Virus record (IMG/VR): IMGVR_UViG_3300045988_183115
DNA: 64,000 bases
Source: a virus
Strand: one strand, 5' to 3'
Shown piece by piece: positions 1 to 64,000 of this stretch. The position numbers and the translations under genes are program-made. The notes under the pieces were generated by a model. The model had not been told where the DNA came from and made no database searches. It saw only the letters and a list, made by a program, of their open reading frames with translations. Positions within the stretch are counted from its first letter, which is position 1. Each line of letters begins with the position of its first letter.

Positions 1-246
1 TTTGAAGTGGGTGAAGGAGACCATATTCATTGTTTTGTGTCAGCCCCACCCAAGCTGTCTGTCACAGATATTGTAAAATATTTAAAGGGAATCAGTGGCA
101 GGAAACTATTTGAAAAGTTCCCGGAAATCAGACAGAAATTATGGAAAGATCAGCTTTGGAATCATTCCTACTATGTGGGAACCATAGGTTCTGTGTCCGA
201 AGAGAACATACGGCGTTATATTGAACATCAGAGTAAATCTCATTAA
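1..246 (+). CDS. tnpA: IS200/IS605 family Y1 (HuH) transposase TnpA, C-terminal part; N-terminus lies upstream of the window
   Basis: Frame runs in from the window edge. FEVGEGDHIHCFVSAPPKLSVTDIVKYLKGISGRKLFEKFPEIRQKLWKDQLWNHSYYVGTIGSVSEENIRRYIEHQ matches the conserved C-terminal half of IS200 TnpA, including the HxH motif region. Confidence 0.85.
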   Translation, partial: FEVGEGDHIHCFVSAPPKLSVTDIVKYLKGISGRKLFEKFPEIRQKLWKDQLWNHSYYVGTIGSVSEENIRRYIEHQSKSH

Positions 247-259
247 GGAGGAAAAGAAC

Positions 260-1516
260 ATGCTGCTGTCACATAAGACAGATATTCAACTGAATACAAC
301 AGAGTCTAATATCGTAGGCCATATGTGCTATGCGGCATCTAAACTCTGGAACGTGTGCAACTATGAACGCCGTAATTTCAAGGAGCTTGGAATGGTCCAT
401 TACCCTGACTGGTATGATCAGAAAGCACGGTTAAAAGGAAATATGTGGTTCAAATCCCTGCCCTCGCAGACGGCGCAGGAAGTGTGCAAGCTGGTGGATA
501 AATCATGGAAGTCATTTTACGCACTGATAAAAAGTAAAGGCATCCAGAATCCAAAACCGCCAAGATTTAAACAAAGCGGTATGACAATTACCTATATGCA
601 GAATGCAATTGTACATGTACCTGGAAGCAAAAGGGTACGATTATCACTTTCGAAGCAGCTAAAGGAGTATCTGAAGCATACATATGACATCTGTGACAAC
701 TATCTGTATCTGGAAAATAAGATTTTCCAGAACACGGATGTCATCAAACAGATTAAGATATATCCACCGGATCAGAAAAATGTGTGTCAGGTTATCGTGA
801 TTTATGACGTAAAAGATGTGGAAAAAATGCAGGATAACGGACACTATTTATCGATTGATCTGGGTCTCCACAATCTGATGACCTGTTATGATTCTGTGGG
901 TACAAGTTTTATCCTTGGAAGAAAATATCTGGAAATCTCCCAGAAATATGATAAAGAAATCGCAAGACTTGGGCACCAATGGAACAGCTGTCAGTCAGCA
1001 GGAGGGATTAAGTATCCGAAGCCATCCAAACATATGCTTAAGGTATATAAGAAAAAGCGAAACTGTATTCACGACTATCTTCATAAAGTGACCAGAGCAG
1101 TAGTGAATTATTGTAAAGCAAATGATATCCACACGGTTATTATTGGTGATATCACAAATATTCGAAAGAATAAGAATCTGGGAAAAGTGACAAATCAAAA
1201 ACTTCATGGACTGCCTTATGCAAAAATATATGGAATGCTGGAGTATAAACTTGCAATGCATGGAATTACACTTGCGAAACAGACAGAAGAATATTCAAGC
1301 CAGTGTTCCCCACATGCACAACAAGTAACAAAAGAATATGCAAAGAAATGTAACAGAACGAACAGGGGATTGTATAAGGACAAGTTGTCAGTATATAATG
1401 CGGATGCAGTAGGGGCATATAACATTATGAAAAAATATTTTGCCAGATGCGGCAAAGAAAAAAAGATATCCGTTACCGGATTATCTTCTCCCCTGATCAT
1501 AAAAGTAGCTGTGTAA
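260..1516 (+). CDS. tnpB: TnpB (OrfB) RuvC-like RNA-guided endonuclease of IS200/IS605
   Basis: ATG at 260 follows AAGGAGG. RuvC-I is SIDLGLHNL, then a zinc-finger Cys cluster, then RuvC-III NADAVGAYNI. Length and layout are typical of TnpB. The ORF track starts earlier at 221. Confidence 0.85.
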   Translation: MLLSHKTDIQLNTTESNIVGHMCYAASKLWNVCNYERRNFKELGMVHYPDWYDQKARLKGNMWFKSLPSQTAQEVCKLVDKSWKSFYALIKSKGIQNPKPPRFKQSGMTITYMQNAIVHVPGSKRVRLSLSKQLKEYLKHTYDICDNYLYLENKIFQNTDVIKQIKIYPPDQKNVCQVIVIYDVKDVEKMQDNGHYLSIDLGLHNLMTCYDSVGTSFILGRKYLEISQKYDKEIARLGHQWNSCQSAGGIKYPKPSKHMLKVYKKKRNCIHDYLHKVTRAVVNYCKANDIHTVIIGDITNIRKNKNLGKVTNQKLHGLPYAKIYGMLEYKLAMHGITLAKQTEEYSSQCSPHAQQVTKEYAKKCNRTNRGLYKDKLSVYNADAVGAYNIMKKYFARCGKEKKISVTGLSSPLIIKVAV

Positions 1517-1622
1517 CCCCAAAAAGGTAGCAGTAAAGGTGTCATGGACGCACCCAGAATCTGTATGGCGAAGCCATATATATCTGATGCTCGGTAATTC
1601 AATTACCGATGTAGTTCACATG
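1400..1622 (+). ncRNA. putative TnpB-associated right-end RNA (omega/reRNA) overlapping tnpB 3' end and the IS right end
   Basis: By established TnpB biology the guide RNA scaffold derives from the tnpB 3' end plus RE. This stretch is GC-rich and contains the hairpin. Not verified structurally. Confidence 0.3.
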
Positions 1623-1692
1623 TTTTGTGTAATAAAAACTTCAATATTATTTTAGAAAGGAAGTTGCTAATATAGCAACAAGGTAGTAATTT

Positions 1693-2409
1693 ATGAACAA
1701 TAAAAATAACCCAATTAATTCATATAATATGTTGAGTAAACTGCCGGATATCAGACCAGTTCATTCTCTTATTATTATTTTTAATCTTGCACTTATTATA
1801 GGTGGACTTGTTTGCGAAATTATTTTTTACGGAACAGAAAATTTTGCAGGTGTAATTGCCAGCGGAATAATTGCGGGTTCAAATTTATTATGTTTTTTGA
1901 TTCTTAAAAATGTTATTAATTGGTACCCTCAGGCTAGATTTGAAATATATAATGAATATATTGATTTTAGCTATTTTGTGCCCGGAATTGACAAAATGAC
2001 AGATTATAAAGTTGAACAGATTGACCATATTAAAGAAACATTTGATGGTTTAATAGTAACAGGTATTATAAAACATAAACCTGCAGCAAAACTTAATTAT
2101 GGAGTACTTGATAAATATAAATTTCATATTGCAAATAAGGAATTAAAAAAGAAAATATTATCAGAAATGCAGGAATTCAAAAAAAGGCAATATATTAATG
2201 AGCTAAATAATTGTTTAGCTGATAAGCCAAAAGAAAAAAATAATGATTCAAATAATATAGATATAGTTACTGAATCTACTGAAATGCCTGATTTAGAACA
2301 AAATATAAAAATGGTTAAAGACGAAATGGCAAAAAAACTAAACGATTCTGATAGGATGGATATTACAATTGATAAACCAAATATAAAAGTAACAACTTCA
2401 ACAAAATAA
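1693..2409 (+). CDS. hypothetical membrane protein (2 TM helices, charged C-terminal half)
   Basis: 238-aa ORF with hydrophobic N-terminal segments. No recognizable domain. Confidence 0.55.
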   Translation: MNNKNNPINSYNMLSKLPDIRPVHSLIIIFNLALIIGGLVCEIIFYGTENFAGVIASGIIAGSNLLCFLILKNVINWYPQARFEIYNEYIDFSYFVPGIDKMTDYKVEQIDHIKETFDGLIVTGIIKHKPAAKLNYGVLDKYKFHIANKELKKKILSEMQEFKKRQYINELNNCLADKPKEKNNDSNNIDIVTESTEMPDLEQNIKMVKDEMAKKLNDSDRMDITIDKPNIKVTTSTK

Positions 2410-2427
2410 TAATTATTGCAATTAAAT

Positions 2428-2468
2428 AAGAAAATTCCATTCGACAATAGTCGATTGTGAGTAATTTA
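2428..2468 (+). repeat. degenerate partial copy of the 56-nt hairpin element family
   Basis: AAGAAAATTCCATTCGACAATAGTCGATTGTGAGTAATTTAG matches the core of the elements at 16129, 29060, 31135, 38435, 47556 and 49198. It lacks the 5' TATCGAAGAAT and 3' GTTCAT ends. Confidence 0.6.
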
Positions 2469-2476
2469 GATAGAAA

Positions 2477-2518
2477 AAGACTTAGTATGTATATAATATA
2501 TATCATACTAAGTCTTTT
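2477..2518. terminator. bidirectional rho-independent terminator between convergent genes
   Basis: Perfect inverted repeat AAGACTTAGTATG...CATACTAAGTCTT flanked by A/T runs on both strands. Confidence 0.7.
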
Positions 2519-2521
2519 TAT

Positions 2522-2920
2522 TTATTTATAAATTTTATTCCATTCTGAATTTTTACAGATTAAATCTATGTCATCATCAGACATATTCAACAACATTTTT
2601 ATTTCTTTTTTACCGTTTTCCGTAAAACACATAGCAGCTAAATATTGATCAAAAGACATCCATAATTTATGTTTCTTTAGTTTAGAAATAATAAATAATT
2701 TTGCATATAATTTATCCTTAATATTATTAGGCATTATATTAACAAATACATTGTTTTTTATTGCTAAATCGGTCATTACATTTATATTAACCACATCATT
2801 ATGAATATCTTTCCAATTAAAATGATTTTTTATATATTTAATAGACTCATTCTTTCCAACAAAAAACATTTTTTCGTTTCCAAATTCAATTGAAAAAATA
2901 TTAAGTTTGTTCATATTCAT
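2522..2920 (-). CDS. hypothetical protein (only convincing minus-strand gene in the window)
   Basis: 132-aa ORF with AAGGAGAG RBS on the minus strand upstream of its ATG (2921..2945). Convergent with 1693..2409. Confidence 0.6.
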   Translation of the reverse strand: MNMNKLNIFSIEFGNEKMFFVGKNESIKYIKNHFNWKDIHNDVVNINVMTDLAIKNNVFVNIMPNNIKDKLYAKLFIISKLKKHKLWMSFDQYLAAMCFTENGKKEIKMLLNMSDDDIDLICKNSEWNKIYK

Positions 2921-2996
2921 TTTACTCTCCTTAATTTTACAATATTTAATAATATACTATATATAAAATGAATTTACAAATTTATATCCAATTTTA

Positions 2997-3014
2997 TTTT
3001 TCTGACATATATAT
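2997..3014 (+). promoter_or_regulatory. conserved promoter-like motif, CTGACAT variant
   Basis: TTTTTCTGACATATATAT lies 45 nt upstream of the ATG at 3047. Confidence 0.45.
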
Positions 3015-3046
3015 TACATCAATTAATTAAAGGAGGCGTATTCAAA

Positions 3047-3247
3047 ATGATAGAACATATTGTTTTTAATGTGCAGGCAAATAAAACTTTATCTGATACT
3101 AATGAATCATTCTATGGATGCTGGACAAAAGGGCATACATATGAATGTATAGCATTTGGCGATTTCGTATCAGTAAGAAATGATTCTGGGATGTATACAC
3201 AATTTACAAAAGAAGCTTTCGAAAAATTTAAAGATAAAATTGCGTAA
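3047..3247 (+). CDS. hypothetical small protein
   Basis: 66-aa ORF with AAAGGAGG RBS. Confidence 0.55.
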   Translation: MIEHIVFNVQANKTLSDTNESFYGCWTKGHTYECIAFGDFVSVRNDSGMYTQFTKEAFEKFKDKIA

Positions 3248-3263
3248 TATATAAGGAGGATTT

Positions 3264-4550
3264 ATGAAACAGGCAGATATAAATACAATACCAAATCATG
3301 AATATTTGGAACTTAATTATGTTGCAGAAACAGCTACAGGTAAAGGTAATAATCAACAGATTATTATGCAGGTTAATGCCAATAATAAGAATGTTTTTGA
3401 TGTTACTGAAGGTAGAATTGGAATCAGGATAGGAAGGAACAGGCCAAGGACATATTCACTTCCTATGACTAATTGGGATTCTTTTTATTTGTCTAAGGTA
3501 AATAGAGGTTGGTTGCTTACAAAGACTCAAAAAATGGAGAAAAAAAAGATTACAAAAAAAGGTTTAAGTTTTAATGGCGGTACATATGCACAGACTGGAA
3601 TTTTCTCTGTTGATTCTATTATAACAAAACTGCTTTCATACGCTAATAAGGTTATTTCAGATAATTATTCAACTTCAGTTGAAGATATTTCAGATGAGAT
3701 GCTTGAATATGGTAATTCGATTTTGACTGAATTAGCTAAGAACCATGATTCTATGTCAATTGCAGAGTTTAATAATAAATTAAAAGTATTATATGCTGCA
3801 ATTCCTAGAAGAATGGATAATTTATCTAAACATTTGGCTAAAAGAAAGATTGAATTTGTTGATATCATTGACAAAGAGCAGGAACTGTTTGATATTGTGT
3901 ATTCTCAGGTAAGATCTAATAGTAATTTAGCTAAATATAACACTATGCCAACAGTTCTTCAGGCCTATGGACTTGAATGGAGACCTGTATCTGACGAAGA
4001 AGAGACTAAAATCAAGAAGCTTATGGGAGAAAATGCAAAGCAATATAAAAATGCTTGGAGAATCATTAATAAAAAGACCGAAAAGGCTTTCAATGAATAT
4101 TGTGCTAAAGAAAATTTAAGTGATGAAAATAATGGAATATCTCATTTATTTCATGGTTCAAGATCAGAAAACTTCTGGTCCATTATAACTAATGGTTTAA
4201 CAATAAATCCAGTTGGAGTTGTAACTAATGGAAAGATGTTTGGATTAGGTACATATTTTGCTAATAAGGCAAAAAAATCGATGGGATATACTTCAAGCTC
4301 CGGTTCTTATTGGACTCATGGTAGTGAAGCAATTGGATATTTAGGCATTTTCAAAGTGGCTACTGGTAAAACATATGATGTAACATCTGCTGAAAGTGAT
4401 TTAACTTATAATGTTTTACAACAGAGATGTCCTGGCGCTCATTGTACTTTTGCTCATGCAGGCCATAGTTTATGTAATGATGAAATTATTGTATATCAGG
4501 ATCAGCAAAGTACTATAGAATATTTTGTTGAATTTACAGCAGCTCAGTAA
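3264..4550 (+). CDS. PARP-like ADP-ribosyltransferase (WGR-like N-terminal domain + helical region + PARP catalytic domain)
   Basis: C-terminal half carries the PARP H-Y-E signature in the canonical order: HGSRSENFWSIITNGL, then GLGTYFANKAKKS, then EIIVYQ. N-terminus has a WGR-like segment (TEGRIGIRIGRN). RBS is AAGGAGGA. Confidence 0.7.
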   Translation: MKQADINTIPNHEYLELNYVAETATGKGNNQQIIMQVNANNKNVFDVTEGRIGIRIGRNRPRTYSLPMTNWDSFYLSKVNRGWLLTKTQKMEKKKITKKGLSFNGGTYAQTGIFSVDSIITKLLSYANKVISDNYSTSVEDISDEMLEYGNSILTELAKNHDSMSIAEFNNKLKVLYAAIPRRMDNLSKHLAKRKIEFVDIIDKEQELFDIVYSQVRSNSNLAKYNTMPTVLQAYGLEWRPVSDEEETKIKKLMGENAKQYKNAWRIINKKTEKAFNEYCAKENLSDENNGISHLFHGSRSENFWSIITNGLTINPVGVVTNGKMFGLGTYFANKAKKSMGYTSSSGSYWTHGSEAIGYLGIFKVATGKTYDVTSAESDLTYNVLQQRCPGAHCTFAHAGHSLCNDEIIVYQDQQSTIEYFVEFTAAQ

Positions 4551-4562
4551 GGAGGAAATTTT

Positions 4563-4706
4563 ATGAAAAAGAAAAATATATATGAATTAAAACGAGCAGG
4601 TATATGCTGCGAAGAAGAAATGAAAAAAGTATATAGATTTTCTCCATTGCCTCCTGAGGCAATCACTTTTATAAATAATTTACATCAGAAAAAAATTAAT
4701 AAATAA
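4563..4706 (+). CDS. hypothetical small protein (47 aa)
   Basis: ATG follows AAGGAGGAAATTTT. Short, so low confidence. Confidence 0.35.
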   Translation: MKKKNIYELKRAGICCEEEMKKVYRFSPLPPEAITFINNLHQKKINK

Positions 4707-4871
4707 TGATTGTGTAAAGCGTAGAATTAATTATTCTACGCTTTATTTATTTTAATTCTGTCATATTATTATTAGCTAAAAATAAAGGAGCTAATTATAT
4801 TTTTTATAAAAAGGGTTCAGCGGTAACGGTAAGCATGATCTTACTTAGTCACGTTGAACTCTTTTTTTAAT

Positions 4872-4889
4872 ATTATCTGTCATATATAT
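4872..4889 (+). promoter_or_regulatory. conserved promoter-like motif
   Basis: TTATCTGTCATATATAT lies ~42 nt upstream of the ATG at 4925. Confidence 0.55.
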
Positions 4890-4924
4890 ATTAATATAAC
4901 TTTTTTTGACTATAAGGAGGACCT

Positions 4925-6139
4925 ATGGATAGAGAACAAGAAAGATTAAATACATCACTTTTATGTGGTTGGTCAGTAATAACAATAACACTATTAGGCA
5001 TTTATTTTGGTGAAATGTTAAAACATGCTATATCACCACCATATTTTGCAATATTTGCTATATTAATTAGTATCCCGAATTTAACAGGGTGGTTGGTTTT
5101 TATTTATAATAAAAACTGGCTATTTTTAAAATATTTTGTAACATTCTCGTTTTTAATAATGTATACATTTACCTTATTTACAGGAAATACTGTTTTATGT
5201 TTTACTTATATATTCCCAATTATCCTGCTTTTAATTTTATATTATGATCCAACTTTAATTATAGTAACCGGGTTATTTTCGACAGTGTTGAATATTACAG
5301 CAATATTTATTAAGACATATAATAAAATTGATAAATCAGGTGGCAAAGACATGGAGATTCAACTTGCAATAATTATTTTATGCTTTGCAGCAGCATATAT
5401 TGTTTCAAAGTTTTATAAAAGAAATACAGACCTAAATTTGCAAAATACACAAACAATAATAAATCAAATAGAACAAATTAATAAAATGTCTCTCCAAACA
5501 GTTACAACTATAGCAAATATTATCGATGCCAGAGATAATTACACCAAAGGCCATTCAACCAGAGTAGCAGATTATACAGCCTTATTAGCATATAAATTAG
5601 GAATGAATAAAAATGAGATTGAAGATATTCATTCAATAGCACTATTGCATGATATAGGAAAACTAGGAATTCCGGATAGCATATTAAACAAACCAGGAAA
5701 ATTAACAAATGAAGAGTACCAAGTAATGAAGAACCACACAGTAATAGGCGGAAATATCTTAAAAGATATGTCAATGCTTAAGGACATTGATTTAGGAGCA
5801 AAATATCATCATGAAAGATATGACGGAAAAGGATACCCAGATGGCTTAAAGGGAGAACAAATACCTTATATTGCAAGAATTATTTCTGTAGCAGATGCCT
5901 TTGACGCAATGACAAGTGACAGAGTATATAGGAAACATTTAGATTCAATAATTGTAGTTAATGAGCTTGAAAAGGGTAAAGGTACTCAATTTGATCCTGT
6001 AATTGCAGATGCTATGTTAAGTTTAATTAAATCTGAAAAAATTAAAATGAATTATAATGCTTTACTTGAAGAAATAGATTTAGCAGAAAATTTAAACGAA
6101 TTGTATCCAGAGAAAGAATTTTATGATGCAACAGAGTAA
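4925..6139 (+). CDS. membrane-anchored HD-GYP domain phosphodiesterase (cyclic-di-GMP / cyclic dinucleotide hydrolase family)
   Basis: About 5 N-terminal TM helices. HD domain motifs are KGHSTRVADYT and IALLHDIGKLGIP. The HHERYDGKGYPDGL stretch is the HD-GYP signature. Confidence 0.85.
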   Translation: MDREQERLNTSLLCGWSVITITLLGIYFGEMLKHAISPPYFAIFAILISIPNLTGWLVFIYNKNWLFLKYFVTFSFLIMYTFTLFTGNTVLCFTYIFPIILLLILYYDPTLIIVTGLFSTVLNITAIFIKTYNKIDKSGGKDMEIQLAIIILCFAAAYIVSKFYKRNTDLNLQNTQTIINQIEQINKMSLQTVTTIANIIDARDNYTKGHSTRVADYTALLAYKLGMNKNEIEDIHSIALLHDIGKLGIPDSILNKPGKLTNEEYQVMKNHTVIGGNILKDMSMLKDIDLGAKYHHERYDGKGYPDGLKGEQIPYIARIISVADAFDAMTSDRVYRKHLDSIIVVNELEKGKGTQFDPVIADAMLSLIKSEKIKMNYNALLEEIDLAENLNELYPEKEFYDATE

Positions 6140-6279
6140 TGTTAGATTTAATAAAAAAAATGATAATAACTTTGTAAAATGCTCATATATTAGAAACAAA
6201 AAGATGCAATATGGCAGAAAGGAGAATTGCTTCTTCCCTTATCTGAAGATAAGGGATTCAGTGATTAATAAATATTATT

Positions 6280-7413
6280 ATGAAAACAATAGAAAAAATT
6301 AAAATACAAGATAATACAATAGAGCATACAGAAAAACAAACCAGTTTATACGCATATTTGTATAATAAATTTCAAAATAAAATAATGGCTATTAACCTTC
6401 TTATAATAATCACAATATTTGTTTTTGAATTATTATTTATACCAATACATATAATAATAGAAAAACAAACAATAAATATATTATCTTATATTATATTGAA
6501 TGTATTTACACCTACTACATCTAATTTAATAATATGGTTTACCGGTAGACAAATCATAAGAAAATATCAAGATAATATTATACCAGAAATATATGAAGCC
6601 ATGCCTTTGTATATTTTAACTTTAATTATAGTGGTTTCAATTATCATTCATTATAATTATCCGGTATTATATACATTAATAGCCTGCCCAATTTTTATGT
6701 GTATTGTATATGGTAGTAACAAGGTTAATTGGCAATTATTTTTGATAAGTCAATTTGAAATTATTACAATTTCATTATCATCAATCTCTGAATTAAATAA
6801 GTTACCATCAAATTATTTAATATATATGTTTTTATCATGTATCATAACAATATTTGCATATATTTATTCGAGACTTGTTATTAAATATGAGAAAGAAAAA
6901 GAACTTAAACTGGTTTTATCTGAAAATAGAAATGCGCAATTATTAAAAGAAATTTCACAAGATGGATTAACTCGATTAGATAATTATAGGTCTCTTTTTA
7001 ATACAACAAAGAAATGGATATCATATAAGAAAAAACTTTATTTTTGTATAATAGATATAGATGATTTTAAATCAGTTAACGATACATATGGACATGAATT
7101 TGGAAATACTGTTTTAATTAATTTAGCTAAGGAACTTCAAAATATTAACCAATCAAATATTTTTGTCGCCAGATATGGAGGTGAAGAATTCGGAATATTA
7201 TTTGCAGATTATGAATATACTGAGGCGTATAATATAATTAACGATATCAGAATTAAATTCAACAATATTAAATATGAGAATATTCCGCAGCAATTTACTT
7301 TCTCTGGAGGAATAACAGAATATAAAAAAAATAATACCGTTCATGATTTATTTGATGCAGCAGATAAAAATTTATATAAAGCTAAAAGAACAGGCAAAAA
7401 TAAAATTATGTAA
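6280..7413 (+). CDS. membrane-anchored GGDEF-domain diguanylate cyclase
   Basis: About 6 N-terminal TM helices. GGDEF domain is DIDDFKSVNDTYGHEFGN followed by the active-site RYGGEEFGILF (GGEEF). No promoter motif of its own, so probably co-transcribed with the HD-GYP gene. Confidence 0.85.
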   Translation: MKTIEKIKIQDNTIEHTEKQTSLYAYLYNKFQNKIMAINLLIIITIFVFELLFIPIHIIIEKQTINILSYIILNVFTPTTSNLIIWFTGRQIIRKYQDNIIPEIYEAMPLYILTLIIVVSIIIHYNYPVLYTLIACPIFMCIVYGSNKVNWQLFLISQFEIITISLSSISELNKLPSNYLIYMFLSCIITIFAYIYSRLVIKYEKEKELKLVLSENRNAQLLKEISQDGLTRLDNYRSLFNTTKKWISYKKKLYFCIIDIDDFKSVNDTYGHEFGNTVLINLAKELQNINQSNIFVARYGGEEFGILFADYEYTEAYNIINDIRIKFNNIKYENIPQQFTFSGGITEYKKNNTVHDLFDAADKNLYKAKRTGKNKIM

Positions 7414-7426
7414 AAATTTGCAGTCA

Positions 7427-7444
7427 AAAATCTGTCATATAATA
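7427..7444 (+). promoter_or_regulatory. conserved promoter-like motif with no ORF downstream
   Basis: AAATCTGTCATATAAT. The next 200 nt contain no credible ORF and end in a terminator hairpin. Confidence 0.45.
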
Positions 7445-7645
7445 ATTAAATCAATATTGTATTATAATTTACAATGTGATAAAATATTGTCGGTATATAT
7501 TAGGCATACATATATGCCTCCTCAAAGACTAGCACTTTTGTTAAAGCCGGTAATTTTGTTGTAAAAATACACTTTAATAGAATTTTACAATTCTACTAGC
7601 AACTTTGATTAAAGCTCTCACCTTAATGGTGGGAGCTTTTTGTTA
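7445..7645 (+). ncRNA. candidate small non-coding RNA (promoter-to-terminator unit without ORF)
   Basis: Bounded by the motif at 7432 and the terminator at 7617..7645. Contains the perfect palindrome GGCATACATATATGCC (7504..7519). No tRNA-like features. Confidence 0.3.
7617..7645 (+). terminator. rho-independent terminator
   Basis: GCTCTCACCTTAATGGTGGGAGC followed by TTTTTG. Confidence 0.55.
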
Positions 7646-7662
7646 TTCTCTGTCATATTTAT
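7645..7662 (+). promoter_or_regulatory. conserved promoter-like motif
   Basis: TTCTCTGTCATATTTAT lies ~36 nt upstream of the ATG at 7692. Confidence 0.55.
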
Positions 7663-7691
7663 TGTGTAAATAAATATAAAGGAGAAAAATT

Positions 7692-10025
7692 ATGAGTTCT
7701 AAAAAACAACCACTTTATAATGATGATAAAAATATTCCACTAAAAAAACAGAAAAATCATCTTTTAACCATATTTAAAATTTTTATATTGATTATTATGA
7801 TAGTCATATTATTATCTTTAATATCATTATCAGTATTTTATATTAAATTTTACAGTAAATTCAAATTGGCACAGGAAAATGCATATGAGTCATTACAAAA
7901 TATGAACCAAAATGAATTTAATAAAGAACTGAATACATATTTTTATTATGATGATGGCACATTAATGGCAGCTAATATTAACGGCTCTTATGAATATGTT
8001 AATATCAGCGATGTCAGTGATTATATAATACAAGGATATATTGCTGTGGAAGATAAGAATTTCTATATTCATAAAGGTATTGATGCTAAAGCATTGTTAC
8101 GAGCTTCTTTGGCTTATATAAAGAATAAAGGGAAAATAACTCAGGGCGGCAGTACAATCACACAACAAGTTGTAAAAAATATTGTTATAAAAAATTCAGA
8201 CAAAACAATAGATAGAAAACTTACTGAAATGATAGCATCACTTGAAATGGAAAAGTCATATTCTAAAGAACAAATACTTGAAATGTATTTAAACTCTAAT
8301 TTCTACGGCAGCAATTGTTACGGAATTCAGGCAGCTTGTAAATATTATTTTGGATGTGATGCATCTGATGTAACAATATCTCAGGCCGCAATGTTAATAG
8401 GTATTTCAAATGCCCCTACAAAATATAATCCTGAAACAAATTATGAATTAGCAATATGTAAAAGAAATCAAGTCCTTAATACAATGTATAATCAGAAAAT
8501 AATTACAGAAAAACAATACAATGAAGCATTAGAAGATCCTCTTGATTTAATTTTATATAAAGAAACATCTGATTTACCAACATCTTATGAATTTTCATAT
8601 ACACTTAAATGTTCTATTGAATATCTTATGGAAATAAATGGATTTAATTTTAAATACCTTTTTGATTCTTCAGAAGATGAGCAAGATTATATTAATCAAT
8701 ATAATAAAATATACTCTAAGTACAAAGAAGAAATATTAACTGGAGGATACAGGATATATACTTCAATAGATAAAGATAAGCAGCTTGAGCTATTACAAAT
8801 TTCAAAAAATGTTTTATCACAATATGATAACAGCTTATCCGAGGATGGGCGGCATCTTCTTCAAACATCATCCATGTGTATTGATAATGAAACTGGATAT
8901 GTTAGAGCAATTATAGGTGGACAAGAAGATAATGAATATATAAATAGAGCATATCAATCTCCTAGACAACCAGGCTCTTCCATTAAACCAATATTAGATT
9001 ATGCTCCGGCTTTTGATATTTTAGACTATCATCCATCATCTATGATTTTGGATTCTCCACTTGAGGGTAAATATCAGCCTAAAAATCATGATGGATATTA
9101 CAGAGGCAATATTTCAGTAAGAACAGCTTTATTACAATCAGTCAATACAACGGCTGTTAAAACATTAATGAATGTTGGAATAAATAATTGTTTAGAGTAT
9201 TTAAATAAAATGCACTTTTATAATATTTCATATGAAGATAATAATAATGCTGCAATTGCCATAGGTGGTTTTACAAATGGTGTAACAGTAGAAAACATGA
9301 CTAAAGCATACAATGCATTAGCTAATAATGGTAAATACAATAATAATACATGCATCAAACATATGTTGCGTCAAAATGAAGAAATATATCAAAATAAAGA
9401 AGATATTCAAGTATATAAAAAAGGCACCGCTTATATGATGACAGATTGTTTAATTTCAAATTTTACAGAAGGATACGTCAAAAATTATCAAATAGATAAT
9501 CAGATTTGTGCAGGAAAAACTGGAACAACGAATGATAACAAGGACTCTTGGCTATGTGCATATACACCATATTACACAACATGTATATGGACCGGATATG
9601 ATATTCCTAAAAATTTTGATAATGGTTCAGCAATATGTGGAGAAATATGGAAGCAGTTTAATGAATATTTGCACCAGAATTTAGATAATAAGGAATTTGA
9701 GAAACCTGAAACTATTTATGAGCATTATATTGACTGGGAAGGGAAAAAATGTAATTATAATTCTGGTAAAAAAGATTTTTTTCAAATCGATTTTCCTAAT
9801 TATGAAAAGGCCAGTTTTTGTTACAAAAAAGCATATGATGCTTTAAAAGAAGCTGAGAATACTAATATTTCAGATTATAAAACTGCTAATACTGTTATAA
9901 AAAGTCTTGATGATGTTATTATCGATAAGAACGCATTAACTGATCAACAAGAAATTGATGCTATAAATAAATACTGGGATGAAATATATAATAATATTTT
10001 AATAAAAAGACAACAGTTTGGATAA
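7692..10025 (+). CDS. bifunctional class A penicillin-binding protein (GT51 transglycosylase + transpeptidase) with N-terminal TM anchor
   Basis: GT51 motifs are [20 protein letters not shown] and [10 protein letters not shown]. Transpeptidase motifs are SSIK (SxxK), SVN (SxN) and KTGTT (KTG). Confidence 0.85.
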
Positions 10026-10043
10026 ATCTTTAACATATACTGT

Positions 10044-10061
10044 TTTTTCTGTCATATATTT
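10044..10061 (+). promoter_or_regulatory. conserved promoter-like motif
   Basis: TTTTTTCTGTCATATATT lies ~56 nt upstream of the ATG at 10111. Confidence 0.55.
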
Positions 10062-10110
10062 TTTATCAATAAATTTAATGGAGAATAACTCCAAGAAGGG
10101 AGTCTTATAT

Positions 10111-10398
10111 ATGAGACATTTTAAGAAGGCAAAAGAAGAATTAATTCCTTATATTAACAAAATTCTTGAAAAAAAGAATATTGATTATTTCTATAGAGAT
10201 AACGAAATAATTGTAGATTTATCCGGGAATCAGTTTCATAAGATTGTTACACGAGCTAAGTGCGAAATGCTTAATGAAAAGGATGGGTTGGATAACAGAC
10301 ATACATATTATGTATCCAAAGCAGAAAATATTGCCCGCTTAATGAGCGACAATCCGGAATATGAATTCTTTATAGAATATCCATATAATCCAGATTAA
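10111..10398 (+). CDS. hypothetical protein
   Basis: ATG preceded by AAGAAGGGAG. The ORF track's longer 10018 start lacks an RBS and overlaps the promoter motif. Confidence 0.55.
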   Translation: MRHFKKAKEELIPYINKILEKKNIDYFYRDNEIIVDLSGNQFHKIVTRAKCEMLNEKDGLDNRHTYYVSKAENIARLMSDNPEYEFFIEYPYNPD

Positions 10399-10506
10399 AT
10401 AATTTTGAAAATTAGAACTATTTGTTTAGCTACCTTAAAATGTCTTTATAGACTTTTTAGGGTAGCTTTTTTTGTTCGCACATTGCGAAGAAAGGAACGC
10501 TGCACT

Positions 10507-11154
10507 ATGGCAGAATTAAATGAAATTATGTCAGACAAAAAGGCTGGCACATATAAAAAGGATTTTTTTAATGTAGCATCATATATCGAAAAATTTTATG
10601 ATGCAGAAGAATATCTTTTCAATTTCGAAGCTAATGATTTGGTTGAAACCAGATCAGGAGCAAATGATTATGTTGAGGAACATACTCCTCATGTGCTACA
10701 ACATATAGCTCCAGAAATTTCATGGGCTATAAATAAAATTTCTGAAGCTACAAAAGAAAAGAAAGGAATTAAAGGCGCTAAGAATGGTACCTTCCATCCT
10801 ACATGGTTTGATTCATTAGAAAGTGCATCTGAAGCATTAGAGAGAGTTTTAATTGCTTCAAATAATACCTCTATTATTTCTAAAATTCAGAACTGGTGTG
10901 AGGATAGAGATATTTATTACAACGACAGAAGACATAATCGTTTAGTTATAGATATAGTATCTAATACGGTTATAGGAAAAGGAATTGTAAAAGGTACAAA
11001 TTATGATATTCCTTTTGACTGTCATGGACTTCATATTGTTTTAGAATATACAATTTCTAAAAAAGATGGAGAATTTGCAGTCTATGATATGTATCCATAT
11101 TTCACAGAAGAGGATTGGAGCATAATTAAAAAAGCTAAAAATAAAAAATCTTAA
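10507..11154 (+). CDS. hypothetical protein
   Basis: ATG at 10507 (MAELNEIM) preceded by AAAGGAAC. Upstream extension to 10405 is unlikely. Confidence 0.5.
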   Translation: MAELNEIMSDKKAGTYKKDFFNVASYIEKFYDAEEYLFNFEANDLVETRSGANDYVEEHTPHVLQHIAPEISWAINKISEATKEKKGIKGAKNGTFHPTWFDSLESASEALERVLIASNNTSIISKIQNWCEDRDIYYNDRRHNRLVIDIVSNTVIGKGIVKGTNYDIPFDCHGLHIVLEYTISKKDGEFAVYDMYPYFTEEDWSIIKKAKNKKS

Positions 11155-11156
11155 GC

Positions 11157-11188
11157 AAAAACAGTCATCATTTGATGGCTGTTTTTTA
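11157..11188 (+). terminator. rho-independent terminator
   Basis: AACAGTCATCATTTGATGGCTGTTTTTTAT. Confidence 0.55.
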
Positions 11189-11210
11189 TATTGTTTTTCA
11201 AAAAATATTT

Positions 11211-11228
11211 TTTAACTGTCATATATTT
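11211..11228 (+). promoter_or_regulatory. conserved promoter-like motif
   Basis: TTTAACTGTCATATATTT lies ~46 nt upstream of 11268. Confidence 0.55.
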
Positions 11229-11267
11229 ATTAATTAAGATTTTAATTTAAGGAGTTAAATAGATATT

Positions 11268-11882
11268 ATGTTTATTAATGTACCATGTATTGAAAATACC
11301 AAAAAAGAAAATGGACTGTATTCATATGAATTAAAATTCCCAGATATCATACAAGAAAACAAAAAGCATATAATACAAAATTCAAGACTTTCTGAAAATA
11401 ACAAAATTGATTTAAGTGGAACACTTGCATATAACAATAATTATTATAATTTATTTTCAGATAAAAACAGATTATTCGTTTTTAATTTTCAATCAAGTGA
11501 TTTTTATATTATTGATCAGGAAGAAAGTTATTATGAACGAAAAAAATATTTCTATAGAACAATTAGAGATGGAGAAAATGTCTATTCATTATATGAATCA
11601 AAATTATTTAATAAAAATCTTATGTGTATTAAAAAAAATAATAAAATTATTGTTGTTGTATTACAGTCAATTAATCATGAAACAAAAATATACAATAAAT
11701 TCTTTTGCTTAGAAAAGAATAAAAGAAATATATCTTATAATTGCAAAATTAATAACGATGAAAATAATTTTATTATTTATGCGCTAATCACAATAGGACA
11801 CTATGATTGCGTAAAATATTCTAGTAAATTCATAGAATTACAAGACACAAGTAAATGGATAGAATGGTTTTCTAAACACTAA
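11268..11882 (+). CDS. hypothetical protein
   Basis: 204-aa ORF with AAGGAG RBS. The overlapping ORF 11416..11712 in another frame is judged spurious. Confidence 0.55.
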   Translation: MFINVPCIENTKKENGLYSYELKFPDIIQENKKHIIQNSRLSENNKIDLSGTLAYNNNYYNLFSDKNRLFVFNFQSSDFYIIDQEESYYERKKYFYRTIRDGENVYSLYESKLFNKNLMCIKKNNKIIVVVLQSINHETKIYNKFFCLEKNKRNISYNCKINNDENNFIIYALITIGHYDCVKYSSKFIELQDTSKWIEWFSKH

Positions 11883-11948
11883 TTTAAACAATCACAGCAT
11901 TTAAGATTTTAATTTAAGAAACAGTATCATATTTTTTATCTTATTTTA

Positions 11949-11966
11949 TATTTCTGTCATTCAATA
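11949..11966 (+). promoter_or_regulatory. conserved promoter-like motif
   Basis: ATATTTCTGTCATTCAAT lies ~38 nt upstream of 11998. Confidence 0.5.
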
Positions 11967-11997
11967 TATATGATAACAAAGCCAAAGGAGAAAAATT

Positions 11998-12213
11998 ATG
12001 AAGAAGAGATATCAAAAAATGATAGGTGACAGAAAAATATTAATGCCAATTACAGATGCACAACAATTAATGGTAATAGCAGATGATTTTTGTGTATTAA
12101 ATGATAACAGAACTCAGGATTCTATTATTAATATTATTTGCGGAAGCAAAACATATAATGATGGATTGAGAAAAGTAATCGATATTATTGATGCAACTGT
12201 ATTGGCATCTTAA
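11998..12213 (+). CDS. hypothetical protein
   Basis: 71-aa ORF with AAAGGAGA RBS. First gene of a 4-gene unit without internal promoter motifs. Confidence 0.5.
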   Translation: MKKRYQKMIGDRKILMPITDAQQLMVIADDFCVLNDNRTQDSIINIICGSKTYNDGLRKVIDIIDATVLAS

Positions 12214-12225
12214 GGAGGTAATTTT

Positions 12226-12738
12226 ATGTATAAATATTATGCTTTAAAAGATACGATAGAGGAAATCCCGGATTCAATTGAGCCAATAGCTTTTCAAAAT
12301 TTTAATGAAGCTAAAGATATCATTATAAAGAAGCATGAATCTGAAAAGTCAGAAAGAATAACTGCATTTGGATTTTTATTATCCAAAACTATTATTTCTA
12401 AGGCTGATTTAGAAAAGTATAACTGGTATGATGCAGGTATAGTAGACCGTCATACATGTGTATCAGAGCTTCCAAGTATAATACAAGAAGCTTTAAGAAG
12501 AGAAATAAATCAATTTTATAAAAACTCTGATAGCAATTATAGTATGAATCGTGAGAATTTTCTGAGTTTTTACGGAAGTTTTAAACTTGAAGATTTACAT
12601 AGAATGATGCCAAGAATTGCTAATAAATATAATTTGATTTCCGATAAGGACAAATCACCAATAGAAAAATTATTTGATGATAATATAAGAATTGAAAATA
12701 TTGAACATACAATTACTTCTTCGAATTCATCAATTTAA
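12226..12738 (+). CDS. hypothetical protein
   Basis: 170-aa ORF with AAGGAGG RBS. Confidence 0.55.
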   Translation: MYKYYALKDTIEEIPDSIEPIAFQNFNEAKDIIIKKHESEKSERITAFGFLLSKTIISKADLEKYNWYDAGIVDRHTCVSELPSIIQEALRREINQFYKNSDSNYSMNRENFLSFYGSFKLEDLHRMMPRIANKYNLISDKDKSPIEKLFDDNIRIENIEHTITSSNSSI

Positions 12739-12768
12739 AAAACAACTAGAAAAAAGGAGAATACAATA

Positions 12769-13128
12769 ATGGTAACAACAGCAACAGTGTCAACAAATGC
12801 AATAAATAAAACAAATAAGGTAGGACTCAAAAGATGTCCATTTTGTAGAAAGTGGGACTCAATGAGTATTATCCCTATTAAAACTAATGGCTTTAAGATT
12901 ACTTGCGATTACGCAAAAGGAGGCTGTGGAGCCAGCGGTGGAATGGGTAAGACTAAAGATGAAGCAATAAAAATGTGGAATCTAAGAGTGCCTATTGATC
13001 ATTTACGTCATGATGTTTCTGAAAAATCATATCATAATAGTTTAATGAATTGTGAAGTAATTCCTTCTACGGAAATATATGATGCATTAAATGATGAACA
13101 AGAAAAATATTTAGAAATAAATATTTAG
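12769..13128 (+). CDS. Lar-family-like restriction alleviation protein (zinc-ribbon)
   Basis: RCPFCRKW...CDYAKGGCGASGG...KDEAIKMWNLR follows the Lar-family pattern C-P-F-C-G ... C-G-A ... E-A-I-x-x-W-N-x-R. Assignment is by motif only. Confidence 0.45.
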   Translation: MVTTATVSTNAINKTNKVGLKRCPFCRKWDSMSIIPIKTNGFKITCDYAKGGCGASGGMGKTKDEAIKMWNLRVPIDHLRHDVSEKSYHNSLMNCEVIPSTEIYDALNDEQEKYLEINI

Positions 13129-13149
13129 GATGCAAATTAATGATTTAAA

Positions 13150-13177
13150 ACAGGGTATATATTGCCCTGTTTTTTAT
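13150..13177 (+). terminator. rho-independent terminator
   Basis: AACAGGGTATATATTGCCCTGTTTTTTA. Confidence 0.7.
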
Positions 13178-13178
13178 T

Positions 13179-13196
13179 TTGTTCTGTCATATATAT
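13179..13196 (+). promoter_or_regulatory. conserved promoter-like motif
   Basis: TTTGTTCTGTCATATATATT lies ~65 nt upstream of 13255. Confidence 0.55.
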
Positions 13197-13254
13197 TATA
13201 TAGAATTAATTTTCTATCAAACAATATAAGATTAATATATTTTGGAGGATTTAT

Positions 13255-14574
13255 ATGATAACAAAAGTTGAATTTAAGGAAAATAGTAATAAAAACAATA
13301 ATGTAAAAAAAAGAGCAAATAGGAAATATCCTAAAGAAATTTTAAAAGCATTTAAATATGATTATAACAAATGTGATATTTTTTATAAAACAATGTATGG
13401 ATATATGTGCGGCAGGCATATATTAGATTTATCACCATTACATATTTATAATTTACAAAATGGATATAATGCAAAAAAGAATGCCCTCATTAATTTATTT
13501 AAATATGATGATGTTGTTAAATTAAATATTGAAAATTTACCTACACGCTCTATTATCGAATTAGCCGATTTAGCTTATGGAATGATTTATAAGGGTTTGG
13601 TATTTAAATTAAAAGGATTAGATTTAAATTATTTTATGACTCCTGACAAAATTATTAATGCCGGTAATGTCATAAAAAATCATAACGGCACTGAAATTTA
13701 TGGAGGAAATACAATAAGAGATTTCTTAGCTCATTATAGTGTTAATGAAAAAAAATCAAATCTTACAGAAGATGAATTAAATAATATAACAAATTTTTTA
13801 AATGAAAGAATAAATATATATAAAAATTACGGTTCAATAAAAAGTATCCCTTTTTCTGTGTTCAGATATTCTTTATATATAAAGACTGATGAAAACAAAA
13901 CCATTATTGTCCCTGATATAGAAGCAAAACATAATTTACAAAAAATATTAGGTGTGGAATTATATGAAAAATATCATATTAAGGAACTTAGTATGATAAA
14001 AGCGACATATTTTGAGGCAAAAATTATTAAACAGATAAAAAAAACATTAACAAAAGAAATGAATTCTGTAGCAAATAATCTTTTGATTGATATTCCAGAG
14101 GGAAAATTAAAGGAACACGCTATTTTAGCATCGTCTATTGATAATGTAACAGCAATAACTGGTAGTGGAATTATTTGTAATATTCTTGAATTTATGTCAA
14201 ATAATATTATAAATATTAAAAAATTGTATGCTGAGCCTGAAAGATTATTTACCGCTGAAGAACAGAAGTCATTATTCCAAATTGAATATACAGCTTTGCG
14301 TATGAATCAATTTGAAGCAGGACATAATGTTTTATGGATTAATGATATTTCAAAGGCTATTAAAGGTAAATATGCAAATTTAAAGTCATTGCAATTATGC
14401 ATAGAATATAATTTTGCCCCTGTTATTAATGATAAGTCAATTTTAGATTACAAAATCAGTTATGATGTACTTTATAATTTTTATGTTCAGTATATAATTG
14501 GTTTTGATAAAAACCAAATAATAGAAAATAATGAAGAAATTATGACTGCATTATCTAATATTATTACTCATTAA
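13255..14574 (+). CDS. hypothetical protein (439 aa)
   Basis: Long ORF with GGAGGA RBS. No recognizable motif. Confidence 0.6.
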   Translation: MITKVEFKENSNKNNNVKKRANRKYPKEILKAFKYDYNKCDIFYKTMYGYMCGRHILDLSPLHIYNLQNGYNAKKNALINLFKYDDVVKLNIENLPTRSIIELADLAYGMIYKGLVFKLKGLDLNYFMTPDKIINAGNVIKNHNGTEIYGGNTIRDFLAHYSVNEKKSNLTEDELNNITNFLNERINIYKNYGSIKSIPFSVFRYSLYIKTDENKTIIVPDIEAKHNLQKILGVELYEKYHIKELSMIKATYFEAKIIKQIKKTLTKEMNSVANNLLIDIPEGKLKEHAILASSIDNVTAITGSGIICNILEFMSNNIINIKKLYAEPERLFTAEEQKSLFQIEYTALRMNQFEAGHNVLWINDISKAIKGKYANLKSLQLCIEYNFAPVINDKSILDYKISYDVLYNFYVQYIIGFDKNQIIENNEEIMTALSNIITH

Positions 14575-14596
14575 AACCAATTTTTTAGGAGGCCGT

Positions 14597-15217
14597 ATGA
14601 AAATAAAATGTTATGCTAATAACTATATGAATATTCCTGAATATATGGAAATAAAACTTAAAAATAATCAATCTGTTTTAATAAATATTAGTGATTCTGA
14701 AACTCAAGATGAAGAATACTTTGAATGTTCAGAAGCTGAAATTTTAGGAGATGCAGCAGATGAATATGATAGCGACACAAGATTTTTAGATGAAGAACTG
14801 AATATTATAGTAAATGATTTTGATTGTGGATTATTTTGGGAAAAAGTAATATTTGAAGATAATGAAGGTACTGTGATCTATACAATTAATGATGATGAAA
14901 TCAATATAAGTTCACAATGGAATAATAAAATTGATTCTGAAGCTGTTAATAAAGATGATAATTTAAATAATAATAAATCTGAAATAAAACAAAATATAAA
15001 CAGTAATGTATTCGATTTATTAAAAGAGGATGAAGGATATATTGAAAAAGGAGATATTATGATAATTAACGGTCAGGAGTATTGTTCTTTTAAAAAGCTT
15101 GCTGAATTGTCACAAAGCTTGTCCCCAGATGATAGAATTAAAATTATTAAATCTATTCAAAAGACACAAAATAAACAATTAAATATAAAAAATATGGAAG
15201 AAGATATATCCAGATAA
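14597..15217 (+). CDS. hypothetical highly acidic protein
   Basis: 206-aa ORF with AGGAGG RBS. D/E-rich in its N-terminal half. Confidence 0.55.
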   Translation: MKIKCYANNYMNIPEYMEIKLKNNQSVLINISDSETQDEEYFECSEAEILGDAADEYDSDTRFLDEELNIIVNDFDCGLFWEKVIFEDNEGTVIYTINDDEINISSQWNNKIDSEAVNKDDNLNNNKSEIKQNINSNVFDLLKEDEGYIEKGDIMIINGQEYCSFKKLAELSQSLSPDDRIKIIKSIQKTQNKQLNIKNMEEDISR

Positions 15218-15242
15218 TACTTTACTTTATCAAACTATTGTA

Positions 15243-15279
15243 AAAGTCTTTATGTTTAATCGCATAAAGACTTTTTTTC
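15243..15279 (+). terminator. rho-independent terminator
   Basis: AAAGTCTTTATGTTTAATCGCATAAAGACTTTTTTT. Confidence 0.7.
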
Positions 15280-15293
15280 TCTGTCATATATAT
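15276..15293 (+). promoter_or_regulatory. conserved promoter-like motif
   Basis: TTTTCTCTGTCATATATAT lies ~36 nt upstream of 15323. Confidence 0.55.
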
Positions 15294-15322
15294 AATGAAC
15301 AATATATTAATGGAGAAACATT

Positions 15323-16066
15323 ATGAAAAAATTTTTAAAACAATTCAATGTTAATTTAAGTTTATTTTTATTTTCACTGTGTATTTGCTTATGTAATTTT
15401 AAGCCATATGTGTATGCGGCTGAAAACAAAAAATGTTCTAATTTTACAAACCATACAATAAAGCCTAATCAATCAGCTTTTTTTACAACAATTCAAAAGA
15501 AAATATCAGACAATTCATTAGATGATGATGTTAATTGTCAAACAATTGAAGAAGTTGAAGTTAATGAAGATAATTCAGATTTAGAATCCGATTCGGATAA
15601 AAACGATATTCCTAATATTTATTTATCTGAATATGAATTATATGATACTCCTGATAATTGCCATTTCAAATCCTTTATGGATTATAGAACAATTACAGAT
15701 AAAACATCTAAGCAATTTGATATGCAGAATAATGAAGCTTATACAGATGTTAATACTGGTCTTAGAATGGTAAATGATAGATATTGTATAGCAGTAGGTT
15801 CATTTTATACAAAGACTATAGGTAAAAAAATTGATGTGGTTTTAGAAAACGGAACTATTATCCCCTGTATTTTTGCTGAAGCTAAATCTGATGAACATAC
15901 AGATAAACTAACGCATAGGCAGAATCCAAATGGATCTGTAATAGAATTTATTGTAGATACTCCATTATTGGATAATAAAGTAATACATTCAGGTAATATT
16001 GAATTTGTTAATGATTATTTCAAAGGTGAAATTGTTGAAATAAGAGTTGAAAAAGAGGAGCAATAA
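15323..16066 (+). CDS. hypothetical secreted protein (signal peptide; possible 3D/MltA-like C-terminal domain)
   Basis: N-terminal signal peptide is MKKFLKQF...YAAEN. The C-terminal IAVGSFY...IDVVLENG...AEAKSDEHTD stretch weakly resembles a 3D domain. Confidence 0.5.
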   Translation: MKKFLKQFNVNLSLFLFSLCICLCNFKPYVYAAENKKCSNFTNHTIKPNQSAFFTTIQKKISDNSLDDDVNCQTIEEVEVNEDNSDLESDSDKNDIPNIYLSEYELYDTPDNCHFKSFMDYRTITDKTSKQFDMQNNEAYTDVNTGLRMVNDRYCIAVGSFYTKTIGKKIDVVLENGTIIPCIFAEAKSDEHTDKLTHRQNPNGSVIEFIVDTPLLDNKVIHSGNIEFVNDYFKGEIVEIRVEKEEQ

Positions 16067-16098
16067 GCTTCTCTTTTTTATGTAAGAAAAATCCACTA

Positions 16099-16116
16099 TA
16101 AATCTGTCATATTTTA
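16099..16116 (+). promoter_or_regulatory. conserved promoter-like motif
   Basis: ATAAATCTGTCATATTTT. The 56-nt element and then the UvrD gene follow. Confidence 0.55.
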
Positions 16117-16128
16117 AATAAAAGATTT

Positions 16129-16184
16129 TATCGAAGAATAGCAAGAAAACTACATCCGACAATAGTCAGTTGCGAGTAGTTCAT
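16129..16184 (+). repeat. 56-nt hairpin element, copy A
   Basis: TATCGAAGAATAGCAAGAAAACTACATCCGACAATAGTCAGTTGCGAGTAGTTCAT sits in the 5' UTR of the 16217 gene. Confidence 0.7.
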
Positions 16185-16216
16185 AAATTTAATAATGGAA
16201 AGGATTGTAATAATTT

Positions 16217-18142
16217 ATGATTGATTATAAAGCTGTTTTAAATGAGCAGCAATATGAAGCTGCTACAACAATTGATGGGCCATTACTTATTATTGCAGGA
16301 GCAGGTACAGGTAAAACAGCAACATTAATACATAGAGTTGCATATATGATAGAAAATGGAATTCCACCTCAGAGTATTCTGCTTTTAACATTCACTAATA
16401 AGGCAGCTAATGAAATGAGTGAAAGAGCTGCACAAATATTAGATGAAAGATGCAATAAAATTACTGCATGTACATATCATTCTTTTTGTGCCAAAATGTT
16501 AAGGATATATGGGGTTTTAGTTGGTCTAAGAAAAAACTTTACTATACTTTCTGAGAGCGATGTTGTAAATACAATTAAACTTCTTATAGCTGAAAATCCA
16601 GAAAAATATAAAATAAAAAGCGGCTTCTCTGTATCTGAAATTGCCAAAATATTTAGCATGTCAATTAATCAAGATTTACCATTAGAAACAGTTATTGGGC
16701 TTAAAGATAGTAACTTGGCATTTTTATCATATATATATACGGAGCTGTTTGAAAAATACAAAAATTATAAAAAGGAAAATAATCTGGTAGATTATGATGA
16801 TTTGTTAATATACTTTAACGAATTATTAGATAATAAAGCTGTCAGAAATCAAATTTCAAGCAGTTATAAATATATTATGGTAGATGAGTATCAAGATACC
16901 AATAATCTGCAGGAAAGAATTATATTTAAAATGGCTCAGAAATATGAGAATCTAGCAGTTGTAGGAGATGATTATCAAAGCATCTATGCTTTCAGAGGAA
17001 GCAATGTGTCTAACTTTATTAATTTCCCTAAAAAGCATAAAAATTGCAAAGTAATAAAACTTGAAAAGAATTATCGTTCCACTACAGAAATACTTAATTT
17101 AGCAAATTCAGTTATGAACCGGTATGCTAATTTTGGATATCCTAAGAATATGATAAGTAATAATAAACAAGGAACTATGCCTGAAGTCATAAGCCTTCAA
17201 AATCAGGCAGAAGAGGCAACCTGCATTTTAAATAGAATAATTAAGCTGCATAATAAAAATGTCCCATATAAGGATATAGCAGTGCTAGAGAAGTATTCCA
17301 GAGATTCAGCTATATTGGAAACATTGTTAATGAATAATAATATTCCGTACAAAAAAGTTGGAGGACCTAAATTTTTTGAAAGAGAAGCTGTCCAGGATAT
17401 CTTAGCCTATTTAAGAGTTATTGCTAATCCAATTGACACATTAGCGTGGTTTAGAATATTACAATTAATATATGGAATTGGTGATACATATGCAAGAAAT
17501 ATTGTAGAACATGTAACAGAAAAAGATTTCTTGCTGCATGAATATCCAACAAAAAAATTTCATCAAGACATGGAAAAATTGCATAATACAATTTTGAATT
17601 TTAGAATCAAGTATTATAGGAACAAGTTAAGTATCCCTGATCTTGTGCTAAAAATAAATGAATATTATATTGAACAAAGAAAAGAATTATTGGAAAATGC
17701 TAAATTAAATGAAGAGCAAAAAATAAATGAACAGGATAAATTAGATGATGATAAAAATATTTTAAAACAGTTGTATGAATTATGTACAGTGTTTAATCAT
17801 CACAAATCTTTAAACGCTTTTCTTGATAATTTAACTTTAGGGATGGATAACAAAGATGAAGAAAAGGGCTTGGTTATTTCAACAGTACATTCAGCAAAAG
17901 GTTTGGAATGGGAATATGTATTTGTACTTGATTGTGTTACAGGAGTTTACCCAGGATTTAATGCTATGAGCATGGCTGAAGAAGAAAGACAGGAAAATCT
18001 AAGAGTATTCTATGTTGCTATTACAAGAGCAAAAAAACAAATGTACTTATGTGTCCCAGAAATATATCATGAACGTAAAGTATATCTTACTCCATATTTA
18101 AAACATTTGAACAATCATATGTCGTTTTCAAATAATCGCTGA
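16217..18142 (+). CDS. UvrD/PcrA/Rep-family SF1 DNA helicase
   Basis: Walker A is AGAGTGKTATL. Motif Ia is LLLTFTNKAANEM. Motif II is VDEYQDTN. Motif III is VGDDYQSIYAFRG. Motif IV is NYRS. Motif VI is VAITRAK. Confidence 0.9.
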   Translation: MIDYKAVLNEQQYEAATTIDGPLLIIAGAGTGKTATLIHRVAYMIENGIPPQSILLLTFTNKAANEMSERAAQILDERCNKITACTYHSFCAKMLRIYGVLVGLRKNFTILSESDVVNTIKLLIAENPEKYKIKSGFSVSEIAKIFSMSINQDLPLETVIGLKDSNLAFLSYIYTELFEKYKNYKKENNLVDYDDLLIYFNELLDNKAVRNQISSSYKYIMVDEYQDTNNLQERIIFKMAQKYENLAVVGDDYQSIYAFRGSNVSNFINFPKKHKNCKVIKLEKNYRSTTEILNLANSVMNRYANFGYPKNMISNNKQGTMPEVISLQNQAEEATCILNRIIKLHNKNVPYKDIAVLEKYSRDSAILETLLMNNNIPYKKVGGPKFFEREAVQDILAYLRVIANPIDTLAWFRILQLIYGIGDTYARNIVEHVTEKDFLLHEYPTKKFHQDMEKLHNTILNFRIKYYRNKLSIPDLVLKINEYYIEQRKELLENAKLNEEQKINEQDKLDDDKNILKQLYELCTVFNHHKSLNAFLDNLTLGMDNKDEEKGLVISTVHSAKGLEWEYVFVLDCVTGVYPGFNAMSMAEEERQENLRVFYVAITRAKKQMYLCVPEIYHERKVYLTPYLKHLNNHMSFSNNR

Positions 18143-18263
18143 TATATTTAAAACTTAATAGTACCAGAAATAGCACTATGAGAGGGAAGAAAAAAACAGA
18201 AATTTGTGTCGAACAATTCAGTGATGGCAATGATATTAATAAAATATTAATCAGGAGGAATAT

Positions 18264-19073
18264 ATGACAAAGAAACCACCAATAGGGATAATACCACGCT
18301 ATATATGGGAATTAAAAAGAATAAAGGAACTTAAATCGGCGATTAGACGATTTATTGCCGCTGGAAAAGAAATTCCGATTGAATGGATAAATGAGTATAA
18401 TGATTTCTGCAAAAGATATGAATGTGCTGATAATTCTTCAAGTTCAGAATTAGAGGAAGATACTCTTTCACTTGAAGAAAAGAGTTCAATATCTATGGAT
18501 TCTGTAGCTAAAGCCATAAATGATTCCTGTTATCTTAAGTATCTCAGTATGGATATATTTAATAATGCTATGTTAAAAAATAAACAAAAGAATGACATGA
18601 TTTTGAGAAATGTAATTTTAGACAGTGAAAATGCGGATAAAAATACATTAATGCTAAAAAATCTAGCGGGTATAGCGCATAATCATGGCATAGATGTGAT
18701 TGTGTTCTGTAACGCTGAGAGACATGATTCATGGAAAAGAGAAGAAACAAAAGAGATTGATGAGATAAAAGACTATGTTTTGGCTTTTGGAAATGCTGCT
18801 AATGAATCTAATCATATAATAAATACCATGTGTATAGTTGATTTTGGAAAAGGTTCTCTTTTGGACTACGATAAGCAGATAAAAGATAGTATTTATTCTC
18901 TAACGAAGACAAGCAGAATAAATAATAACTATAATTTCATCACATGTAATGAACTTATTACCAACTTTGATAAATTTAATTCAGAGTATTATCCTATTTG
19001 CAACATGTTTAATATATATCAGTCAAAAACAGAGGAAGATTGTTATGAGCTGATAGTTATGGGCGATAATTGA
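18264..19073 (+). CDS. hypothetical protein
   Basis: 269-aa ORF with AGGAGGAA RBS. Confidence 0.55.
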   Translation: MTKKPPIGIIPRYIWELKRIKELKSAIRRFIAAGKEIPIEWINEYNDFCKRYECADNSSSSELEEDTLSLEEKSSISMDSVAKAINDSCYLKYLSMDIFNNAMLKNKQKNDMILRNVILDSENADKNTLMLKNLAGIAHNHGIDVIVFCNAERHDSWKREETKEIDEIKDYVLAFGNAANESNHIINTMCIVDFGKGSLLDYDKQIKDSIYSLTKTSRINNNYNFITCNELITNFDKFNSEYYPICNMFNIYQSKTEEDCYELIVMGDN

Positions 19074-19150
19074 TAATGCGTTAATGATAAAAATAGGAAC
19101 AAATGAGAAAAATCTGAGGTTTTTGCCTCGGATTTTGTCTACAGTCTAAT

Positions 19151-19178
19151 AGTGCCAAAAATGGCACTATTTTTTTAT
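19151..19178 (+). terminator. rho-independent terminator
   Basis: AGTGCCAAAAATGGCACTATTTTTTT. Confidence 0.7.
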
Positions 19179-19195
19179 GCAAGAAAAAATTTTTT

Positions 19196-19213
19196 TTTGT
19201 CTGTCATAAATAT
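19196..19213 (+). promoter_or_regulatory. conserved promoter-like motif
   Basis: TTTTTGTCTGTCATAAATAT lies ~37 nt upstream of 19244. Confidence 0.55.
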
Positions 19214-19243
19214 AATATAAGAATTTTCACTACGAGGTATTTT

Positions 19244-21010
19244 ATGACAAAACAGAAATTTTTAAATTGTGCAGATAAAAATGAGAAGAGGGCTATTAAA
19301 TTTATAACAGAACAAGAAAATGAGCAGTATCAATGCCATTATCAATTTGTTGCATTAAATGTTAATGATTCATCTAAGACAGCAGTTTTTAGGTCTAATG
19401 CAAAAGATGTGCTTTCTAATCTCAATAAAGATTATTTAAACGAAGAATATAATAGATATATGTGCATTAACCCATTAAAGACATCTGTTGTTTCAGATAA
19501 AGAATTCTATGACAAAATTGAAATAGGTTTTTCTACTTCAGGGTATAGTACTGGTAAAACACCACATAGTAGAATACAAAAGCGAATGGCTAGGTGTGAA
19601 AAGAACATATTCTGTCTAAAAGCTATATGTGTAAGAATAATATGGCCAGAAGAAGATTATAAAAACAATATTCAATATTTCCTCAATAACTATGATTATA
19701 TTTTAGGAGATGCCCCAAAGCCTAATATTATTAACGCTATATATAATGAAGTTGAATTAATATATGGCATTGAAGAATTATCAAAGGATCTCTTGTGGAA
19801 ATATAATCTGGTAGGAAAGGTATTATTACAGGTTATAAATAAACAAATAGACATGAATGGAATTTCATTAGGTTTCCCTGAAGTAGACAAAGAGTCAGTA
19901 AAATGTGACTCTTTAATTCGTGTACCTGGAACTTATGATGCAATAAATTTTGAGACTCCAACATTATTATTTATTAATAAGAATAAAACAACTGTACATG
20001 ATTTATATAACACATTACACCCTTTATATTTTATAAAGAATAATGACAGATTGCATGATATTGTAAACTATGAAGATTCAGACAGCAAAAGCAGCAATAA
20101 ATTAAACCTTCCTTCATATTTACAGGATAATTTAATAAACAGAATAGAATTCCTTAATAATTTTGCTAAGGATGCTGTTCCTAAGTATGTTGATAAATTA
20201 GATTTTGCATATTACGCATACAATACTTTGAGAGCAGCATATGATGATGAAACTGCAAAAAAGGAAATGCTGAAGCTGACAAAGAAAACTTCAGAGCCAT
20301 TATCAATTGATGAATTAGAACTATTTACATTCAAAGATTTTAATAATGTTAATAATGTGAATTGGTGTAAATTTAAAACAACGACCTTCATAAAAGGGTT
20401 AGGGTTGGATCCACTTACAGCAAGAAGAGAATATGGTCTTAAAAATCTTGAAGGCTATAGAATGGAAGAAAAGTTAAAGAAAAAAGAACAGGTAGAAAGA
20501 AACAAAAAACGAAGAGAATTTAAATATAATAAAATTGTAGAATTATATGCAATGGGTAAAACATATAAGGAAATAATGAAAGAATTGCATGTATCTTCAA
20601 ATGTAATTTCACGAAAGCTTACTGAAGATGCTGACAGACTTGAACAGATAAAAAATAATATCAAAGAAATTAATAAAAGAAAAATTGTTGGCGCTACACG
20701 GAGGAATCCCATAATAGACAAACAAAAGCTTGTAAAAAAATATAAAGAAAAGTTAGATACAATAAAAAAACATACAAACAAATATAGAATACTTAGAAAG
20801 AAGATAAAGGAATTTATTTTAAATTCAAGCTTTTTTAATTCATTTGAAAAAATATATTATCAGGACAAAAAATGGGGATTATGGAAAGATGATGTTGACG
20901 ATATCATCTTTAAACTTGATGCCTGCGGATTTATGGATAAACATAGCTTAAGTCATAATGACGTAAGTATTGCTCTTAATCCAAATTACAGGCTAGTATT
21001 TGATTTATAA
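19244..21010 (+). CDS. hypothetical protein (588 aa) with C-terminal HTH-like segment
   Basis: Long ORF. YAMGKTYKEIMKELHVSSNVISRKL resembles a helix-turn-helix. Function unknown. Confidence 0.6.
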   Translation: MTKQKFLNCADKNEKRAIKFITEQENEQYQCHYQFVALNVNDSSKTAVFRSNAKDVLSNLNKDYLNEEYNRYMCINPLKTSVVSDKEFYDKIEIGFSTSGYSTGKTPHSRIQKRMARCEKNIFCLKAICVRIIWPEEDYKNNIQYFLNNYDYILGDAPKPNIINAIYNEVELIYGIEELSKDLLWKYNLVGKVLLQVINKQIDMNGISLGFPEVDKESVKCDSLIRVPGTYDAINFETPTLLFINKNKTTVHDLYNTLHPLYFIKNNDRLHDIVNYEDSDSKSSNKLNLPSYLQDNLINRIEFLNNFAKDAVPKYVDKLDFAYYAYNTLRAAYDDETAKKEMLKLTKKTSEPLSIDELELFTFKDFNNVNNVNWCKFKTTTFIKGLGLDPLTARREYGLKNLEGYRMEEKLKKKEQVERNKKRREFKYNKIVELYAMGKTYKEIMKELHVSSNVISRKLTEDADRLEQIKNNIKEINKRKIVGATRRNPIIDKQKLVKKYKEKLDTIKKHTNKYRILRKKIKEFILNSSFFNSFEKIYYQDKKWGLWKDDVDDIIFKLDACGFMDKHSLSHNDVSIALNPNYRLVFDL

Positions 21011-21366
21011 AAAAATAATATCAATATTTTAGAATTTGGAATGGCGTATACACGGTATTCTTATTAAAGTTACCCTAAAATCAAATGAATCATTTCATAT
21101 ATTATTTTTATAAATTTTAAAAATATCAACAGCACCCAGAATTATATTTTTGAATATTTTTGATATATAAATTAATCTATTAATAAGCTGATTTATATTT
21201 TAGTAATTATTTGTTTTCTAAAATGTAATTTTACAAAAATTATAGTAAAACTCCATACTCTATTATTAATAAATTTGATATTTTCATATTAATTAAATTA
21301 AGTCTAAAAATTACTTTATCATTTATTGTAATAAGGGAATAAAAATTATATACATACTCCTATTAA

Positions 21367-21384
21367 TTTTTCTGTCATATATCT
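21367..21384 (+). promoter_or_regulatory. conserved promoter-like motif
   Basis: TTTTTCTGTCATATATCT lies ~39 nt upstream of 21417. A ~350-bp AT-rich gene-free stretch lies upstream. Confidence 0.55.
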
Positions 21385-21416
21385 ATCAGAATATAATTAA
21401 TAAAGGAGAAGAAATA

Positions 21417-21803
21417 ATGAATAAAAATATATTAAATCATTTTTTCTTAAAGAAATATAACTCTGTTGCTGCAGGTTATACAACTTATTGGCGTGATATT
21501 GAAAAATATACAGCTATGCAGCAGACAAAGTTATGTGTAACTTTGTTAATTTCTATTTTTACAAATTTGAATTTATTAACTACAGGTTTAATACATATTA
21601 TATTAAGTATAATAAGTATTTTGTCTTATGTTATATTCTTTACTATTCTTATAGGATTTATAAATGATGTACATTATTTTAAATCTGATGTAAGAAGAGT
21701 AAAACAATATTCTTTCTTAGTGGATGAAAGAATTATTCAAATTTGTAAAGAGATAGATAAACTTCCTAAGTATTATTATTCAGGGTTGTTTTTCTATTTA
21801 TGA
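21417..21803 (+). CDS. hypothetical membrane protein
   Basis: 128-aa ORF with AAAGGAGAAG RBS and two hydrophobic helices. Confidence 0.55.
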   Translation: MNKNILNHFFLKKYNSVAAGYTTYWRDIEKYTAMQQTKLCVTLLISIFTNLNLLTTGLIHIILSIISILSYVIFFTILIGFINDVHYFKSDVRRVKQYSFLVDERIIQICKEIDKLPKYYYSGLFFYL

Positions 21804-21858
21804 TTCAGAAGCATACATTGTATTGCATAAAACAATATAATGTATGCTTTTTATTTTA

Positions 21859-21876
21859 TTTTTCTGTCATTAATTT
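21859..21876 (+). promoter_or_regulatory. conserved promoter-like motif
   Basis: TTTTTCTGTCATTAATTT. A terminator-like hairpin (21800..21855) lies just upstream. Confidence 0.55.
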
Positions 21877-21908
21877 GTTAAATAATATTGAAAAGGAGAA
21901 CAAATTAT

Positions 21909-23660
21909 ATGTGTATAACATGGAAGAAGAAAAATACTGATGAGGTAAATTTTATTGAAAAAGCAAATAAATATTTTGCTGATTTTAATAATGGTAGAGA
22001 AACATCTGAATATTACAAAATTTCCGATTTTGACAAGGCGTTTAATTTACTTAGTTTATTTAAATATAAGCCAGTTAGAATAATAGGAGATTATGATACC
22101 GATGGAATATGTTCAACATCTGAATTAAATCTTATGTTGTTAGACCTTAAATTCTCAGATGTAAAATGGTATATACCAGATAGAGAATTAGATGGATATG
22201 GAGCTTCTGCAAATATTGTAGAATATTTATGTAATGAAATATCAATTCATGGTTTACCAGTTATAAAAAATTATGATACAGGATTGTTAATAACTGTAGA
22301 TAATGGTATCGCAGCTCTTGACGCAATAACAAAGGCAAAAGAATTAGGTTGGAGTGTTCTTATTTTAGATCATCACCTTCCAGTTACTGACGAAACCAAT
22401 AAAAAAATATTGCCACCTGCAGATGTAATTATTGATCCTCATGCAGTTGATTGTGGTGCAAAATTCTCAGATTATTGTGGTGCAGGGCTTGTATATAAAT
22501 TTGCTCAGCATATTAAGCAATTAAATTTGCCAGAATGGTATATCAAAGATGAAACAATAGATAAGATAAATGGTCTTGCTGCTATCGCAACTGTTGGTGA
22601 TAGTGTTAATTTAATTGAAAATATTAATGGAGTATATGGATATGATAATTATTTAATACTCAAGAACGGGTTATTTACATTAACACAGAATTCTGGACGT
22701 ACAACCGGAATGTTCTGCTTACTTGTAGGCCTTAAACCTGATCTTGAAACTGTTGTAACAACTGATGATTTAGCTTATTTAATAAGTCCTACCATTAACG
22801 CTATTTCAAGACTGGAAACTTTTGGTTCTAATCAGGTAGTAGACCTTTTCCTTCAGAATGACAACGACTTTGTTACAGCAATTGCAAAAGCAAAGGTTCT
22901 AGTAGAAGCAAACGAAAGAAGAAAGGCATATACTAATGACCTTTTACCTGTTTTAAAACAGCGTATAGAGGAAGCTCATATGGAAAATGACTATCCTATT
23001 GTTATATGTGGTAAGGAAGGAGAAATACATCCGGGAGTTATTGGCTTAATTGCCGGTAAGTTACAGGAAGAATACAATACTTCTGTTATTGTATTTGCTC
23101 CAATAAATAATGGTACCGCCTATAAAGGTTCTGCAAGAGCACCAGAAATTGAAGGGGCAAATGTTAATATGAAGTTATTATTAGATCAGGTTAAGCAGTA
23201 TATGGGTAATTATGGAGGACATCCGTATGCAGCAGGTATTTCAGAAGTTAAAGCTGAAAATATGGATAAGTTTATTGAAGCTATACATGAAGCTGCAGGA
23301 GAAAAGCCAAAAGAGTTCAATTACAAGTATTATGATTACGATATTACAGTAGAGCAGGTAAAGGAAGAGCAGGAAGCCTTTCATAATTATATCTTTGGCA
23401 AAGGATTTGAAGAGCCAAGATATAAAATTTCTTATATGACAGAACTAAGAAAAGGTGTATATTATCAGCTTTTGGGTGCTGAAAAAAAGGTTTTAAAACT
23501 CTTTAATAATCAGGCTAACGCAATTAATTTTGGCGGGTTAGTTGAAAAATTTGAAAAGCTTGGAGAACCAACTGTTTTAACTTTATATGGAAGATTAAGT
23601 GAAAATACATGGAATGGCGTAACAACTCCACAGATTATTTTCGATGATATTGATTATTAA
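21909..23660 (+). CDS. RecJ-like DHH-family single-strand DNA exonuclease
   Basis: DHH motifs are DYDTDGICS, LILDHHLP and the DHHA1-type GGHPYAAG. ATG at 21909 follows AAAGGAGAA; the ORF track start at 21888 is too early. Confidence 0.8.
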   Translation: MCITWKKKNTDEVNFIEKANKYFADFNNGRETSEYYKISDFDKAFNLLSLFKYKPVRIIGDYDTDGICSTSELNLMLLDLKFSDVKWYIPDRELDGYGASANIVEYLCNEISIHGLPVIKNYDTGLLITVDNGIAALDAITKAKELGWSVLILDHHLPVTDETNKKILPPADVIIDPHAVDCGAKFSDYCGAGLVYKFAQHIKQLNLPEWYIKDETIDKINGLAAIATVGDSVNLIENINGVYGYDNYLILKNGLFTLTQNSGRTTGMFCLLVGLKPDLETVVTTDDLAYLISPTINAISRLETFGSNQVVDLFLQNDNDFVTAIAKAKVLVEANERRKAYTNDLLPVLKQRIEEAHMENDYPIVICGKEGEIHPGVIGLIAGKLQEEYNTSVIVFAPINNGTAYKGSARAPEIEGANVNMKLLLDQVKQYMGNYGGHPYAAGISEVKAENMDKFIEAIHEAAGEKPKEFNYKYYDYDITVEQVKEEQEAFHNYIFGKGFEEPRYKISYMTELRKGVYYQLLGAEKKVLKLFNNQANAINFGGLVEKFEKLGEPTVLTLYGRLSENTWNGVTTPQIIFDDIDY

Positions 23661-23741
23661 TATCTGAATACACAACACAACAACTAAATATTTTAATAAA
23701 TAAGGCAATTTCATTGATTTGAGATTGTCTTATTTTTCTTT

Positions 23742-23759
23742 TTAAGCTGTCATATTTTT
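23742..23759 (+). promoter_or_regulatory. conserved promoter-like motif
   Basis: TTAAGCTGTCATATTTTT lies ~38 nt upstream of 23791. Confidence 0.55.
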
Positions 23760-23790
23760 AATATAAAGTTTTATATATTGGAGGAAAAAT

Positions 23791-24282
23791 ATGGAAAATA
23801 ATAGACAGATTATATTAGCAATAGATCCAGGAGATGTTAAATCGGCTTATTCATTATTAGATAGTAATTATCATATATTGGACAAAGGATTATTAGATAA
23901 TAATGAATTATTAAAATTAATGAATAAAATTGATTTTGATATTTTAGCAATAGAAATGATAGCTTCATATGGTATGGCAGTAGGAAAAACTGTATTTGAT
24001 ACATGTGTATGGATTGGCAGATTCATTCAAGTAACTGAAAGCAGAAATATTAAATGGACGCAAATATACAGAATAGAAGAAAAACAATTTATTTGCCATG
24101 ATTCAAGAGCAAAGGATGCGAATATAAGGCAAGCATTAATAGATAGATTTGGAATTGTAGGAACTAAAAAGAATCCGGGATGGTTTTATGGCTTTAAAAA
24201 AGATATCTGGGCTTCATATGCTGTTGGTGTAGTCTATTTAGATAAAAAGAGAGAAGAGTTGCTTAAACAAAATGTCTCTTAA
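23791..24282 (+). CDS. RuvC-like Holliday junction resolvase
   Basis: N-terminal ILAIDPGDVKSAY (RuvC-I aspartate). Mid-protein acidic residue. C-terminal SRAKDANIRQALI...DIWASYAVG resembles RuvC C-terminal motifs. 163 aa. Confidence 0.6.
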   Translation: MENNRQIILAIDPGDVKSAYSLLDSNYHILDKGLLDNNELLKLMNKIDFDILAIEMIASYGMAVGKTVFDTCVWIGRFIQVTESRNIKWTQIYRIEEKQFICHDSRAKDANIRQALIDRFGIVGTKKNPGWFYGFKKDIWASYAVGVVYLDKKREELLKQNVS

Positions 24283-24320
24283 ATATAAATTAAATTAATT
24301 TATGTAAAAAATTGTTCAAC

Positions 24321-24338
24321 AAAAACTGTCATATATAT
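24321..24338 (+). promoter_or_regulatory. conserved promoter-like motif
   Basis: AAAAACTGTCATATATATC lies ~41 nt upstream of 24373. Confidence 0.55.
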
Positions 24339-24372
24339 CAATGTATAAATTATTTTTTAGGAGGAATTAAAT

Positions 24373-25467
24373 ATGGGAAGACCACCAAAGAATATTAATA
24401 CCGAAACACAGGGTAACGAATCAATTTCAAATGACAAATTAAAAGCACTTGATGCTGCAATGTTAGAAATTGAAAAGACCTATGGCAAAGGTTCTGTCTT
24501 TAAATTAGGTGATACAAAGAAATTAAATGTTGAAACATTTTCATCAGGTTCCTTAGCACTGGATCAGGCTTTAGGCGGAGGAATTCCAAAAGGAAGAATT
24601 ATAGAAGTATTTGGCCCGGAATCAAGTGGTAAAACAACTTTAACCTTGCATATGATTGCAGAAATACAAAAAAATGGTGGAATTGCCGGGTTTATTGATG
24701 CTGAACATGCATTAGACCCTGTTTATGCTTCTAATTTAGGTGTGGATATAAATAATTTATATATTTCACAGCCAGACAGCGGAGAACAGGCTTTAGAAAT
24801 AGCAGAAACAATGGTAAGATCCGGAGCTTTAGATTTGGTTGTAATAGATTCTGTAGCAGCTCTTGTACCTAAGGCAGAAATTGATGGAGAAATGGGGGAT
24901 TCACATGTTGGATTACAAGCAAGACTTATGTCGCAGGCTTTAAGGAAACTGACTCCCGTTGTAAGTAAAAGTAATTGTTCAGTTATTTTTATTAATCAGT
25001 TAAGAGAAAAGGTTGGAATTATGTTTGGCAACCCAGAAACAACAACTGGGGGACGAGCATTAAAGTTTTACTCTTCTGTAAGAATTGATGTACGAAGAAT
25101 TGAGTCAATTAAGGAAGGCGGAGCTATTGTTGCTAACAGAACAAAAGCAAAGGTAGTTAAAAATAAAATAGCTCCTCCATTTAAGGAGGCAACATTTGAA
25201 ATTTCATTTGGTAAAGGTATAGACAAGAATGGTGAAATAATTGATTTAGCTGTTGAACATGGATTTATCAATAAAACTGGAGCTTGGTTTACAGATGCAG
25301 AAGATTCTAGTTTAAGATGGCAGGGCAGAGCAAATGCTAAATTATATATAGAAGAGCACTCGGAATATAAAGATAAATTAGAAACTTTAATCAGAAAAAG
25401 ACTTAAGGGAGAAGACGACATTTCACCCTTTATTGAAAAAAATATAAAAAATGTAATTGATGAGTAA
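24373..25467 (+). CDS. recA: RecA recombinase
   Basis: Walker A is [18 protein letters not shown] is present. L1/L2 region [15 protein letters not shown]. Length 364 aa. Colinear with bacterial RecA. Confidence 0.95.
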
Positions 25468-25486
25468 AAATCATCATATTATTTTT

Positions 25487-25504
25487 TATTTCTGTCATAT
25501 TATA
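25487..25504 (+). promoter_or_regulatory. conserved promoter-like motif with no ORF downstream
   Basis: TTATTTCTGTCATATTAT. No ORF follows until 25953; a strong terminator lies at 25872. Confidence 0.5.
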
Positions 25505-25908
25505 TATGCTTTCAAATTAATGGAGTATTTTGAGTATTATTTACAACATCCTACTTTTTAAAATAAAAAACAATTTGGTTATTATATTTGTTGTAAGCTG
25601 ACTCAGATTTATATTTTAAGGCATAATATATATAGCATCCTACTTTTTAATACTCAAATAGTAAGTATGATTATATCAGGTTTTCTTTTGAGATATCCTG
25701 CGGGATTAAATAAAGAATAAACTTGTTATAATCATAAATCCTTTTGCTATATGCTGATGTATTAAAATATAAAAAAATATATAATAATATTTATGCTAAA
25801 CATCCTACTTTTATTCTAAATTATGAAAAATTATTTTTTTTGTTTAACGCTGATTATTATATTATTTGAGTCTTAATGTCATAGTAAATAAACTATGATA
25901 TTAAGACT
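25505..25908 (+). ncRNA. candidate non-coding transcript / iteron-bearing region between recA and the 844-aa gene
   Basis: Promoter-to-terminator unit without an ORF. Three direct copies of (A/G)CATCCTACTTTT(T)A at 25546, 25635 and 25799. Internal inverted repeat TATGATTATA/TATAATCATA. Confidence 0.35.
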
Positions 25909-25912
25909 TTTT
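25872..25912 (+). terminator. rho-independent terminator
   Basis: AGTCTTAATGTCATAGTAAATAAACTATGATATTAAGACTTTTTTTG. Confidence 0.7.
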
Positions 25913-25952
25913 TTGTAAGAACTATTGTGTTTATTTTTTTGGAGGTTATATT

Positions 25953-28487
25953 ATGAACAAATCTATTAATTCTATTTTATTTAACAATCTATCTAAGTTT
26001 TCAATCCCACAAAATCCCATTGATATTGAATATGAAAACATTAATATGGCTTTATCAGTCAATAGAAATTTGGAAAGTTATGGTTATACATTAAGCACGG
26101 ATGCTATATCTGCATTAGCTAAATTGCCTGCACAGGAAATATGTGAGGTATATAATGATTTGACAGATATTATTAAAGAATATAAAGGGATTGATGAATT
26201 TAATTCTGTTGAGTTATTCTATCCTAATTTCCCGGAAGAAGTCATGGATAAATCTGAGGAAGCATTATATATTAATTCGTTATTATATTATACATTTTCC
26301 CAGACAGATGATGAAAGATGTAAAACGATAGCACAAATGATAAGAGATTCTGTAACTGAGGAAAAAGTTGACAGGCTCCCATTATTGGAAAACTTCCCTG
26401 ACAAATTAAAGGTAATTAATAATACAAATATAAAAGAATTAGATGAATTAATGATAAACAGAATTCATGCGCCAAAAGGTATGAATGAAGAAAACTTGAA
26501 AGATGTTGAAACATATTTTCGTGAATATCCATTTAAAATTGACCAAATTGTTTCAACCGAGATACCTTATCAGAGTAAAGAAAATTTAGTTAAAACAGCT
26601 AGTCTATTATATAAACTGGGTGCAAGAAATTCAGCAGTTAATATGATAAAGGATTCTAAAGATGTATTAAGATTTGCAGCAGAACTTTCAAATCAGAATT
26701 TTGGAAACAAAGTTAATGATATATCATTAAATACTAAGAAAACAGTTTCAAATAAGAACGGCAAAGTTAAATATAAGTTAACCAATTCAGACAAAAGGTT
26801 AATAAAGGATATGTTAAATAACTGTCCAAATCTTTACTATGATATCTGGAAGGATGAAGGATTATATAAGAGATTAATGAATAGAATTGATTCACATACT
26901 GGTCCTGAAAGAGTAGTAAAGGCATTTGATAATCTTGCTAATAAAATAAAAAAGGATGAAAATGGTAAGGATATTATTCCAGTCCCAAGACAGTTTGAAA
27001 AAGCGATAGATAATCTTATTAAAGTTTCATCATTTGAAAATGTACAAAAATTTAATAAGCTTGCGGATAATTTCCCTGGGTATTTTGTTCAGCATTATAT
27101 TCAGTATGTTGATGAAGCAGCAAAAGAAGGCAATGGTTTAGCTTTAACTTCAATTGCAAACAAAATTATGTATTGTAATGTTCCTGTGCAGTCAATGCTT
27201 ACTATGTATAATTCGTTTGAATTAAGAAATAAAGAACATGAGAATAGAATTTATAAGAATAAAAATGGAAAATTATTAGTTTCAGACAATAAACCGTTAC
27301 ATCTTTCAGATGCTCAAATGAATAATATAAGAAATATTATTAGACAGACTATTGTTCATAACATTTCAGATACAAAACAGTTGGGTAAAGTATATATTGA
27401 CCCTAAATTAGAAGATATTAAAATTCCTTTAAGAGATATGAGAGATTGTTCTGCAGGTAATATTATTCCTCCATATAGTAGATTATCAGGTGATCAGAAT
27501 AAAAACTTATTAGCTTATGGAATATACTGGAAAAATTATAAGGATAATAATGGACATGAAGTAAGAGGGGACATTGATTTAAGTGTTAAGTTTTATAATG
27601 ATAAAAACATAACAGTTGATACCCTGTATTATTATAATTTAAAATCCGGAAAATTTGGTGTACATAGTGGCGATTACACAGATGCCCCAAATGGTGCTAC
27701 TGAAATGGTTTTATTAGATAAAAAAGCTATGAAAGATGCCGGTATTAAATATGCTGTTGTAGAAATTCATGGATTCTCAGTGCCATTTAATAAAGCTGAA
27801 GGACTTAAATTTATTGAAATGGAAAAAGAGGGTTCTTTAGGTGAGTATATGGATACAAGAAAAGCATGTCATAGGGATCATGATGCTGAATATGATGATT
27901 ATGATGAGGTTATTGATTTTACTAAAGATGAACGATCTGTTATTTTCCTTGGAAAACAGTTCGAAATATCACAGATTGAGCATCCAATTAAAATAAATGC
28001 AGCATCAACCATGGCAACTCCATGTGTTTATGATGTAGAAAACGATGCGACATATTGGATTGATCATGTAGGCAGTTTAAATTTAGGGCAGAATGTTGTT
28101 TCAAATGATTTAAATAAACAGACATCAGTTGAATTAGGATATATATTAAATAACGCTATTCCAGATATGAAACAATTATTTGATTTATATGCCGAAGGCT
28201 GCGGAGAGCTTACAACTGATATAAAAGAGGCTGATACAGTGTTCTCATTATATCCACTAGATGTTCAAAAAGAAGGTCTAAAAGAGAATGCAAAGGTAGT
28301 ATCATCGTATGACCTTGATTATATTTCTAATGAATTTTGCGGTAAATCTGAAAAATTAGATAATCCTGTTGCAAATAAGCAATTAGAAAAAGTAACAGTA
28401 AAGGCAGCAGATGAATTAGATTTAAAGAATTTATCTAAAGTAGAACATAAGGAAAATAGAATATTTGATGACGAATTAGAATTATAG
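25953..28487 (+). CDS. hypothetical large protein (844 aa); possible TerD-like segment
   Basis: Long ORF with GGAGG RBS. GDIDLSVKFYND...GVHSGDYTDAPNGATEMVLLD weakly resembles TerD-family motifs (GDIDL...HSGDN...GDDE). Confidence 0.6.
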   Translation: MNKSINSILFNNLSKFSIPQNPIDIEYENINMALSVNRNLESYGYTLSTDAISALAKLPAQEICEVYNDLTDIIKEYKGIDEFNSVELFYPNFPEEVMDKSEEALYINSLLYYTFSQTDDERCKTIAQMIRDSVTEEKVDRLPLLENFPDKLKVINNTNIKELDELMINRIHAPKGMNEENLKDVETYFREYPFKIDQIVSTEIPYQSKENLVKTASLLYKLGARNSAVNMIKDSKDVLRFAAELSNQNFGNKVNDISLNTKKTVSNKNGKVKYKLTNSDKRLIKDMLNNCPNLYYDIWKDEGLYKRLMNRIDSHTGPERVVKAFDNLANKIKKDENGKDIIPVPRQFEKAIDNLIKVSSFENVQKFNKLADNFPGYFVQHYIQYVDEAAKEGNGLALTSIANKIMYCNVPVQSMLTMYNSFELRNKEHENRIYKNKNGKLLVSDNKPLHLSDAQMNNIRNIIRQTIVHNISDTKQLGKVYIDPKLEDIKIPLRDMRDCSAGNIIPPYSRLSGDQNKNLLAYGIYWKNYKDNNGHEVRGDIDLSVKFYNDKNITVDTLYYYNLKSGKFGVHSGDYTDAPNGATEMVLLDKKAMKDAGIKYAVVEIHGFSVPFNKAEGLKFIEMEKEGSLGEYMDTRKACHRDHDAEYDDYDEVIDFTKDERSVIFLGKQFEISQIEHPIKINAASTMATPCVYDVENDATYWIDHVGSLNLGQNVVSNDLNKQTSVELGYILNNAIPDMKQLFDLYAEGCGELTTDIKEADTVFSLYPLDVQKEGLKENAKVVSSYDLDYISNEFCGKSEKLDNPVANKQLEKVTVKAADELDLKNLSKVEHKENRIFDDELEL

Positions 28488-28504
28488 TTTATTATTTTAT
28501 AATT

Positions 28505-28537
28505 AAACTGTCAGGACGATTCCTGACAGTTTTTTTA
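28505..28537 (+). terminator. rho-independent terminator
   Basis: AACTGTCAGGACGATTCCTGACAGTTTTTTT, perfect 9-bp stem. Confidence 0.8.
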
Positions 28538-28538
28538 T

Positions 28539-28556
28539 TTCCTCTGTCATATTAAA
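28539..28556 (+). promoter_or_regulatory. conserved promoter-like motif
   Basis: TTCCTCTGTCATATTAAA lies ~40 nt upstream of 28590. Confidence 0.55.
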
Positions 28557-28589
28557 AATATAATATATTTTTTAATTATGGAGGACTTT

Positions 28590-29012
28590 ATGTTTAAAAT
28601 TATGAGAAAAACAAAACAAAAACAAGTGTCAAGACAAAAAATTAGATATGAATTAAACCAGATAATCAATAATTTCATTTCAGAAATTAATTACGAATAT
28701 ATTTTTAGTTATAATTTTAATATATACAATGGAATTTCTGCATTTACAATTTCGGAAGACAGAATAAGATTTAATGCTAAAGATAAGAAGGTTCATATTA
28801 TTCAAAATGATCACAAAGATAAATTCATAATGAATTATGATAAGTTAAGAAATTTACTAATTAAATATTATGATCTGGATAAATCAGTATTAGAAAATCC
28901 AGTATTAACATATACATTCGTGGATAACAAAAGCAACATTATAAAAATAGTTTTAATAGAAAATTTTGTAGCAGATGCAGATTCTAATTTGATTAGAATT
29001 TTGATTAAATGA
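28590..29012 (+). CDS. hypothetical protein
   Basis: ATG at 28590 (MFKIMRK) follows GGAGGA. The ORF track start at 28578 overlaps the RBS. Confidence 0.55.
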   Translation: MFKIMRKTKQKQVSRQKIRYELNQIINNFISEINYEYIFSYNFNIYNGISAFTISEDRIRFNAKDKKVHIIQNDHKDKFIMNYDKLRNLLIKYYDLDKSVLENPVLTYTFVDNKSNIIKIVLIENFVADADSNLIRILIK

Positions 29013-29013
29013 T

Positions 29014-29031
29014 ATTTTATGTCATATATAA
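29014..29031 (+). promoter_or_regulatory. promoter-like motif, ATGTCAT variant
   Basis: TTTTATGTCATATATAAA precedes hairpin element copy B and a terminator. Confidence 0.35.
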
Positions 29032-29059
29032 AACATTCAATTAAAAAGGAAAAATCAAT

Positions 29060-29115
29060 TATCGAAGAATAGCAGGAAAACTCTATTCGACAATAGTCAA
29101 TTGTGAATAGTTCAT
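29060..29115 (+). repeat. 56-nt hairpin element, copy B
   Basis: TATCGAAGAATAGCAGGAAAACTCTATTCGACAATAGTCAATTGTGAATAGTTCAT. Here a terminator follows rather than a gene. Confidence 0.7.
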
Positions 29116-29140
29116 AAAATAATTTAGAAATTAATATTTT

Positions 29141-29172
29141 AGCAGGAGATAAGCAAGCATCTCCTGCTTTTG
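29141..29172 (+). terminator. rho-independent terminator
   Basis: AGCAGGAGATAAGCAAGCATCTCCTGCTTTTG. Confidence 0.75.
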
Positions 29173-29214
29173 TTATATCATCATGAATTTAGAATCTCCT
29201 TTCATTAATGATTT

Positions 29215-29232
29215 TTTTTCTGTCATATCCTT
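29215..29232 (+). promoter_or_regulatory. conserved promoter-like motif (extended subclass)
   Basis: TTTTTTCTGTCATATCCTTTATATCAAAAA shares the extended TCATATYYTTTATMTCAAA with the copies at 32983 and 36966. Confidence 0.55.
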
Positions 29233-29262
29233 TATATCAAAAATTTAAAGGAGGAATTTGTT

Positions 29263-29535
29263 ATGAATAAATTCGATTTTACGCCATGGAGAAAGGCTTT
29301 AGCAGTAGAAGTTAACAAAAATAAGGAGGATAATTATCCATATGTATGCAAAAATGTTTCTTCATCAGAAGGCATTGAATTAATAAACAGTGAAGAAAAT
29401 GTTTTTTATTTAGCTCCTGGAGATCATTTATATGCTACAAAGGATCTGGTTGTCGAATCCCTTAAAGCAATTGGCGGATATTGCAGCAATGCGCATATTG
29501 AAGGTAATGAAGTTGTTGTGGAGGCAGTTGCATGA
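29263..29535 (+). CDS. hypothetical protein
   Basis: 90-aa ORF with AAGGAGGAA RBS. Overlaps the next gene by 4 nt (ATGA). Confidence 0.55.
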   Translation: MNKFDFTPWRKALAVEVNKNKEDNYPYVCKNVSSSEGIELINSEENVFYLAPGDHLYATKDLVVESLKAIGGYCSNAHIEGNEVVVEAVA

Positions 29536-30470
29536 GATATGATAGACAAGCTATTGTAGATAGCATTAATATGCTAGATGTTATAAACAAGCTTAATATT
29601 AAAATTTCAAATGCTACTGCAGGAACGGATATAGTTACTGGGAATAAACGAGAAATTTTATGTCCGTTTCATAATGATAAACATTTTGGTTCAGCAAGTA
29701 TATATGTGGATTCAAAAAAGCATTTTAAGGGAATCCATTGCTTTGCTTGTGGAGAAAGTTGGAATGTAATTAAACTGGTCCAATTAAAAACAGGGCTAAA
29801 TTATGGACAGACATTAAATTGGCTTGCTGAGTTATGTCCTGGAGATAAGTCAAACTACGCATTAGAAGAAGCAGATAATAAATCATCTTGGGGTATTGTT
29901 TCTATAGATTCTTCAGGAAAGTTATCTGTTAAAAATAATAATTCTAATGAAGAAAAATCTAAAGCCATTGACAATCCTATCAAAAATATATTTACATCTG
30001 AAGACTTAAAATTAATAGGAATTCAGGATTATCCATTAAATATATTTGATAAAAATGGTTCTATAATAGATTGTTTGCAATATGAACCGTCTATAATTGA
30101 TATACCGGATAATTGTGTTGCAGAAAAGGATTATGTTTATAGTACAGATAAGAAAGCTTTAAATGTAAAATTTGATGAAACTCTTGAAGCCGTTTGGTTA
30201 ATTAAAAAAAATGGCATTAACTCAAGATTTACATTCAATGATTTGATTCAGGAAAATCCAGATTGTGCAGTAAATTTGGCTTGTACACGAATTGTTTATC
30301 TAATTAAAGATAAACAGGTTATCTTGAATAAATTAGCAGGTTCTTCAAATAAAATGTTAGTTAATGTTGTTCATTTAACGAAAAAAGAAATAAAGAGACT
30401 TAAAGAATTATATAACAAAATCATGAATGCATGGCTCAAAACTGAAGAATTAAAAATTGAATATATTTAA
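29532..30470 (+). CDS. primase-type CHC2 zinc-finger protein (DnaG zinc-binding-domain-like; no TOPRIM recognizable)
   Basis: ILCPFHNDKHFGSASIYVDSKKHFKGIHCFACGESWNVIKLV matches the CHC2 zinc finger of DnaG-type primases (CPFH...HCFGCG). Confidence 0.7.
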   Translation: MRYDRQAIVDSINMLDVINKLNIKISNATAGTDIVTGNKREILCPFHNDKHFGSASIYVDSKKHFKGIHCFACGESWNVIKLVQLKTGLNYGQTLNWLAELCPGDKSNYALEEADNKSSWGIVSIDSSGKLSVKNNNSNEEKSKAIDNPIKNIFTSEDLKLIGIQDYPLNIFDKNGSIIDCLQYEPSIIDIPDNCVAEKDYVYSTDKKALNVKFDETLEAVWLIKKNGINSRFTFNDLIQENPDCAVNLACTRIVYLIKDKQVILNKLAGSSNKMLVNVVHLTKKEIKRLKELYNKIMNAWLKTEELKIEYI

Positions 30471-30477
30471 TTGTGTT

Positions 30478-30518
30478 AAATGCATTTCTATATTAATAAA
30501 TAGAAATGCATTTTTTGT
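30478..30518 (+). terminator. rho-independent terminator
   Basis: AATGCATTTCTATATTAATAAATAGAAATGCATTTTTTG. Confidence 0.8.
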
Positions 30519-30531
30519 TTATCTTATTTTA

Positions 30532-30549
30532 TTTTTCAGTCATATATAA
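30532..30549 (+). promoter_or_regulatory. promoter-like motif, CAGTCAT variant
   Basis: TTTTTCAGTCATATATAAG lies ~38 nt upstream of 30581. Confidence 0.45.
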
Positions 30550-30580
30550 GATAAATCAATTTAAAAGGAGGACATACAGT

Positions 30581-31006
30581 ATGTTAGATTTATTTGATAT
30601 AAAAGAAGAAGACATTGATATATTTGAAAATAATATGTTTGATGAATCAATTGGAGAAACAGAGGTCTATATAGATGAAGATGAATCTTACATTTATATG
30701 GATAAAAAATTAGTGTTTGGTGAAGGTAAATATGTGCTTTTTATGGGTAGCGATTGCTATTATACAGATGACGGAATGCCTGAACCAGATTGCAATGTTG
30801 TTAGTATTTTTATTAATTCTGATAATATTGACATGAAAAATGACTGCGTATATTCAGAATTGCAGTCATCAATTGAAAGCTGTTTACATAATTTCCAGAA
30901 TATTGTTAAGTCTTACGAAAAAAGAATTAACAAAGAATTTATTCAAAGAGATATTGCGGCAGCAAAAAGTTTGACTCATAAGCATACGTTTGCACTGTAT
31001 GCTTGA
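30581..31006 (+). CDS. hypothetical acidic protein
   Basis: ATG at 30581 follows AAAAGGAGGA. D/E-rich. The ORF track start at 30506 is too early (it overlaps the promoter motif). Confidence 0.55.
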   Translation: MLDLFDIKEEDIDIFENNMFDESIGETEVYIDEDESYIYMDKKLVFGEGKYVLFMGSDCYYTDDGMPEPDCNVVSIFINSDNIDMKNDCVYSELQSSIESCLHNFQNIVKSYEKRINKEFIQRDIAAAKSLTHKHTFALYA

Positions 31007-31031
31007 CAATAAATTTTAAACCTCCCTCCTG

Positions 31032-31062
31032 AATGGCTATGTGAAAACATAGCCATTTTTTA
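31032..31062 (+). terminator. rho-independent terminator
   Basis: AATGGCTATGTGAAAACATAGCCATTTTTTAT. Confidence 0.8.
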
Positions 31063-31080
31063 TGTAAAAAAAATAAATTA

Positions 31081-31098
31081 AATATCTGTCATATTACT
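31081..31098 (+). promoter_or_regulatory. conserved promoter-like motif
   Basis: AATATCTGTCATATTACT is followed by hairpin element copy C and the flotillin gene. Confidence 0.55.
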
Positions 31099-31134
31099 AA
31101 TGACTGGCGTAAACAAAATAATTTAAAAGATGTT

Positions 31135-31190
31135 TATCGCAATCAAGCAAGAAAGCTCCATCCGACTAATGTCGTTTGTGAGTAGTTCAT
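31135..31190 (+). repeat. 56-nt hairpin element, copy C (diverged)
   Basis: TATCGCAATCAAGCAAGAAAGCTCCATCCGACTAATGTCGTTTGTGAGTAGTTCAT. The palindrome is changed to CGACTAATGTCG but still pairs. Confidence 0.65.
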
Positions 31191-31223
31191 GCTTATTTTT
31201 ACTAAAAGAAAGGAATAAAATTT

Positions 31224-32798
31224 ATGGGAATTGAAGTAACGATTGGAATTGTAGTAGCGGTGGTTGTAGTATTAATTGCATTATTATTTGCAAGTTATAT
31301 TAAGGCTCCGACAGACAAGGCACTTATTGTATCAGGACTTAGAAAGACACCTAAGTATGTTATCGGAAGGTCATCACTTAAGATACCATTTTTACAGAGA
31401 GTAGATAAGCTTGATTTAAAGATGATTTCTGTTGATGTAAAGACAAAGGAATCAGTACCAACAAATGAGTATATTAATGTTAATATTGATTCTGCTGTAA
31501 AGATTAAGATTGGTTCATCACCTGAAATGCTTGGAAAGGCTGCAAGTAACTTCCTTAATAAAAATTCAGATTATATCAGAGAATCAGTTGTAGATGTACT
31601 TGAAGGTAATGTCCGTGAAATTATAGGACAGATGAAGCTTGAGGATATTGTACAGGACAGAAAGTTATTTGCTGAAAAGGTACAGGAGAATGCTGCTCCT
31701 GATATGGAAAGAATGGGTCTTGAAATTGTAAGCTTTAATGTTCAGAATGTTACAGATGAAGGTAATGTTATTGAAAACCTTGGTATTGACAGGGTTGTAA
31801 GTATCAGTAAGTCAGCACAGATATCAAGAGCAGAATCAGAAAGAGATATTGCAGTTGCAAAGGCTAATGCTGAAAAGCAGGCTAATGATGCAAGAATTGA
31901 AGCTGAGACAGCTATTGCAGAAAGAAATAATGAACTTGAGATTAAGAAGCAGGAATTAAAGAGAGCAGCAGATGTTAAGAAGGCTGAAGCTGATGCGGCA
32001 TATGAAATCCAGCAGCAGGAACAGAGAAAGACAATTGAAATCACTACTGCCAATGCTAATATTGCAAAGCAGGAAAAGGAAATTGAATTAAGAGAAAAGG
32101 AAATCACTGTTAAGGAAAAAACACTTGATGCTGATATCCGTAAGCAGGCCGAAGCTGAAAAGTATGCAGCACAGCAAAAGGCAGATGCAGAACTTTATCA
32201 GAGACAGAAGGAAGCAGAAGCAAAGCAGTTTGAAATTCAGAAGCAGGCTGAAGCTAAGAAATCACAGGCAGAAGCAGACAGATTTGCTAAGGAACAGGAA
32301 GCTGAAGCAGTAAAGGCACAGGGCTTTGCAGAAGCAGAGAGTATTAAGGCAAAAGGTGTTGCTGATGCTGAAAGTATTAAGGCAAAAGGATTAGCTGAAG
32401 CTGAAGCTATGGAGAAGAAAGCAGATGCAATGGCTAAGTATGGTAAGGCTGCCATGACTGAAATGATTATCAAAGTACTTCCAGAGATGGCAGGAGCTAT
32501 TGCAAAGCCATTAGAAGCCATTGATAAGGTAACTATTATTGACAGTGGTAATGGTGAAACCGGAGTAGGTTCATTTAGCAGTAATGTACCATCAGTACTT
32601 GCAAAGACAATTGAATCTGTTAAGGAAACAACTGGTTTTGACCTTACAGAAGTAATGAAGGCTAATACATATGATGCCAAGACAACAAAGAATGTGAACT
32701 TTACAGGCATTCCAGAAGATGTTGACCCGGAGATTAAGGTAACTGTAAAGAATGTTCCTGAGAAAGTGTCTAAGTCAGAAAAGAATTCTACTAAGTAA
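31224..32798 (+). CDS. flotillin-like SPFH/band-7 protein with long EA-repeat coiled coil
   Basis: N-terminal TM segment. SPFH domain is YIKAPTDKALIVSGLRK...GLEIVSFNVQNV. A long AEAEA/KAKG repeat coiled coil follows, as in FloT/YuaG-type flotillins. Confidence 0.8.
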   Translation: MGIEVTIGIVVAVVVVLIALLFASYIKAPTDKALIVSGLRKTPKYVIGRSSLKIPFLQRVDKLDLKMISVDVKTKESVPTNEYINVNIDSAVKIKIGSSPEMLGKAASNFLNKNSDYIRESVVDVLEGNVREIIGQMKLEDIVQDRKLFAEKVQENAAPDMERMGLEIVSFNVQNVTDEGNVIENLGIDRVVSISKSAQISRAESERDIAVAKANAEKQANDARIEAETAIAERNNELEIKKQELKRAADVKKAEADAAYEIQQQEQRKTIEITTANANIAKQEKEIELREKEITVKEKTLDADIRKQAEAEKYAAQQKADAELYQRQKEAEAKQFEIQKQAEAKKSQAEADRFAKEQEAEAVKAQGFAEAESIKAKGVADAESIKAKGLAEAEAMEKKADAMAKYGKAAMTEMIIKVLPEMAGAIAKPLEAIDKVTIIDSGNGETGVGSFSSNVPSVLAKTIESVKETTGFDLTEVMKANTYDAKTTKNVNFTGIPEDVDPEIKVTVKNVPEKVSKSEKNSTK

Positions 32799-32812
32799 AA
32801 ATATATAATTTT

Positions 32813-32850
32813 AAGGACAGGTTGAAGTATAATCAGCCTGTCCTTTTTAT
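32813..32850 (+). terminator. rho-independent terminator
   Basis: AAGGACAGGTTGAAGTATAATCAGCCTGTCCTTTTTAT. Confidence 0.8.
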
Positions 32851-32977
32851 AATAAAGGCCTTGAAAATAAAGCAATATCGCATAAAGAAACTAATTTAAA
32901 GCTAAGTTAATTAAATAAGAAGCGCTGTGAATATTGATATTAAATTCCAAGATGGAATTATTGTTACTCTTGAATAT

Positions 32978-32995
32978 TTTTTCTGTCATATTTTC
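32978..32995 (+). promoter_or_regulatory. conserved promoter-like motif (extended subclass)
   Basis: TTTTTTCTGTCATATTTTCTTTATCAAAATAATAAAGGAG is near-identical over ~45 nt to the copy at 36962. Confidence 0.55.
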
Positions 32996-33023
32996 TTTAT
33001 CAAAATAATAAAGGAGATATTTT

Positions 33024-35945
33024 ATGAAAGTATTAAAATCAGAAGAGTTAAGAGGCAAATATCATTGTCGTCTTATGAAGAACTTAAAAAAGGAAATTGA
33101 AGTTACTACAAAGAAAAATGACAATTATGATAATGCTATTATTATTAAGCAGATTATTATGGGTTATTTAAAAGGTGAGTTTCAGATTAATGAATTTCAT
33201 GATTTAGTGTCTGAAGGTGTTGAAGAGAATAATTTACCTGCGGAAACTAATGAAGGAAGAATTAAGCGTCTTACAGAAATTCTTACAAGATATGCGTCTT
33301 GCGAAAAAAGAAAACTTGAAGTTGAAGTTGATGCTAAGGATATTCCTGTAAGTCAGGATTACGCAATTCATATTAGACCTGATGCTGTTTCTGTTAATAA
33401 AAATGAAATTGAAGCAATCAAGTTTTTTGCTTCAAAGCCCGTGGTAACTGTCTCAGGCAAGAAACAGGATTTATCTGTTTTAAAGTGTCCGGAAATATAT
33501 GCATTATATTTATATGCAAAATCATTACTTAAACCAGGTGAAAAAAAGATTATTAAAGGATCTTATTATTACTTAAGAAAAAGCACAGATACTTCTAAAA
33601 GTATGACTGATGCTGATTTCTTTTCAGGCTACGGCGGTAATGTTGTTTCATTTGAAAAAGAAGTTGAATGGGGTAAAGATAGTCTTTGTGGAGAAGAATT
33701 AGATTATATTAAGCAGATCAATTTATCTGAGCAGGGGCATATTCAGTGTACAGAAGATGATTGTAAAACATGTTCTTATAATATGCTTTGCCATTATACA
33801 AAAACTCCTGCACATTTCGAAAAGAAAACGCTTAAGAAGAGAGACAAAATTATTTTATCAGACGAACAGCAGCAGATAGTTGATTTTAGAAAAGGAATTG
33901 CAAGGGTAATTGCTACAGCCGGTGCAGGTAAAACAGAATGTGTTACTGAAAGAGGAGCACAAATGTTTGTTGAAGGTGTCAAGCCGGAAGAAATGTTATT
34001 TATAACATTTACAGACGCAGGTGCAGCAGAAATGAAAACAAGGATCGCAAGTAAGTGTTTAACTTATGGACTTTCTGTAAGTCCTGACGATATTCAGGCA
34101 ATGACTTTTAATAGTTTTGCTTATAATATTGTTAAATTTGAGTATAAGGAATTGGGATTTACAAATCCTCCTGTTGTAATTGATGATGTAAGAAATCGTA
34201 AGATTATTACTCAATTATTAACTGATAATCATATTAACGGAATCGATTACTTGAACTTTATGACAGATACACCGAACTTAAGAGGTGCATTAGCTTGTGC
34301 TGAAAAATGCTTTGAGTTGATTAAAACTGAACATGTTGATATTACACTTCCAGATGCAAATAATCAGCTTACAGAACTTTTAAGAGATAAAGGTTATTCA
34401 AGATTTATGGGCACTGGTATTGCTGTTACACAGTTAATAGATTTATATTCTGAATACCAGAAACAGCTACTTGAAGATTCACTTATTACATTTGCTGATC
34501 AGGAACCAATGATGTTTAACATTATCAATGCGCATCCGGGTTATTTAGAAAGATTAGGTTTTAAGCATATTATAGTAGATGAGTTTCAGGATTCTAATGA
34601 TATTCAGATGGATACAATAAAGGAGCTATGTAATTGTAAATGTTTTGAGTCTTTAATGGTTGTAGGTGATGATTCTCAGAGTATTTATGGGTTCAGACAT
34701 ACATCTCCGGAAAACATGATTCATTTCTTCGATAAGTTAGGCATAAAAGGTATAGATATTAATTTATCAGTTAATAGAAGAAGTACTCCTGAAATACTTA
34801 AGGTTGCAACTGATATAGAAGCACTTAATAAGGAAAGACTTATTAAAGCTATGAATCCATGTAAGGATCATGGTGCACCTGTAACAGTAAAGGGCTTTTA
34901 TAGCAAAGATGAAGAAATTGAGTATATTGTAGATACAATTAAAGAGATGTTGGATTTAAACGAACATATTCCAGAAGACATTGCAGTGCTTACATATACA
35001 AAGGCTGAACTTGTTTCTATTGGGGCCGCATTATCAAAAGCAAATATTCCTTGGGTTATGATGAATCCAATGCCATTAGCTGAAAACGGAAAGGTTAAAG
35101 CTGCATTATCTTTAGCTGATGCATTTTATCAGCCTGAAGCAGATAAGCTTTATTTAGATTATCTGGCTGCGAAATATAATGGAGAAATATTAAATCTTTT
35201 ATCATTTAATGATATTAATGATGAAATCTCTAAACTAAAGCAGCAGTTTATGAATATGGATATGATAGCGATTCCGTCTCAGAGACAAATTTTCCATAAT
35301 ATGCTTGACGCACTTAAGGGAGATGAAGGAGATGAAATCTATGAATATTTCTTAGATTTGGTATATGCAAATGAGGATTTACAGTCTGAGTTAGAGTATA
35401 TTCAGGATTTTAAAGTATTTGGAACTAATTGCTGCAAGAAAATGGAACAGACTTACGAAGGTGTTGTACTTACAACAGCTCACTCATCAAAAGGACTTGA
35501 ATGGCCGGTTATATTTAACAGTGTTACAAAGTATGATAGCAAGCATTTGCATAGCATCCGTAATAAAGTTAATCATGAAAAAGAAATTGAGGAAATGAGA
35601 AGATTATTGTTTGTTTCTTTAACCAGAGCAAAGGATGAATTATTTATAACAGGTCAATATGTTTGTTATTCAGATAAGGAACATGGAGAAATATATAACA
35701 CATTCCTTAAGGAAGTATTTGATGTAACTAATACTAATTATGTTCCTATTGATCCAAACAAGGCATTAAAGGAAGCAGCTAAGTTAAGAGAACAGGATGC
35801 TAAGATTAAAAAGGTAAGAGCTAATTCTCATACATCTTCTCCTGCCAAAGCTAAGAAGAATTCATCAGCACTTGCAAAAATTGATACAAAAAAAATTGCT
35901 GCTGCATATAGTACTAAGCCTAAAAATAAGAAGTCAGTATCTTAA
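33024..35945 (+). CDS. fusion of Cas4/RecB-like PD-(D/E)xK nuclease (with 4-Cys cluster) and UvrD-family SF1 helicase
   Basis: N-terminal ~270 aa carry the nuclease motifs: the aspartate in IRPDAV and the E-x-K in EIEAIKF. The Cys pattern is C15 ... C-x5-C-x2-C-x5-C (QCTEDDCKTCSYNMLC), as in Cas4/AddB Fe-S nucleases. Helicase motifs follow: ATAGAGKTE, VDEFQDSN, VGDDSQSIYGFR, NRRS and VSLTRAK. Confidence 0.75.
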   Translation: MKVLKSEELRGKYHCRLMKNLKKEIEVTTKKNDNYDNAIIIKQIIMGYLKGEFQINEFHDLVSEGVEENNLPAETNEGRIKRLTEILTRYASCEKRKLEVEVDAKDIPVSQDYAIHIRPDAVSVNKNEIEAIKFFASKPVVTVSGKKQDLSVLKCPEIYALYLYAKSLLKPGEKKIIKGSYYYLRKSTDTSKSMTDADFFSGYGGNVVSFEKEVEWGKDSLCGEELDYIKQINLSEQGHIQCTEDDCKTCSYNMLCHYTKTPAHFEKKTLKKRDKIILSDEQQQIVDFRKGIARVIATAGAGKTECVTERGAQMFVEGVKPEEMLFITFTDAGAAEMKTRIASKCLTYGLSVSPDDIQAMTFNSFAYNIVKFEYKELGFTNPPVVIDDVRNRKIITQLLTDNHINGIDYLNFMTDTPNLRGALACAEKCFELIKTEHVDITLPDANNQLTELLRDKGYSRFMGTGIAVTQLIDLYSEYQKQLLEDSLITFADQEPMMFNIINAHPGYLERLGFKHIIVDEFQDSNDIQMDTIKELCNCKCFESLMVVGDDSQSIYGFRHTSPENMIHFFDKLGIKGIDINLSVNRRSTPEILKVATDIEALNKERLIKAMNPCKDHGAPVTVKGFYSKDEEIEYIVDTIKEMLDLNEHIPEDIAVLTYTKAELVSIGAALSKANIPWVMMNPMPLAENGKVKAALSLADAFYQPEADKLYLDYLAAKYNGEILNLLSFNDINDEISKLKQQFMNMDMIAIPSQRQIFHNMLDALKGDEGDEIYEYFLDLVYANEDLQSELEYIQDFKVFGTNCCKKMEQTYEGVVLTTAHSSKGLEWPVIFNSVTKYDSKHLHSIRNKVNHEKEIEEMRRLLFVSLTRAKDELFITGQYVCYSDKEHGEIYNTFLKEVFDVTNTNYVPIDPNKALKEAAKLREQDAKIKKVRANSHTSSPAKAKKNSSALAKIDTKKIAAAYSTKPKNKKSVS

Positions 35946-35980
35946 TCAATATTTAATACAATTGAATATAATAAAAAATA

Positions 35981-36007
35981 GCAGGTTAATTCCTGCTATT
36001 TTTTTTG
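35981..36007 (+). terminator. rho-independent terminator
   Basis: AGCAGGTTAATTCCTGCTATTTTTTTTG. Confidence 0.75.
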
Positions 36008-36009
36008 TT

Positions 36010-36027
36010 TCACTCTGTCATATTAAT
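36010..36027 (+). promoter_or_regulatory. conserved promoter-like motif
   Basis: TTCACTCTGTCATATTAAT. The CPBP gene lies ~108 nt downstream. Confidence 0.5.
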
Positions 36028-36128
36028 ACATATAAACTTTTTTAGGAAAGAATTATAATAATGGACTTAATAAAAATTAAAAAATCATATCAAAATAAAA
36101 ACAAAGCAATTTGGAGGTCAACAAAATA

Positions 36129-36995
36129 ATGATTAAACAAATTACAAAGATTATTGGAATAGTATTTGCCTTTCTTATTACTCAAATTGTATGTACATTG
36201 GGCGTATTTATTTTTAAATTGTTTTCTGATTCACAATGGTATGATAATTTATATGTATGTATAGAAACAGGTAATTTACTTTCATATAGTTATCTTAGTA
36301 TGCTCAGTGAATTAATTATGCCTGCATTATTTGTTTCCGATATTATAATACTTGGGTTTGTTATGCTTAAAGAATATAAAGTTAATAAATCAATCATATT
36401 TATTTCAAAATTATCATTAAAAGATGTCAAGACATTTATTTTAACAGGCATTATTATGAATTTTTTAGCTTCTGTGGTAATAGATTCCTTACCTAATAAT
36501 TTGGTTTCTAATTCATATAATTCTTTGATGAATGTTGCTGTAACCGGAAATTGGCTTCAAGTACTCTTAATAACAGGTGTTATTACGCCAGTTGTTGAAG
36601 AATTAATATTTAGATACGGTATTACAAAAATAATAAAGCAAAACAAATTCTTTAAGAAACCAGATGTAAGCTCAATTTATATATCAGCTTTCGTTTTTGG
36701 ATTAGTACATTTTAATATTATTCAAAGCACTTATGCATTTATTTTCGGTATTATATTAGCCTATGTATATATAAAAACAGATAATTTATTGTCCTCTATT
36801 TTAATTCATATTGGAGTTAATGCAAGTAGTGTATTGTACTCTTTTATGCCTGTTATGTTACAAAATATTTGTCTAATCGTAATGAGTATTATATTTTTCA
36901 TAATTGTTATCAGAAATATTTTAGTAATAAGAAATAACAGTTCACATTCTAATGTAAATAATTTTCTGTCATATCTTCTTTATCAAACAAAATAA
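36129..36995 (+). CDS. CPBP (CAAX protease / Abi) family intramembrane metalloprotease
   Basis: Multi-TM protein. The conserved motifs are EELIFRYGI (EExxxR) and FGLVHFN (HxxxN/H). ATG at 36129 follows GGAGG. Confidence 0.75.
   Translation: MIKQITKIIGIVFAFLITQIVCTLGVFIFKLFSDSQWYDNLYVCIETGNLLSYSYLSMLSELIMPALFVSDIIILGFVMLKEYKVNKSIIFISKLSLKDVKTFILTGIIMNFLASVVIDSLPNNLVSNSYNSLMNVAVTGNWLQVLLITGVITPVVEELIFRYGITKIIKQNKFFKKPDVSSIYISAFVFGLVHFNIIQSTYAFIFGIILAYVYIKTDNLLSSILIHIGVNASSVLYSFMPVMLQNICLIVMSIIFFIIVIRNILVIRNNSSHSNVNNFLSYLLYQTK
36961..36978 (+). promoter_or_regulatory. conserved promoter-like motif (extended subclass) overlapping the 3' end of the CPBP gene
   Basis: AATTTTCTGTCATATCTTCTTTATCAAACAAAATAAAGGAG; the motif lies inside the last codons of 36129..36995. 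Confidence 0.55.
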
Positions 36996-37008
36996 AGGAG
37001 AATATATT

Positions 37009-37905
37009 ATGAGTGTTTTATCAAATCTGTTAGCGGCTTTTAAACCAGGAAAGCAGTTTACACTAAAAGAAGCATATGCTGTTAATCCCTCATATCCAAA
37101 AGAGTCAGTCAGAGCAAGAATTTATGAAAATTTAGGTAAAGAATTTAAGAAACTATCAAAAGGACTATATGTAACAGATGATGTAGTTCTTATTGAAGGC
37201 GATGGAAGAGATTTATCTGTTTTTGAAAGTGAATCTATGGATTGCATAATTACTGATCATCCATGGGATGATAAGAAATCTAATAATGGTGGTACAAGAC
37301 ATTTAGCCCAGTATGATTGTTTTAAGTATACCTTATCAGATTTTATGGAAAAAGCTAGGGTATTAAAGGAAGGTAGTTTCTTAGTAGAAATTTTACCTGC
37401 AGAAAATGAAAATAATTTTGATTATTTGTATGAGATTAAGAAGATGGCAGAACAGGCAGGATTTAAGTATTATGCAAAAGTTGCATGGAAAAAAGGTACA
37501 TTTGTAAGTAATACAGGCAGAAAAGCTAAAAATACAGAAGACATAATGATTTTTAGTAAAGGTAAGCCAAGAGCATTAAGACCAGATAAGCAAAGAGGCG
37601 TTATAAATGGAGTACCTACCAGATTTATGAGTGGAGCTAATGGAATGCTGCCTACTGAATTTAATGTGCAGGCCATTCCTAATAAATTAAAGAATGTTCA
37701 GACAGAAAAACCAGTTGCTTTATTTGAACAGTTGTTAGAATATTTTACTTTACCTGGTGAATTAGTTTTAGATCAATTTGCGGGTAGTGGCGTTACAGGA
37801 GAAGCATGTCTTAATAAAAAAAGGAAATGTATTTTAATTGAAAAATGTAAGGAGCATGTAGTAAGTATAATAAACCGGTTAAATTTGCAATGTGCAGTAA
37901 TTTAG
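37009..37905 (+). CDS. beta-class N6-adenine/N4-cytosine DNA methyltransferase with atypical DHPW catalytic motif
   Basis: Motif IV-like ITDHPW precedes motif I FAGSGVTGEAC, which is the beta-class order. Size (298 aa) fits the PF01555-type methylases. H replaces the usual P at motif IV position 2. Confidence 0.6.
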   Translation: MSVLSNLLAAFKPGKQFTLKEAYAVNPSYPKESVRARIYENLGKEFKKLSKGLYVTDDVVLIEGDGRDLSVFESESMDCIITDHPWDDKKSNNGGTRHLAQYDCFKYTLSDFMEKARVLKEGSFLVEILPAENENNFDYLYEIKKMAEQAGFKYYAKVAWKKGTFVSNTGRKAKNTEDIMIFSKGKPRALRPDKQRGVINGVPTRFMSGANGMLPTEFNVQAIPNKLKNVQTEKPVALFEQLLEYFTLPGELVLDQFAGSGVTGEACLNKKRKCILIEKCKEHVVSIINRLNLQCAVI

Positions 37906-37931
37906 TATGGAAAGAAAAAAAGGAGAACATC

Positions 37932-38186
37932 ATGGATAAATATATAGTAGGCATAAGAAAAGGAATAGATAGTGTAATATTTTCTTGTATAATTGAAGCT
38001 TTTATGTTCATTCCTGATATTGCTTTTGATGTTATTAAGCACTTTGATAACATAATCCCAGGAGTTATTTTAATTGTAGTTAATGCTTTATTTATTGCAA
38101 AAATAATATCATCTTATATAATAATAGCTGATAAAAATGATGTCATTAATATTGATAATATTAATGAAAATATGGATGATAAATAG
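37932..38186 (+). CDS. hypothetical small membrane protein
   Basis: ATG at 37932 follows AAGGAGAA. Two hydrophobic helices. Confidence 0.5.
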   Translation: MDKYIVGIRKGIDSVIFSCIIEAFMFIPDIAFDVIKHFDNIIPGVILIVVNALFIAKIISSYIIIADKNDVINIDNINENMDDK

Positions 38187-38210
38187 CATTAATTCATAAA
38201 AATAATTTTT

Positions 38211-38240
38211 AGTCCCATTTAATTAAATGGGACTTTTTTT
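38211..38240 (+). terminator. rho-independent terminator
   Basis: AGTCCCATTTAATTAAATGGGACTTTTTTT, perfect 10-bp stem. Confidence 0.85.
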
Positions 38241-38253
38241 CTGTCATATATTT
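38236..38253 (+). promoter_or_regulatory. conserved promoter-like motif
   Basis: TTTTTCTGTCATATATTT lies ~36 nt upstream of 38284. Confidence 0.55.
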
Positions 38254-38283
38254 AATAAATTTTAAGATAAAAGGAGTTAATAT

Positions 38284-38433
38284 ATGAAAGAAAATGGTAA
38301 ATATACAAGAATAAAAAAAGAAATTCAAAATTGGGAAATTAAAAGGGACCAGTATTCGGAATCCGGTAATGAATTAGAAGCTGACAGATGCCAGAATCGC
38401 ATTGATGAATTATATAATTGCTTATGGCATTAG
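38284..38433 (+). CDS. hypothetical small protein (49 aa)
   Basis: ATG follows AAAGGAGTTAA. The ORF ends immediately before hairpin element copy D. Confidence 0.4.
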   Translation: MKENGKYTRIKKEIQNWEIKRDQYSESGNELEADRCQNRIDELYNCLWH

Positions 38434-38434
38434 T

Positions 38435-38490
38435 TATCGAAGAATTGTAAGAAAATTCCATCCGACAATAGTCGGTTGTGAGTAGTTCAT
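38435..38490 (+). repeat. 56-nt hairpin element, copy D (consensus-like)
   Basis: TATCGAAGAATTGTAAGAAAATTCCATCCGACAATAGTCGGTTGTGAGTAGTTCAT. The perfect palindrome CCGACAATAGTCGG lies at 38462..38475. The Gmk-like gene starts 16 nt downstream. Confidence 0.75.
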
Positions 38491-38505
38491 TAGGAGATTT
38501 TTAAT

Positions 38506-39069
38506 ATGGATAAAAAGACAATAATTGCAGTTATAGGAAAGACATCAAGTGGCAAAGATACAGTCGCAAAAGTATTAAATGAAAAATATGGAATTCCTTC
38601 AGTTGTTTCAATGACAACCAGACCAAAAAGAGAATATGAGACAAATGGTGTAGAACATATATTTATTTCAAAGGAAGAAATGAGCAATATTTTAAAAGAA
38701 AAAACAATCATTGCTTATACAAAAAATGATAAAACTGGAATAGAATATTGTGCTGCATTAGAAGCTTTGCCATCAAATACATGTGTATACATTATAAATC
38801 CAGATGGCGTTAAATGGTTAAAAGAGCATAATAAGCATAATTTGTTTAATTTAATTTGCGTATATGTTGATTTGGCTGAGGATAAAATAATTAAAAGAGG
38901 ACTTCTAAGAGGAGATAATCCTGATACTTTGCGAATACGCTTGGAGAGTGAAAGAGAGGAATTTGATGCATATAAAAATTCAAAGGAATATGATTTCTTA
39001 ATAACTAATGATAAGGATTTGCAATATTTGTATCATCAGGTTGATTTATTTTATTCGAAATATTTTTAA
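38506..39069 (+). CDS. guanylate kinase-like nucleoside monophosphate kinase
   Basis: P-loop is VIGKTSSGKDT. SMTTRPKREYETNGVEHIFISKEEM matches the guanylate kinase signature TTRPxRxxExxGxxYxFxSxEEF. Confidence 0.65.
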   Translation: MDKKTIIAVIGKTSSGKDTVAKVLNEKYGIPSVVSMTTRPKREYETNGVEHIFISKEEMSNILKEKTIIAYTKNDKTGIEYCAALEALPSNTCVYIINPDGVKWLKEHNKHNLFNLICVYVDLAEDKIIKRGLLRGDNPDTLRIRLESEREEFDAYKNSKEYDFLITNDKDLQYLYHQVDLFYSKYF

Positions 39070-39082
39070 ATTATTTTAAAAA

Positions 39083-39112
39083 AGAGGTGGCAAAAAACAC
39101 CTCTTTTTTTTA
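39083..39112 (+). terminator. rho-independent terminator
   Basis: AGAGGTGGCAAAAAACACCTCTTTTTTTT. Confidence 0.85.
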
Positions 39113-39130
39113 TGTAAAAAAATGAGTAAT

Positions 39131-39148
39131 TAAATCTGTCATATATTA
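39131..39148 (+). promoter_or_regulatory. conserved promoter-like motif
   Basis: TTAAATCTGTCATATATTA lies ~50 nt upstream of the small ORF at 39191. Confidence 0.5.
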
Positions 39149-39190
39149 AATGTCTTTAAAAAATATTTTAATTAAGAAAGGATTTAACAA

Positions 39191-39304
39191 ATGGGAATTA
39201 CAGCAAAGCCTTTTGGCAAGAAGAAATCAATTTTTGTAAAGATGGAGAATAGTCTTTTAAAGGAAAAGGAAGAAAACAAGAAGAAAAATAATAAGGCAGA
39301 ATAA
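39191..39304 (+). CDS. hypothetical small basic protein (37 aa)
   Basis: ATG follows AAGAAAGGA. Lys-rich. Short, so low confidence. Confidence 0.3.
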   Translation: MGITAKPFGKKKSIFVKMENSLLKEKEENKKKNNKAE

Positions 39305-39451
39305 TTTATTATTCAGCTTTAACATTTTCCTTTATTGTTTTTCAATAAAAGTAAATAGTGAAACTCAACCTAAGCATATTGCTTACCTGTAAAAGGCAGG
39401 ATTTTAATAATAAAGATTAGAGAAAAAGAAATAAAATAAGAGGGACAGTTT

Positions 39452-39619
39452 ATGTTAGATTTTTTGCATGATTATGGCATTTATATTGTTATTATAGCTG
39501 TTATTTGGATTAGTACAATAATGTTTGTGGTAGGCTATAGTGTTATAAATACAGCTAAGAATACGAATGTTGAAACACAGCAGACAGAAGTTGCAGTAGA
39601 GAACTATGCAAATGAATAA
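39452..39619 (+). CDS. hypothetical small membrane protein (55 aa)
   Basis: ATG follows AAGAGGGA. Single TM helix (IVIIAVIWISTIMFVVGYSVI). Confidence 0.35.
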   Translation: MLDFLHDYGIYIVIIAVIWISTIMFVVGYSVINTAKNTNVETQQTEVAVENYANE

Positions 39620-39879
39620 TAATTGATGTGTAATGTGTTTGGGATAGTGTTGATTGATAATAAAGGCATATTATAGCTGGTATTTTGAGTAATAAAATGA
39701 AGTAAATAAGACGCTCATCGATGGAATACATGCCGTTGCCAGTGAAATATCTGAAGATGGGATTTCAGTCGATATTTATTTGTATATGATGATATTGAAG
39801 TATTAAAAATGCTATTTTAAAACTCTAAGTTAATTTTTAAATTATAGTTTTAGAGTATATTTAAATGTAAGGAGTTTTT

Positions 39880-40497
39880 ATGTTAAATGTAATAAGCACA
39901 TGTTTAGGCTGCTTAGGGGTTATCATTGTTGCTACAGGTTTTTCTAATATACTTAAATCGGTTTTAAATGATGATGAGTCAGGAGTATCTAGTGGAGTTG
40001 GTAATTGTATAGTGGGGACAATCTTGATTTTTTCAAGATTTATATTTTCTATTTTAATTTCAATTTTAAGAACCGAATATAATACTTCACAAACAGATTC
40101 GGAAAGTACTACAGAAGCTACAGAAAATATTGGAAATAGCGTATCAGATGTTTTAACTAATATTCCGATTAAGGGTATATTAATTGGTTTAGGTATTTTT
40201 ATAGCTGTTGTTATTGCGATAATAGTTATTGGTAATATAATTCGTAAGAATAATGAAAAAAGAAAAACTGAAAAGGAAAAAATGGAGCATGTTCTTAAGA
40301 CATCACTATCAGATCTTGTAAATGAAGAATTAGAAAAAGCTGATTATGTTAATAATAATTCTCAGAATTTAAGAACTGATTTTGATGAATATGTAGATTC
40401 TTTGGCAAAAAAGTATGATACAGAAAAGCAAAAATCATATAAAATAAATGATAAAAGAAGTAAATATCAGCAATCAATTAATTTAAATAAATTTTAA
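39880..40497 (+). CDS. hypothetical membrane protein
   Basis: 205-aa ORF with AAGGAG RBS. Two hydrophobic segments, charged C-terminus. No promoter motif upstream; a 260-nt GC-richer non-coding stretch lies at 39620..39880. Confidence 0.55.
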   Translation: MLNVISTCLGCLGVIIVATGFSNILKSVLNDDESGVSSGVGNCIVGTILIFSRFIFSILISILRTEYNTSQTDSESTTEATENIGNSVSDVLTNIPIKGILIGLGIFIAVVIAIIVIGNIIRKNNEKRKTEKEKMEHVLKTSLSDLVNEELEKADYVNNNSQNLRTDFDEYVDSLAKKYDTEKQKSYKINDKRSKYQQSINLNKF

Positions 40498-40554
40498 TAA
40501 TTAATAAAAATAGGATTTACAAAAAAACAAGTCCTATATTTTTATTTGTTTTTA

Positions 40555-40572
40555 TTTTTCTGTCATATGTAA
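40555..40572 (+). promoter_or_regulatory. conserved promoter-like motif
   Basis: TTTTTCTGTCATATGTAAT lies ~43 nt upstream of 40609. Confidence 0.55.
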
Positions 40573-40608
40573 TTTGTATTAAATAAAAAATAAAAGGAGG
40601 ACTTAATC

Positions 40609-41658
40609 ATGAGAATAAACAAGATTAAGACTAATGTAACAGTATTAAACAAGGTAGACCGTAAGAATTACCAGGTAATTAATGTTGATGGTTCAGGTGA
40701 TTCCATTAAAGGAACAGCCAAGTTAATCAAGGAGGATGGTTCACTTGATGATTCGGTTACTGCAGTAATTACAGCTAATAATGCAATAGCTTACAAGCTG
40801 ATTGATGATCCTAATATTCCAGATGTTCCAACTGGATATACTGTAAAAAACGGAATTTTGCTTAAGAATGGAGTCCCTGCTACAGAACAGGGTTCACTTG
40901 TAATTAATAGTATTATTGCAGGTGTTGCAGGAAGACTTATTTTATCTGTCGAACCAAGAGAACCAAGAGAAGGTTATTTCGATATTATGTCATATACAGT
41001 TGAGTCAGATAAGTTTAATAAGCTTATCAGAAGATCTATTCCAGAAGTTACAATCATTGCTTCTTCTGAGAATAAGATGCAGTTATATATGACATATTCA
41101 AGAACTTATACTAAGGATAAGAAGCTTGAAGATGGAACTATTGAAACAGATAATATCTTTGATGCTGCAGCAATCATGTTATATGATGTAATGTCTGATG
41201 CAGTTGTTGATCATGTTTCTTTTGCGGAGCCAATTAAGGCTGTAGATTCTGTTAAGGCACCTAATGAAACAATTTTCGCAATTGAAGCAGATACAGTAGT
41301 CGATTCTGACGGAGTTATCAAGGAAGATGATTATATTACATTAAGATTTGTTGCTTCTGAAGGTCATTCATTAAGTCTTTATAAGACAACAGCAATTGAC
41401 AGTGTTCCAGAATCAATTTCAAAGGGATATAATGCAAGCCTGATTAAAGCTTCTTCAGGCAAGTGGTATATTAATGATATCACATATAAGATCCCAGATA
41501 AGATAGTTGCTGAGCTTGCAGGTTATAATGTAATTGTGGATATTACATCTAAGGATCATGTTACAAGAATTTCTCTTGCTAATACAAATACTATGGAGAT
41601 AAAGACTCTTGTTATTTCTGAAACAAGAGATAGAGGAGACATTATAACCATAGAGTAA
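40609..41658 (+). CDS. hypothetical protein, paralogue 1 of a tandem pair
   Basis: 349 aa. N-terminus (NVTVLNKVDRKNYQVINV...IPDVPTGYTVKNGILLKNGVPATEQGSLVINSI) and C-terminus (DHVTRISLANTNTMEIKTLVISETRDRGDIITIE) are clearly homologous to 41791..42942. Confidence 0.65.
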   Translation: MRINKIKTNVTVLNKVDRKNYQVINVDGSGDSIKGTAKLIKEDGSLDDSVTAVITANNAIAYKLIDDPNIPDVPTGYTVKNGILLKNGVPATEQGSLVINSIIAGVAGRLILSVEPREPREGYFDIMSYTVESDKFNKLIRRSIPEVTIIASSENKMQLYMTYSRTYTKDKKLEDGTIETDNIFDAAAIMLYDVMSDAVVDHVSFAEPIKAVDSVKAPNETIFAIEADTVVDSDGVIKEDDYITLRFVASEGHSLSLYKTTAIDSVPESISKGYNASLIKASSGKWYINDITYKIPDKIVAELAGYNVIVDITSKDHVTRISLANTNTMEIKTLVISETRDRGDIITIE

Positions 41659-41739
41659 TTGATATTAACGGAATTCTCTATAATTAATTTAAAAAGTAGG
41701 GTTAAGGCATGTATATGCTTTAATCCTATTTTGTTTTAA

Positions 41740-41757
41740 TTTTTCTGTCATATTTTA
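41740..41757 (+). promoter_or_regulatory. conserved promoter-like motif
   Basis: TTTTTCTGTCATATTTTAT lies ~40 nt upstream of 41791. Confidence 0.55.
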
Positions 41758-41790
41758 TTTGAATAAAATAAAAAAAGGAGATTTTTCATT

Positions 41791-42942
41791 ATGAGAGAAA
41801 ACAAAATTTTAGAAAATGTAACAGTATTAAACAAGGTTGACAACAGACAGTATTTAATTACATCTGTTACCGATGGCGTAGGAACGGCTTGTCTTTTAGA
41901 AAATGGTGAAGTAAACGAGGATATATCTGTTATGATATCATCATCTAACGCAATTGCTTTTAGACTTATCAGCAATCCTAATATTCCAGATATTCCAGAT
42001 GGATATTCAGTAGAAGACGGAATTTTACTTAAGGATGGTGTTGCTGCTACACAGCAGGGTTCACTGGTAATTAAGAGTATCGTTACATCTGTTCCAGGTA
42101 AGCTTTTATTATCTGTATTACCTAGAGAAAACACAACAGAACATGATGATTATATTGATTTATTTGCTTATAAGCCGGATGAGGATAAGTTTAAGAAACT
42201 TATTCCAGTTTCAATTCCAATGCCGGAAGTTATAGGTGTATGTGACAAATATGTGATACTAAAGACTTCCTATACACACTTTGAAACAAAGAAGGATTTT
42301 AATGGAAAAGATATTTTCGCTGAATATTTTGATAATGCTGAAATTATCGTTTATGATGGTGCAAAGAATTATATTTCAAGTTATTTAATGCTTGATGCAC
42401 CAATAAATAATGTCATTACTGTAAGAAATTCAATGAATGTACCTACATGGGTCATTGAATATACAGAGCAGGTATGTGATAATAATTATTATAATCCTGA
42501 TTGTGATTGTGGTTATGACTGCGAAAATGATTGTGGAGATTATGATGAATGCAATAATTGTGATTATCATTTAGATACAATTACTAATACTAAGGAATTA
42601 ATCGAAATGGATCATATTAAAGCAGAAATGATTGCTCTTAATGGTGGTACATTAATGAGGCTCAATAGTATTAATATCCCTTCACATATTAAATCTGTTT
42701 CAATTGGTTGGAATAGTGCTGATTTTATCAGACTTGAAGACAGAATTATGATTGGAGAGTATGTTGATAAAATCATTACTGATTCAAAGATAATGTCTGC
42801 AGTTGAAGGATATGATTGGATTGTCGATACAAGTAAGGAAGATAATGTAACAAGAATTGCTCTTGCAAACGACAATATGGAAATCAAGTATATTGTTATT
42901 ACTGAAACATCAGATAGAGGAGACGTTGTTAAGGTAGAATAA
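41791..42942 (+). CDS. hypothetical protein, paralogue 2 with Cys/Asp-rich insertion
   Basis: 383 aa, homologous to 40609..41658 at both ends. Contains the extra segment CDNNYYNPDCDCGYDCENDCGDYDECNNCDYHLD. Confidence 0.65.
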   Translation: MRENKILENVTVLNKVDNRQYLITSVTDGVGTACLLENGEVNEDISVMISSSNAIAFRLISNPNIPDIPDGYSVEDGILLKDGVAATQQGSLVIKSIVTSVPGKLLLSVLPRENTTEHDDYIDLFAYKPDEDKFKKLIPVSIPMPEVIGVCDKYVILKTSYTHFETKKDFNGKDIFAEYFDNAEIIVYDGAKNYISSYLMLDAPINNVITVRNSMNVPTWVIEYTEQVCDNNYYNPDCDCGYDCENDCGDYDECNNCDYHLDTITNTKELIEMDHIKAEMIALNGGTLMRLNSINIPSHIKSVSIGWNSADFIRLEDRIMIGEYVDKIITDSKIMSAVEGYDWIVDTSKEDNVTRIALANDNMEIKYIVITETSDRGDVVKVE

Positions 42943-42975
42943 TAAAATAATTAACAATTAAATAATGTGTATTTA

Positions 42976-43011
42976 TACACCAGTTGAGATTAGTCAACTG
43001 GTGTATTTTTT
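42976..43011 (+). terminator. rho-independent terminator
   Basis: TACACCAGTTGAGATTAGTCAACTGGTGTATTTTTTC. Confidence 0.85.
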
Positions 43012-43024
43012 CTGTCATGTATTA
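43007..43024 (+). promoter_or_regulatory. conserved promoter-like motif
   Basis: TTTTTTCTGTCATGTATT lies ~36 nt upstream of 43054. Confidence 0.55.
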
Positions 43025-43053
43025 ATTATAAAATTTATAAAGGAGGAAATTTA

Positions 43054-44847
43054 ATGTCAATGTTTGAACATGTAAAAATTGGAGAATTAACAAAAAAGGT
43101 TATTGAGTCAGGAGTTACAGTGTGTGAACATAACCATCCAGGAGGCTCTTTGTTTGATGCCGTAGATGAACCTAAAAGTTATTTAGATGCTGCATTTAAT
43201 GCAGGATATACTAAATTTGCTGTTACGGACCATGCATCATTTTCAGCAATGCAAACATGTATTGATTACGCTAAGAAAATAAGTACTGAGGAACATCCTT
43301 TTAATATCATTTATGGCGTAGAGGCTTATATTGAAGTGCCACCATTTAAGATAAATGAGCAGATTGGCCATATGATTATGTTAGCCACTTCAGAAAGAGG
43401 CAAACATATTATTGATAAGTTAAATTCTAAGGCTTCTGAAAAAAGAATGGGAAAGCCTGTTATTACAATATCAGATTTAAAGAAATATAACTTTAACGGT
43501 GATATAATAGCAACTTCTGCTTGCGTTTCGGGTGCACCAGCTCTGCAATTATTATCAGATGATGTTTTGGATAAAATGATTAACAGAGAAAGAAAAGCAC
43601 AGCAGCATACTACTGAAAAAGACGAGCTAGTTATACGTGATTGTATAAGTCCTGATGATAAAGAATATCTTTCAGCTAAAGATGAATTTGAAAGGGTATC
43701 GGCAGATTTAGATGAATTGATTAATATTCGTGATTCCAAGGAACTTAAATCAGAAAGAACACAGATTTCAAGAAAATTAAGAGATGCAAGAAAGTGTTTA
43801 AATGATGATGATCCAGAGCTTATTAAACTGATTAACGAATATGAGGAGATAAATAATAAAATTCTGGAAGCTAAAGATAAAATTCCTAATGTCAGAAAAT
43901 TAGTTAATGCTAAGAAAGCCGAGTTAAAGGATATAAGTCTTAAAGTAGAGGAATATATTAATCATGAAAATAAGATACAGCATTATGAATCATTAAAGAA
44001 AAGCCCAATAGAATTAATGTCTGAAGCAGAAAAGACAATGCTTTTTTATCAGGAAATTTTTGGAGCAGGTAATTATTACATTGAAGTTCAGAATCATGGG
44101 CTTGAAATGGAAAGCAGAACATATCCTGTGTTAGCTCAGTTAGCAAGGAAGCATAATATCCCATTAGTTGCTGCTAATGATGCACATATGGCAGATAATT
44201 CTGATAGAAGTATTGATATGCGTAATGTAGCTAAATTTTTAAGATTTATTAAGATAAGTGAGTCGGAATCAGATAAAGAGTTATATGTAAAAACACCTTA
44301 CGAACTTGCTCAGGCCTTATCAGCTATATTAACAGATGATCAGGTTGCAGAAGCACTCAATAACTTAAATGTAATTGGAAAAAGATGTGCTTATATTCCA
44401 GAAAAATCTAATCATTATCCAGTATTTGATAAGAACAAGGACTCAAACGAATTATTAAGATCTGAAGCAATTAAGGGAATTAATTGGAGATATCCTAACG
44501 GGAAAGGATGGGATGAAGAACATCAGAAACGAATGGAATACGAACTTAATATTATCATTCAGATGGGCTTTGCCGATTATCATTTAATTGTAAAGGACTT
44601 CCTGGAATATGGAAGAATTTGTGGATTAGTACCTATGGATAAACTATCAGAAGTACCTTTAACAATTGAAGGTGCAAAAGAGTATGTTAAGGCTCACAAT
44701 TATAATACCGGAATTGGAATAGGCATTGGAAGAGGTTCAGGTGCCGGTTCATTGGTTACATATTTACTTGGTATTACCGGAATTGATCCATTTAAGTATA
44801 ATCTGATTTTTGAACGATTCTTAAATCCAGAAAGAGTAAGTATGCCT
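43054..44847 (+). CDS. dnaE: DNA polymerase III alpha (DnaE-type), exon 1: PHP domain + coiled-coil insert + palm N-part, up to the SMP of the SMPDxDxD motif
   Basis: PHP-like N-terminus. [15 protein letters not shown] and [15 protein letters not shown] match Dna[41 protein letters not shown] matches the DnaE palm. The ORF reads through into the intron to 44895. Confidence 0.8.
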
Positions 44848-45787
44848 AAATATATTGGGCGTTCAGCGTGGACTCTAACTCAGAGGTGTGCTTAATATTT
44901 TATTATTAAGTGCTAACGGTAGAAGTTGAATAAGACTGCTATATAAAGTGTCACAACAGGATATATAGCTTAACCCATAGACGAAGCAGCTTCGTAAGAG
45001 AACCTACGGTCCTAATATTTTTATATAAAAGATATTGAAGGATAGCAGGCGATACCGTGCTAAGATTATAAATAATATTATATAAATAAGGAGGTGTATA
45101 TTTATGATAGATTATATCAATTTTACATCATTCCTTGAAAAAGGTGAAAAAATAGTAGAAATTAAAAATCACCACGAATATTACATAACTTCATATGGAA
45201 AGATTTTTAGTATAAAACAAGGGAAAATTCGACAACTTAAACCTTTTTTAGATAGTAAAAAGAATTACAGGATGATAAGATTAGATAATAAAAAATATTT
45301 ATTGCATCGATTAGTTGCGATGAATTTTATTCCTAATCCTTATAATCTACCAGAAGTTAATCATAAAGACAAAAATAAACAAAATTGTAAGGTGAATAAT
45401 TTAGAATGGTGTACTAGAAAAGACAATTTATATGATAGTTATAAAACTATGTCTCCTGTAAGAAATTATAAGTGTTGTAAATTATATAAAGGAGATATAT
45501 TAATTGATAGATTTGAAAGCATATTAGCAGCAGCTCGATATGCTAAAGAAAAATATAACGCAAGTTATTCCTCAATGCATAAATATTTAAAATGGAATGA
45601 CTTAAAAATTGTTCGTATATAATATTATTTATTTTAAAGTGTAACGACTATCCTTTTTAAGGAGTACAACTGAGAATGGTTACAGTTGGAAGTGCGTTGA
45701 AATATAATATTAACAATATTATATTGAGATATAGTCTAATCCCACTTATACAAGTGTTAAAGTACTACGAAAGTAGGGGTATATTTG
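44848..45787 (+). mobile_element. group I-like self-splicing intron interrupting dnaE, carrying an HNH homing endonuclease ORF
   Basis: Protein homology places the junction at SMP|DIDSD. The 5' exon ends in U (44847) and the intron ends in G (45787), as group I splicing requires. The flanks of the endonuclease ORF are GC-richer and look structured. Confidence 0.6.
45104..45622 (+). CDS. HNH homing endonuclease (intron-encoded)
   Basis: YRMIRLDNKKYLLHRLVAMNFIPNP...EVNHKDKNKQNCKVNNLEWCTRKDN is a classic HNH_3-type phage homing endonuclease signature. RBS is AAGGAGG. Confidence 0.8.
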   Translation: MIDYINFTSFLEKGEKIVEIKNHHEYYITSYGKIFSIKQGKIRQLKPFLDSKKNYRMIRLDNKKYLLHRLVAMNFIPNPYNLPEVNHKDKNKQNCKVNNLEWCTRKDNLYDSYKTMSPVRNYKCCKLYKGDILIDRFESILAAARYAKEKYNASYSSMHKYLKWNDLKIVRI

Positions 45788-46543
45788 GATATCGATAGTG
45801 ATCTTGCTCTTGGAGTAAGAGAAAAGACAATTGAGTATGTAAGAGCTAAATATGGTAGTGAAGCTGTTGTTGGAATTATTACAGAATCAAGACAGCAGGC
45901 TAAAGGTGCTATCAGAGATGCTGCAAGATATTATGGAAAGAAAGCTTATGATGATGAAAAGAAATTCTTATCTTTAGGAGATCAGATTCGTAAGAAAGTG
46001 CCTGCTAAAGCAACTAATTTTGAAGATATTGTTGGCATGAAAGATACTAATAAGGTTGATGAATTAGGCATTAATATTCAGGACAGCATTTCTTTGTTAG
46101 ATTTCTTAAAGGATGAATATAATAGTAATCCAGATGCTATTTCTATTCTTAATATTGCAGCTCATTGTGAAGGTATGCTTACGACATACGCACAACATGC
46201 CGCAGGTGTTATTATTTATGATAGTAATGATGTTACTGATTATATTCCTATTAGAGATGGAAAAAAGGGAATTAAAACTACAGAAATGGACATGATTCAG
46301 TGCGAAGCTAATGGATTATTAAAAATGGATTTTCTTGGATTAAAAACTCTTACAATTATTACTGACACACTCAGAATGATTCAGAGAGATACAGGAGAAG
46401 TAATTGATGTAATGAATATTCCATTAGAGGGTCCTAAAGCTGATAAGGTATACAAAGAAGTATATGCAAAAGGAAGAACTAAGAATGTTTTCCAGTTTGA
46501 GTCAGCCGGTATGAGAAATAACCTTAAGAAGTTATGCTCATAG
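45788..46543 (+). CDS. dnaE: DNA polymerase III alpha (DnaE-type), exon 2 (palm/thumb segment), ends with its own stop codon
   Basis: DIDSDLALGVREKTIEYVRAKYGSEAVVGIITESRQQAKGAIRDAARYYG and VFQFESAGMRNNLKKL are colinear with the E. coli DnaE region after SMPDFDVDF through GVFQLESRGM. Confidence 0.8.
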   Translation, partial: DIDSDLALGVREKTIEYVRAKYGSEAVVGIITESRQQAKGAIRDAARYYGKKAYDDEKKFLSLGDQIRKKVPAKATNFEDIVGMKDTNKVDELGINIQDSISLLDFLKDEYNSNPDAISILNIAAHCEGMLTTYAQHAAGVIIYDSNDVTDYIPIRDGKKGIKTTEMDMIQCEANGLLKMDFLGLKTLTIITDTLRMIQRDTGEVIDVMNIPLEGPKADKVYKEVYAKGRTKNVFQFESAGMRNNLKKLCS

Positions 46544-46570
46544 TGAATAGTTAATTGAATATTTTGTATT

Positions 46571-46601
46571 AAAACGCATGTCATTATGATGTGCGTTTTT
46601 T
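46571..46601 (+). terminator. rho-independent terminator after dnaE exon 2
   Basis: AACGCATGTCATTATGATGTGCGTTTTTT. Confidence 0.6.
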
Positions 46602-46614
46602 CTGTCATATTTCT
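46597..46614 (+). promoter_or_regulatory. conserved promoter-like motif
   Basis: TTTTTTCTGTCATATTTCT lies ~40 nt upstream of 46648. Confidence 0.55.
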
Positions 46615-46647
46615 TTTAAATTATAATAAATAAAGGAGAACAATATT

Positions 46648-46884
46648 ATGGAGAAAAATAATAAAACTCTTATGCAACGATTCATTGAGGTTGGATATTC
46701 TGAAAAAGATATGTTTCACCATGAATCAGATTTATATGTATTTGTCACACCAATTACTACTAGAGTTATTAATGAATGGTGTAAGGAAACAGGATTTAAT
46801 AAGGATTGGCATTGCCCTATATTCACAGATCAGATAACTGGGAAACAAATGTATGATTGTGCATTCCAATACTATACTGAATAA
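46648..46884 (+). CDS. hypothetical protein
   Basis: 78-aa ORF with AAAGGAGAA RBS. Confidence 0.5.
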   Translation: MEKNNKTLMQRFIEVGYSEKDMFHHESDLYVFVTPITTRVINEWCKETGFNKDWHCPIFTDQITGKQMYDCAFQYYTE

Positions 46885-46911
46885 AAATAAATAAAGTTTA
46901 AGGAGAAAAAT

Positions 46912-47544
46912 ATGGCAATATTTCATGAACATTTACAATACCATCCAGACACAGTAGAGAAACATAAAATTACAGATAAAGAAATCAAATTTTTGTCTGA
47001 TTTGCAGCATGAATTAAATACACAGGACCATGTAGGACAAGCTGATCCTCGATTTTGGGTTATTATGGGGAAAGAAAAGTGTATTGTTCCAGAAGGATAT
47101 GAAGACGGTGTAACATTAATAGATAATGAGGCAGTCGAAGAAGTTGCTGATAATATTGATGATGCAATTGTATTTTTTAATAAGGAATTTGAAGAAAACG
47201 GTGATTCTTGGGTTATTTCAAAAGAATATGATGGATATTATGTTACATCAAAAGAAGATAATGATTATGAGGAATGTTTAGCTGATCTTGATGATTTAAA
47301 GACTTGGTTGAATGAGCATAATTATGGCAGATATACTTTCACCTGTTATGCATATAGAGATAAAATTTATGAAAACACAATGTTTTTAACAGAAAAGGCA
47401 GCCGCTGAACATCTAAAGGCAAATCATTATCATTACGATGAGTACGCTCATACCTATGCTATGACTGCATGGAGAAGTCCTGAAGTAGAAGATATCATTA
47501 AGATTTTACAGTCAGTAGATTTTTCTGCTATTGTTAGAAAATAA
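46912..47544 (+). CDS. hypothetical protein
   Basis: 210-aa ORF with AAGGAGAAAAA RBS. Confidence 0.55.
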   Translation: MAIFHEHLQYHPDTVEKHKITDKEIKFLSDLQHELNTQDHVGQADPRFWVIMGKEKCIVPEGYEDGVTLIDNEAVEEVADNIDDAIVFFNKEFEENGDSWVISKEYDGYYVTSKEDNDYEECLADLDDLKTWLNEHNYGRYTFTCYAYRDKIYENTMFLTEKAAAEHLKANHYHYDEYAHTYAMTAWRSPEVEDIIKILQSVDFSAIVRK

Positions 47545-47555
47545 AAGAATGATAT

Positions 47556-47611
47556 TATCGCAATTAAGCAAAAAACCCCAACCGACAATAGCCGGTTGTG
47601 GGTAGTTTAAT
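47556..47611 (+). repeat. 56-nt hairpin element, copy E (diverged)
   Basis: TATCGCAATTAAGCAAAAAACCCCAACCGACAATAGCCGGTTGTGGGTAGTTTAAT. The palindrome is CCGGCTATTGTCGG-type with compensatory changes. Confidence 0.65.
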
Positions 47612-47632
47612 TACAAGGATAGGGAAGAGAAT

Positions 47633-48622
47633 ATGATAAATAAAAATATATTAAATATGCCTGAGTATTCATTTTTAAAGGAAAATCAAAATTTAGATAA
47701 GAATATTTGTATACTTGGATTAGGTGGTAGCAGAGCATATGGGACAAATCTTCCAGAAAGCGATATTGATATAAGAGGAGTTGCTGTTAGAAGAAAAGAA
47801 GATATCTTGTTAGGTAATGATTTTGAAAATTTTGTAGATGTTAATACAGATACAACTATTTATAGTTTTGACAAAATTATTGATTTATTAGCTAAATGCA
47901 ATCCAAACACTATTGAACTTTTAGGATTAGATACAGATGATTATATTTATAAAAATGAATTTGGGGAGCTTTTATTAAAAAATAAAGATATTTTTTTATC
48001 GAATAGATGTATTAATACATTTAGTGAATATGCATTACAACAGTTATACCGTATGCAGCAGAAGACCAACGCTGCTTTAACGGAAGAAGAATTAAATAGA
48101 CACATTTCTGGAGTGCTTAATAATATGTCCAAGAAAATGAACGATAAGTACAATTTAGATGAAAATAATGTGTCTTTTTATTTGGTTGACGGCAAAATCA
48201 AATGCAATATTATTGCAACACAGTGTTCAATGGAAGATTTGTCAGGAATGCTTTCAGAATTTAATAACACTTTAAGAGATTACCGGAAAACAAGTAAAAG
48301 GAATGAACATGCATTAAATCATGGTAAAATAGCAAAACATAGTATGCATTTACTTAGATTGTATATGATGGGAATTGATTTAGTTTCTGAAGGGAAAATT
48401 CAAACGAAAAGAATTAAAGAACATGATTTGTTGATGGATATTAGAAATGGTGTATATCTTGATGAAAATGGAATCCCTAATAAACATTTCTTTGAAATAG
48501 TAGATGAATACAAGAATAAGTTTGAAAATGCATGTAAAAACTCTGTATTGCCAGATGAGCCGGATATAGACAAAATCAATACATTTAGAATGGAAGTTAA
48601 TGAGAAAATTGTAAAGTTATAA
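47633..48622 (+). CDS. Pol-beta-superfamily nucleotidyltransferase (minimal NTase fold + C-terminal helical domain)
   Basis: ILGLGGSRAYGTNLPESDIDIRGVAV matches the G[SG]-x9-13-DhD nucleotidyltransferase motif, with a further acidic residue downstream. Length 329 aa. Confidence 0.55.
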   Translation: MINKNILNMPEYSFLKENQNLDKNICILGLGGSRAYGTNLPESDIDIRGVAVRRKEDILLGNDFENFVDVNTDTTIYSFDKIIDLLAKCNPNTIELLGLDTDDYIYKNEFGELLLKNKDIFLSNRCINTFSEYALQQLYRMQQKTNAALTEEELNRHISGVLNNMSKKMNDKYNLDENNVSFYLVDGKIKCNIIATQCSMEDLSGMLSEFNNTLRDYRKTSKRNEHALNHGKIAKHSMHLLRLYMMGIDLVSEGKIQTKRIKEHDLLMDIRNGVYLDENGIPNKHFFEIVDEYKNKFENACKNSVLPDEPDIDKINTFRMEVNEKIVKL

Positions 48623-48627
48623 AATTA

Positions 48628-48660
48628 AACTGGTTACTATTAGTAGCCAGTTTTTTTATT
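48628..48660 (+). terminator. rho-independent terminator
   Basis: AACTGGTTACTATTAGTAGCCAGTTTTTTTAT. Confidence 0.75.
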
Positions 48661-48676
48661 TTTCTGTCATTGTATT
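48659..48676 (+). promoter_or_regulatory. conserved promoter-like motif
   Basis: TTTTTCTGTCATTGTATT lies ~37 nt upstream of 48707. Confidence 0.55.
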
Positions 48677-48706
48677 ATTATAAAATTTAAAAAGGAGAAT
48701 AAAATT

Positions 48707-49165
48707 ATGAAAACTAATGCATTTGAAATTAAGGAAAATAACTTAGAAACAGTAAATGATATGATAGGAGCATTATTGGAAGTGCCTAAGAATTATTTAC
48801 TGCATCCATTAGGACAGAAATGCGCAATTGCAGTTGATAATTACCATAAATGTGTATATTTAGACGATCCTAATATGATGAGCGAGTTTAAATATGAATT
48901 AGAAGAAGATATAAAAGAAAATGATGATTGGAACGGAGCAATCCCTGACGACAGTGATAACCTTGAAAGATTTTCATTTTATTATGTTTGGATAGGATAT
49001 GAGTCAGATTGCGGAGACAATTCAGGAGAATATTCATATTTTTCAAATGAGGATATGGCAAATGATTTCTTTGAATCTTCTAAAAATACTGATAAAACAT
49101 TAGGAACTGCTTCATTTATAAACGGCAGATTAGAACCTGTTAAGGTTATAAAAAGTACATTGTAA
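48707..49165 (+). CDS. hypothetical acidic protein
   Basis: 152-aa ORF with AAAGGAGAATAA RBS. Confidence 0.55.
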   Translation: MKTNAFEIKENNLETVNDMIGALLEVPKNYLLHPLGQKCAIAVDNYHKCVYLDDPNMMSEFKYELEEDIKENDDWNGAIPDDSDNLERFSFYYVWIGYESDCGDNSGEYSYFSNEDMANDFFESSKNTDKTLGTASFINGRLEPVKVIKSTL

Positions 49166-49197
49166 AAAGAAAGGAATTTTATGAAAACTTTAAATAT

Positions 49198-49253
49198 TAT
49201 CGAAGAATTGTAAGAAAACTCCATCCGACAATAGTCGGTTGTGAGTAGTTCAT
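49198..49253 (+). repeat. 56-nt hairpin element, copy F (consensus-like)
   Basis: TATCGAAGAATTGTAAGAAAACTCCATCCGACAATAGTCGGTTGTGAGTAGTTCAT is near-identical to copy D. Confidence 0.75.
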
Positions 49254-49276
49254 GCAAATACAGCAATTAATATAAT

Positions 49277-49294
49277 TGAAAGTGTCATATATGA
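49277..49294 (+). promoter_or_regulatory. promoter-like motif, GTGTCAT variant
   Basis: GAAAGTGTCATATATGAT lies ~48 nt upstream of 49336. Confidence 0.35.
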
Positions 49295-49335
49295 TAATTC
49301 TGATGAAAATAATAACAACTAAAGGAGAATAAGAC

Positions 49336-49593
49336 ATGACAATAATAAGAAATGGTAAGGAAATAAAATTAACATATGACGAAATTTATGCTGCTCATAA
49401 GGAATTTGTTTCAACATGGATGATTAATACAGCTAAAGAGATTATTCAGTCTCAATATCATTCTGATATTACTGAGAATGATTATATTGATATTGGTGAA
49501 GCAGCTTATGATACTTACGCAGAAGGTAACGGTCTTACTGAATATGAAGCTGTTGAAGATGCTGTGGAAAAATTCTTAAGTGAAAGAAATTGA
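49336..49593 (+). CDS. hypothetical protein
   Basis: 85-aa ORF with AAAGGAGAATAA RBS. Confidence 0.5.
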   Translation: MTIIRNGKEIKLTYDEIYAAHKEFVSTWMINTAKEIIQSQYHSDITENDYIDIGEAAYDTYAEGNGLTEYEAVEDAVEKFLSERN

Positions 49594-49630
49594 ATATTTT
49601 GATTTTTCATAACTAAATAAGATTTTTTGA

Positions 49631-49660
49631 AAGCGGGAGACTTATGTTTCCTGCTTTTTT
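49631..49660 (+). terminator. rho-independent terminator
   Basis: AAGCGGGAGACTTATGTTTCCTGCTTTTTTT. Confidence 0.6.
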
Positions 49661-49674
49661 TCTGTCATAAATAT
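49657..49674 (+). promoter_or_regulatory. conserved promoter-like motif
   Basis: TTTTTTCTGTCATAAATAT lies ~34 nt upstream of 49702. Confidence 0.55.
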
Positions 49675-49701
49675 ATTAAAAATTATAAAGGAGAAAAATT
49701 A

Positions 49702-50583
49702 ATGAAAAATATTATGATTTTTGATGGGAATTACATTCTCAGAAGATCTTTTTATGGTGTTCCAGAATTAAAAACCTCAAAGGGATTTCCGACTAATGCA
49801 ATTAAAGGAGCTTTAAATACAATTCTATATATGAAAGAAAAGTATAGTCCTGATGAATTAATTGTTGCGTTTGATACTGCAAAGCCAACTTTCAGGCATT
49901 TAATGTATAACGGGTATAAGGCAACTAGAGATCCTGCACCGGAAGAATTTAAGATTCAGAGACAGGCTATTGTTCCTATTCTTAAAACAATGAATATATG
50001 TGTTATTGAAAAAGAAGGATATGAAGCAGATGATATTATAGGAACAATTTCAACTATTGAAAGTAAAGCCGGAAATAAGGTTAATATTATATCTGCAGAT
50101 CATGATTTGTTACAATTATGTAATGATTTAGTATCATTAGTTGTTCCAAACAACCCGGAAGATATTTGGACTCCGGTAGAAATTATGAATGAGTATTTCG
50201 TTACTCCTAAACAGTTTATTGATGTAAAAACATTAATGGGAGATAAATCGGATAATATTCCTGGAGCTGCAGGTATTGGTCCTAAAACTGCAAGTAAACT
50301 AATACATAAGTATGGAAATTTGTTTAACATATATATGAATATTTCAGATATTGAATCTAATATGTCTAAAGGAAAAAGTATTTCAACTTGTTTAATAAAT
50401 AGTGAAGATAATATTTTGTTGTCAAAAATTTTAGCAACAATAAAAACAGATGTAGAACTTGATGCTTATAACGCTAATGTATCAGATAATATGTTAAATG
50501 AAATTAGTGAGCAGATATTAGGTTTGTATGAACTTAACAGTATTATAAGTATACTTAAAAATGGCAACATTGTTTGCTTATAA
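49702..50583 (+). CDS. 5'-3' exonuclease / flap endonuclease (Pol I 5'-nuclease-like)
   Basis: IFDGNYILRRSFY, YKATRDPAPEEF, EADDIIGTI and the H3TH segment LMGDKSDNIPGAAGIGPKTASKLI are all conserved 53EXO/FEN motifs. ATG at 49702 follows AAAGGAGAAAAA. Confidence 0.85.
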   Translation: MKNIMIFDGNYILRRSFYGVPELKTSKGFPTNAIKGALNTILYMKEKYSPDELIVAFDTAKPTFRHLMYNGYKATRDPAPEEFKIQRQAIVPILKTMNICVIEKEGYEADDIIGTISTIESKAGNKVNIISADHDLLQLCNDLVSLVVPNNPEDIWTPVEIMNEYFVTPKQFIDVKTLMGDKSDNIPGAAGIGPKTASKLIHKYGNLFNIYMNISDIESNMSKGKSISTCLINSEDNILLSKILATIKTDVELDAYNANVSDNMLNEISEQILGLYELNSIISILKNGNIVCL

Positions 50584-50603
50584 TTATATTTAAGGAGAAA
50601 ATC

Positions 50604-51020
50604 ATGATAATTGAAATTTTAACAAATGGTTGGTGTAATATTAAATTCGAAAAGACAAATTGTAGAGTGAACGCTTCATATTTAACTGATGTCCCAAATG
50701 ACTTATTAGATATGTGCATTAATTATTATAACAATAATACGGCATCCTGTTATTTTGATTCTGAAGGCTCTACAGCAACGCTAGTTTTGACACCAGATAC
50801 AGCTTTCATAATTCATGAAGGGGAGCATTTAGGCCTAATTAAACTATTGGAATCACCAAAGGAAATCATTGATTGTATAGTAAAGGAAATTGTAAAACAG
50901 ATTGATTCTGCTGCAAGTTTTTTATCATGTGAATGTAATGATTTATTTCAGTATGAAAAAAGAAAATCTGAATTAATACAAAAATTATATTTTGTACATG
51001 ATAAGAGTGATTCAAATTAA
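50604..51020 (+). CDS. hypothetical protein
   Basis: ATG at 50604 follows TAAGGAGAAAA; the ORF track start at 50574 overlaps the upstream stop. Confidence 0.5.
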   Translation: MIIEILTNGWCNIKFEKTNCRVNASYLTDVPNDLLDMCINYYNNNTASCYFDSEGSTATLVLTPDTAFIIHEGEHLGLIKLLESPKEIIDCIVKEIVKQIDSAASFLSCECNDLFQYEKRKSELIQKLYFVHDKSDSN

Positions 51021-51032
51021 AACAAATGCTTA

Positions 51033-51070
51033 ATAACAAGTACCTATTAATGGGTACTTGTTATTTTATT
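51033..51070 (+). terminator. rho-independent terminator
   Basis: AACAAGTACCTATTAATGGGTACTTGTTATTTTATTTTT. Confidence 0.8.
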
Positions 51071-51086
51071 TTTCTGTCATTTATTT
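51069..51086 (+). promoter_or_regulatory. conserved promoter-like motif
   Basis: TTTTTCTGTCATTTATTT lies ~40 nt upstream of 51120. Confidence 0.55.
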
Positions 51087-51119
51087 ATTATAACAATAAA
51101 TGGAAGGAGAGTAAAAAAT

Positions 51120-51701
51120 ATGATTAAAGAATTTAAGGAATTAGTAAATGCAATAAATTCGCCAGATAATGAATATAGAGAGAATGATTTAGATATGTTA
51201 AATTACAATATGGCCGCATTTGGAGAATATGTACAGATTGTTTATCATCAAAACTATTCAACTCCAATTAAATATGCTACACTTGAGGGAGAAGAATTAC
51301 GAGAAGCTATTCAGTCTATGGATAAAAATCGGAGAATTAAACATGAAGCTGCAATAGCTGCGTGTTCCCAAATCAATAGAGATTGTGAATATTATAATGT
51401 TCCTAAGTTTTGCCCTGAAACAACTGATAGACATATAATCGCAGATTTTTGCGCCCAGATAACGGCTGCTTTTTATCTTGACGGAATCGGTAGAGATGCT
51501 AAAACTATAGATGATGTTATAAAGGCAATGACTCAAAATTGTAAAAGTGTTAATATTAGTAATATAACAAACAATATTGACACAAATGAACTATCAGATA
51601 TTGATTTAGATTTAGGCGGAGAAGATGATGAAGATAAAATTATGCCAGATGTAATTCATACTGAAATTAATAAAGATAACAGAGAGGAAGAAGTAAGATA
51701 A
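51120..51701 (+). CDS. hypothetical protein
   Basis: 193-aa ORF with GGAAGGAGAG RBS. Confidence 0.55.
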   Translation: MIKEFKELVNAINSPDNEYRENDLDMLNYNMAAFGEYVQIVYHQNYSTPIKYATLEGEELREAIQSMDKNRRIKHEAAIAACSQINRDCEYYNVPKFCPETTDRHIIADFCAQITAAFYLDGIGRDAKTIDDVIKAMTQNCKSVNISNITNNIDTNELSDIDLDLGGEDDEDKIMPDVIHTEINKDNREEEVR

Positions 51702-52006
51702 TGGTAACTTTTATTAGAACATATGAATCCGGTCCATGGATAATAGATGAATACGATAATAAAACATATAAAATTCTATTAAGAAGAGATTCAAGAACAG
51801 GTAAAGTCATAAGATTCTTTTTTACTCCAAAGATTCCATATTATGATATTGAAATTAAAACCATAAAAGATGATTTTTATATTAGTATTACTGGTAATGT
51901 TTCATATGATATCAATGATATCGATAAATTAAAAGACAGAATAGATTATGCTAAAAATTTGATCACTTATATAAAAGAAAATATATGTAACAAGTATTCT
52001 TTTTAA
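51701..52006 (+). CDS. hypothetical protein
   Basis: 101-aa ORF. ATGG overlaps the upstream stop (translational coupling). Confidence 0.5.
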   Translation: MVTFIRTYESGPWIIDEYDNKTYKILLRRDSRTGKVIRFFFTPKIPYYDIEIKTIKDDFYISITGNVSYDINDIDKLKDRIDYAKNLITYIKENICNKYSF

Positions 52007-52013
52007 TATTCAT

Positions 52014-52043
52014 GCAAGCGTCCAAAATTGGACGCTTTTTTTA
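52014..52043 (+). terminator. rho-independent terminator
   Basis: AAGCGTCCAAAATTGGACGCTTTTTTTAA, perfect 7-bp stem. Confidence 0.8.
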
Positions 52044-52061
52044 ATTTTCTGTCATAAATTA
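52044..52061 (+). promoter_or_regulatory. conserved promoter-like motif
   Basis: TTTTCTGTCATAAATTAT lies ~38 nt upstream of 52093. Confidence 0.55.
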
Positions 52062-52092
52062 TATAGTTATGAATTGAAAGGAGAAATTTAAA

Positions 52093-53778
52093 ATGAATAA
52101 AACAGGTATTGAAGATTTAATAGCAATGAATGCTTTATATCGTCCTGGCCCTGAAAAGTTTATACCTGATTTCATAGAAGGTAAAAAGGATGCATCTAAG
52201 ATTAAATATTTATGTCCTCAATTAGAGCCAATTCTGTCAACTACTTATGGACAGATAGTTTATCAGGAACAGGTAATGCAGATTGTTCGTGATTTAGCAG
52301 GATATACATGGGGGCGTTCTGATTTAGTCCGTAGAGCTATGTCAAAAAAACATCAGGATGAAATTGATGCTGAAAGACACACTTTTGTATATGGTAATGC
52401 TGATACTAAAAAAGAAAATGAAGCATTAGTACCAGGATGTATTGCAAATGGAATACCAGAAGAAATTGCTCATAAAATCTGGGATGCGATGGTTGACTTT
52501 GCTAAGTATGCGTTTAATAAGTCACATGCCACTGCTTATGCTGTTACATCATATTGGACAGCTTTTCTTAAGTATTATTATCCGGCTTATTATCTTACAA
52601 ATGTAATAAATCATACTGATAAGATTGATGAAGTCGCTGATGATATTAGTGATGCCCTTGATTTTGGAGTAAAGGTATTGCCTCCGGACATTAATGCTTC
52701 AAATTTACATTGTGATGTTGTAGATGGGAACATTTTGTATGGTCTGAGTAATATTAAGAATGTTGGATCAGAAGCAGCTAAAATTATTGAAGATAGAAAT
52801 GTTAATGGAGAATATTCTGATATTAAGGATTTTATCAAACGAACAAATATTAATGCAGAAGCATTAAGTTCCTTAATTAAAGCAGGTGCTTTCGATTGCC
52901 TTGGTTATACAAGAACAATGATATCATTAGATATGATTTGTATGAAAGAAATTCAGGATACAATTAAGAAAATCAGAGAGAAGAGTAAGTTTATTGAAAA
53001 CGCAAGTAAAGTTATTGAATTTGTGGAAGATTATATTGATCTTGATGAGTTTAAGGAAAGAATTTCAGAAGAAAATATTTCCTTTCAAGTTACTTCAAAA
53101 AAGATGCCAACTAAGGATTCCATAATTAAACGTATCAATTCAGCTAAGACAGTTATAGAAAGCTTAGAAGATGATCTTGAAAATATAGATATTGATTATG
53201 TAGAAGATGATTTAGGTCAGATTCTAAATGATGAAAAAGAAGTGTTAGGTGTTTATATTACAGGGCATCCAATTGATGAGTATAATATTTATACAGATCC
53301 CATTTCTGATATTTCAACAGAAGTTAACGATGTATCTGGTATAATTAAAAATCTTGTTGTAAGAAAGGATAGAAATGGATACGAATGGGTAACTTTTGAG
53401 GTAGAAGATAAAACAGGTTCTATTAATGGTGTATGTTTTTCTAAAGATTATGCAAATATTAGAGACTTACTTGTTAATGATGCTAAATTATGTTTATCAG
53501 GAAAAATTCAAGTAGATGATTTTAGATCTTCAGATGACGAAACTGTATATCAGATTATTGTTAAGTCTGTTAAACCTTTAAAGAAAAATAAGTCTTCATA
53601 CAGATTTATATGTACTGTTTCCGAAGTAAACGATGTTCTTGATTCTATTAATGAATATCTGGTAGATAATGACGGGGATTATTTATATTGGCTTGATTCA
53701 ACAACCGGAATTGAACATTTATGCAAGAAATTCATTAACCCTGATATGTCAGCACCTTCAATAGTACGCAAATGCTAA
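52093..53778 (+). CDS. dnaE: DNA polymerase III alpha (DnaE-type), C-terminal piece (fingers, beta-clamp-binding, OB-fold region), separately expressed
   Basis: EDLIAMNALYRPGPEKFIPDFIEGKKD continues E. coli DnaE (FEDMIALVALFRPGPLQ) directly after the end of exon 2. Further matches include YQEQVMQIVRDLAGYTWGRSDLVRRAMSKK. The C-terminal OB-like part includes VVRKDRNGYEWVTFEVED. Confidence 0.8.
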   Translation: MNKTGIEDLIAMNALYRPGPEKFIPDFIEGKKDASKIKYLCPQLEPILSTTYGQIVYQEQVMQIVRDLAGYTWGRSDLVRRAMSKKHQDEIDAERHTFVYGNADTKKENEALVPGCIANGIPEEIAHKIWDAMVDFAKYAFNKSHATAYAVTSYWTAFLKYYYPAYYLTNVINHTDKIDEVADDISDALDFGVKVLPPDINASNLHCDVVDGNILYGLSNIKNVGSEAAKIIEDRNVNGEYSDIKDFIKRTNINAEALSSLIKAGAFDCLGYTRTMISLDMICMKEIQDTIKKIREKSKFIENASKVIEFVEDYIDLDEFKERISEENISFQVTSKKMPTKDSIIKRINSAKTVIESLEDDLENIDIDYVEDDLGQILNDEKEVLGVYITGHPIDEYNIYTDPISDISTEVNDVSGIIKNLVVRKDRNGYEWVTFEVEDKTGSINGVCFSKDYANIRDLLVNDAKLCLSGKIQVDDFRSSDDETVYQIIVKSVKPLKKNKSSYRFICTVSEVNDVLDSINEYLVDNDGDYLYWLDSTTGIEHLCKKFINPDMSAPSIVRKC

Positions 53779-53800
53779 TTTAATATTTATTTTATGTTTT

Positions 53801-53829
53801 ACCGCTGTTTATTGCAGCGGTATTTTTTT
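53801..53829 (+). terminator. rho-independent terminator
   Basis: ACCGCTGTTTATTGCAGCGGTATTTTTTT. Confidence 0.85.
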
Positions 53830-53848
53830 ATGTAAAGATTTTTAAAAT

Positions 53849-53866
53849 TGTATCTGTCATATATAT
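53849..53866 (+). promoter_or_regulatory. conserved promoter-like motif heading the CPBP-unknown-sigma operon
   Basis: ATTGTATCTGTCATATATAT lies ~30 nt upstream of 53891. Confidence 0.55.
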
Positions 53867-53890
53867 ATTAGAAAGGTTGGAGGAAAATAT

Positions 53891-54802
53891 ATGATACTTA
53901 GTAACAATAACAGTAATATTAAGGAATTAAGAAATAAAAAAAATAAGCATGATTTAAATTCTTATATGGATTTTATGGTGAAAAACAAAATGAAAAGTAA
54001 TTCTTTCTTTTCAAAATCAAAACAGTATATAAAGATTTTTATTCCATTTATTATTTCTGTTTTTATAATTTTATTTTCAATGTTTATTGCAACATTTATA
54101 GACAGTCTATTAAATATGTATATGAATGATGCAGGAGGAATTTCAACTAAAATAGATTATGAAGGATTTCGATTAATTTACACAATATCAACATATACAT
54201 TAATGTTTGTTATGTGCCTTATTTGTATAAAAAGCTCATTTTACAATTATAAAAAAGATTTGTTTATGAAAAATAAATTAGTAGTAAATTGGAATTTTGC
54301 ATTTTGTTTCATATTAATTTCTGTAATATTGCAGCTTATTTCAGGAATTCAAATGCATTTTGTAAATGTATCAGATATTGATTATGGAAGTTTAGGAATA
54401 AAAACAATTATATCTACAATAATAGCAACTTTTGTGGCACCTATTATTGAGGAATTGACTTTTAGATATATAATTTATGGCTATGCATATAAAGCAAGCA
54501 ACAATAAATTATGTGCAAATATAATCCAAGCAGTTTTATTTGGAATAATTCATTTTAATTTTATTTTATTCCCTATATATGCTTTTGGCGGATATTTGTT
54601 AGGTGCTGTAAGAGATAAATATGGTATTAAACTTAGCAGCTTATATCATATTCTAATAAACTGTGTGGCATTAATACCATTTACGTTTTTTATAACAAAT
54701 ATATATTTACAGGTATGCATTTTAATAGTCTGCATAATGAGTTTAATTTATTTTGTAATTAAGTGTTTTGAAAATATCAATATAGAAATTAAGGAGCAAT
54801 AA
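53891..54802 (+). CDS. CPBP (CAAX protease / Abi) family intramembrane metalloprotease, second copy
   Basis: Multi-TM protein with IIEELTFRYIIYG (EExxxR) and FGIIHFN (HxxxN). Paralogous to 36129..36995. Confidence 0.75.
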   Translation: MILSNNNSNIKELRNKKNKHDLNSYMDFMVKNKMKSNSFFSKSKQYIKIFIPFIISVFIILFSMFIATFIDSLLNMYMNDAGGISTKIDYEGFRLIYTISTYTLMFVMCLICIKSSFYNYKKDLFMKNKLVVNWNFAFCFILISVILQLISGIQMHFVNVSDIDYGSLGIKTIISTIIATFVAPIIEELTFRYIIYGYAYKASNNKLCANIIQAVLFGIIHFNFILFPIYAFGGYLLGAVRDKYGIKLSSLYHILINCVALIPFTFFITNIYLQVCILIVCIMSLIYFVIKCFENINIEIKEQ

Positions 54803-54805
54803 TTT

Positions 54806-55201
54806 ATGGAAACAAATATGAATAATGAATTAAAAAATAAGTCTATAAGTGATATCCTTGAAGCTTCTTCAACGGATTTATATGAATGGTATTTAATTAA
54901 TTTTAAGAAAGAAATTCCTAGATCAGATGAAATAGATTTATTGGAAATAGGAAATTTATTGAGTGAAGTAGGAAATTATTTTACCTATTTTTCCTCAATG
55001 CATTCTATTTTAGATTCAATGGTAAAAGAAATGAAATTACACAAAGAGTCTTCAGATAAATGTAAAGAGCTTATGATTAAACGAGATATATTAGGAACCT
55101 TTGAAGAGCAATCTAAATTTACATATAATGCAATTAGTAGAATATGTACAATGAAAATAGAAGCAAATAATGAATTAAAAATGCTAGGACATCAATGTTA
55201 A
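54806..55201 (+). CDS. hypothetical protein between CPBP protease and sigma factor
   Basis: 131-aa ORF starting 4 nt after the upstream stop. No recognizable motif. Confidence 0.55.
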   Translation: METNMNNELKNKSISDILEASSTDLYEWYLINFKKEIPRSDEIDLLEIGNLLSEVGNYFTYFSSMHSILDSMVKEMKLHKESSDKCKELMIKRDILGTFEEQSKFTYNAISRICTMKIEANNELKMLGHQC

Positions 55202-55213
55202 GAGGAGATTTTT

Positions 55214-56242
55214 ATGGCAGATAAGAATTTATTATTAAATAAAAAAAACAATAAAGATGAATATATTGATGAATTATTTGATACAAATAAACCAATAGAA
55301 AACATAAATATTTTATCAGAGGATAATTATACCGATATTTTAAATGATAAAGAGATTTTAAATGAAAAAGAGAAACTATTATTAGAAAATAATATAACTT
55401 ATTATATTAAATCATTCGCTGATTATCCGGTTTTATCCAAAGATGAAACTCTTAAATTATTTGAAGAGATAAAAAAACATCCTAAAAAGAAAAAAGAAAT
55501 AACCGAAAAATTGATTTTATCTAATATGCGTTTAGTCATCAGTATTGCTAAAGCTGTTACAGCTAAAACGCAAAGTTTTGAAATGGATGATTTATGTCAG
55601 GCCGGTATTTTCGGGTTATACAGAGCTATACAAATGTTTGATTATAAATTAGGATATGCATTTTCAACTTATGCAACTCATTGGATTAGACAGAGTATAT
55701 ATAGAGAATTAGCCAATTATGATTTATTAGTTAGATTCCCTGTACATGTAAGAGAACAGGATTCTTTTGTTAAGACTACATTTGTGGATTTAACTAATAA
55801 ACTTCAAAGAAAACCTACAATTGATGAATTATATGATGTAGTAAAACAAAGATATCCTCTTTTAACTAAAGAAATGCTTGTGCATATTCAGAGTTTTAAT
55901 GAATTGGTTTCATTAGATGCACCTATTCAAAGTGATGAAGGCCATGACGATTCATGTTTGGCTGATTATATAGAAGCTCCTGAACCTAAAGTTGAAGATA
56001 CGATTATTCAAAAAGAAATGAAAGAACTGCTTTGGAAAGAAGTTGAAGATTGTCTCACTCCTAGAGAATTATATGTAATTAAGGGTAGAATGGGATATGG
56101 CTCAAAAGTTAAAACTTTACAAGATATAGGTACTGAATGGAATGTATCCAGAGAACGAATCAGACAGATTGAATCAAAAGCAATAAAAAAGATTAGAGTT
56201 CGTTTCAGACGGAAAGGATATAGTATACAATCTTTTATGTAA
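55214..56242 (+). CDS. sigma-70 family RNA polymerase sigma factor
   Basis: Region 2 is NMRLVISIAKAV...DLCQAGIFGLYRAIQMFDYKLGYAFSTYATHWIRQSIYREL. Region 4 HTH is LQDIGTEWNVSRERIRQIESKAIKKIR. Confidence 0.85.
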   Translation: MADKNLLLNKKNNKDEYIDELFDTNKPIENINILSEDNYTDILNDKEILNEKEKLLLENNITYYIKSFADYPVLSKDETLKLFEEIKKHPKKKKEITEKLILSNMRLVISIAKAVTAKTQSFEMDDLCQAGIFGLYRAIQMFDYKLGYAFSTYATHWIRQSIYRELANYDLLVRFPVHVREQDSFVKTTFVDLTNKLQRKPTIDELYDVVKQRYPLLTKEMLVHIQSFNELVSLDAPIQSDEGHDDSCLADYIEAPEPKVEDTIIQKEMKELLWKEVEDCLTPRELYVIKGRMGYGSKVKTLQDIGTEWNVSRERIRQIESKAIKKIRVRFRRKGYSIQSFM

Positions 56243-57071
56243 TATATAAATAAAATGCAGTTATCAATAGGTAGCTGTATTTTTTTTATGATTACACTTC
56301 CTTTAAGTGTAATATGTCATACACCTTTTTTAGAACCTTTTTATTATTTTCTTTTCCATTGATACGCTTTTTATTATTAAAATATAAAAATTAGAGCCTT
56401 ATATAATACATTTGATTATTCCTTAATAGCGTTTTAAGACTTAATATAATAACCGCCAGAATATTATTAAGGATTAAAAGCGTATAACTATTATTGTCAT
56501 ATCCTTATACAATATCATTTATCAGCTTAATACATTTTGTGTTTATTTCCCTGGTAATTCCTTACCTGTCTCTAGCAAGCACTTCATTTATCCCAATTAA
56601 TGCCTTTAATACACTAATAAATAATATAATTCCCTCATATATAATATATGATAATTACAAAAATTATGATTACTAGATTCCTGTAAATCTATTCTTCGCC
56701 CTGCAAATGCCTTAGTAAGCCCAATAATCCCATTTCTATCTCCAATAGCTGCATTCTTATACACTAATTCTTTCTTATTTGCTCTTAGATCTATTTCCTT
56801 TACTCTATCATTCCTATATATGTTTCCAGTAATTCCATTAATTAACTTTAGTAAATAATAATTATATCCCATTAATCAGTTATATTTATTTTTCTCACTG
56901 ATCATACAGTCTATTGTACCCAATTAATCCATATATAATTGCTAATATTACCAATTATATGTTATCAAATTAACATTTTTTATCTCTTAAATCAGCATAT
57001 GATAACTACATCATGGTATTATTCTGACACATATAAGGCATTTTATTGGCTATGCAACGGATAATACATTA

Positions 57072-57328
57072 CTATATATTGTTATCATTATTACATTTAT
57101 GTATCAAATATTTAGCTATATATTGTTAATTTTATTACACAAATTTTTCTATTCTATAACATAATGTTGTTATTTTTAATGTATATTAAATCATATTTTA
57201 TATCTATATATTGTTATTATTTTTGTATCTTAGCTATATTTTAATAAATCTTAAATAACTATATATTGTTAATAAAGTTAACATATTAAACTAATATATA
57301 ACAATAAACGTACAATATATTGTTATTA
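57072..57328 (+). repeat. iteron-like direct repeats (5 copies of CTATATATTGTTAWT) within a 1.3-kb gene-free AT-rich region
   Basis: Copies at 57072, 57116, 57204, 57259 and 57316, plus a partial inverted copy near 57291. Spacing 44-88 bp. No ORF with an RBS in 56243..57523. Confidence 0.6.
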
Positions 57329-57474
57329 TTTTTTACAAGTGAAGGCATAGTATACCCAATAAAGTGCTTAGAAAAACACAAAAACGGGATATTTTAATAA
57401 ATAAAAGGCATTTACATTTAGTTGCTGTCTTATTTTAACACACATCAATTATTTTATGTAAAATAATAATTCAT

Positions 57475-57492
57475 TTTTTCTGTCATATTAAA
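57475..57492 (+). promoter_or_regulatory. conserved promoter-like motif
   Basis: TTTTTTCTGTCATATTAAA lies ~38 nt upstream of 57524. Confidence 0.55.
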
Positions 57493-57523
57493 AATATAAC
57501 TAAATAAAAGGAGAATTAATTAT

Positions 57524-58465
57524 ATGCAAAAAATGAATTACGAAAATTTTCTTAAACATCTTAAATTCGAATTACTTCAAAATATTGAAGATATTACACC
57601 AACAGATATAGTTTGCACATCAGATAAGCTTATTTTTCATTCTAAAAATCAGTTTATGTGTCCCTTAGAATTTAAATTAAATCAATTATATAAACAATAT
57701 TTAAATAATTCGTCAATAGAAGAAATTGCATTGTCAATATCTGAAGCATTTTATAGAAACAAAAATTCTAATGGTAGTGAATATAAACTTAATAATTTAG
57801 CTCCAGAAATTAATTTAAATGATATAAAACACTATATTATACCTCAATTAATACAAAAGCCGGACAATATGGAAGATTTAAGCGGTATTCCTCATAGGCC
57901 ATTTTATGAGTTCGAAATAATTTATAATGTGATCATACCTAAAGAAAATTCAGAAGGTACAATGTTTGTAATTGATAATAACTATATGAGAGACATACTG
58001 AAAATTGATGAAAACGAATTGTACAATCTTGCAATTCATTCAATATATTCCAACAAATATTTTATCAGTGTATTAGGTGATTATTTTTTGACGCAACTGG
58101 CAGATGATGATAATTATGAAAAAACAAAGAAAGAATTATTTTCTCTAAGTAATTCTGATGGGTTTGAGAGCAAATGTATTAAAGGAATATATGCAATTCA
58201 AAATATAATTGACTTTTATAACACAAGTGCAATTCTGAATAATAATTTGCTTAAGAATATTTCAGAGAAACTGAAAACAAATTTATACATTGTTCCTGTT
58301 ACAGCACATATTCTGTTGATATGTAAATACAATGAATTTACTCCTGAAGAAATTCAAATGGCATTAAAGATATTTGGTATTCAGGAAGAAGAAGATTATC
58401 TGAGTTCAGATATATTTATATTTAACAAAGAATCAGGTGAATTAAGTGAACTACCCACCACCTAA
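57524..58465 (+). CDS. hypothetical protein; stop codon overlaps the left-end hairpin of the IscB element
   Basis: 313-aa ORF with AAAGGAGAATTAA RBS. C-terminal codons ...ELPTT-stop lie within CCCACCACCTAAAGGTAGTGGG. Confidence 0.6.
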   Translation: MQKMNYENFLKHLKFELLQNIEDITPTDIVCTSDKLIFHSKNQFMCPLEFKLNQLYKQYLNNSSIEEIALSISEAFYRNKNSNGSEYKLNNLAPEINLNDIKHYIIPQLIQKPDNMEDLSGIPHRPFYEFEIIYNVIIPKENSEGTMFVIDNNYMRDILKIDENELYNLAIHSIYSNKYFISVLGDYFLTQLADDDNYEKTKKELFSLSNSDGFESKCIKGIYAIQNIIDFYNTSAILNNNLLKNISEKLKTNLYIVPVTAHILLICKYNEFTPEEIQMALKIFGIQEEEDYLSSDIFIFNKESGELSELPTT

Positions 58466-58737
58466 AGGTAGTGGGCTTCTGTTAAATGGTTCACCAGACT
58501 AAGTATTCAGAAATGGATACTACGATATTTAGGTTATGATACCTTCGGTTGACGCAACAGACCGTTGCTCTATCGTACATATTTAAGTTAGGTCAGAGTA
58601 AGAACAGCCTTGTGATATGTACATAAAAGCCTTTATATCATTGTCGAGTTGAAGTCGGAACAATCGTATGGTAAACAGTACGACAAAGTACGCATCACCT
58701 ACTATTAAGTAGAGTATTTATAAGGAGGAACTTATTT
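58466..58737 (+). ncRNA. putative IscB omega RNA scaffold (IS left-end region upstream of iscB)
   Basis: A 270-nt GC-enriched, ORF-free stretch lies immediately 5' of iscB and begins with an imperfect hairpin. This is the position where IscB omega RNAs are known to be encoded. No tRNA features. Confidence 0.5.
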
Positions 58738-59997
58738 ATGGTTTATGTGATTTCACAAGATGGTAAACCACTAATGCCCTGTAGTAACTCTATAGCAAGA
58801 TTGTTACTTAAACAAAGCAAAGCAAAAGTTAAGAAACGTGAGCCATTTACAATTAAATTGACTTATGAAACAACAAATTACACTCAAGACTTAACTCTTG
58901 GTGTAGATACCGGAAGCGGAACTATTGGCACTTCTGTAAGCAAAGACAATGGAGATATTATCTATATGTCGGAAGTTGTTATAAGAAACGACATTACCGG
59001 CAAAATGACACAAAGAGCAAAGTATCGTAGAAACAGACGAAATCGTAAAGCTCGTTATAGAAAAGCAAGATGGTTAAATCGTGCTAATTCTATTAAGAAT
59101 GATAGATTTAGCCCTACGATGCAGAGTAAGCTTCATAGTCATGTTAAAGAGATAAAATATATTAAATTTATTCTTCCGATTACAGAAATGGTATTTGAGA
59201 CAGGTCAGTTTGATACTCACCTTATGAAAAATCCAAATCTTGCTAATCCTAAAATTAAACATTGGGGTTATCAGAAAGGTATTAATTATGGGTTTGAGAA
59301 TACCAAAGCGATGGTTCTTAATCGAGATAATTATACTTGTCAATATTGTAAAGGCAAACATAAGGATAGTAAGTTAGAAGTTCATCATATTTTATTTCGT
59401 AGTCAGGGGGGTTCTGATGAAGAAAGTAATCTAATTACTCTGTGTCATACCTGTCATAAAGATTTACATAGTGGAAAAATTAACCCCAAATTGAGTGGTA
59501 AAGTTAAAGGTAATCTTAAATATGCCACACAGATGAACTCTATTCGTAAACAGCTTTTTAAATTATATCCAGATGCAGTTGAGACCTTCGGATATGTGAC
59601 AAAAGCTAACCGTTTGCTTCTTGGCATTGACAAAGAACATTATTATGATGCCTGTACGATTGCAACACAAGGCAATATATTTACTGTAAAATCCAACCTT
59701 TACAAAAAGAAATGCATTTCAGATGGTGATTTTCAAAAAACAAAAGGGATTCGTTCAGAACAGCCTATTATCACTGATAAGATTTGTGGCTTTAGAAAAT
59801 TTGACAAAGTTCGATACTTTGGAAACAAATATTTTATCAAGGGTAGAATGTCCACTGGATATGCAGTTCTCATGGATATAGATGGTAACAAGGTTGATTT
59901 TTCGGCAATGCCAAAAGGATACAAGACACCTAAATTGAGTAATTGTAAACGCATAATGGCAAGGTCAACTGAAATGATACAGACCTTGGTAATTTAA
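58738..59997 (+). CDS. iscB: IscB RNA-guided endonuclease (PLMP domain, split RuvC with inserted HNH)
   Basis: PLMP motif is QDGKPLMPC. RuvC-I is LTLGVDTGSGTIGTSV. Arg-rich bridge helix is RAKYRRNRRNRKARYRKARW. RuvC-II glutamate is in ITEMVFETGQFD. HNH is CQYCKGK...HHILFRSQGG...NLITLCHTCH. RuvC-III is EHYYDACTIA. Length 419 aa. Confidence 0.8.
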   Translation: MVYVISQDGKPLMPCSNSIARLLLKQSKAKVKKREPFTIKLTYETTNYTQDLTLGVDTGSGTIGTSVSKDNGDIIYMSEVVIRNDITGKMTQRAKYRRNRRNRKARYRKARWLNRANSIKNDRFSPTMQSKLHSHVKEIKYIKFILPITEMVFETGQFDTHLMKNPNLANPKIKHWGYQKGINYGFENTKAMVLNRDNYTCQYCKGKHKDSKLEVHHILFRSQGGSDEESNLITLCHTCHKDLHSGKINPKLSGKVKGNLKYATQMNSIRKQLFKLYPDAVETFGYVTKANRLLLGIDKEHYYDACTIATQGNIFTVKSNLYKKKCISDGDFQKTKGIRSEQPIITDKICGFRKFDKVRYFGNKYFIKGRMSTGYAVLMDIDGNKVDFSAMPKGYKTPKLSNCKRIMARSTEMIQTLVI

Positions 59998-60100
59998 CGC
60001 CATTCATTCCACGGTCTAAAGACCATGGGTTTTCTGGCTAAAACATTATAAAATAGAATAAACAATACAATATATATTAAAACAGAAAGGAAAGAGAAAG

Positions 60101-60622
60101 ATGATTATAACTATATTAGTAAATGTAGTCTTTGTTGTTTCATTGATTATGCTTAGTTTTTATTTTGTGACTGCAAACATATACGATATGACTCTTATAG
60201 ATAAGGCATTTATGTCTTTACTTATGGGAGCATTGCCAGCGCTTGTTAATATAAGCTTTAAAAATTTTATAGCTATTGTGATAGCCTTATTAATCAGTGT
60301 AATGGCTCTTGTATGGATAGCTTTTACAAAATTTTTTGAAAAAGAACATGAAAAAGAACTTCTTTATGATTGTTTGCTTGATGATATATCACAGGATGAT
60401 TTAAAGAAATTCAGACATATGAGCCGTAATGAACAGATTGCTTTTCTAAAGGCTGTTATTACAACTGTAGAATCAACGGAAAAGGAAGAGTCCACTGATG
60501 GGAACGGTAATAAGGTTATTACAACCAAGACAGTAATACAGCGAATACCTTTAATTGAGAATGATGAAGAATTAGCAGAGTATGAACCAATCCTTAGAAA
60601 GGAGAGAAATAATGACATTTAA
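60101..60622 (+). CDS. hypothetical membrane protein
   Basis: 173-aa ORF with GGAAAGAGAAAG RBS. Three N-terminal TM helices. Confidence 0.55.
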   Translation: MIITILVNVVFVVSLIMLSFYFVTANIYDMTLIDKAFMSLLMGALPALVNISFKNFIAIVIALLISVMALVWIAFTKFFEKEHEKELLYDCLLDDISQDDLKKFRHMSRNEQIAFLKAVITTVESTEKEESTDGNGNKVITTKTVIQRIPLIENDEELAEYEPILRKERNNDI

Positions 60623-60887
60623 AGAAGCAAGGAAAGAGGCAAGAGAAATAGCACAGCGAACCGGATATTGGGGATATATTTTTAAAGATAAATCCGGGGA
60701 ATGGTTTACATCAGACTGTAATAATTTTACTTCTGATAATTCATTCTATGTAAATAAGGCCGGTAAGATCCTTAACATGCAAAAATATGAGAAGATAAAA
60801 AAGAAGTTTGATAAGCAGGGGATAAGAGGACTGTGTTTATTTTCGCCCGAATTAATGAAATATATTGAACAGCATGGCGGTTATTAA
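60612..60887 (+). CDS. hypothetical protein
   Basis: ATG at 60612 follows AAGGAGAGAAA and overlaps the upstream gene end. Confidence 0.5.
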   Translation: MTFKEARKEAREIAQRTGYWGYIFKDKSGEWFTSDCNNFTSDNSFYVNKAGKILNMQKYEKIKKKFDKQGIRGLCLFSPELMKYIEQHGGY

Positions 60888-61017
60888 AAATATGATAAAA
60901 AAATTATAATATATAATGATTTTTCTTTAATTTAAGTTAATACATTTACACTACTTAAATATAAAATAGTGTGGATTTTACACTATTTAGATAGAAGATA
61001 ATAAATGGGGGCTATTT

Positions 61018-61308
61018 ATGAAGATTATTATACTTTCGTTTATTGTAACTTTTATGGTAATAATGCTATTTAAATCAACTATTGATTTAATTGACAGAGT
61101 AAAAGAGAAGTCATTTCTATATAGTCTTATTGAGCAATGCACTGATTGCAGCCATGATGAGATTATTACCTTTAAGAAGCAGTTATCAAGGGAAGAACAG
61201 ATAACATTTTTAAAGTCACTTAAGTATAAGAAATCTTATAAGGATGGATTTCTTATTACAGAAGAGACAGATTTTAAGGTATATAAACCAATACTAAAAA
61301 GGAGATAA
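61018..61308 (+). CDS. hypothetical membrane-anchored protein
   Basis: 96-aa ORF with GGGGG RBS and an N-terminal TM helix. Shares the theme ...HMSRNEQIAFLKAV / ...QLSREEQITFLKSL with the C-terminus of 60101..60622. Confidence 0.5.
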   Translation: MKIIILSFIVTFMVIMLFKSTIDLIDRVKEKSFLYSLIEQCTDCSHDEIITFKKQLSREEQITFLKSLKYKKSYKDGFLITEETDFKVYKPILKRR

Positions 61309-61311
61309 ATT

Positions 61312-61986
61312 ATGAAATTTGAGAAAAAGAAATCATTTTGGAAAGTTTTTTTAGATGAGTGTGCAGGAGTAATATTAGCTGGGGCAATTATGATATACAT
61401 TGCCTTATCTGCCATTATAGGAAATTTGATATTGCCATACATAAATAATGGGAAAGAAATAAATCCGTATATAGAAGATGTAAGCAGTAAGTTTACAATA
61501 TTTTTGATAAAAACAGCCATAGGTGCTATATGGCTATTTGGCGTAATTTTCATGCTGTTAATTGCTTTTGCTATTATAAGCTTAATTGTAATAGCAATAA
61601 TAACCGGAATAACACATATAATAGCCGTAAAACGATACACATATTTACCTCTTACAGCAGATGAAGTAAGAGAAGCTATAAATGCAGGATTATTTAAAGA
61701 TACTCCTGAAAGCTATATAGATTATCTTACAAAACAGATGAAGTATTTTGATGGCAGTATAACCTTTTCAATAAATGATATGAAAATGATAATAAAAACA
61801 GTAAAGGAAATATGGGATAAGCCATTTAAGCTTAATAAAGATTATCTTATCAGGAATGAAATAGAAAGTTATGATTATTTCCCATTTAGATTTAGGGATG
61901 ACAGAGATGATTTATTTCAGTTAAAGAAAGGCAAAACAGTAACTTTTGATATGGATGAAGGTTCTTTGATTCAGGATATCAAATAA
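61312..61986 (+). CDS. hypothetical membrane protein
   Basis: 224-aa ORF with AAAGGAGATAAATT RBS and three TM helices. Its 3' end is duplicated as a fragment at 62425..62524. Confidence 0.55.
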   Translation: MKFEKKKSFWKVFLDECAGVILAGAIMIYIALSAIIGNLILPYINNGKEINPYIEDVSSKFTIFLIKTAIGAIWLFGVIFMLLIAFAIISLIVIAIITGITHIIAVKRYTYLPLTADEVREAINAGLFKDTPESYIDYLTKQMKYFDGSITFSINDMKMIIKTVKEIWDKPFKLNKDYLIRNEIESYDYFPFRFRDDRDDLFQLKKGKTVTFDMDEGSLIQDIK

Positions 61987-62001
61987 AAAGGAGCATATAA
62001 G

Positions 62002-62415
62002 ATGAATAGAGATAAAATTTTTAATTTAGTTATATGTTTAACATTTAGTATTACACTTATTTTGATTATAACAGCATTGCAGCTTGGACTTAGATATGAA
62101 ATTAAGGAGTTTTCAAAAGAAACCACAGAAGAAGCCCAGCTTTACAGTATCAGTACAGATAAGGAATATGAAGGCTCATTTGTATTAGGTTCAGGAAGTA
62201 TTGGTTCACAAGAATATATAACTGCTTACCAGATTACAGAAGACGGTGGTAAGAAGTATTTCAAGATGAACAGAGATAAAGTAACAATCTATGATACATT
62301 AAACAATGATGAACAGGCTTATGCAGAGATAAAGAAGACTTCATTAGGAATTAAAGAAATTAAGCTGTACGTTCCTAAAAATACAATAGAAAAGGAAATT
62401 AATCTTAATTTATAG
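62002..62415 (+). CDS. hypothetical membrane-anchored protein
   Basis: 137-aa ORF with AAAGGAGCAT RBS and an N-terminal TM helix. Confidence 0.55.
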   Translation: MNRDKIFNLVICLTFSITLILIITALQLGLRYEIKEFSKETTEEAQLYSISTDKEYEGSFVLGSGSIGSQEYITAYQITEDGGKKYFKMNRDKVTIYDTLNNDEQAYAEIKKTSLGIKEIKLYVPKNTIEKEINLNL

Positions 62416-62424
62416 TAGGGATAA

Positions 62425-62524
62425 ATTTGGGATTGACAGATATGATTTATTTTGCCAGTTAGAGAGAAACAAAACAGTTGCTTTTGATATTGATGGTTGT
62501 TCTTTAATTCAAAATGTCAAATAA
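62425..62524 (+). pseudogene. truncated duplicate of the 3' end of gene 61312..61986
   Basis: About 100 nt align with 61883..61984 at ~80% identity. The final 16 codons (TVAFDIDGCSLIQNVK-stop) are preserved against TVTFDMDEGSLIQDIK-stop. No start codon or upstream ORF. Confidence 0.6.
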
Positions 62525-62620
62525 AGAAAAAGGAAAAATTTTGATACATTTGATGATACTGATATAAAAAATCAAAAAGACAAAATTAATAAAGAATCAT
62601 TAATAGTAGGAGAATAAGGT

Positions 62621-63142
62621 ATGAATTTAAAATTAAAAACACATAACGAATATTTGAATATTAATTTTGATAATGCGACTGATGAAAATATCAATAAATC
62701 TTTATTAAAAAAACGAATAACTAAAATTGTTTTAGCAGGTATTCTTATATGTTTTATTTTAAGTATTATAAGTTTGATTATAAAACTTACATTTATTTCA
62801 ATAATTACATTAATAGGTTTTAGTGTTTTTATATATTTAAGCTTATTTATATTTATCAGTAAAGACATTGATTCTACAGTTATAGGTATTAAAAATTCAG
62901 AATATTGGGATAAAATAATAGCTTTTAAAAAGGTTATTCAAGAAATAGACATGAATAAAGAAGTATATTTTCAAACAGATTTTACAGAACTTGTTTATTT
63001 TAAAAAAAATAGCAGCATATGTTCTGAATATAAGTTACCTTTAAGTGAAATAAAATATTCTGAATCAGATAACTTTGATTTAACTTATGACAAAAATACA
63101 TTAAATATAATTTTGTATGTTCCTATAAAATACATGTATTGA
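62621..63142 (+). CDS. hypothetical membrane protein
   Basis: 173-aa ORF with GGAGAATAAGGT RBS and two TM helices. Confidence 0.55.
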   Translation: MNLKLKTHNEYLNINFDNATDENINKSLLKKRITKIVLAGILICFILSIISLIIKLTFISIITLIGFSVFIYLSLFIFISKDIDSTVIGIKNSEYWDKIIAFKKVIQEIDMNKEVYFQTDFTELVYFKKNSSICSEYKLPLSEIKYSESDNFDLTYDKNTLNIILYVPIKYMY

Positions 63143-63192
63143 AAAAGCAACAAATGATTTTATTCTTAATTCTAAAAGAAAGGATGATAGTT

Positions 63193-63483
63193 ATGACAGA
63201 TAAAGAATTTCATGATTTGAATATTTATAAAAAAGAAATAGAAAAAATGAGTGTTGAAATGGCAAATGCAAAATTTCATAAAGGATATTCTGATGATTCT
63301 GATGGATATAGCTTTGAAGATTCAATAGCTGATTTAGAATTTAAGCGAGATATATTAAGAGGAGTTGATCCTATTGACGCATTATGTGACCTACAAGAGA
63401 AAACGCTTATATATCAATTATTAAATCCTAATTCAAATATTTATGAGCAGGAAGAAATTTTTGATTACAATGAGGATTATTAA
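63193..63483 (+). CDS. hypothetical acidic protein
   Basis: ATG at 63193 follows AAAGGATGA. The ORF track start at 63139 is less likely. Confidence 0.5.
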   Translation: MTDKEFHDLNIYKKEIEKMSVEMANAKFHKGYSDDSDGYSFEDSIADLEFKRDILRGVDPIDALCDLQEKTLIYQLLNPNSNIYEQEEIFDYNEDY

Positions 63484-64000
63484 TTATAGTAAAATAAAAT
63501 CTACAATAGGAGCAAGAACGAATTTCTTCTCAAAGAAAGCAAGAAAAGAACAATCGAAAATATTGAAACTAATGGCTTTGAAGAATATGACATTGAAACT
63601 GAAGAAGAATGGGAAGTTATTAAAAATGAAATTTTAGATATTTATATTGAATGTATTAAGAAGCTAAACCTTTGGAGATCCACTTATACCTTGTACTTAG
63701 CATAATTTTATCAGCTATCCAATATAGTATTAAATTTGCACTTTAGAATTTATATACTGACATACCACATTAAAACTAAATACAATCTGATTCTTGTATA
63801 GAAGATGACGGAATCCATACCCTGTTACATTAAACTGCTAAACACATGTATAGCTCTTAATGTTAACAGGGTATTTTATGTTTTTCTCTGACATTCAGAT
63901 ACTTCTGTTTGGATATCAGATCATATGCTTATTTTTTTACATATGGATTTCCCATCAAACCATAGATTAGTAACTTAAAGCTTCGGCAAGATTACTGATA

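What the first reader, a model, noticed from the sequence alone, without database searches (positions are those of the whole stretch)
58466..60035. Solo IscB (Cas9-ancestor) with an upstream structured region consistent with an omega RNA, embedded in the phage-like block
The 419-aa protein has the full IscB domain order: PLMP motif, RuvC-I (GVDTGSG), Arg-rich bridge helix, RuvC-II glutamate, HNH (C-x2-C ... HH ... N ... C-x2-C), RuvC-III (HYYDACTIA) and a C-terminal target-interaction-like tail. The 270 nt immediately upstream are GC-enriched, ORF-free and begin with a hairpin, which is exactly where IscB omega RNAs are encoded by established knowledge. No tnpA accompanies it, and imperfect hairpins lie at both presumed ends. 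The stop codon of the upstream gene falls inside the left-end hairpin, so the insertion has reshaped a resident gene. All catalytic residues appear intact, so this may be a functional RNA-guided nuclease carried by the element, either a homing device or something repurposed. The conserved promoter motif is not seen again after this element.
Basis: partly seen in the sequence, partly recalled or inferred. Interest (0 to 1): 0.75.

Follow-up and report, generated by a model that had tools for sequence, protein, structure and literature searches.

The report
Intact solo IscB transposon in phage
This is an intact 1.6-kb mobile element encoding the RNA-guided nuclease IscB and its guide RNA, inserted into the end of a gene of a very large gut phage-like genome; it follows the known rules for such elements, so it is a clean new example, not a new kind of system.

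Summary
ORF 58738..59997 (419 aa) is an IscB: Pfam RRXRR 3.5e-53, HNH 4e-12, OgeuIscB structures E 4e-41. The RNA upstream is a full-length HEARO/omega RNA (Rfam RF02033, 58446..58659, 109.8 bits, gathering score 83).

Two related viral contigs lack the insertion. They fix the element at exactly 58446..60047 (1602 bp), with no target-site duplication. The empty site reads GAATCAGGTGAATTAA|ATAAA: the 16 nt left of the element (the presumed guide), then ATAAA.

The same 30-nt end occurs at about 45 different sites in gut metagenomes, viral contigs and Clostridia genomes. The left flank varies between sites. ATAAA abuts the right end in 17 of 21 unique sites, which makes it the likely TAM (TTTAT on the TnpA strand).

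The omega RNA shows compensatory changes in 23 of 65 predicted pairs, and IscB dN/dS is 0.08-0.10. Catalytic residues and both end hairpins are intact, and there is no tnpA inside the element.

This is a non-autonomous IS200/IS605 (ISC) IscB element that most likely homes into empty alleles. It is a new member of a known kind. Cleavage activity is inferred, not shown.

The parts
58446..60047 (+). Whole mobile element (1602 bp): omega RNA + iscB + both transposon ends. There is no target-site duplication.
   Evidence: Alignment with two empty-site alleles, L011 and L012. The same 1602-bp unit is in L001-L009. Copies 86% identical lie at other sites.
58430..58445 (+). Presumed 16-nt guide GAATCAGGTGAATTAA. 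It is flanking DNA: the last codons of the original DUF5688 gene.
   Evidence: Conservation among 23 copies starts sharply at 58446, and the 16 columns before it are unconserved. About 45 different left flanks were found. The 16-nt length is taken from OgeuIscB (own knowledge), not measured here.
58446..58714 (+). Omega RNA scaffold. The Rfam HEARO match covers 58446..58659. Two further covarying hairpins lie at 58664..58683 and 58699..58712.
   Evidence: RF02033 at 109.8 bits against a gathering score of 83, E 9.7e-22, model positions 1-211. RNAalifold found compensatory changes in 23 of 65 pairs. The last hairpin was read from the alignment.
58454..58475 (.). Subterminal imperfect hairpin at the omega end (the TnpA-defined right end). 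The terminal 8-mer GTGAACTA at 58446..58453 reads TAGTTCAC| on the other strand.
   Evidence: The orientation rule comes from PMC10055086.
58738..59997 (+). iscB CDS, 419 aa. Catalytic residues D57, E154, H216/H217, N231, H301 and D304 are intact.
   Evidence: Pfam RRXRR 3.5e-53 and HNH 4.2e-12. OgeuIscB structure entries E 4e-41 to 4e-40; HfmIscB aligned over residues 3-403. dN/dS is 0.08-0.10 against 11 copies.
60009..60029 (.). Subterminal hairpin at the iscB-distal end (the TnpA-defined left end). The element ends 18 nt further on, at 60047.
   Evidence: On the minus strand the order reads TTTAT | 18 nt | hairpin.
60048..60052 (+). ATAAA, the conserved flank motif: the inferred TAM and TnpA target (TTTAT on the minus strand).
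   Evidence: It is present in the empty alleles directly after the guide match. It occupies the same position in 17 of 21 unique insertion sites, and in 2 more it is offset by 1 nt.
57524..58465 (+). Resident DUF5688 gene. Its last 6 codons and its stop (58446..58465) are supplied by the element.
   Evidence: Pfam DUF5688 3.6e-28. Empty alleles end ...GELNKIE* (311 aa), whereas the window reads ...GELSELPTT* (313 aa).
57479..57488 (+). Last copy of the replicon's promoter-like motif (TTTTTCTGTCATAT), 36 nt upstream of the DUF5688 start. It is the likely source of the read-through transcript that carries guide + omega RNA (inference).
   Evidence: There are 23 copies on the + strand against 0.26 matches expected on both strands together (24 found), and several checked copies lie just upstream of ORF starts.

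Best explanation
This is a non-autonomous IS200/IS605-superfamily (ISC-type) insertion sequence. It carries only an omega RNA gene and iscB, and it is inserted at the 3' end of a DUF5688 gene in a very large, AT-rich gut replicon that looks like a huge phage.

Shown here:
- The insertion is precise and has no duplication.
- It has two related subterminal hairpins.
- It abuts ATAAA.
- It belongs to a family with many copies at different sites.
- Its RNA and protein are both under purifying or structural selection.

Inferred mechanism:
- Transcription from the DUF5688 promoter reads through the gene's end into the element. This gives an RNA whose 5' part (about 16 nt, GAATCAGGTGAATTAA) is flank-derived guide and whose remaining ~270 nt is scaffold.
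- IscB binds this RNA and cuts any DNA in which the guide match is followed by ATAAA. That sequence is exactly the uninterrupted allele.
- The occupied allele is spared, because there the match is followed by GTGAA.
- Repair of the break from an occupied genome copies the element in. This would restore it after excision by a TnpA supplied in trans, or convert co-infecting genomes that lack it.
For: IscB identity. Omega RNA.

Boundaries and empty site: L011 and L012 are 97% identical to the window in the flanks and read ...GAATCAGGTGAATTAA|ATAAAATAG.

Family mobility: the 30-nt end occurs in 5 viral, 10 genome and 56 metagenome stretches. These represent about 45 different left flanks.

Flank motif: ATAAA in 17 of 21 unique sites. 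This agrees with the published rule that TnpA and IscB read the same AT-rich motif and that the omega RNA sits at the TnpA-defined right end (PMC10055086).

Selection: dN/dS 0.08-0.10, and compensatory changes in 23 of 65 RNA pairs.

Transposase supply: L049 is an autonomous relative, with omega-iscB (71% identical) convergent with a Y1 tnpA.

Prevalence: the exact protein is indexed in 388 blocks of gut assemblies, and every place shown has it in this same context.

Transcription: the promoter-like motif lies directly upstream of DUF5688.
Against: No expression or cleavage data exist.

The cognate TnpA was not found in this replicon. The only tnpA in the window is 30% identical to the one next to an omega-only copy and 39% identical to L049's. 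Transposition here may therefore be dormant.

Among near-identical genomes the site is almost always occupied, and the two empty alleles come from lineages about 3% diverged. The pattern could thus be one old insertion inherited vertically, without any homing.

The guide length and the TAM are inferred from comparison, not measured. No terminator or processing site for the RNA was identified.
Confidence: 0.85

Rival explanations
1. The element is immobilised and has been taken over by the phage as a weapon. IscB, guided by the fixed flank sequence, destroys related competitor phages that lack the insertion, rather than serving transposon maintenance.
For: No cognate tnpA was seen in the replicon. 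The insertion is near fixation in one lineage, while sister lineages keep a perfect target plus ATAAA. The ORF is 100% conserved across all ten places shown.
Against: The guide is simply the insertion flank, as in every other copy. Nothing distinguishes this copy from ordinary family members: same length, same ends, same RNA. Cutting an empty allele leads to homing as readily as to exclusion, so this is largely the same mechanism seen from the phage's side.
Confidence: 0.1
2. It is a decaying relic: an old insertion with no remaining activity.
For: No tnpA is in cis. The position is fixed in the main lineage. Some family members elsewhere are frameshifted (L071, L073) or reduced to 48-nt or 345-nt remnants.
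Against: The ORF is intact with all catalytic residues. dN/dS is about 0.09, including 0.10 against the 98.6%-identical copy at the same site. The omega RNA matches the full model at 109.8 bits. Both ends are intact.
Confidence: 0.04
3. It is a free-standing protein-only HNH homing endonuclease of the kind common in large phages, and the upstream structure is a leader or terminator.
For: PHROG annotation calls the family 'HNH endonuclease' (phrog_119, 1.2e-51). Large phages carry many free-standing HNH genes (PMC12363816).
Against: The split RuvC domain, bridge helix and PLMP domain align to solved IscB structures. The upstream RNA is a HEARO/omega RNA with covariation. The unit moves as a defined 1602-bp element, with the RNA forming one end.
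Confidence: 0.01

Closest known systems
ISGst5 IscB element of Geobacillus stearothermophilus (Meers et al., PMC10055086)
   Same: A non-autonomous IS605-type element with the omega RNA upstream of iscB and bounded by the TnpA-defined right end. The guide is the flank. An AT-rich 5-nt motif on the other flank is read by both TnpA and IscB. Its role is to cut the empty donor joint. Catalytic positions correspond (D58/H209/H210 there; D57/H216/H217 here).
   Different: The flank motif here is TTTAT (ATAAA in iscB orientation) rather than TTCAT. The host replicon is a giant phage-like element, not a chromosome. No cognate TnpA was identified in the same genome. Nothing has been tested experimentally.
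OgeuIscB-omega RNA (PDB 7UTN, 7XHT, 8CSZ)
   Same: Same domain order and catalytic residues, E about 4e-40. Same RNA family, HEARO RF02033.
   Different: This protein has 419 aa against 496. phmmer aligned OgeuIscB only up to query residue 311, so the C-terminal part is divergent. The window's flank ATAAAA fits OgeuIscB's NWRRNA TAM (own knowledge), but position 6 varies among family copies.
[quoted passage not shown]
   Same: Full-length match, model positions 1-211, directly upstream of the HNH/RRXRR ORF.
   Different: Two further covarying hairpins lie 3' of the Rfam model (58664..58712). Meers et al. noted the same for the family in general.
Free-standing homing endonucleases of T-even phages (SegF, Mob and similar)
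   Same: It works like them if active in co-infection: it would cut the allele that lacks the gene, and repair would copy the gene in (PMC13565253 lists 'transposon non-restorative homing' into co-infecting phages).
   Different: The target is read by an RNA guide plus a 5-nt motif, not by the protein. The unit is also a transposon with defined ends. It is not a member of those protein families.

Membership tests
IscB (OMEGA RNA-guided nuclease) | N-terminal PLMP domain, RuvC-I and Arg-rich bridge helix (Pfam RRXRR) | tested here: met
   PF14239 3.5e-53, residues 2-181 matching profile positions 1-174 of 174. PLMP at residues 11-14 and D57 are present.
IscB (OMEGA RNA-guided nuclease) | HNH domain inserted in the RuvC fold, with catalytic His and Asn and a zinc-binding Cys pair | tested here: met
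   PF01844 4.2e-12. H216/H217, N231, C201/C204 and C236/C239 align to OgeuIscB.
IscB (OMEGA RNA-guided nuclease) | RuvC-II Glu and RuvC-III His/Asp | tested here: met
   E154, H301 and D304 align with 'vvlEln' and 'kdHylDa' of OgeuIscB.
IscB (OMEGA RNA-guided nuclease) | C-terminal TAM-interacting domain | tested here: inconclusive
   phmmer aligns residues 3-403 to HfmIscB 134-524, but OgeuIscB only to residue 311. No structure was predicted.
IscB (OMEGA RNA-guided nuclease) | Omega RNA (HEARO) encoded directly upstream on the same strand, with a variable guide at its 5' end | tested here: met
   RF02033 at 109.8 bits. Compensatory changes in 23 of 65 pairs. The 16 columns 5' of the scaffold are unconserved across 23 copies.
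IscB (OMEGA RNA-guided nuclease) | Guide- and TAM-dependent double-strand DNA cleavage | not testable with these tools
   This needs a biochemical or plasmid-interference assay.
IS200/IS605 superfamily (ISC-type) transposable element | Precise insertion without target-site duplication or terminal inverted repeats | tested here: met
   Empty and occupied alleles compared: TTAA|ATAAA against TTAA[1602 bp]ATAAA.
IS200/IS605 superfamily (ISC-type) transposable element | Subterminal imperfect hairpins at both ends | tested here: met
   58455..58475 and 60009..60029 share the pattern CCAC-N3-CTAAAG-N4-TGGG, expected 0.06 times by chance. Both fold, and fold better on the minus strand.
IS200/IS605 superfamily (ISC-type) transposable element | Insertion next to a conserved 4-5-nt target motif on one side only | tested here: met
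   ATAAA follows the iscB-distal end in 17 of 21 unique sites. The other flank shows no conserved motif.
IS200/IS605 superfamily (ISC-type) transposable element | Multiple copies at different genomic sites | tested here: met
   About 45 distinct flanks in viral contigs, metagenomes and Clostridia genomes.
IS200/IS605 superfamily (ISC-type) transposable element | Y1 (HUH) TnpA transposase, in cis for autonomous members | tested here: not met
   The 1602 bp contain no other ORF, so this is a non-autonomous member, like about 98.5% of iscB loci (PMC10055086). The relative L049 has a convergent tnpA. The window's tnpA fragment at 1..243 belongs to another IS.
Cas9 / type II CRISPR | CRISPR array, tracrRNA, REC lobe and adaptation genes | tested here: not met
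   No repeat array in 50-64 kb. The only Rfam family reaching its gathering score in the window is HEARO. At 419 aa the protein is too short to hold a REC lobe (own knowledge). No cas1 or cas2 among the ORFs I annotated.

The most novel reading that the evidence does not exclude
In a very prevalent giant gut phage, a transposase-less IscB element acts as a natural RNA-guided gene drive between co-infecting phage genomes. It is nearly fixed in one lineage, while sister lineages (about 3% diverged) still carry the perfect 16-nt target plus ATAAA. This would be a field example of 'non-restorative' OMEGA homing, or of competitor exclusion, in viruses.
Probability: 0.3. Interest if true: 0.6.

Novelty: new member of a known kind. 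Interest (0 to 1): 0.33.

Why it matters
The locus gives a fully specified natural IscB system: a 419-aa nuclease, a ~270-nt scaffold, a defined native guide, an inferred TAM (ATAAA), and naturally occurring empty target alleles in sister genomes. That makes guide- and TAM-dependent cutting, and homing between large phage genomes, directly testable. It adds no new principle. Everything observed follows the rules already published for IS605-family IscB elements.

Tried and rejected
- DNA searches of the locus against GenBank phages and PLSDB plasmids found nothing useful.
- A search for stop-codon recoding found that the standard code fits the window.
- I first read L033 as an 'omega RNA-tnpA' autonomous element and then rejected that. 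The omega part ends in its own end hairpin about 345 nt in, and the tnpA lies outside it behind a terminator-like hairpin, so the linkage is only suggestive.
- I tested whether the tnpA-tnpB IS605 at the window's left edge could be the cognate transposase. Its TnpA is only 30-39% identical to those near family members and its hairpins differ, although the terminal 8-mer TAGTTCAC is shared. This remains unresolved.
- I looked for excess similarity of the element relative to its flanks in the diverged occupied contig L062, as a homing signature. The difference was 2/141 against 25/976 mismatches, which is not significant.
- I tried to count empty against occupied alleles through exact-protein look-ups of neighbouring genes. 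This gave only rough numbers.
- I checked whether other IscB copies sit in the same replicon. The loci carrying them lack the replicon's promoter motif and low GC.
- I compared the replicon with the published 'Jug' huge phages. General features agree, but the paper and its supplements do not mention the marker domains, so this is untested.
- I skipped structure prediction because the sequence evidence was already decisive.

Full report
**1. What is in the sequence**

ORF 58738..59997 (+) encodes 419 aa. It is preceded by AAGGAGG at 58722..58728. Pfam gives RRXRR (3.5e-53, full profile) and HNH (4.2e-12).

A sequence search of solved structures puts IscB entries first. The OgeuIscB structures 7UTN, 7XHT and 8CSZ score E about 4e-40. 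HfmIscB aligns over residues 3-403. The residues that align to the OgeuIscB active sites are all present: D57, E154, H216/H217, N231, H301 and D304.

Upstream, Rfam's HEARO model (RF02033, the RNA now called the IscB omega RNA) matches 58446..58659 over its full length. The score is 109.8 bits against a gathering score of 83. It is the only family reaching its threshold anywhere in the 64 kb. This stretch has 38% GC against 28.5% for the window, and no ORF of 40 aa or more.

**2. Exact boundaries**

Searching viral contigs with the upstream DUF5688 protein returned two contigs, L011 and L012, whose flanks are 97% identical to the window. In both, the DUF5688 gene is followed directly by the downstream gene.

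Aligning the junctions shows a clean 1602-bp insertion, 58446..60047, with no duplicated target. The empty site reads ...AACAAAGAATCAGGTGAATTAA|ATAAAATAGAATAA. The first base of the HEARO model is the first base of the insertion.

The insertion replaced the gene's last codons, so NKIE* became SELPTT*. The new stop codon sits inside the first hairpin of the RNA.

**3. It is a member of a mobile family**

The first 30 nt of the element occur exactly in 5 viral stretches, 10 genome stretches and 56 metagenome stretches. The genomes are Lachnospiraceae, Oscillospiraceae, Blautia, Falcatimonas, Anaerovoracaceae and other Clostridia, plus one Phoenicibacter MAG. These represent about 45 different left flanks.

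- Many stretches carry full-length elements with IscB 70-89% identical to this one.
- A few copies are frameshifted.
- Some are reduced to 345-nt omega-only units or 48-nt end-to-end fusions.

Across 23 aligned copies, conservation begins abruptly at the base corresponding to 58446. The 16 bases before it are unrelated between copies, as expected for a guide taken from the flank.

On the other side, 8 nt after the conserved GGCT, the flank begins with ATAAA in 17 of 21 unique sites, and in two more it is offset by one base. Position 6 onward is variable. Because the window's empty alleles contain this ATAAA, it is target DNA and not part of the element.

**4. Ends**

The two ends carry related imperfect hairpins, at 58455..58475 and 60009..60029. 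The shared pattern is expected 0.06 times by chance.

Read on the minus strand, the layout is the classical IS200/IS605 one. It runs TTTAT | 18 nt | hairpin ... hairpin | TAGTTCAC |, and both hairpins pair better on that strand.

**5. Evidence of function**

RNAalifold on the 23 copies predicts 65 pairs, and 23 of them show compensatory double changes. Two further hairpins beyond the Rfam model (58664..58683 and 58699..58712) also covary.

Nei-Gojobori dN/dS between this iscB and 11 full-length copies is 0.08-0.10.

The exact protein is indexed in 388 blocks of public gut assemblies. In every place shown it sits in this same context, on contigs up to 649 kb.

**6. Most likely mechanism (inferred)**

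A strongly over-represented motif, TTTTTCTGTCATAT, has 23 copies on the + strand, with 0.26 matches expected by chance on both strands together (24 found). The copies I checked lie just upstream of ORF starts. Its last copy is at 57479..57488, 36 nt before the DUF5688 start.

Read-through from there would produce an RNA carrying the flank-derived guide fused to the scaffold. IscB loaded with it should cut GAATCAGGTGAATTAA followed by ATAAA, which is the empty allele. It should spare the occupied allele, where the same 16 nt are followed by GTGAA.

Repair from an occupied copy then restores or spreads the element. This is the published 'restorative homing' model. Extending it to co-infecting phages or plasmids is already discussed as 'non-restorative homing' (PMC13565253). 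No step of expression or cleavage has been shown for this locus.

**7. Transposase supply**

The element holds no tnpA. The window does begin with the last 81 codons of a Y1 TnpA followed by a tnpB (1..1516). That TnpA is only 30% identical to the tnpA next to an omega-only copy (L033) and 39% identical to the tnpA convergent with the iscB of L049.

L049 has omega-iscB (71% identical) facing a Y1 tnpA, and it looks like an autonomous relative. Whether any TnpA available to this replicon can move the element is unknown.

**8. Population picture**

Of 23 long contigs carrying the identical neighbouring sigma-factor protein, the places shown are occupied. The one exception is a variant with a 4.9-kb deletion that removes DUF5688, iscB and five small genes.

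Empty alleles come from lineages about 3% diverged. An equally diverged contig (L062) is occupied. One occupied contig (L085) has 24 mismatches packed into 59508..59628, which looks like a conversion tract from another iscB copy. These data are compatible with homing but do not demonstrate it.

**9. Context**

All the large ORFs (300 aa or more) of the window are on one strand. GC is 28.5% and the standard genetic code fits.

Genes include RecA, two UvrD-type helicases, RecJ, a primase-like protein, a 5'-3' exonuclease, a sigma-70 factor, PBP1A, flotillin, PARP, GGDEF and HD-GYP proteins, and a Pol III alpha encoded in at least three pieces. Related contigs are listed in IMG/VR.

This fits a huge phage, and general features resemble the 'Jug' phages (PMC12363816). 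However, I saw no structural genes, and that identification is untested.

**10. Verdict**

The locus is an intact, apparently functional, non-autonomous IscB insertion sequence with a defined guide, an inferred TAM and natural empty targets. It is a new member of a well-described kind. Its interest lies mainly in being a ready-made natural test case for RNA-guided homing in a large phage genome.

Noticed in passing
window 1..1619: A second OMEGA-type element, with 40% GC in its first kilobase. It consists of the C-terminal 81 aa of a Y1 TnpA (cut by the window edge) and a tnpB (221/260..1516; Pfam OrfB_IS605 + TNB). Its right end finishes with hairpin + TAGTTCAC at about 1619. That is the same terminal 8-mer as the IscB element's omega end read on the other strand, but the hairpin differs.
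   Followed up: partly
L005 16353..18146: A tnpA-tnpB IS605 (TnpA 71% identical to the window's fragment) is a polymorphic insertion in an otherwise collinear relative of this replicon. It is absent from L001 and L002, so IS605-type elements are currently moving in this genome group.
   Followed up: partly
window 43054..53778: DNA polymerase III alpha is encoded in at least three separate ORFs: 43054..44895 (PHP and N-terminal part), 45785..46543 (middle part) and 52093..53778 (finger, HHH, OB). Eight unrelated ORFs lie in between, including RlaP-like, 5'-3' exonuclease and DUF3232 proteins. Rfam detected no intron.
   Followed up: no
window 4757..57488 (23 sites on the + strand): The motif TTTTTCTGTCATAT(A/T) recurs 23 times on the coding strand, several checked copies lying just upstream of ORF starts. 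Only 0.26 matches are expected by chance on both strands together (24 found). It is probably the replicon's own promoter type, and no copy occurs between 57489 and 64000.
   Followed up: partly
window 56243..57523: A 1.3-kb gene-poor spacer holds 5-6 copies of CTATATATTGTTA (57070, 57114, 57202, 57258, 57311), and the GC skew changes sign locally. It could be an origin or a regulatory region.
   Followed up: no
L092 (window 57586..62503 missing): A natural 4.9-kb deletion variant removes DUF5688, the IscB element and five small downstream genes, with about 14 nt of overlap at the junction. These genes are therefore dispensable.
   Followed up: partly
L085, corresponding to window 59508..59628: In a contig with the same insertion site, 24 of the 33 differences from the window cluster in 120 nt of iscB. 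This looks like gene conversion from a different IscB copy.
   Followed up: no
L014, L016, L050, L067, L068; L035/L045; L033/L039/L056/L065; L043/L054; L044: Derivatives of the same IS occur elsewhere. There are 48-nt fusions of the two end hairpins and 345-nt omega-RNA-only elements, one group of which lies about 160 nt upstream of a Y1 tnpA. There are also omega RNA remnants followed directly by DNA methyltransferase-like ORFs instead of iscB; their function was judged from sequence motifs only, with no Pfam check.
   Followed up: partly
window 3264..7413: A PARP-domain protein, an HD-GYP protein and a GGDEF protein are encoded side by side. This is unusual signalling-type cargo for a phage-like replicon.
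   Followed up: no
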